Positions 1-24,068 of a stretch of 24,068 bases of DNA are shown piece by piece; position 1 is the first letter of the stretch; each line of letters opens with the position of its first letter. This DNA comes from an uncultured virus (IMG/VR IMGVR_UViG_2061766007_000155) (lineage: Duplodnaviria; Heunggongvirae; Uroviricota; Caudoviricetes). The notes beneath the pieces were generated by a model. It was not told where the DNA came from, made no database searches, and saw only the letters and a list, made by a program, of their open reading frames with translations. The stretch is taken from the IMG/VR virus record IMGVR_UViG_2061766007_000155; one strand, 5' to 3'. Both the position numbers and the translations under genes were made by a program.

Positions 1-1
1 G

Positions 2-568
2 CTCGAAGACCGGTCTCTCGACACTACGCTCGACCGTATCCAGTTCTGCATCAACATGACGCAGAAGGCGGTAATCCTGCTCGATGAGCTCGACTCCCTC
101 GGCATCCAGAACAAGTGCTCGGAAACCAACCAGCTCATCAACTTCTTCGCCAAGGTGCGCGAGTCCAAGTTCCCGACCATCATCATGTCGACCATCAACG
201 ACCCGCTGAAGGTCCACGAGTCCATCATGGAACGCTCCGGCCGTATCGACGAGACCATCGAGGTCGGCTTCCCGGACGAGGAACTCATGGAGCACCTGGT
301 GCGCAGCTACTGCGGAAGGGAAGGCTACAACATCCCGGACGAAGTGTACAAGAACACCGTGGAGAAGCTGGTCCAGGCGAAAATCTCCGCGGCCGACGTG
401 GAGAACTTCAGCCGTCAGATTTACGTCAAGAACGGCAAGAAGGACGCATACACACAGGAAGACCTGGATGTCGTCATCGACAGCTTCACCGGAAGCCGTA
501 CGGCATCGCGCAAGACCTACTACCAGCGCGACGCGGCAATCCAGGCCAAGAAGTCCGAAATCAGATAG
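2..568 (+). CDS. AAA+ family ATPase, C-terminal part (5' end outside window)
   Basis: Frame is open from base 2. Contains Walker B VILLDELD, sensor-1-like IIMSTIN and arginine-finger ERSGRID, followed by a helical lid region. Walker A is not in the window. Confidence 0.85.
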   Translation, partial: LEDRSLDTTLDRIQFCINMTQKAVILLDELDSLGIQNKCSETNQLINFFAKVRESKFPTIIMSTINDPLKVHESIMERSGRIDETIEVGFPDEELMEHLVRSYCGREGYNIPDEVYKNTVEKLVQAKISAADVENFSRQIYVKNGKKDAYTQEDLDVVIDSFTGSRTASRKTYYQRDAAIQAKKSEIR

Positions 569-589
569 GTTTACAGGCTACGACAAGGG

Positions 590-616
590 AAGGCCGGCAG
601 CGATGCCGGCCTTTTT
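590..616. terminator. Rho-independent terminator between the convergent AAA ATPase and DUF4422 genes
   Basis: Stem-loop AAGGCCGGCA-GCGA-TGCCGGCCTT running into a T-tract, about 20 nt after the ATPase stop. A strain-variant copy is at about 867-894. Confidence 0.85.
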
Positions 617-730
617 CGTCTAAATCATGTGCATCTGCCCGGGAACTATTTTCAGCTTGTTCCATAGNNNNNNNNNNGTTTCTCCGTTTCTTTTCGGCAC
701 AAAATTACTTCATTTCGCATGAAGGGGCTA

Positions 731-738
731 TATAAACT
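731..738 (+). promoter_or_regulatory. TATAAACT candidate late promoter (variant copy of 1724-1731)
   Basis: Contig 678-820 is a SNP variant of about 1671-1813. The motif is unchanged although flanking bases differ. Confidence 0.55.
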
Positions 739-896
739 GCTCTAGACAATCCAGGAGATTGACGATGCCTAGACGCAACTTGATGAGGAGACAGGACGTA
801 TTCACCGAACCGGGCGAAATNNNNNNNNNNGCCGAAATCAGATAGGCTTACAGGCTACGACAAGGGAAGGCCGGCAGCGATGCCGGCCTTTTTTGT

Positions 897-1526
897 CTAA
901 ATCATGTGCATCTGCCCGGGAACTATTTTCAGCTTGTTCCATAGGCACCACGCGCCGAGCGTGTGTTCGGCAAGGTAGCCGTCGATGCGCTTGTTGAACA
1001 TGTTCAGCGAGAACACCTTGTCGTACAGGGAGAGCATCGGGAACAGCCAGGAACACCAGGCGTCCAGGATTTCCCGGCGGGTAACCAGCATGTTGCAGAT
1101 GTACACCCGGTTGCTGTTCAGGTACTCCGTGAATACCGGCATGAACTCCGGGTATGCCTTTTCCAGGCACAGCAGCCACTTCTCGAGGTCAGGGAGCTTC
1201 TGCGCCCCGACGAACCACTGGTAGGTGGTATGGTTCCTCGGATGGTGGTGCTCTATCAGCATTATGTCGCTGTCTTTCAGCGTTTCCACGGCATCCTCCC
1301 GGGATAGCGTGCGGTTTCCCCGGTAGAAATACCGGCGGTAGTGCTCCAGGCCGGCGATGTCGTCGGTGTCGTGCTTCCACATGTAGTACAGCCCGGTGAG
1401 CTCGCAATAGTACGGGTTGAGGCGGTCTATGTTGTCGCCCTCGTGCTTCTGGTCCACCAGGAACTTGACACGGAAATCCCCCATCGGGAGGAACTGGTTC
1501 CTTGTTGCGCCTACGGTATAAATCAT
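897..1526 (-). CDS. DUF4422-domain glycosyltransferase (GT111 / WbbM N-terminal-like), 209 aa
   Basis: Motifs GDNIDRLNPYYCELTGLYYMWKH, GLEHYRRYF, CNMLVTRREILDAWCSWLFPML and RIDGYLAEH. If contig 678 is abutted to position 1527, a GGAG RBS sits 5 nt before the ATG at 1526. Confidence 0.85.
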   Translation of the reverse strand: MIYTVGATRNQFLPMGDFRVKFLVDQKHEGDNIDRLNPYYCELTGLYYMWKHDTDDIAGLEHYRRYFYRGNRTLSREDAVETLKDSDIMLIEHHHPRNHTTYQWFVGAQKLPDLEKWLLCLEKAYPEFMPVFTEYLNSNRVYICNMLVTRREILDAWCSWLFPMLSLYDKVFSLNMFNKRIDGYLAEHTLGAWCLWNKLKIVPGQMHMI

Positions 1527-1723
1527 CNNNNNNNNNNCGTCGAGGACCACGGATACAATGTCGATGGGGACCCGTACGGCGAGTTCAAGAAGGGATATGC
1601 CGGGCCAGCTCCGGAAACCGGGGAGAGCATGTACCCGGAACTTGCCGCGCAGAACGCGGCNNNNNNNNNNTTCGCTCCGTTTCTTTCCGGCACAAAATTA
1701 CTTCATTTCGCGTGACGGGGGTG

Positions 1724-1731
1724 TATAAACT
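1724..1731 (+). promoter_or_regulatory. TATAAACT candidate phage late promoter
   Basis: 26 nt upstream of the ATG at 1758. The same 8-mer occurs at similar spacing before 10981, 11080 and 20339. Confidence 0.65.
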
Positions 1732-1757
1732 GCTCTTGACAATCCAGGAGATTGACG

Positions 1758-2411
1758 ATGCCAAGACGCAACTTGATGAGGAGACAGGACGTATTCACCG
1801 AACCGGGCGAAATGCATGACGACGACAACCCGCTGAACGGCGTGCTCGCCGTACTTGACCAGTGCCATTCCGGCATCGTCCCGTCCGAACGGCAGTTCCA
1901 CGACGCGATAGGCACCCTCCTGGGCATGATTGGCGAGGAGAAGCGCCGCCGCAGGGCAAGCACGCTGCCGCCGCAACAGCCGGTCGACGTGCAGTACCCG
2001 AGGGCCGGCCGCGCAATCGGCCGGGAAACCCCCGCCGGACTGCCCGCAACAGAGGCACCCACGGTTGCCGCAGAACGCGGAATGACCCAGATAATGGACG
2101 CCATGAACGTCCCGGAAGAGGCACGCGCTCTCGCCCCGCAGATTCTCAACAACGTGGTCGCCAACAACGACGGCACGTACAGCTCCGCCGACGGCAGCTT
2201 CAATATCGGCAACCGCGAGCAGCTGATGTACATGATTCAGCGCACGATGCAGGAAATCGGCGAGGAGATGGCCAGGTGCGGCGGCCAGGCCGTGGCCGAC
2301 GTCGGTCCCGACCTCAGGACAAGGCTCACCACCAGGGGAGCCGACGGCAGGCGCAGGCTAATCACGGTAAATCCGGTAGACCCGGGGGAACAGGCAATAA
2401 ATGGCAGATGA
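1758..2411 (+). CDS. Hypothetical protein, 217 aa
   Basis: AGGAG RBS at 1746-1750, ATG at 1758, upstream TATAAACT, GC-rich third codon positions. No recognisable domain. Confidence 0.7.
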   Translation: MPRRNLMRRQDVFTEPGEMHDDDNPLNGVLAVLDQCHSGIVPSERQFHDAIGTLLGMIGEEKRRRRASTLPPQQPVDVQYPRAGRAIGRETPAGLPATEAPTVAAERGMTQIMDAMNVPEEARALAPQILNNVVANNDGTYSSADGSFNIGNREQLMYMIQRTMQEIGEEMARCGGQAVADVGPDLRTRLTTRGADGRRRLITVNPVDPGEQAINGR

Positions 2412-2814
2412 TTGCGGTGAAATAGGCGGCCTGGTGATGGTCGACGGTCCGGGCTGGGATTCCAGCCCGCTAGAGGGGGAACCTGCAATTTCCCGGTTCA
2501 ACCGCATGGCCATGGACAACCCGATATATGGGCACAACGACATACTCGATACTATGAGTAAGTTCGACAATTCCAAGTTTTACACGATTCAAGATGACGA
2601 GCCCGAACTCGACGAGTTCGTCCAGACCCTGTGGCTCGACGGTGTCGAGGACCACGGCTACAATGTCGACGGTGACCCGTACGGCGAGTTCAAGAAGGGA
2701 TATGCCGGGCCTGCCCCGGAAACCGGGGAGAGCATGTACCCGGAACTTGCCGCGCAGAACGCGGCGGAGTTCATCTCGCAGTTCGGGAAGATTTTTGCCG
2801 GCAATAACAATTAA
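2401..2814 (+). CDS. Hypothetical acidic protein, 137 aa
   Basis: Overlaps the previous gene by 11 nt. The variant copy at 1538-1660 encodes the same peptide (VEDHGYNVDGDPYGEFKKGYAGPAPETG) despite nucleotide differences, which supports this frame. Confidence 0.75.
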   Translation: MADDCGEIGGLVMVDGPGWDSSPLEGEPAISRFNRMAMDNPIYGHNDILDTMSKFDNSKFYTIQDDEPELDEFVQTLWLDGVEDHGYNVDGDPYGEFKKGYAGPAPETGESMYPELAAQNAAEFISQFGKIFAGNNN

Positions 2815-4450
2815 TCATCACCGCGTTTAACGGCTCGTGGCTTCCATGTGCCCTGTTCCCTGTCTATTGTAGTTCCATCCAGGGAGATTGCTTCTTTGCG
2901 GCCATCCAGATAGACCAGGACTACGACTTCCTTTTCATCCTTATATTCACTGCGTGACATCTTGTCGTATTCACGACGTGATATCTTGAAGAACGGGTAA
3001 CTTGCACGGAAGTTTTTCGGCCTTAATACATCGTATATATCGTCGTATTCCTTGACGACCTTACCGTCAATCGGGTCAATGATGAAGAACGCACCTCTAT
3101 TTATTTGTGACAGCGTGAATACTCCGATTGTCGGCATAGTATGGCACGTAAACATATCGGCAGACCATTTCTCTATTTTACCTGTCTGGCTTTNNNNNNN
3201 NNNTTTACCGTCAATCGGGTCAATGATGAAGAACGCGCCTCTATTTATTTGTGACAGTGTGAATACCCCGATTGTCGGTATAGTATTGCACGTAAACATA
3301 TCGGCAGACCATTTCTCTATTTTACCTGTCTGGCTTTTCCTTGGATACTGAGGGTCGTACATGTTAGCGAGAACGTCGCCGTAGTTTACCAGCTTGTCCT
3401 GCGTTACCAGGTATACCTGGGAATCTTTCGCGAACATGTTCCCTGCAGTCGTATCGATGTAGCCGTCACCGGAATCTGGAACGAAATCCATTGTCGTGGT
3501 GTCGAATAGGTATGTGCCTTCCCAGTCAACATGCATGGACAGCACAATGCCGTGTATGAGTTTCTGGTACGGGTAGTTGTATATGTCCGGGTCGGATTCG
3601 TCACTGATGACGTCTTCCACGTAGCAATCGCCATCCATCTCGCCATCGTCTCCCAGGTATTTCACCTTACCAGTTGTCGCTGAGTACACGACCCTGTACT
3701 GCTCGTCCTCGTCCTCATCCTCGTCGTCGCCATCAAGGCAATACGGGTTGTAGCTTCCGGTAATCGTCCCGTTGCCCCAATCACGGTATTCCGTCAGCGG
3801 ATACTTCAATACTGGGTTACCGGACCCGTCAACCGGCACGTACAGGAGCTTTTCGCCTAGGACGAGTTCCCACATTCGCAAGCCGTAGGAATCAAAATAG
3901 GTCAACTGATGGGCGTAATGGTCGTCATCCCAGGCGTCCTTGTTCCGTATGAAGTCTATCGCCTTCGAGATGATGCTGCGGGCATGCTCCTCAAGTTCCT
4001 CCTTGGTATACGGTGGGCATACGTCGGACAGCTTCCGTACATTCAGTACCTTGCAGAGTTGCTCCTCGTCCATTACAAGGTCGCTCCCGCCATGCATGTG
4101 GTTCCACCTGCTGCAGCAGGTGTCGAGCGAGCCGTCGGGGNNNNNNNNNNCATCGCCTTTGAGATGATGCTGCGTGCATGCTCCTCAAGTTCCTCCTTGG
4201 TATACGGTGGACACACATCGGACAGCTTCCGTACATTCAGTACCTTGCAGAGCTGCTCCTCGTCCATCACCAGGTCGCTCCCGTCATGCATGTGGTTCCA
4301 CCTGCTGCAGCAGGTGTCGAGCGAGCCGTCGGGGTTTATGGACACGCCGAGCATCGATAGTCCGTACTCGTCAAGCGGGCAGTTCTCCCCGGGAGTTCCC
4401 GGTATGTCCTCGAACCCCGGCCTGGTGCAGATGTACATCTTTACCGTGTT
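2811..4450 (-). CDS. C-terminal part of a large hypothetical phage protein (joins 7139-7819; 660 aa reconstructed)
   Basis: Joining 7819-7139, 4450-4335, 4140-3338 and 3193-2811 gives 1983 nt in frame. The junction reads ...WNHYMKG|NTVKMYICTRPG... Contains YGLSMLGVSINPDGSLDTCCSRWNH and an acidic run (DGDDEDEDEDE). Confidence 0.75.
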
Positions 4451-4582
4451 NNNNNNNNNNGGCTCCGGGCGCTATATTATCTAGCTTCGTTTTAAGCGTA
4501 TTGGTAAAGTTGTTATCGGTATGAACATAATTCGAANNNNNNNNNNGGTATCCGGGCGGCCCCTCATTTTTACGGAGATACA

Positions 4583-4693
4583 ATGGAAGACGAGGAAGTA
4601 ATCGACATATGGCGGGCCATACTCATGGCGTACCTGGTGGACGGGAAGGAGGACCCGGTCGACGGAATGTTCATGGACGACTGGGAAGATTAG
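4583..4693 (+). CDS. Small acidic hypothetical protein, 36 aa (MEDEEVIDIWRAILMAYLVDGKEDPVDGMFMDDWED)
   Basis: GGAG RBS 5 nt before the ATG, GC-rich third positions. Below the length cutoff of the ORF track. Confidence 0.45.
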   Translation: MEDEEVIDIWRAILMAYLVDGKEDPVDGMFMDDWED

Positions 4694-4831
4694 CCATCTT
4701 GGCCTCCTTGATTAATGAACCACACCATGTGATTCGTTATCAAGGGAGTTCTATGACCCCGAACCGCTGTGGTACGACGACTACGACGACTGAATACGTA
4801 AATTTTAATTATCCGCTATCTTCATAATTTA

Positions 4832-6959
4832 TTATGGATAGTAATCACATGGCCCTGATATAGCAGTAACTTGGATAAGATATTTAACCTCGCTAGACGC
4901 CGTGTTGTTTATTGATATATTAAATGACCCACCATATGTCGACCAAGCATAGATAACTGGTATAGTTGCAGAATAACTATACAATTCCAATGCTGTATCA
5001 GATTCACCACCAAATCGAAGTAATGTTTTGAATCCAGATTCACCACTAGCATGACCAACTACCGACATAATACATTTCTTACCGGGCGACAATGATGTAA
5101 TGGTTATTGAAATTAAACCGTTTCTATCAGCTTTTCTAGCGATAGGTTGTAAATCATATGTTCCGGTAGCATTACCGGCAACAGTCAATGTAGTACTCAT
5201 TATACTAGTGTTTCCGTTTGAATACGTAGTGTCAGTTTTTAGTCTAACATGTGCAGTACTAACAAAGGATTGCTTTAAATATATATCGTCAAGATTATCA
5301 ATTTGGCCATCAATATATGCCTTTGATGGGAACATAACTATTGAACCTAAGTCTGAATCGCCGGCCTGTTTGGTTCGTGCTACCGCGTCAGTACATTTCC
5401 TGGGGTTTGTAGTTACCATAAGCATGCAGTCATTGGCAGCCACACCAATATAAGAACTTGCGCTATCGCTGGTCAGTGTATGTAGCTCTTCAGCTTTATT
5501 GACATTAATGAGGTCTATTTCGCCTTTAACACAAGATGCGAGTAGTTGATGCGAGGGGCTAGTAGATGATGCATTAATTATTCGCATCGCTAGCGTACCG
5601 ACGGTCAAATTACCTAGGTTATTATCATCATATGAATGATTCGTATTGCCATACAGCGTCACTCGGTCTATTGGAACTTCTTGTGAGCCCGGTGTGCCAC
5701 TCAAAGTTCCATCATATACCGAATGTAAGGCTGTTGATAGTTGTCGTATTGATGATGATGCGTTTGGTGTTGCCTGCCCCGGAATCGTGTCTGCTTGTGA
5801 TGCCCAAAATTTACCAATATAGTTGCTTCCTTTCGCTTTCACATTAATGAAATGTGATTGGACTGATTCTTCATTAATATGGGTGGCACTAAGAGTACTA
5901 TTGGGGGTAGAGGAAATGTCGGTCTTTACCAGGTCGAGGTATTGGTTATTCTGGTTGCCTATACCAAACTGGATGGTATACCGGGTACCCGCCGAATCAA
6001 CCTGCTTGAATACCCCATCAACTACCTGGCCGCTGCCGGTGCACATAATTTCGTTTGTGTTGGAATCGATTGCTATTCCAGAACCGGCAGTAAGCCTGCC
6101 TTGCAGCGGCACTACCTCCGTCGTAATAGTGCCGTTAGTAATCAGTTTCCTGATTATTCTGTTCTGGAAGGTATCGTTGCCCTCAAATACATAAGTAATT
6201 GGTTGACTGCCGTAACCACCTACCCTGCGTTTAAATATGTAATAATATTGGCGACCATATTCGCCGGCGCTCAACAGCATTGGTGTTTTACCGCTTTCCA
6301 TGTCGTCGGACACGTCATTATATATTGTACTGTCCGCTTGCGTGCCGTTGCTTTCCCTATACGCGATTTCGCGAACGCTGATATTTGCATTTATGGTATC
6401 CCATTGCATCACGCCGCCGGAGTTGGTGACGAGTTGTCTGTTTGGCGATGGCGGGGGAACTAGATATTTATAGGATGATTCGGTATTGAATTTGATACGC
6501 TCATTTCCGTTATAAAGCTTTTCAACATATATCTTAGTCAAGTCCTCTGCATAGCTAGTTTGTTCATCCTCATACTCCTCGTAGGTACCCATGTCCAAGT
6601 CGTCCCACTCCGGTACACCACCGGTACCGCTGCGGAGATATTTATTGGCGCTGCTTGCAGGTGTAACTAGATAACCAGGTGTATAAGTCGTATCTTCGGT
6701 ACTGGTGACACTTACTGCCGCCGGTGTACCGGCAAAGCCAGAATTATCAATGGTAAGATTCTTGAATTGTTTGGTGCCGCCCACCAGCAACTTGATTTGG
6801 CCTTCGATGACGACAGGCTTGTTAAGAATGAACGCATCGGAACTCGAGTTAGTCTCGTTCCAGTTAGACTGTACGTTAACTTCAGCTCCGCTCTCTATAC
6901 TATCTAGCCTCGTTTTAAGCGTATTGGTAAAGTTGTTATCGGTATGAACATAATTCGAA
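4832..6959 (-). CDS. Long tail/head fibre protein, C-terminal variant A (5' part shared with 10260-10981; 949 aa reconstructed)
   Basis: Fibre shaft motifs SNYVHTDNNFT..KTRLDSIESGAEVNVQSNWNET..SDAFILNKP and QGRLTAGSGIAI. Joining 10981-10260 to 6959-4832 gives 2850 nt in frame (LVHD|SNYVHTDNN). Confidence 0.75.
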
Positions 6960-7003
6960 NNNNNNNNNNNNNNNNNNNNNNNNNNNNNNNNNNNNNNNNN
7001 NNN

Positions 7004-7128
7004 AGCCGCTGTACCGATTTTTCCGTCCGTTGTGATTGCCCCATGACCGTGGTCGCCGGCTGCCGCCGTCGTACTGGTCGTTCCCAGGGAAGGCATGGTG
7101 ATTGTCCGCTCGGTAACCGCGGAGACAT
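7004..7128 (-). repeat. SNP-variant duplicate of the fibre 5' region (about 10332-10455)
   Basis: Near-identical sequence encoding TTSTTAAAGDHGHGAITTDG versus TSSTTAAAGDHGHGAITKDG. Flanked by N gaps. Confidence 0.85.
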
Positions 7129-7138
7129 NNNNNNNNNN

Positions 7139-7819
7139 TCCCTTCATGTAGTGGTTCCACATCCTACGGCTTGCGGTAAGGCACCAGACCTGTGTGGACT
7201 CGGTGAACCTGGCATATTTCCGTGCTGTCTCGAAGTCCGGAATCCAGGTGACGTTATAACGGCACCCGGTGCCATCGGCCTCGTCGTTGACTATTGCCGT
7301 TTCCGAAGTACCGTGTCCGAACCTGGAAGACAGTTCGTCGAAGGTCATTCCGTTCAGGTCGAAATCGTAGTCGTCGGCATGCGATTCGGTAATGTTCCTG
7401 ACTATGCTGGAAAGGGTTTTTACCTTTGTGCGTTCCGGCATCTTCCTGTCACTCCTCCAGTCCAGGAGGTCTTCCGGCCAGATGCCGAGTTCCGTGTAGG
7501 CTATACGGGCGACTCCCGGCTCGAACTTGGGGTTGCTCCTGCCTCCGTCGTGGAAGAATATGTTCCTGATGTTGTATTCCAGGCATTCGGCGAATGACAT
7601 TCCCCGGGAATTTTCGGTAGTGAACATCCGGTTCCCCTGGCCGTCCACGGCGGGAGAATCCCACCCTCCCGGGGGTTCCGGGAGGAACTGCCTGAGATTG
7701 CGGCGGGTCTTCTGCGGAGGGGTGAGGCCCTCGAACAGGGCGGAATACGCCTCGTTGATTGACTTCCTCATTATAGAGGAGGATACGGACTCGTATACTA
7801 TCCTAGAAACACTTTTCAT
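7139..7819 (-). CDS. N-terminal part of the reconstructed 660-aa hypothetical protein (possible virion internal protein)
   Basis: The ATG overlaps the upstream stop (TGATG at 7821-7817). N-terminus is rich in xxE motifs (VYE, INE, LFE); contains WCLTASRRMWNHY. Confidence 0.75.
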
Positions 7820-8178
7820 CAGAAATTCTGCCCGCAGTCCGAGTTGTTGAACCATAGGTTAGGCGCGTCCATCCCCTCGGAGTTGGAGATGTCGCCGCGG
7901 ATGTCGTGGGTGTCCATGAACCTGGGACCGTTACCCTTGAAGCCGTAGCCGTCGAACACGTATCCGTGCGGTATGATGCCCGGCATCCCGTTGCGGAAAT
8001 GCACGAGGTCGAACTTTCCGTCCCGGGTGAACCGCCAGTCGCGTACCTTTACCGGACCTCTCAGGGGAGGCATGTCGGGAAGGGTCGGGATAGACGGGGG
8101 TACCGGGGGCATCCCGCAGGGAGGCCGGAAGTACCCGGGAGGGCCGAACATTTTCGATGGCTTGGACATATCGGGCAT
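7819..8178 (-). CDS. Proline-rich hypothetical protein, about 119 aa
   Basis: AAGGAG lies just upstream (the true start may be the Met at 8169). Translationally coupled to the next gene. CATAAACT motif at 8231-8238. Confidence 0.65.
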   Translation of the reverse strand: MPDMSKPSKMFGPPGYFRPPCGMPPVPPSIPTLPDMPPLRGPVKVRDWRFTRDGKFDLVHFRNGMPGIIPHGYVFDGYGFKGNGPRFMDTHDIRGDISNSEGMDAPNLWFNNSDCGQNF

Positions 8179-8230
8179 GCTCCTTCATATTTGGCACAAG
8201 CCAAGTAATCAAAACATTTAACTAAAGAAC

Positions 8231-8238
8231 AGTTTATG
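8231..8238 (-). promoter_or_regulatory. CATAAACT, one-mismatch version of the candidate late promoter
   Basis: Intergenic, downstream of the fibre terminator, 52 nt before the 8178 start. Confidence 0.4.
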
Positions 8239-8272
8239 CTTTCTTCGCCTGACTGTACTACTCGGTTGATAC

Positions 8273-8298
8273 AAAAAGAGCGGCATAGCCGCTCCTTT
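8273..8298 (-). terminator. Rho-independent terminator after fibre variant B
   Basis: Minus strand reads GAGCGGC-TAT-GCCGCTC-TTTTT, about 20 nt after the stop at 8315. Confidence 0.85.
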
Positions 8299-8314
8299 AT
8301 GTAAAGCCAGTCCG

Positions 8315-10981
8315 CTACACTAGACCCAGAGGCAATACTATTATCGTTGCTTTGAACGTAGTTGCCGCATAGCCAGTCGTTGTATACGAATTTGGCAGGA
8401 CTTGGAATGTCATAGTAATTGGGTGGCTAGAAACAGGTTGATTGCTAGCGCGCCCGATGTGGAACATCATAAATGTATTATTGCTCAATGCCGGGAACGG
8501 GCCATACTGTTCCGCTAGGTAATTATCCACTTCAACTGTAACTTTCTCAAGCACATTAATTGCGCTCCCGGAATCACCAGAGTTTGTCTTTACCGATTCA
8601 CGAATAAAGAAAAACATTAAAGCACCTGTAGGCCAATCTTTAACAGGAACGTACGTTCCTAATGAAATCGTATGTTCATTCGCATTGGCCGGAATGTTAA
8701 TGTCCACCATCCTGGCATAGGAATTTCCATCATTTGGATGGCTTGTTGTTCGACATCCGGGAAGTAAATCCATCCCAACTCGCACCGGAGTGGCATTCCG
8801 CACATAGCGTTCAACATAATCATGTACATAGTATGTTGATGGGAAGAAGGTCATGTGGCCCAAGCCAGAATTCGTTAATCCAGCACCCTGGGCGGTAGAA
8901 CGGTTCGTTATTGTTCGAGCTTTTGTAGTAAGTGCCAGCATACCATCACGCTCATCGCAACTGATGTATGACCCGTATTCATCGAAATCACCCCAGGCAC
9001 CATCGGTATAGTGCTTGAAATATAATGTCTGGCCCTTTGACCCAAACTTAATAAAATTCAATTCACCCGGAATACATGATGGCATTAATGGATTTGCTGT
9101 TGACGTAGCACTAGCATCGATTAATCGCAGTGACATTGAGCCTGCAGTCAAATAGCCAAGATTTGTTTGCCCAAATGACCTAGTGTCAGACCCAAGCAGA
9201 GTTGCACGCGAAAGAGACTCGACGGTTGAATAAACTGAACCTAATGCAGTAGGCAATTGTCTGGTGTAGAAACTATTTGTACCACTACTGTCAGTTTGCG
9301 TAGTATTAGACGGATTAACCGCAAACATCGTATAGGTATTATCAGCATATGGCGTAATCGCATAGCTTTGTACATATTCATGGTTGAGGTAAGTTGCCTT
9401 TCCCTCATCAGACCTGATAAGTTGAACGGTCGGGGTATTTGTATTATCTATGAGGCATTGAATTGTTGCGTTTGTACTTCCGGACGTCTGGTTTTTATAA
9501 ATACCATCAACAACCTGGCCGGTACCGGTACACATGATGGTATTGTCACTGCTGATAGAGATGCCAGAGCCGGCAGTAAGCTTACCTTGGAGTTTTACAG
9601 GCTTTGATGTGACAGTTTCATCTGAATTCACTGTAATAAAATTAACATTAGCGTTATTTCCATTCAAGCTCAGTTGGTAATATTCATAGTAAGAGCTTGC
9701 TTGCTGATGGCCCAATGAATAATAATCATAATTTCCGCGTGTCAGGTCTTTCACATAAATAGGGGTGTCTCCGTCAGCTAGAATATTGCTCGTTGACGTA
9801 AATGGTAACTGAATATTAGAAGATACTGGCCTGAGTTCGCGTGGTTCGGTTGCCTGTGTCCAGGTTGTCCACTTCGGAACCAAGTTGTTACCTTGATAAT
9901 CGAGTGTGAGTAATTTATATTGGCTTGAACTGTCCTGCGGAGGGTCCGGGATGGCCGTGGCAAATGACCATTCAAGATATTTGCTGCCATCTAATCGTAG
10001 TACGCTCCCTGGCGCTGCATCGTCTGTTAATGGAGCCACATAGCCAAGAGGAACCGATGAATCGTCCTGCAGTATCCCCGATACGGATTGGTCTGAAGTA
10101 CTAATCTTTAGGGTTTTTAGATTATTTGCTGTTGCACCAGACACTTTCTGCACGGTTGTGATAGCTGGCTTATTCAGAATATATGCGTCAGAACTGGCAT
10201 TAGTCTCGTTCCAGTTAGACTGTACGTTAACTTCAGCTCCGCTCTCTATNNNNNNNNNNTCATGTACCAGGTCACTGGCGGTTCCACCGGTAGTCAGTGC
10301 ACCACCAGTTCCGGTAACGACTAGCTTATCGGCCGCTGTACCGATTTTTCCGTCCTTTGTGATTGCCCCATGACCGTGGTCGCCTGCTGCCGCCGTCGTA
10401 CTGGACGTTCCCAGGGAAGGCATGGTGATTGTCCGCTCGGTAACCGCGGAGACATGGCTTTTTGAATCAGTGCTAATCTGGTTGACCTTGAAGGAACCGC
10501 CGAATGTCAGTGTCACGTCACCCGTGGGTACGCCGGTCTTCGAGGCGGCGCTCCCGTCGGGGTGTTCATAGTTGTTAAAGGATGCCCAGGTACCGGCCTT
10601 GGTAAGGGCTTCCGTGTCAGTGCTTCCGTCGAACTCAATGGTAGTTTTCTTGACGATGTTGTTGTCGCTATAGTCTACTATCAGGAGGGTATCCTTGTTC
10701 CCGATTGCGGTGGCGTTGTCGGTAACCTTTCCATCGGTAGTGATGTTACCGTGGCTATGGTTCAGCGAAGTGGCTGTACTATTGTTGCAGGTAAGTTCGA
10801 TTGCCGACTCACGGTTGAACTGTACCTTGTGCTTGTGGTTATTCAGATTAGTCTGTACGGTCTCGACGGCTCCGGTAGATGCCGCGTCGATGTTGGCACG
10901 AGCCTGTGTCTTGTTGTCAGAAGACAATACCTCTGTCTGGTCTACGTTCCACAATACCGAAGGTATTTTTGTATTAGCCAT
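8315..10981 (-). CDS. Long tail/head fibre protein, variant B (905 aa when the gap is filled from 6959-6899)
   Basis: GAAAGG RBS and ATG at 10981. Contains HxH motifs (HKH, HSHGNITTDG, DHGHGAIT), KTQARANIDA, AEVNVQSNWNET..SDAYILNKP and QGKLTAGSGISI. Reconstructed length is 2718 nt in frame. Confidence 0.8.
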   Translation of the reverse strand: MANTKIPSVLWNVDQTEVLSSDNKTQARANIDAASTGAVETVQTNLNNHKHKVQFNRESAIELTCNNSTATSLNHSHGNITTDGKVTDNATAIGNKDTLLIVDYSDNNIVKKTTIEFDGSTDTEALTKAGTWASFNNYEHPDGSAASKTGVPTGDVTLTFGGSFKVNQISTDSKSHVSAVTERTITMPSLGTSSTTAAAGDHGHGAITKDGKIGTAADKLVVTGTGGALTTGGTASDLVHXXXXIESGAEVNVQSNWNETNASSDAYILNKPAITTVQKVSGATANNLKTLKISTSDQSVSGILQDDSSVPLGYVAPLTDDAAPGSVLRLDGSKYLEWSFATAIPDPPQDSSSQYKLLTLDYQGNNLVPKWTTWTQATEPRELRPVSSNIQLPFTSTSNILADGDTPIYVKDLTRGNYDYYSLGHQQASSYYEYYQLSLNGNNANVNFITVNSDETVTSKPVKLQGKLTAGSGISISSDNTIMCTGTGQVVDGIYKNQTSGSTNATIQCLIDNTNTPTVQLIRSDEGKATYLNHEYVQSYAITPYADNTYTMFAVNPSNTTQTDSSGTNSFYTRQLPTALGSVYSTVESLSRATLLGSDTRSFGQTNLGYLTAGSMSLRLIDASATSTANPLMPSCIPGELNFIKFGSKGQTLYFKHYTDGAWGDFDEYGSYISCDERDGMLALTTKARTITNRSTAQGAGLTNSGLGHMTFFPSTYYVHDYVERYVRNATPVRVGMDLLPGCRTTSHPNDGNSYARMVDINIPANANEHTISLGTYVPVKDWPTGALMFFFIRESVKTNSGDSGSAINVLEKVTVEVDNYLAEQYGPFPALSNNTFMMFHIGRASNQPVSSHPITMTFQVLPNSYTTTGYAATTFKATIIVLPLGLV

Positions 10982-11009
10982 CTGGTTACCTTTCAATCCT
11001 TATACAAAC

Positions 11010-11053
11010 GGTAGTTTATACCGGGCTCCCCCAATCAAATGCTATAAACTACC
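11010..11053. promoter_or_regulatory. Divergent pair of TATAAACT promoters forming an 11-bp inverted repeat
   Basis: GGTAGTTTATA (11010-11020) and TATAAACTACC (11043-11053) are perfect reverse complements with a 22-nt spacer. The 8-mers lie 31 and 29 nt from the two divergent ATGs. Confidence 0.7.
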
Positions 11054-11079
11054 AACAACGACATACCGGGTCCGGCAAA

Positions 11080-12861
11080 ATGGCAGAAAAGTTAATAAAG
11101 AAGCTCAACAACAGGGAATTCTACGCGAAATATTCGGACTACGCCGCCATGGACGAGGACGGCGAGCGCCTCTCGGACCGCAAGGTCAAGTCCGTGTCGC
11201 TGGACGCGGCCTCGGGAACCATGACCGTCACCAGCACGGACGGCTCCCAGGCAATCCCGGTGGTCCCCGATGCACCGCACACGCAGGGCCTCGTATTGAG
11301 AACCAACGCGGACGGAACATATGCATGGGGAGCGGCCGGCGCCGAACCGGGCCGGGGCAGACTCCTTATGAGACTCGGGAGTGCACCGGAAGCTACCGAT
11401 ACCGGGTTCAACGCCAACTCGGAGACCGATGTTACTGTGGACATCCCGGTAGCGTCCGCCGTCGCAGGGGAAGAGACTGATGGACTGATGACGTCCTCGG
11501 ACAAGTCGAAACTTGACGGAATCGAGACGGGGGCACAGGCAAACAAAATTGAGACTGTGCAACTGAACGGTACGGCGGTAACGCCTACCGGAACGACGGT
11601 GAATATCCAGTTGGACAAGAGTTCGGTCGGTCTCGGCAATGTCGAGAACACGAGCGACCGTGACAAGCCGATTTCAACGGCTACGCAGTCCGCGCTTGAC
11701 GAGAAAGCCGGAAAGGCCACCACGCTGGCCGGGTACGGCATCACCGACGTCTACACGAAGACGGAAACCGGTACCCTGCTCGACGGAAAGGTGGACACGG
11801 TAACCGGCAAGGGTCTTTCCACCAACGACTACACCACCGAGGAAAAGAACAAGCTTACCGGCATCGAGACGGGGGCGCAGGCCAACGTAATAGAATCCGT
11901 CAAGGTAGACGGCACGGCATTGACCGTAGATACGAACAAGGCAGTGAACATCCCGTTGGCGTCTGCCACCGATTCGGGGAACGAGACTGTTTATGTGACG
12001 GGTGTGGTGACCGGTCAGGACAAGGAAAAATGGGACAGCTGGGAAACCATTTCGGTGACTATACCAGACCATTCATTGGATGGTTTTCTGTACTTGACCT
12101 ACTTCGAGAATCTTGAACCTTACGCCGTATCCAGAACTACCGATACCCCTGTTATCGGTGATATTACTTACTACTGGCATTACACCGGACATGCGACGGT
12201 GCCATCTACTATCAATGAATATGTGGAAAGTTCCTACACGGGCTTACCTGCAATGACCGTGCTAGCCAGTGATAGTAATAGCATGACGGTAGAAAACCGC
12301 CAAGGGTTTGCCGAACGCAGCACCGTACTAGACCTTCTGCAAAGCGTAGAAACATTCTCGTTTGAGGTCATACTGAATATAGGCTCATTTGAGGGTCTAT
12401 GGGGCGGTTTGGCTTTCGGGTGCTCGGCAGGCGAGTCAAACTATGGCATGAATGTCAATGTCTATGAGTCCTCCCGCGGTCTCGGCATCGGCCTTCCGGG
12501 GTGGTACGGGACTGGGACGAATCGCTGCACGGCAACGAGTAATTTCGATTTGAAATCTTATGATTCCGGTAGGGATGTCCATGCGCTTCCCAAGGACGCA
12601 AATAAACGCCGGGGTATCGGCATACACCACCTTGCCGTTGTTGTCGACCGTACTGCCAACGAGGCTCGCGGATACTTCGACGGGGAACTGGCCATACGAC
12701 GCCCGACAATCTCAGAGATTGGTAACATTGCCAATTACTCGTTCACCAACGACATGAACGACACCTTGCAATACACGCAGTTTGCAATCCGAGAGGGCGA
12801 CTGCTCTACCAACGGTGGCCTCAACTATCCGGTTCCGACCAAGCCGTATGTCAAATTCTAA
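11080..12861 (+). CDS. Fibre protein with C-terminal LamG/ConA-like head, 593 aa
   Basis: Fibre repeats GLMTSSDKSKLDGIETGAQ, VGLGNVENTSDRDKPISTATQSAL, TTLAGYGITD and GKGLSTNDYTTEEKNKL. Head contains HHLAVVVD...RGYFDGEL, a LamG-like pattern. Confidence 0.8.
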   Translation: MAEKLIKKLNNREFYAKYSDYAAMDEDGERLSDRKVKSVSLDAASGTMTVTSTDGSQAIPVVPDAPHTQGLVLRTNADGTYAWGAAGAEPGRGRLLMRLGSAPEATDTGFNANSETDVTVDIPVASAVAGEETDGLMTSSDKSKLDGIETGAQANKIETVQLNGTAVTPTGTTVNIQLDKSSVGLGNVENTSDRDKPISTATQSALDEKAGKATTLAGYGITDVYTKTETGTLLDGKVDTVTGKGLSTNDYTTEEKNKLTGIETGAQANVIESVKVDGTALTVDTNKAVNIPLASATDSGNETVYVTGVVTGQDKEKWDSWETISVTIPDHSLDGFLYLTYFENLEPYAVSRTTDTPVIGDITYYWHYTGHATVPSTINEYVESSYTGLPAMTVLASDSNSMTVENRQGFAERSTVLDLLQSVETFSFEVILNIGSFEGLWGGLAFGCSAGESNYGMNVNVYESSRGLGIGLPGWYGTGTNRCTATSNFDLKSYDSGRDVHALPKDANKRRGIGIHHLAVVVDRTANEARGYFDGELAIRRPTISEIGNIANYSFTNDMNDTLQYTQFAIREGDCSTNGGLNYPVPTKPYVKF

Positions 12862-12879
12862 TTATTCGTGGAGTATCTA

Positions 12880-13884
12880 ATGGCCAATAATCAGATAAAT
12901 TTGTGGAAAAAGTACAACGGAAAGGGATTCTCCGCAGAACATGCGGACTATGCCGAGAAAGCTACTGCCGACGAGTATGGCAACGCAATACATGAGACCT
13001 ACGCCACGAAGACGGAATTGCCAGATATTACTGGAAAGGCGGACAAGGTCACCGGCGGTACGGAAAATCACGTAGTTTCCCTCGATGCTGCCGGTAATAT
13101 CAAGGACTCCGGTATACCGGCCACTACCGCCGCAGAAGGAACTTCTTCGCTTGTAGTGACCAACACCACGTCGAACAACGCAACCACGACTACATACGAA
13201 TGGAAAGGGTGGACTAGCAAGACAGTGCAAGTACCGTACGAATACGTGGTCATTGGCGATAGGGCATACAAGACAGTCACTATCGGAAACCGGAAGTGGA
13301 TGGCGGAAGATTTGGATTACATGCCCGAAACCGGAATAACTCTGGTTACCGAGCGTTTCGATGCCAACCACGTCATTGATTCATCGCAATCCGTAGCCTG
13401 CTACATGAATTTCGACCAGGCAAATTCACGTGATAAGAACCTTGGATTGCTGTACAGCTTGAAGGCAGCCAAGTATCTGATAGCCAACCAGTCTACATTA
13501 TTCCCGTCGGGCTGGCGTATTCCAGTAAAGGCCGACTTCCAGTCTATAGAATCTGCACTCAACATTGTATATTCGTCAACTGCGCCGGAATTAAGAACAC
13601 CGAATTTAAGTTGGTGTAATAATGAATGGAATTATTTCAATCCATCTAACTCATCTGGCTTTACTGCATTGCCGGGTGGGGGCATTGATTGGAATTCTAA
13701 TAATGGTAACAATTTCTTTGGTGGATATACTTACCGCTATCGTTGCGTTGGTAATTATACGTGGAATATTAATTTGCCTAATGACTTATCCGGTATGACG
13801 CTATCTGGCACCGCGTATCACAATATCAACACGGAGTTCGGTGCCGGCATGGCATTGCCTATCCGCCTCGTAAAGGATGTTTAA
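12880..13884 (+). CDS. Short fibre protein with Fib_succ_major (FISUMP-like) head, 334 aa
   Basis: GGAG RBS. Shaft motifs KATADEYGNAIHETYATK and GKADKV..GNIKDSG. Head motifs YKTVTIGNRKWMAEDL, GLLY, PSGWRIP, SGFTALPGG and IRLVKD. Confidence 0.85.
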   Translation: MANNQINLWKKYNGKGFSAEHADYAEKATADEYGNAIHETYATKTELPDITGKADKVTGGTENHVVSLDAAGNIKDSGIPATTAAEGTSSLVVTNTTSNNATTTTYEWKGWTSKTVQVPYEYVVIGDRAYKTVTIGNRKWMAEDLDYMPETGITLVTERFDANHVIDSSQSVACYMNFDQANSRDKNLGLLYSLKAAKYLIANQSTLFPSGWRIPVKADFQSIESALNIVYSSTAPELRTPNLSWCNNEWNYFNPSNSSGFTALPGGGIDWNSNNGNNFFGGYTYRYRCVGNYTWNINLPNDLSGMTLSGTAYHNINTEFGAGMALPIRLVKDV

Positions 13885-13885
13885 T

Positions 13886-15547
13886 ATGGCAGAAAAACCC
13901 AAACAAAATATAGACATGTGGACTTCGTTTGACGGAAAAGGCTTTTCCGCCAAGCACGCCGAATACGCCGAGCGTGCAACCACCGACGAAATGGGAAACG
14001 ACCTCACCCTCACCGTCGAGAGCAACAAGGTCACCGCAATCGGCGGAAAGCTTATTTCCGCAGTAGCCCCCGCCGAGATGACCGGTGCCACCGCATCTAC
14101 GGACGGTGAATCCGGGCTAGTCCCCGCGCCCGCAGCCGGGGACCAGGACAAGGTGCTACGGGGAGACGGCACATGGGTGAACGTGCCCGTGGCTGTTGCG
14201 TCCACCTCCGGCGCAGGCGGAACCGACGGCCTTATGCCGGCCACCGACAAGGAGAAGCTGGACGGGGCGAAGTCCTTCTCCACGGTCAAGGTAACCGACT
14301 CGGGAGTCACCGCCACTCTTCCGGCAAACTCGCTCAACGAGGACATCGAACTGGTTGCCGGTGACAATGTCACCCTCGAGGCCGGGCTGGTAATCGGCGG
14401 TCGCCAGTACAAGACCGTCAAGATTGGCAACCAGGTGTGGATGGCGGAGAACCTCGACTTCCTCCCGGATGGAATCGAACTTCATGAGGATTCCCCTGCC
14501 GATGCTGATTTCGCGACGGCTGGCGCCTGGTACTACGGCAACGACAAGGTTACGGCGCAGTCACGCGGCTATGGGCTGATATATAATTCGGAGGCAGTCG
14601 ATTACCTGGAATCTAACAAGGCCACTTATTTCGATGGATGGCACGTGCCTACCAAGGCTGACATGGATGTCTTTGTACAGAACAACCGTGAATCGCTTCG
14701 CGCGTCAGTTCCTTGGGCTTATAGCGACTGGGTGAACGGTACTGCAACCAACACTACCGGGTTCACTGCGATACCGTGCGGCGATATTCTTGATGGTACT
14801 GGTTCAAATCCTCCATATTTTCATGGGGGCTGCAACAGGATGGAACTATGGTCAGCAACGGTAAACGGGGCAGGAAACCAGTATTTTGTGCCAATTTCCG
14901 GTACTTCAACCTTCTATGTATCCGATAATTCCAAAAGCGCAAGCTATGCACGTTCTATCCGTCTCGTCAAGGACGACTCCACCCTCCCCAACAAGGTAAG
15001 AATCTCAAGCGACGCCGCACTGGAAAAGTCAATCTACGGAACATACATAGCAGGCGAGCAGGGTGAAGGCATCGAGGGAGAGTCCGGGTTGCTGAGCCTC
15101 GGCGAGAACTCCGTGGAACTCTACGACACGTTCAAGGGTGTCAAGTTCGGCGCCGAGCGTGCCGTCGCCGACCGCGACGGCAACATCATCGACGAGACGT
15201 ACGCAAAGACGTCCGATGTCACGGCCGCACTTTCCGGGTACGCAACCAAGTTCGTCCCGGACACGAAGACGGCCGCTGCATCGGTCACCGTCGACAACAA
15301 CAAGGTCACCTCCATCGCCGGGGTCACCGGGTCAATCGCCATTGACATCTCCGTGGCTTCCGGGGAATGCTCCAACACCGCCGTGGAAATCACCACCGGT
15401 ACAGTCGCCGCCGACAGCGCGGTCACCGTCACTGTAAACAGTACGGCAGCAAGCCGTGCCGCCGCCACTGACGGGAAGATTGAATCCAACAAGAAGTACC
15501 AGGTGGTCTGCGTGGGCACATGCTGGACAATGGCGGAGTTCGGGTGA
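13886..15547 (+). CDS. Fibre/adapter protein with an internal FISUMP-like domain and a C-terminal Cys-containing beta domain, 553 aa
   Basis: AAAGGA RBS. Shaft motifs GLVPAPAAGDQDKVLRGDGTW and GLMPATDKEKLDG. FISUMP at about 14390-14974 (YKTVKIGNQVWMAENL...GWHVP...GFTAIPCG...SIRLVKD). Ends KYQVVCVGTCWTMAEFG. Confidence 0.85.
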   Translation: MAEKPKQNIDMWTSFDGKGFSAKHAEYAERATTDEMGNDLTLTVESNKVTAIGGKLISAVAPAEMTGATASTDGESGLVPAPAAGDQDKVLRGDGTWVNVPVAVASTSGAGGTDGLMPATDKEKLDGAKSFSTVKVTDSGVTATLPANSLNEDIELVAGDNVTLEAGLVIGGRQYKTVKIGNQVWMAENLDFLPDGIELHEDSPADADFATAGAWYYGNDKVTAQSRGYGLIYNSEAVDYLESNKATYFDGWHVPTKADMDVFVQNNRESLRASVPWAYSDWVNGTATNTTGFTAIPCGDILDGTGSNPPYFHGGCNRMELWSATVNGAGNQYFVPISGTSTFYVSDNSKSASYARSIRLVKDDSTLPNKVRISSDAALEKSIYGTYIAGEQGEGIEGESGLLSLGENSVELYDTFKGVKFGAERAVADRDGNIIDETYAKTSDVTAALSGYATKFVPDTKTAAASVTVDNNKVTSIAGVTGSIAIDISVASGECSNTAVEITTGTVAADSAVTVTVNSTAASRAAATDGKIESNKKYQVVCVGTCWTMAEFG

Positions 15548-16203
15548 TGATTGTATCGGCTGGTATTCTTGCATTGTCCACCTCGGCATTGCCTGATGGA
15601 TATACACGGGTGAATTATATCGAGAACAACTCCGGGGCGACATACTTCAATACCGGTATTGGATTGAACAAGACTGATACCGTAACCGTAGAGTGTGTAG
15701 TATATCCGGAATCAAACCATATCTATGCGCCGCTTTTTGGTGGCCGTGAAGGGCAATTTGTAAACAACTATACATTGGGTGTGAAGTATGATTCAGCGGC
15801 AAATTGGTACCTGGAAAAGGACTATACGATGCAGCGGTGGTCTAATTATTCCATGCTAAACGTGCACTGCCTCTTAACGACATATGTAAACGGAACGCAC
15901 AGCTATCTAGATGTAAAGACTATAAGTACCGGCGAGGTGTCGACCTATCAAAACGATAACATTGGCGCTGGTATTACTCCGGTATGCTACCTGTTCTCAA
16001 TGAACAACAATGGCTCAAAATACACAGGTTCAACTTACGGTAAAGTGTTCGATTTCGCTATCTACACTAATGATGGCACCGAACGATGCCATCTTGTGCC
16101 GACTTTGCGGAATTCCGATAGGGTTTCCGGGTTTTATGACATTACGAATGACAGGTTTATTACTAATGGCGCCGGCGCAACCGGCTACCATACGTACGGC
16201 TAG
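15547..16203 (+). CDS. Stand-alone LamG/ConA-like phage adhesin-type domain protein, 218 aa
   Basis: TGATG coupling to the upstream stop. The pattern LPDGYTRVNYIE...YFNTGI...HLVPTLRNSD..SGFYD is one I recognise from phage fibre-associated lectin-like domains. Confidence 0.7.
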   Translation: MIVSAGILALSTSALPDGYTRVNYIENNSGATYFNTGIGLNKTDTVTVECVVYPESNHIYAPLFGGREGQFVNNYTLGVKYDSAANWYLEKDYTMQRWSNYSMLNVHCLLTTYVNGTHSYLDVKTISTGEVSTYQNDNIGAGITPVCYLFSMNNNGSKYTGSTYGKVFDFAIYTNDGTERCHLVPTLRNSDRVSGFYDITNDRFITNGAGATGYHTYG

Positions 16204-16530
16204 TCAAGGGTAGGCAGAATCTCGTCGAACTGCCAGGACTTTTTCCTCTGCACGCTGTCGGACACCGTCATTGCTGTCGACATCTTCTCCGCATAGTCCT
16301 TCGGCCCCTTGTACCGGCAATGAAGTATCCTCATGCGTTCGTCGTACAACTTATACGGACATTTCGGTATGCCGACTCCCTGGATGTTCCTACCGTCGGG
16401 CAGCAGCGCCCCCAGGAACACCGAGTTCTTCGGCACATGTCCGCCACATGGATTCTCCCAGGTTTCCTCGTAGTGAATCCGGCCGTACCTCCTGACGATT
16501 GTCTTGACGGTACCGTCGCCAAGCCACATG
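16200..16530 (-). CDS. 3' end of the glycosyltransferase gene that starts at 21946
   Basis: Reverse-complement variant of 23411-23719 that continues to ...WQFDEILPTLD*. 16481-16530 is the exact reverse complement of 24019-24068. Confidence 0.85.
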
Positions 16531-16540
16531 NNNNNNNNNN

Positions 16541-17493
16541 ACAAGGTCCTAACGGTAGACGACCAAGGAGATACGGTTTGGAAAGCATTCGACCGCGATA
16601 TGGTCGGCACACAATTGCTCGACGAGCATGACGCTCCGATGCTTGACGAGACTACCCAGGAACCAATCTACGACGCCGGCGCCACCGACCAGCTCTGGAC
16701 CGGTTTCGCCGGGAAGGGATTCGGCGCCATCCGCACCTACGCAGACCAGGACGGCAACAACATCAAGACGACCTACCTCAAGAAGGTGGACTTGCCTGAA
16801 ATGGACGAGGCAACAGACACTGAAATTGACAACATGTTTACCGTCGTGATAGGCACTCGTACGTACCGCACAGTTACAATCGGCAACCAGGAATGGCTAG
16901 CCGAGAATCTTGATTACCAGTTCGACTGTAACGGTTCTCCGCTTCCGGTCGACGAGCCCGGTCTCATCGATACACCGGCCGCGTGGTACTATAACAACGA
17001 GCCAGCCACCTATGGAATCGACGGAACATACAAGTGCGGCCTTCTGTATAACCAATATGCGGTCATGTACTTGAATGAACACAAGGACACATTGTTGCCT
17101 GATGGTTGGCATGTTCCGTCCGGGTATGAATGGTCGACAATGTGGGATGAAATCGGCGAGCGTATTGGCAATATTGGCAGTAGATATAACTGTGGCCTCC
17201 TGTTGAGGGCGCGTGATGGTTCCGTGACTAGCAATTGGCCTAGCGGATGGTCCGGAACAGACAATTATGGTTTCACTGTTTTACCGGCTGGCCGCTATCT
17301 TAATTCGTCGTTCATCGAACTTGGAACTAGCGCAAATTTCTGGACAAAGGACTATACTGCGTCGAGTCGTGCAAGTTCGTTTGCCGGGTTTGGCGTTGGG
17401 GTAGATGCAGATACGCCAGAACAGTGTGTGGTGTATGGTACGACTAGTATGAATGAGGGCTTCTCGCTCCGTCTGGTCAGGACGATTTCATAA
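16541..17493 (+). CDS. Fibre protein with C-terminal FISUMP-like head (5' truncated at gap)
   Basis: KVLTVDDQGDTVW, ADQDGNNIKTTY and EATDTEIDNMF, then YRTVTIGNQEWLAENL...GLLYN...PDGWHVP...YGFTVLPAG...SLRLVR. Confidence 0.85.
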
Positions 17494-17506
17494 AGGAGTT
17501 TGACAA

Positions 17507-18004
17507 ATGGCTTCAGAAGATTACGTTAGTGTAAGGCGATTACAAAGGTTCTATGACAAGCTGAAAGTGTGGCTGTTCAAGAACTATGCACCCAAGTCGT
17601 ATGTAGACTCCGTAGCCAACGGTCTTGAGACCGCGCTGGATACCCTGAACGACACGATGGAGTCCGTGGCCCACGCCGGGATGTACGACCTCGGAACAAA
17701 GACCGAATCCAACTTGAGCAACGGAAAGCTGGCTATCGGCTGCGGCAACTCAACAACGGAACTGACCCTGACTACGGTGAACGCACTGACCGTACTGGCC
17801 AACCCCGGGGTGGCGAACTTCGCGCTGCTGGTGGACAACACCAGGAATTCGAACGCCGTAACCGTTACCGTCAAGGATAGCGCCGATGCGAATACGTTCT
17901 ACCAGTCTACAGATGCCGGCAACACGATTGGCGCCGGCAAGATTTGCCAGGTCACCTGCGTGGGCAAGTGCTGGACGCTGGCCGAGTTCGAGGCTCCGGC
18001 GTAG
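17507..18004 (+). CDS. Putative fibre adapter protein, 165 aa
   Basis: AAGGAG RBS. N-terminal helix YVSVRRLQRFYDKLK. C-terminal domain KICQVTCVGKCWTLAEF is homologous to the end of the 13886 protein. Confidence 0.75.
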   Translation: MASEDYVSVRRLQRFYDKLKVWLFKNYAPKSYVDSVANGLETALDTLNDTMESVAHAGMYDLGTKTESNLSNGKLAIGCGNSTTELTLTTVNALTVLANPGVANFALLVDNTRNSNAVTVTVKDSADANTFYQSTDAGNTIGAGKICQVTCVGKCWTLAEFEAPA

Positions 18005-18014
18005 GAGACTGGGT

Positions 18015-18695
18015 ATGATTCTGACGCATGGCGGAAATAGTATTAGTAAAGGTGGGGGATTCCCATCGAGTGCAATGATTGATGGCCGTGAGTATAAAGT
18101 TACTAAAATTGGTAATAAACTCTGGACTTGCAGTAATTATATTCCAAGTTGGGAACCTGTTAATACTGGATATACAGAGTATTGTAGGTGGCAAGGTGGT
18201 AATGCCCTAAATCCTAGTTCAGAAATTAGAGCTAAAGGGATATTCATTAAGCATGCGAATTCAATCGGACTAGGGAACTTTGTTAAATCTTATCTAAGTG
18301 ATGGTTGGAGAGTACCAACTATGGAGGATTATACCTCCTTACTCAATGCCATAGGTGGAAGAGATAATGGATATAAGTTACTTAGCGTTGATGCCATCGG
18401 GTATGATTCGCTAACTCTAACTGATGAATATGGATTTAATTTATTTAACTATGGTATCGGTTCACCAAAATATCCATTCACTGGTAATTATGAATGGAAG
18501 TCTGATGGAGGTAATTATGCGTATTTCATGATTAATATCGAATGGATTGCTGATTCAGATAATTATTATCCATACATTGCATTCATTGACCGTGACCAAG
18601 GATATGAAGGAAAATTATCGTATTCTCGAGAACAGACATATAGTTTGTATTATGAAGCATACTATCCAATCCGTCTCGTAAAAGATGCAACTTAA
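18015..18695 (+). CDS. Stand-alone divergent FISUMP-like protein, 226 aa (AT-rich)
   Basis: AGGAG RBS at 18003-18007. Motifs YKVTKIGNKLW, DGWRVP, TDEYGFNL and PIRLVKD. Confidence 0.8.
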   Translation: MILTHGGNSISKGGGFPSSAMIDGREYKVTKIGNKLWTCSNYIPSWEPVNTGYTEYCRWQGGNALNPSSEIRAKGIFIKHANSIGLGNFVKSYLSDGWRVPTMEDYTSLLNAIGGRDNGYKLLSVDAIGYDSLTLTDEYGFNLFNYGIGSPKYPFTGNYEWKSDGGNYAYFMINIEWIADSDNYYPYIAFIDRDQGYEGKLSYSREQTYSLYYEAYYPIRLVKDAT

Positions 18696-18718
18696 TTTTA
18701 ATCAAAGGATTTTAAATC

Positions 18719-19453
18719 ATGTCAATCTCAACAGAACTCACCCGCATGGCCGGCAACGTAGGTGCCCTCGCCGCCGACACGAACGCAATCTTCGAGGCGC
18801 TCCGTGCGAAGGGCGTGGATGTACCTCCCGGTGCACAGTTGAGTGACGTGGCGGATATGATTGGGGAGATTGTCCCGCCAGAGCCGACCGAGGTCGAAAT
18901 AGGCGGACGTACCTATCCTATAGTCAAGATAGGCGACCAGTGGTGGCTGGCCGAGAACCTGGACTGGAAATTCAGTGGATGCCGGTTCCTCGCGTCGAGC
19001 GCCACAGGATACTCGAACGCATGTGCCTACTACGGAAATGCATCCGACCAACCATACCAGCATTATGGACTTAGCTACGACTACTATGCTTGTCAGGCAC
19101 TTTACGAGGCCAACATACTGCCCGACGGATGGCGAGTCCCCGTCAGGAATGACTATGAGACCCTAATCACGTACATCGGCAATGACGCGAGCAAGGTAAA
19201 ATCGAAAACTAACTGGGAAAACGGCACTGATACCGATGACTACGGGTTCTGCGCATATCCGACCGGTGAACGCCGAGACGACGGTAACTGGTACCAGCTG
19301 AACGAATGTACCGGATTCTGGTTCTTTAAGCCAGGACAGTCTGGTATAGGTTCTGACCAGGTATACCTGCATTACAATAGCGGCAGCGTGACTATTAGGG
19401 GCGTAAACGTGCAGAATTTTTATCCTATCAGGTTAGTCAAAGACGTGACTTAA
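18719..19453 (+). CDS. FISUMP-like head with N-terminal helical anchor, 244 aa
   Basis: MSISTELTR...AKGVDVP...LSDVADMIGEI, then YPIVKIGDQWWLAENL...PDGWRVP...DDYGFCAYPTG...PIRLVKD. Confidence 0.85.
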   Translation: MSISTELTRMAGNVGALAADTNAIFEALRAKGVDVPPGAQLSDVADMIGEIVPPEPTEVEIGGRTYPIVKIGDQWWLAENLDWKFSGCRFLASSATGYSNACAYYGNASDQPYQHYGLSYDYYACQALYEANILPDGWRVPVRNDYETLITYIGNDASKVKSKTNWENGTDTDDYGFCAYPTGERRDDGNWYQLNECTGFWFFKPGQSGIGSDQVYLHYNSGSVTIRGVNVQNFYPIRLVKDVT

Positions 19454-19468
19454 TTAAAGGTATTTATT

Positions 19469-20266
19469 ATGTCAATCCAGTCAGAACTCACCCGCCTCCG
19501 TGCAAACGTCCTCTCCTCCGTCACCACCCAGGCGGCCATCCTCGCCGCCATAGCCGACAAGGGAGTCACGGTGCCTCCCGAGGCGACCCTGCACGACGTC
19601 CCCAGATTAATTGGGGAGATACCAGGACGCGTGCCGGAACCGGTAACCACGGTCACGATAGGAAGCCGGGCGTATCGGACGGTAACCATAGGGAACCAGG
19701 AATGGCTCGCGGAGAACCTCGACTACAAGTTCCAGTACAACGGTTCCGTGCTGCCTATCGGAACCAGCAAACTAACGGCGACATCCCCGGGCGCCTGTTA
19801 CGTTAATGACGCCGAGAGTTCTTATGGAATAGACGGGACGTACAAGTGCGGCCTGCTGTACAACTGGTTCGCCGTCAAGTACCTTGAGGACAACAAGGCC
19901 ACTTTGCTGCCGGAAGGCTGGCATGTCCCGGTATATGCCGAATGGGCCACCCTGTTCAACGAGGTCGGCGGGATTTCCGCCGCGGCGTCAAAACTGAAGG
20001 CTGCCACGGATTCAGTGGTGTCTGAGTACCCGGCAAGCAGTTGGGGCGGCGACTCGGACTCGTACGGGTTTTCTCTGCTTCCGGCAGGCACGTTCTACTA
20101 TGGATATGGCTTTGACGGGTTCGGGGCCGCCTCGCGCCTATGGACCCCGGAAAAGAATAGCAGCGACCTTGGGTTATTGGTTCGGGTCAGCCGCACCACC
20201 ATCGATTCGGATTATGATGGGCGTCCCCACGCAATGTCGGTCCGTCTCGTCAAGGACGCCTCCTAG
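19469..20266 (+). CDS. FISUMP-like head with N-terminal helical anchor, 265 aa
   Basis: MSIQSELTR...DKGVTVP...LHDVPRLIGEI, then YRTVTIGNQEWLAENL...GLLYNW...PEGWHVP...YGFSLLPAG...SVRLVKD. Confidence 0.85.
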   Translation: MSIQSELTRLRANVLSSVTTQAAILAAIADKGVTVPPEATLHDVPRLIGEIPGRVPEPVTTVTIGSRAYRTVTIGNQEWLAENLDYKFQYNGSVLPIGTSKLTATSPGACYVNDAESSYGIDGTYKCGLLYNWFAVKYLEDNKATLLPEGWHVPVYAEWATLFNEVGGISAAASKLKAATDSVVSEYPASSWGGDSDSYGFSLLPAGTFYYGYGFDGFGAASRLWTPEKNSSDLGLLVRVSRTTIDSDYDGRPHAMSVRLVKDAS

Positions 20267-20299
20267 GACGGCCCGGGGTTTCCCGGGAGAATACGGATA

Positions 20300-20307
20300 T
20301 ATAAACT
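20300..20307 (+). promoter_or_regulatory. TATAAACT candidate late promoter
   Basis: Intergenic, 31 nt before the ATG at 20339. Preceded by a small CCCGGG-GTTT-CCCGGG hairpin (20272-20287). Confidence 0.65.
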
Positions 20308-20338
20308 AGAATTAAACAGTTAGAATCCGGAGGATTCC

Positions 20339-21856
20339 ATGGCAGACGAAATTCGTGGTCAGCGGATGAGCGAGTACACCGACATCGACCAGGCGTCGGA
20401 GCTCAGTTCAACCGAAAAGGCGTATTATAAGGCAAACGCAAGGGTCACCACCTTCGGCAAAGTCGATGACGAAGCATCAACGCCAAACAGCAACTATAAC
20501 ATTCCTTTGAGCGAAATCGCCGGGGAAGCACTGCCGACTATTCAAGCCGGCGACGCCGGAAAAGTACTTACAGTCAACGCTAATGAAGATGGTACACAAT
20601 GGGATACAGTGGATGTCCTTCCTGAGATTGACGCGGAACATGATTTTCAAAAAGTACTCACAGTTGCCCAAGGCGGTAACCTTGAATGGTCTGACGTAAA
20701 CATTCCAACATATTCTGCAGATTATCCTATCACGATGTCCGGATATAGCTTCGGATTGAATTATAAAAATGACCAGTTTAAACTTGGCGGGACTAACAAC
20801 AATGAATTAACCCTTACCAATCCGGTGCCTGCACCAGGCACCAATCAACATCGCGGAGAGTTCTTAACGGTAAATAATTCCGATGAAATCGTGTGGGGCG
20901 CTGCACCGGCACCATCAATTAAGGGTTCCGCCACCATTAACTATGACACAGGTAATAGTGGTGCGCTCTCGGTCAAGTACAATAGCGATTCACTCGATTC
21001 CGATGGAACAAACGGCTTGAAAGTGAAACTTCCTGTGCCACCAACCGCAAGTGCAAATGAAGGTGATGTTCTTACTATTGATTCTAATGGTGATATCGGC
21101 TGGGAACCAGTACAAGGGGGTGGCGGTGGTTCGAGCGTACCAGAATATACCGCAGATGATGAAAATAAAGTTTTGGGTGTATTTGTTGATAGAGTATGGG
21201 ATAGGCAAAGTTCTAAATACGTGATTACTGATACTCGTCTTGGGTGGAGAGAGGGGATTCCTGAATTTCCAAATCTCGGCTCCGGCGGCGAATGGGGAGT
21301 GGAACCTGTTGTAAAACTATCATACAACTATAATAATGAATCTGGCGAATATGAAATGTCAAGTAAAGCAGGATTTGCCGGTTGCCCATATAATACATTC
21401 GGCGAAAATGGAAGTGCACAATATGGAACATGGCGTTTCGCAGAATGGGAAGATTATGGAGACTATCCATATTCAGTAGTGAATAATACTTATGTTGCCG
21501 AAATTGATAATAACTGGTTTATAAATTTTGGATATTTAAGAGATGGCTATGACCCTGACCCTGAATATTCGGAACCAGAACATCCTGATGCCAATTCAAT
21601 ACTTTTCAAAGTTAAACATCATGGTGCAATTGTTCCATTTGTGTGCATTGAATTTATCAATGAATCTGGAAAAACTTTAACGGTTTCTGTTGAAAGTGAA
21701 GAAACTGGCGGTGGTTTCGGTGAAACTATGGTTCCTATAACTGATAATGGTGTAAGCGTTAATAACGTAATACCCAATAATACATTTGTTCAAATTACCG
21801 TTCTAGGTCATGGCTATACGATTAAAACACAGTCATCCGAGTTACCGGTACATTAA
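20339..21856 (+). CDS. Fibre-like protein with five (L/V)P..KVLTV..W repeats, 505 aa
   Basis: GGAGG RBS. Repeats LPTIQAGDAGKVLTV..W, LPEIDAEHDFQKVLTV..W, VPAPGTNQHRGEFLTV..W, VPPTASANEGDVLTI..W and VPEYTADDENKVLGV. The C-terminal FVQITVLGHGYTI resembles the adapter domain. Confidence 0.75.
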   Translation: MADEIRGQRMSEYTDIDQASELSSTEKAYYKANARVTTFGKVDDEASTPNSNYNIPLSEIAGEALPTIQAGDAGKVLTVNANEDGTQWDTVDVLPEIDAEHDFQKVLTVAQGGNLEWSDVNIPTYSADYPITMSGYSFGLNYKNDQFKLGGTNNNELTLTNPVPAPGTNQHRGEFLTVNNSDEIVWGAAPAPSIKGSATINYDTGNSGALSVKYNSDSLDSDGTNGLKVKLPVPPTASANEGDVLTIDSNGDIGWEPVQGGGGGSSVPEYTADDENKVLGVFVDRVWDRQSSKYVITDTRLGWREGIPEFPNLGSGGEWGVEPVVKLSYNYNNESGEYEMSSKAGFAGCPYNTFGENGSAQYGTWRFAEWEDYGDYPYSVVNNTYVAEIDNNWFINFGYLRDGYDPDPEYSEPEHPDANSILFKVKHHGAIVPFVCIEFINESGKTLTVSVESEETGGGFGETMVPITDNGVSVNNVIPNNTFVQITVLGHGYTIKTQSSELPVH

Positions 21857-21884
21857 TAACCAATTGTCTTTCTTAAATCTAAAA

Positions 21885-21912
21885 TGGACGGTAGCAATGC
21901 CGTCCACTTTTT
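21885..21912 (+). terminator. Rho-independent terminator
   Basis: TGGACGGTA-GCAA-TGCCGTCCA followed by CTTTTT, about 30 nt after the 21856 stop. Confidence 0.85.
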
Positions 21913-21945
21913 GTTATATTGTATAATAAATAGCAAATTCAAATT

Positions 21946-23719
21946 ATGCCTAAATACACTATCATATCCTACTGTTTCGGCAACTACGACATCCTCCGCG
22001 AACCGGAACACGTCGACCCGGATGCCGAATATGTCTACGTCACCGACAAGGAAATTCCTTCAAAAAACTGGAAGGTCATAGTCGACCCCGTACTATCCAA
22101 GAAGGACCCCCTCTACGCCACCTACTACGTCCGGCACCACCCGTTCGAATTCGCCTCCACCCCGATAGTAGTCACAATCGATTCCTCGGTCCAGATTCAC
22201 GATTCACTGTCCGACATCGTGACCGCGTTCGACAAGTCAGGTTCGGACTACTCCGTGCTCTGCTCCATCTACAAGTCCGATGAGCACAAGATAGAGGAAT
22301 GGCTCAAGCGTAAGCCGGTCCGGGTATCCGGCCACGACGTAGAAGCCCTGAAGAAGTTCATCAAGAAGTTCGGCCAGGAAGGCTGGCGAGGCGCAATCGG
22401 GCAGGCGTTCAACATCTACCGGGATTCTCCATTGATGCGGAAATTTTCCCGGCACGTGTGGCGCTACCTTCTCGCCCTGGGAGAAGACAATAAGCCGGTC
22501 AGGATAGACGAAATAGTGGTCCACAAGCTGCTCGCGAGATACCCGGAGCTAAAGGTATTCGTCACCAGCCTGCAGATAGTGCAGTCCACCTACATGACAT
22601 ACTGCGGGCACTTCACGCAGACTCCTGTCATAACGTACAACAACTACGACCAGTACTACTACCTCTGCAACAAGCCGGTATACCCGCACCGCTTCGACAA
22701 GAAAATCATATTCCCGACAGAATACAGGTACAGGACCGAGGCGATGCTGCTGACCAAGTATCTCAACCCCGATGACATCCGGGAATGGCTGGACCATCAC
22801 CTCAACGTCTGCAAGTTCGACCGAATANNNNNNNNNNTTTCACACAGAACCCGGTGATACAGTACAACAACTACGACCAGTACTACTACCTGTGCAACCG
22901 CCCGGTATACCCGCGCCGTTTCGACAAGCGGATACTGTTCCCGACAGAATACAGGTACAGGACCGAGGCAATGCTCCTTACAAAGTACATCAACCCCGAT
23001 GACCTCCGGGAATGGCTGGACCATCACCTCAACGTCTGCAAGTTCGACCGAATACACGTTTTCGACAACGAGTCCGGCTACGACGTCAAGTCAATCTGCG
23101 AGGAATACGGTGGCAGGGTCACGTACGAGCTCGTCGAGGGACAGGCCTACCAGTACCGCCTCTACGACTCCTACGTCGAGTGCCGCTCCAACGCCGAATG
23201 GATAATCCCGCTCGATGACGACGAATTCCTGGACATAGGCGGCTTCCCGTCAATCTACGACGGGGTCATGTACTACCGGAACAAGTTCCCCCACATGGAC
23301 ATGTTCGCCATCCGCTGGAAGCACCTGTTCCCGAAGAAGTTCAAGGAGGAACGCACAGGGAAGGTACTGGAGTACTGCACCGAGGAGAACCCGGAGCTCG
23401 CCAAGAAGTTCATGTGGCTTGGCGACGGTACCGTCAAGACAATCGTCAGGAGGTACGGCCTGATTCACTACGAGGAAACCTGGGAGAACCCCTGCGGCGG
23501 ACACGTGCCGAAGAACTCGGTGTTCCTGGGGGCGTTGCTGCCCGACGGTAGGAACATCCAAGGAGTCGGCATACCGAAATGTCCGTATAAATTGTACGAC
23601 GAGCGCATGAGGATACTGCACTGCCGGTACAAGGGACCGAAGGACTATGCCGCTAAGATGTCCACGGCGATGACGGTGTCCGACAGCGTGCAGAGGAAAA
23701 AGTCCTGGCAGTTCGACGA
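21946..23719 (+). CDS. Two-domain glycosyltransferase, DUF616-like N-terminus plus GT92/GT2-like C-terminus (about 522 aa reconstructed, split over contigs)
   Basis: N-domain YTIISYCFGNYDILREP..YVYVTD...VTIDSS. C-domain IREWLDHHL..FDRIHVFDNES...Q..Y...EWIIPLDDDEFL (DxD). Reconstruction: 21946-22827, then 23055-23719, then the tail taken from 16200-16530 on the minus strand. Confidence 0.8.
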
Positions 23720-23729
23720 NNNNNNNNNN

Positions 23730-24068
23730 ATGATGCGGAAATTTTCCCGGCACGTGTGGCGCTACCTGCTCGCCCTGGGAGAAGACAACAAGCCGGTCAG
23801 GATAGACGAAATAGTGGTCCACAAGCTGCTCGCGAGATANNNNNNNNNNACTTCCCGTCAATCTACGACGGTGTCATGTACTACCGGAACAAGTTCCCAC
23901 ACATGGACATGTTCGCCATCCGCTGGAAACACCTGTTCCCGAAGAGGTTCAAGGAGGAACGCACCGGGAAAGTGCTGGAGTACTGCACCGAGGAGAACCT
24001 GGAGCTCGCCAAGAAGTTCATGTGGCTTGGCGACGGTACCGTCAAGACAATCGTCAGGAGGTACGGCC
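23730..24068 (+). repeat. Two SNP-variant fragments of the glycosyltransferase gene
   Basis: 23730-23839 duplicates about 22432-22541. 23850-24068 duplicates about 23242-23460. Substitutions are mostly synonymous. Confidence 0.9.

Follow-up and report, generated by a model that had tools for sequence, protein, structure and literature searches.

The window considered here, a 24,068-nucleotide stretch of DNA from an uncultured virus (IMG/VR record IMGVR_UViG_2061766007_000155), is a gapped scaffold with 15 N-runs and bears, as originally predicted, ten fiber-like open reading frames (ORFs) on the plus strand between 11080 and 21856. We mapped modules with custom HMMs across all ORFs of the window and ten related loci, and compared the locus with seven related metagenome contigs (L046–L052). 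The first gene (11080..12861, +) encodes a 593-aa fiber with an attachment motif at its N-terminus (N-motif; aa 1–50), tail-fiber repeats (aa ~110–310), a W-x2-W junction (nt 12031–12066) and a head of family B (aa 330–593); it matches 21 PHROG families (six tail, two virion structural and 13 of unknown function) and, by tblastn, tail-fiber genes of isolated phages. It is followed by a short fiber of ~334 aa (12868/12880..13884, +) combining an N-motif (custom HMM E 3.8e-27), a W-x2-W junction (nt 13201–13236) and a FISUMP head (PF09603 E 6e-16; TIGR02145 E 2.8e-15). The next gene (13877..15547, +) encodes a 556-aa fiber with an N-motif, an internal FISUMP domain (aa 172–367; PF09603 E 2.4e-15), a second N-motif (409–460) and a fused adapter (~401–555). 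Over 512 aa this fiber shares 63% identity with the C-terminal half of a 1004-aa fiber in L050 and L051. The stop codon of its gene is overlapped by one base by the ATG of a gene for a free-standing 218-aa head (15547..16203, +) of family A, with a LamG/pentraxin-like jelly roll.

Beyond a scaffold gap of 10 N (16531..16540) lies a fiber with an N-motif and a FISUMP head (16543..17493, +; PF09603 E 4e-26). Because of this gap, the first residues of its ORF (16504–17493) are spurious and the gene is 5'-truncated; full-length orthologs measure 385–403 aa, two of them (L048:6755-7912 and L051:7628-8839) have two N-motifs, and the window copy is 92.5% identical to L046:1-723. Downstream are a free-standing 165-aa adapter (17507..18004, +; C-terminus ...CQVTCVGKCWTLAEF) and, starting 10 nt past its stop codon with a GGAG motif ahead, a 226-aa FISUMP head that stands free and carries MILTHGGNS as its N-terminal tag (18015..18695, +). 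Two proteins of 244 aa (18719..19453, +; PF09603 E 1.8e-22; anchor HMM E 6.8e-28) and 265 aa (19469..20266, +; PF09603 E 9.6e-28) each join a 51-aa N-terminal anchor to a FISUMP domain. The last of the ten is a 505-aa fiber-like protein (20339..21856, +), with repeated G-x-VLTV...G...W motifs read from the translation, which matched no known family in a search including Pfam and PHROG; over the N-terminal 285 aa it shares 47% identity with L046:4194-5120, while its C-terminal part, without a match, is variable and of unknown fold.

Divergent from the 11080 gene is one for an 893-aa fiber-like protein (8315..10996, −), a paralog of a 1007-aa protein at 4832–7855 (−) with 33% identity over 679 aa. 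It matched no Pfam or PHROG family, but its first 38 residues share 74% identity with genes flanking the fused-adapter fiber in L050 and L051, and its short tail-fiber motif (aa ~250–280) recurs on 41 IMG/VR contigs. On the other side lies a single GT2-type glycosyltransferase (GT) gene (21946..23719, +; PF13704 E 9.5e-8; ~530 aa in relatives), which shows as two overlapping ORFs because sequence is duplicated around the N-run 22828–22837: a 536-aa protein of L049 matches, in successive parts, the 21946 ORF (73% identity) and the 22785 ORF (88%). Glycosyltransferases also neighbor the cluster in relatives, and a TnpB-like transposase gene sits beside the fiber genes in L051.

The ten genes had been read as one contiguous span, and this does not survive. 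Most N-runs of the window have duplicated sequence, 88–100% identical, on both sides. A reverse-complement fragment of the GT gene (16222..16530, −) forms an inverted repeat of 309 nt, 94% identical to 23411–23719, and would mark the true neighbor of the 11080–16203 block. Further, in one contig of the run from which the window probably derives, positions 16530 and 22800 adjoin on opposite strands, none of the contigs listed for four runs bridges the gap at 16531–16540, and L051, from a related 104-kb contig, has a convergent order matching the window halves. Thus, the genes at 11080–16203 are probably inverted and lie downstream of the GT gene rather than upstream of 16504, such that the two halves are probably convergent around the GT gene and not co-linear. 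Since the scaffold is patchy, gene order across 16531–16540 is unreliable.

FISUMP, a domain of the C-type-lectin-fold group targeted by diversity-generating retroelements (DGRs), is the head predicted for six of the genes. PF09603 exceeds its gathering score (33.9 bits) in five of the 20 window ORFs scanned (12868, 13877, 16504, 18719 and 19469; 57.7–98.1 bits), and TIGR02145 exceeds its cut-off in the identical five. The 18015 protein falls just below, with a full-length TIGR02145 match of 39.9 bits where the cut-off is 41.65 (E 6.7e-10), and is matched by our custom FISUMP HMM at E 1.7e-49. The six predicted FISUMP heads are therefore confirmed, although in the 13877 protein the domain is internal and not a tip.

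The two heads predicted to be LamG-like fared differently. No Pfam LamG or ConA-like model matched either at thresholds as loose as E<=5 and E<=10, and neither BLASTP nor profiles found similarity between them, so that they do not constitute one head type. For the 15547 head the proposal holds at the level of fold: its AF2 model (pLDDT 91.8, pTM 0.88) retrieves laminin LG5, agrin G2, neurexin LNS2 and pentraxins from the PDB with Foldseek (E 6e-5 to 7e-4), as well as phage proteins in BFVD (E 4e-11). It is a member of a large, unnamed family (A) of 1380 representative proteins at E<=1e-3, with no Pfam family over the domain in any of the 30 members scanned. For the 11080 head (family B) a LamG-like fold is a weak lead, since a low-confidence ESM Atlas model resembles Laminin_G_3 clusters with a TM of 0.50–0.58, below the service's bar; at E<=10 no Pfam model of any kind matched this head. 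It shares 89% identity with the head of P0003, a protein whose scaffold is different and shorter. The head families, namely FISUMP, the jelly roll of family A and the second, beta-rich head of family B, are unrelated to one another, and relatives add DUF285 repeats and an unclassified head of 260 aa.

These heads are borne by three conserved attachment devices, each with heads of two to four unrelated families. The first comprises the N-motif (W-x2-F-x-G-K-x-F ... D-x2-G-N-x-I-x2-T-Y) and a shaft with a terminal junction, W-x2-W-x4-[VIM]-x-[VI]-P. The strict form originally described, with V at the relaxed position, was recovered at aa 318–329 of the 11080 protein and aa 112–123 of the 12868 ORF, against a chance expectation of ~0.005 matches in all 87,790 ORF residues searched; the relaxed form occurs in four more proteins of related contigs, each time directly N-terminal to the head. 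The second device is an adapter of ~165 aa with a C-terminal CVGxCWTxAEF, either free-standing or fused to a fiber end, which always precedes a translationally coupled free-standing head gene, across a 9–12 nt spacer with GGAG/GGGG or a stop/start codon overlap. All seven heads behind adapters start with MI[LVY][TSM][HA]G, and the pairing of adapter and tagged head is also present in a Fibrobacter MAG. The 17507 adapter fell into none of the Pfam, PHROG and NCBIfam families. It shares homology with the C-terminal part of the 13877 protein (30% identity over 144 aa, E 4.5e-7), and a short head gene comes immediately after each of the two, bearing out the claim of stand-alone heads behind the same adapter. 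The third device is the 51-aa anchor, MS[IL]QSELTRL...KGVTVP...LHDVPxLIGEI, rightly predicted to be common to the 18719 and 19469 proteins (51% identity).

The prediction that different heads occupy equivalent slots is borne out by the related contigs, which contradict the fixed head–scaffold pairing set out beforehand as its opposite. Behind the adapter we found FISUMP (window 18015, L046 and L048), family A (L051:9360-9950 and, behind the fused adapter, window 15547), family B (L050:703-1455) and the 260-aa head (L051, minus strand). The anchor carries FISUMP in 7/7 proteins of one set (P0160 being a weak match, Pfam E 0.028), double FISUMP in L046 and L050, family A in P0002, family B in L047:2-829 and DUF285 in L056. 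Likewise, on the N-motif and junction device L051 has FISUMP next to family B, and the device is also seen in P0003. The 17507 adapter is 76–88% identical to those of L046, L048, L050 and L051, and among these close relatives the adapter is kept while the head behind it is replaced: against L046, the pre-adapter fiber (92.5%), adapter (88%) and GT (91%) are conserved but the head is just 30% identical, and against L051 the adapter is 79% identical whereas the heads are alike only over the first 14 aa, the tag. Anchors are 45–94% identical (65–94% without that of window 18719), whereas the FISUMP heads upon them are ~20–78% identical and one anchor bears a different fold; the 19469 anchor is 65–90% identical to those of eight relatives, whose heads are similar at one extreme and of another fold at the other.

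The phage origin originally put forward is supported indirectly: it rests on the tail-fiber repeats and on an anchor–FISUMP homolog in a prophage. The ESM Atlas clusters nearest to window proteins are 76–100% viral and the nearest BFVD clusters are also viral, but no capsid, portal, terminase, sheath or baseplate gene was found in the 24-kb window or in L046–L052, L051 being read over some 20 kb of its 104-kb contig. The homolog lies directly 3' of the baseplate genes of a Fibrobacter MAG prophage (C51), in the order portal, large terminase, tape measure, baseplate hub, baseplate wedge, anchor–FISUMP and reverse transcriptase. C51 bears a classic DGR with 195-nt template and variable repeats, and in three MAGs the mismatches between DGR repeats fall at template adenines in 17/18, 18/19 and 9/10 cases. 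FISUMP genes are also carried by T4-like IMG/VR contigs in which a major capsid gene is present. Anchor alignment did not recover the 104-kb relative from IMG/VR, and among 50,697 GenBank phage records tblastn returned no match to the 19469 protein (E<=1e-5) or to the 8315–10996, 16543–17493 and 15547–16203 proteins (E<=1e-3). The anchor patterns had no match in 185,579 species genomes; FISUMP-head alignment in species genomes placed the anchor on four of the best 78 loci. That the phage displays a host-type domain is true at the family level only: two Fibrobacter MAGs have 74 and 79 FISUMP matches (E<=1e-10), in which the phage-type head scores 235–236 bits and the best other matches, mostly chromosomal paralogs, 105–113, a difference that points to a separate phage-borne lineage rather than a recent capture. 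MAG binning and the 43–44% identity between heads suggest that the host is possibly Fibrobacter. Between 32 and 99% of sampled words are present in bovine gut metagenome runs from four studies, one of which is the probable source of the DNA.

The failure to find head and packaging genes, with the window and its seven relatives containing only fiber-like, glycosyltransferase and transposase-like genes, would also suit a tailocin or extracellular contractile injection system (phage-tail-like particles) or the remnant of a defective prophage in a rumen bacterium, in which case the modular fibers would aim a particle and not an infectious virion. Tail-fiber repeats and baseplate-adjacent anchors fit this equally well. 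However, C51, the sole relative with a readable context, has a portal and large terminase beside its tail module, and the viral clusters, the T4-like contigs with a capsid gene and the rarity of the anchor in species genomes speak against it; we regard it as unlikely. Still less probable is a cellular surface-adhesin locus, Fibrobacter-like or Bacteroidota, with FISUMP lipoprotein paralogs and a superficial resemblance to fibers. The huge expansion of FISUMP in Fibrobacter and the flanking GT genes favor it, and the TnpB-like gene of L051 is also compatible. Yet signal peptides and lipoboxes are lacking at the N-termini of all ten proteins, which begin with the anchor, N-motif or tag; the shaft is matched by tail-fiber repeat families; the phage-type head far outscores the mostly chromosomal paralogs; and the anchor homolog sits within a prophage tail module.

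The arsenal might, moreover, have been inflated by assembly, with strain variants concatenated and several FISUMP genes being alleles of one or two loci. The N-runs with their duplicated flanks, the GT gene present twice and in pieces, and the differing depths of the halves (~42 vs ~29, although contig depth cannot rank genes) are in keeping with this. Nevertheless, each half is uninterrupted (10260–16530 with two FISUMP genes, 16541–22827 with four), source-run contigs cover both without error, single related contigs hold six (L048) and nine (L051) FISUMP genes in the same order, and the six window heads are only 22–52% identical pairwise, far below allelic similarity. We deem this the least probable of the three alternatives.

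The reading we favor, and consider probable, is that of a receptor-binding (tail-fiber) supermodule of an uncultivated bovine-gut tailed phage, with three devices bearing exchangeable heads and a host that is possibly Fibrobacter. The locus belongs to an already known kind, namely that of the modular phage receptor-binding proteins. Briefly, the conserved parts may dock to the baseplate or to one another, the tag might dock free heads on the adapter non-covalently, and the heads would bind glycans or proteins of the host surface. Host range could then be altered by swaps of head cassettes at conserved boundaries and, in certain relatives, by DGR-driven mutagenesis of the FISUMP tip.

The window encodes five FISUMP domains and, very probably, a sixth, which would give the number expected from the original prediction. 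Five of the proteins, designated by the starts of their + strand genes (12868, 13877, 16504, 18719 and 19469), exceed the cut-offs of both PF09603 (57.7–98.1 bits; cut-off 33.9) and TIGR02145 (57.5–95.6 bits; cut-off 41.65); the sixth, encoded at 18015–18695, matches essentially the full TIGR02145 profile (positions 7–176 of 176, E 6.7e-10) at 39.9 bits, slightly under its cut-off, and reaches 19.5 bits with PF09603. A custom FISUMP HMM, which had this very protein among its training heads, recovers it at E 1.7e-49, and it also possesses the RLVKD motif shared C-terminally by these domains. In the 13877 protein the FISUMP domain is internal (aa 172–367), being followed by a second copy of an N-terminal motif and an adapter domain.

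Equivalent slots for the heads had been proposed at a junction, behind an adapter and on an anchor, and motif and BLASTP comparisons recover all three in the window. The junction, W-x2-W-x4-V-x-[VI]-P, immediately precedes the heads of the proteins 11080 and 12868, with about 0.005 strict matches expected by chance; a relaxed version is found in six proteins, in each directly ahead of the head. The adapter is typified by the 165-aa 17507 protein, whose whole length is homologous to the C-terminal end of the protein from 13877 (in an all-against-all BLASTP, 30% identity over 144 aa with E 4.5e-7); both end in CVGxCWTxAEF and both are directly followed by a short head gene. The anchor is an N-terminal stretch of 51 aa common to the 18719 and 19469 proteins (51% identity). 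To these we add a recurrent element not named originally, namely an N-motif of the form W-x2-F-x-G-K-x-F ... D-x2-G-N-x-I-x2-T-Y, which starts the 11080, 12880 (12868) and 13877 proteins and recurs internally in those of 13877 and 16504. Searches of the anchor, adapter and N-motif against Pfam, PHROG and NCBIfam gave no match. Separately, P0157, an anchor-FISUMP protein from the databases, is annotated there with the precomputed Pfam family PF26707.1, which may be a recent model covering the anchor.

While the ten fibre-like genes stand, the single co-linear arrangement originally envisaged for them appears to be partly an artefact of assembly. The 24,068-nt sequence is interrupted by 15 N-runs (e.g., 668–677, 4141–4150, 6960–7003, 16531–16540 and 22828–22837) and is thus a gapped scaffold; most of these runs are bordered on both sides by duplicated sequence (88–100% identical), which suggests that the scaffold strings together overlapping or variant contigs. 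The fibre region itself is made up of two uninterrupted pieces, 10260–16530 and 16541–22827. Since the ORF 16504–17493 crosses the gap between them, its initial residues are spurious and the gene lacks its 5' end; the gap-crossing ORFs 21946 and 22785 are likewise unreliable, being one GT (glycosyltransferase) gene split by an assembly duplication, and so are the gap-crossing ORFs 4832–7855 and 8315–10996, which contain X residues. The final 309 nt of the first piece (16222–16530) are the reverse complement of GT sequence at 23411–23719 (94% identical), and a single contig of the probable source run links 16530 to 22800 on opposite strands; none of the contigs listed from four runs bridges the gap 16531–16540. 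Further, in L051, a related metagenome contig of 104 kb, the order is convergent: one strand carries the fibre cluster and the GT gene, the other a head gene and a fibre with a fused adapter, with an 8315-like gene further out. Taken together, these observations indicate that the genes 11080–16203 most likely sit inverted downstream of the GT gene and that the ten genes most likely form two convergent sub-clusters rather than a single co-oriented array. The 309-nt inverted repeat might alternatively mark an invertible segment; no recombinase family was detected in the 20 window ORFs scanned, and the repeat is better explained by a convergent order, as in L051, combined with scaffolding of variants. 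In an independent run (X5), one contig of depth about 8 retains the 19469 anchor and the sequence downstream, with 70 other nucleotides replacing the 635-nt head (window 19636–20272), and may represent a headless or deleted variant.

Two further heads had been assigned to the LamG type. For that of 15547–16203, this label is apt as a description of the predicted fold. An AlphaFold2 model based on an alignment of 42 sequences (pLDDT 91.8, pTM 0.88), which replaced a first model from three sequences (pLDDT 55; Z 10–11 to ConA-like folds at this low confidence), is all-beta with 16 strands. Foldseek aligned it in the PDB with laminin alpha2 LG5, agrin G2, neurexin LNS2, SHBG and pentraxins (all at probability 1.00), the LG module of PAPP-A and the C-terminal domain of tailspike TSP2 of phage CBA120 (overall E 6e-5 to 7e-4, TMq 0.41–0.57), and in BFVD with uncharacterised phage proteins (E 4e-11, TM 0.72) as well as with many entries named ConA-like or LamG-like. 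On these structural matches the head is predicted to be a beta-sandwich jelly roll of the LamG/pentraxin type. Membership of the Pfam families is a different matter: neither this head nor that of 11080 (aa 330–593) matched a Laminin_G-type family at E≤5; the 11080 head and four of its relatives also lacked any LamG-type match at E≤10, as did 30 relatives of the 15547 head at E≤0.001. For the 11080 head, a low-confidence ESM Atlas model (whole-protein pLDDT 0.51) gave TM values of 0.50–0.58 to clusters often containing Laminin_G_3, all under the bar of the service, and we take its stretch IHHLAVVVD...YFDGEL to be reminiscent of the Laminin_G_3 core motif. The two heads show no relation by BLASTP and the families that they typify, hereinafter A (15547) and B (11080), align with an hhalign probability of 0.2; hence, a single shared LamG head type was rejected.

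For family A, a protein search returned just two close homologues of the 15547 head. Among 1.84 billion representative proteins, searching with a profile recovered 1380 relatives with E≤1e-3, of which 137 reach E≤1e-10; many have 2–11 matched stretches, and protein lengths extend to 4205 aa. The family is characterized by the motifs LPxGYTxLEYIE...G.QYI.TG and P.xRxSDxVxGxYDxVxxxFxTN, and no Pfam family covers the domain in the 30 relatives scanned; two of these 30 also contain Listeria-Bacteroides repeats. Sequence searches of solved structures yielded no match at E≤10 for the family-B profile and, for family A, only mannanase matches lacking significance (E 0.05–0.2).

Related genomes were used to examine modularity. 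From searches of proteins and a single scan of metagenomes, the latter with the anchor alignment, we collected the proteins P0002, P0003 and P0157–P0163 and seven metagenome contigs (L046–L052), and mapped onto all ORFs the HMMs that we had built locally for the anchor, the adapter, the N-motif, FISUMP and families A and B. The order of the second piece of the window is retained in L046, L048 and L051: an N-motif-FISUMP fibre comes first, then the adapter and a free-standing head, then one or two proteins of the anchor-head type, and finally a 20339-like protein and the GT gene. The 20339-like protein is present in L046 and was not found in L048; in L051 it is represented solely by a 133-aa ORF, which matches its initial 60 residues. 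The pairing of the GT gene with the fibre cluster is also conserved in the relatives (73–91% identity).

Within this framework, each slot accommodates more than one kind of head. Behind the adapter, we observed FISUMP (window 18015, L046 and L048), family A (L051:9360–9950 and, after the fused adapter, window 15547) and family B (L050:703–1455), with a 260-aa head without family assignment behind the fused adapters of L050 and L051. The anchor bears FISUMP in all seven proteins from one protein search (weak in P0160, Pfam E 0.028), a double FISUMP in L046 and L050, a family-A head 67% identical to that of 15547 in P0002, a family-B head in L047:2–829, and DUF285 repeats (E 1.4e-50) in L056:1149–4613, a locus of a Bacteroidaceae MAG (G003:C85). 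The latter gene, which brings in a further head family and another bacterial family, is followed by three short FISUMP genes. The N-motif with the junction precedes FISUMP and family-B heads in adjacent genes of L051, and a family-B head in P0003, where the shaft is much shorter than that of the window. Sequence identities are mosaic. Between the window and L046, the pre-adapter fibre, the adapter and the GT are respectively 92.5%, 88% and 91% identical, as against just 30% for the head behind the adapter; between the window and L051, the adapter is 79% identical and the heads can be aligned over their first 14 residues only. Likewise, the anchors are 45–94% identical (65–94% leaving out that of the window's 18719 protein) as against about 20 to 78% for the heads that they bear, with one anchor carrying a different fold. 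As head-scaffold pairs are not fixed across the related contigs, with the same slot holding different head families, the modular reading stands, and interchangeable heads in equivalent slots are supported by the sequence comparison across genomes. The original prediction largely survives as an observation and in its notion of exchangeable heads; its LamG label covers two unrelated heads, holding as a fold for one and being a candidate for the other, and its contiguous layout is probably in part an assembly artefact.

The adapter slot differs from the others in that its heads are free-standing. All seven heads encoded behind adapters, irrespective of fold, start with MI[LVY][TSM][HA]G (e.g., MILTHGGNS, MILTHGSNS, MIYTHGVNA and MIVMHGISS), the most deviant being the MIVSAGILA of window 15547; the representative search uncovered the same type of start in two single-domain family-A relatives. 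The head gene either begins 9–12 nt past the stop codon of the adapter behind GGAG or GGGG, or overlaps that stop codon. The folds found so far in this position are the C-type-lectin-like FISUMP, two different jelly rolls (that of family B being a candidate) and one unknown fold. On these sequence features, we propose the following mechanism. The N-terminal tag would dock the free head on the adapter, with the two probably being produced in coupled amounts. A tag of about 10 residues (MILTHGxNS-like) could then allow heads of unrelated folds to attach non-covalently to a single conserved 165-aa adapter, and whole head genes might be swapped between phages without in-frame recombination. On a contig (L131:1102–2003; G002:C48) of the Fibrobacter MAG that also holds the prophage contig C51 described below, a 183-aa adapter-like protein ending in CVGSCWTLAEF is overlapped at its end by an ORF starting with MIFTHHGINS; the remainder of this ORF is repetitive and may be degenerate.

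Scanning genome contigs with the FISUMP-head alignment produced 78 loci, of which the best three, all on Fibrobacter MAG contigs (43–44% identity, E 4e-38 to 3e-36), are the closest matches to the window heads in cellular genomes. Each encodes a 306-aa anchor-spacer-FISUMP protein. On C51, a 48-kb contig of one of these MAGs, the gene order runs through a portal, large terminase, tape measure, two baseplate-hub and two baseplate-wedge genes, after which come the anchor-FISUMP gene, flanked by genes of 299 aa (before it) and 280 aa (after it), and a reverse transcriptase. A 195-nt template repeat lies about 1 kb downstream of the anchor-FISUMP gene and runs into the reverse transcriptase (L053:2614–5632, L054:2644–5847, L055:2644–5847; G002:C51, loci L132–L134), and 17 of 18, 18 of 19 and 9 of 10 mismatches between the template and the variable repeat in the three MAGs coincide with template adenines. 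By its sequence organization, this prophage element is a classic diversity-generating retroelement (DGR), with the anchor-FISUMP relatives as its targets. P0157 and P0159, which have the window-type anchor, share the framework of the variable region with these DGR proteins. Ordinary multi-FISUMP genes also occur on C51. FISUMP matches number 74 and 79 in the two MAGs searched; the phage-type head scores 235–236 bits, as against 105–113 bits for the best of the others, which are mostly chromosomal paralogues. The gene order of C51 marks the anchor-FISUMP design as a predicted tail-tip protein of phages in one or more prophage lineages of Fibrobacter, and the gap in scores indicates that the phage FISUMP heads constitute a lineage of their own, as opposed to recent copies of host paralogues. 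No DGR was detected within the window: the 20 ORFs scanned have no reverse transcriptase family, and the sequence has no template/variable repeat pair.

With respect to the nature of the replicon itself, the shaft of the 11080 protein matched 21 PHROG families, six labelled tail (E 3.5e-9 to 7.7e-6), two virion structural and 13 of unknown function, and tblastn with this protein recovered tail-fibre genes of isolated phages. The two non-FISUMP heads both have mostly viral clusters as their nearest neighbours in the ESM Atlas, and more distant FISUMP relatives occur in T4-like IMG/VR contigs with a gp23-type capsid gene, a gp15-type gene and baseplate genes. The window and L046–L052 contain no head, packaging, sheath or baseplate genes, and a position next to baseplate genes was seen only for an anchor homologue, in the Fibrobacter MAG prophage. 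The neighbours of the fibre genes are instead GTs, in the window at 897–1550 (−) and 21946–23719 (+) (DUF4422, E 2.3e-42; Glyco_tranf_2_4), joined in L051 by a TnpB-like gene. The latter (L051:13237–14469), which resembles TnpB/IS605 OrfB (Cas12f1-like TNB domain, E 4.7e-9), separates the GT gene from the inverted block of fibre genes. IMG/VR yielded no relatives for the 15547 head, the 20339 protein or the anchor alignment and, for the 893-aa protein encoded at 8315–10996, 41 contigs sharing only a fibre motif of about 30 residues; the anchor-alignment scan of genome contigs also returned nothing. The span has no megablast match among GenBank phages, and tblastn of 50,697 GenBank phage records found none for 19469 at E≤1e-5 or for 8315–10996, 16543–17493 and 15547–16203 at E≤1e-3. 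On balance, we consider the window likely to be of phage origin. Its DNA is present in bovine gut metagenome runs from four studies (word shares 0.32–0.99), one of them being the probable source; runs with a word share under 0.2 were left out of this habitat assignment. Fibrobacter, a key rumen cellulose degrader of which we know of no isolated phage, is a plausible host, with the case for it falling a little short of evenly balanced. A 61-aa segment of the 11080 shaft (window 11781–11960, aa 234–294) shares 80% identity with a protein annotated as hypothetical in Caudoviricetes sp. vir335 (BK063680.1), the recorded host of which is Methanomassiliicoccales; the fibre-shaft module appears, at the sequence level, to be common to very different predicted hosts.

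Modular phage receptor-binding proteins in which a conserved N-terminal anchor is combined with a C-terminal head that can be exchanged are well known, as exemplified by the shoulder-neck-head swaps of lactococcal phages and the fibre and tailspike adaptors of the T7/SP6/K1-5 type. The proteins of the window resemble these in their conserved attachment part, hypervariable or replaced distal part, sharp exchange boundaries and tandem genes. They differ from them in that the attachment parts fall outside the families of Pfam, PHROG and NCBIfam, the heads are FISUMP and unnamed jelly rolls, and in one slot the fusion gives way to a head gene of its own, marked by a short shared N-terminal tag. 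Phages with many fibres or spikes mounted on adapters are equally familiar, including the branched systems of CBA120/Vi1-like phages (TSP1–4), G7C (gp63.1/gp66) and Klebsiella phage PhiK64-1. As in these, there are many receptor-binding proteins per genome, the small adapter-like parts suggest attachment of protein on protein, and family A finds one of its fold matches in the C-terminal domain of TSP2 from CBA120; unlike in these, Pfam and PHROGs detect no beta-helix depolymerase or T4 gp10-like attachment domain in the window. The fibre apparatus might be branched, and its proteins would presumably be displayed on virions, where they may bind ligands.

Compared to the FISUMP lipoproteins of Fibrobacter (TIGR02145/PF09603), the FISUMP proteins of the window belong to the same domain family by HMM but have no lipoprotein signal; moreover, their best Fibrobacter matches are prophage genes, with the next-best matches in the MAGs, mostly chromosomal paralogues, reaching under half of the phage-type score. 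Fib_succ_major/DUF1566 domains are a DGR target class with a C-type-lectin-type variable region (PMC5758913; PMC8143477), these CLec-type variable proteins forming category 'd' of Wu et al. 2018 (PMC5758913), and the 'Bacuni' siphophages of Bacteroides uniformis have a DGR system with such domains (PMC8143477). According to a preprint on DGR ecology, those of Fibrobacter are 'not yet described and explored' (10.1101/2020.04.01.020958). The window resembles these published targets in placing the same domain family at the C-terminal tip of phage-encoded proteins; in contrast to DGR systems, its diversity would stem from many paralogous heads and cassette exchange. Neither multi-fibre arrays nor the adapter/tag arrangement figure in the portions of PMC5758913 and PMC8143477 available, and the full texts of a limited literature collection contained no description of arrays of FISUMP-tipped phage fibres, of the adapter and tagged-head pair, or of the anchor.

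Given that the modular receptor-binding principle is well established, the window represents an extension of it, not a new kind of system. What stands out as new is, above all, the arrangement in which the adapter precedes free-standing heads whose folds differ but whose N-termini share a short tag. It is possible, if rather doubtful, that plug-and-play docking of the tag on the adapter, along with the anchor and junction slots and the DGR of the relatives, makes up a host-recognition toolkit of Fibrobacter phages. More generally, the analysis brings to light an extensive, unnamed family of LamG-like domains (1380 representatives, many of them with 2–11 matched stretches) and a set of uncultivated bovine-gut phage contigs linked to Fibrobacter, and it places FISUMP, a domain previously known mainly from Fibrobacter lipoproteins and DGR targets, as the main putative binding tip in this phage lineage. 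If the attachment parts and the tag work as proposed, they would provide exact, conserved boundaries for the natural exchange of binding domains of unrelated folds; this in turn would make it easier to read host range from viromes of the rumen and gut, and to understand how phages keep pace with variable glycans on surfaces.
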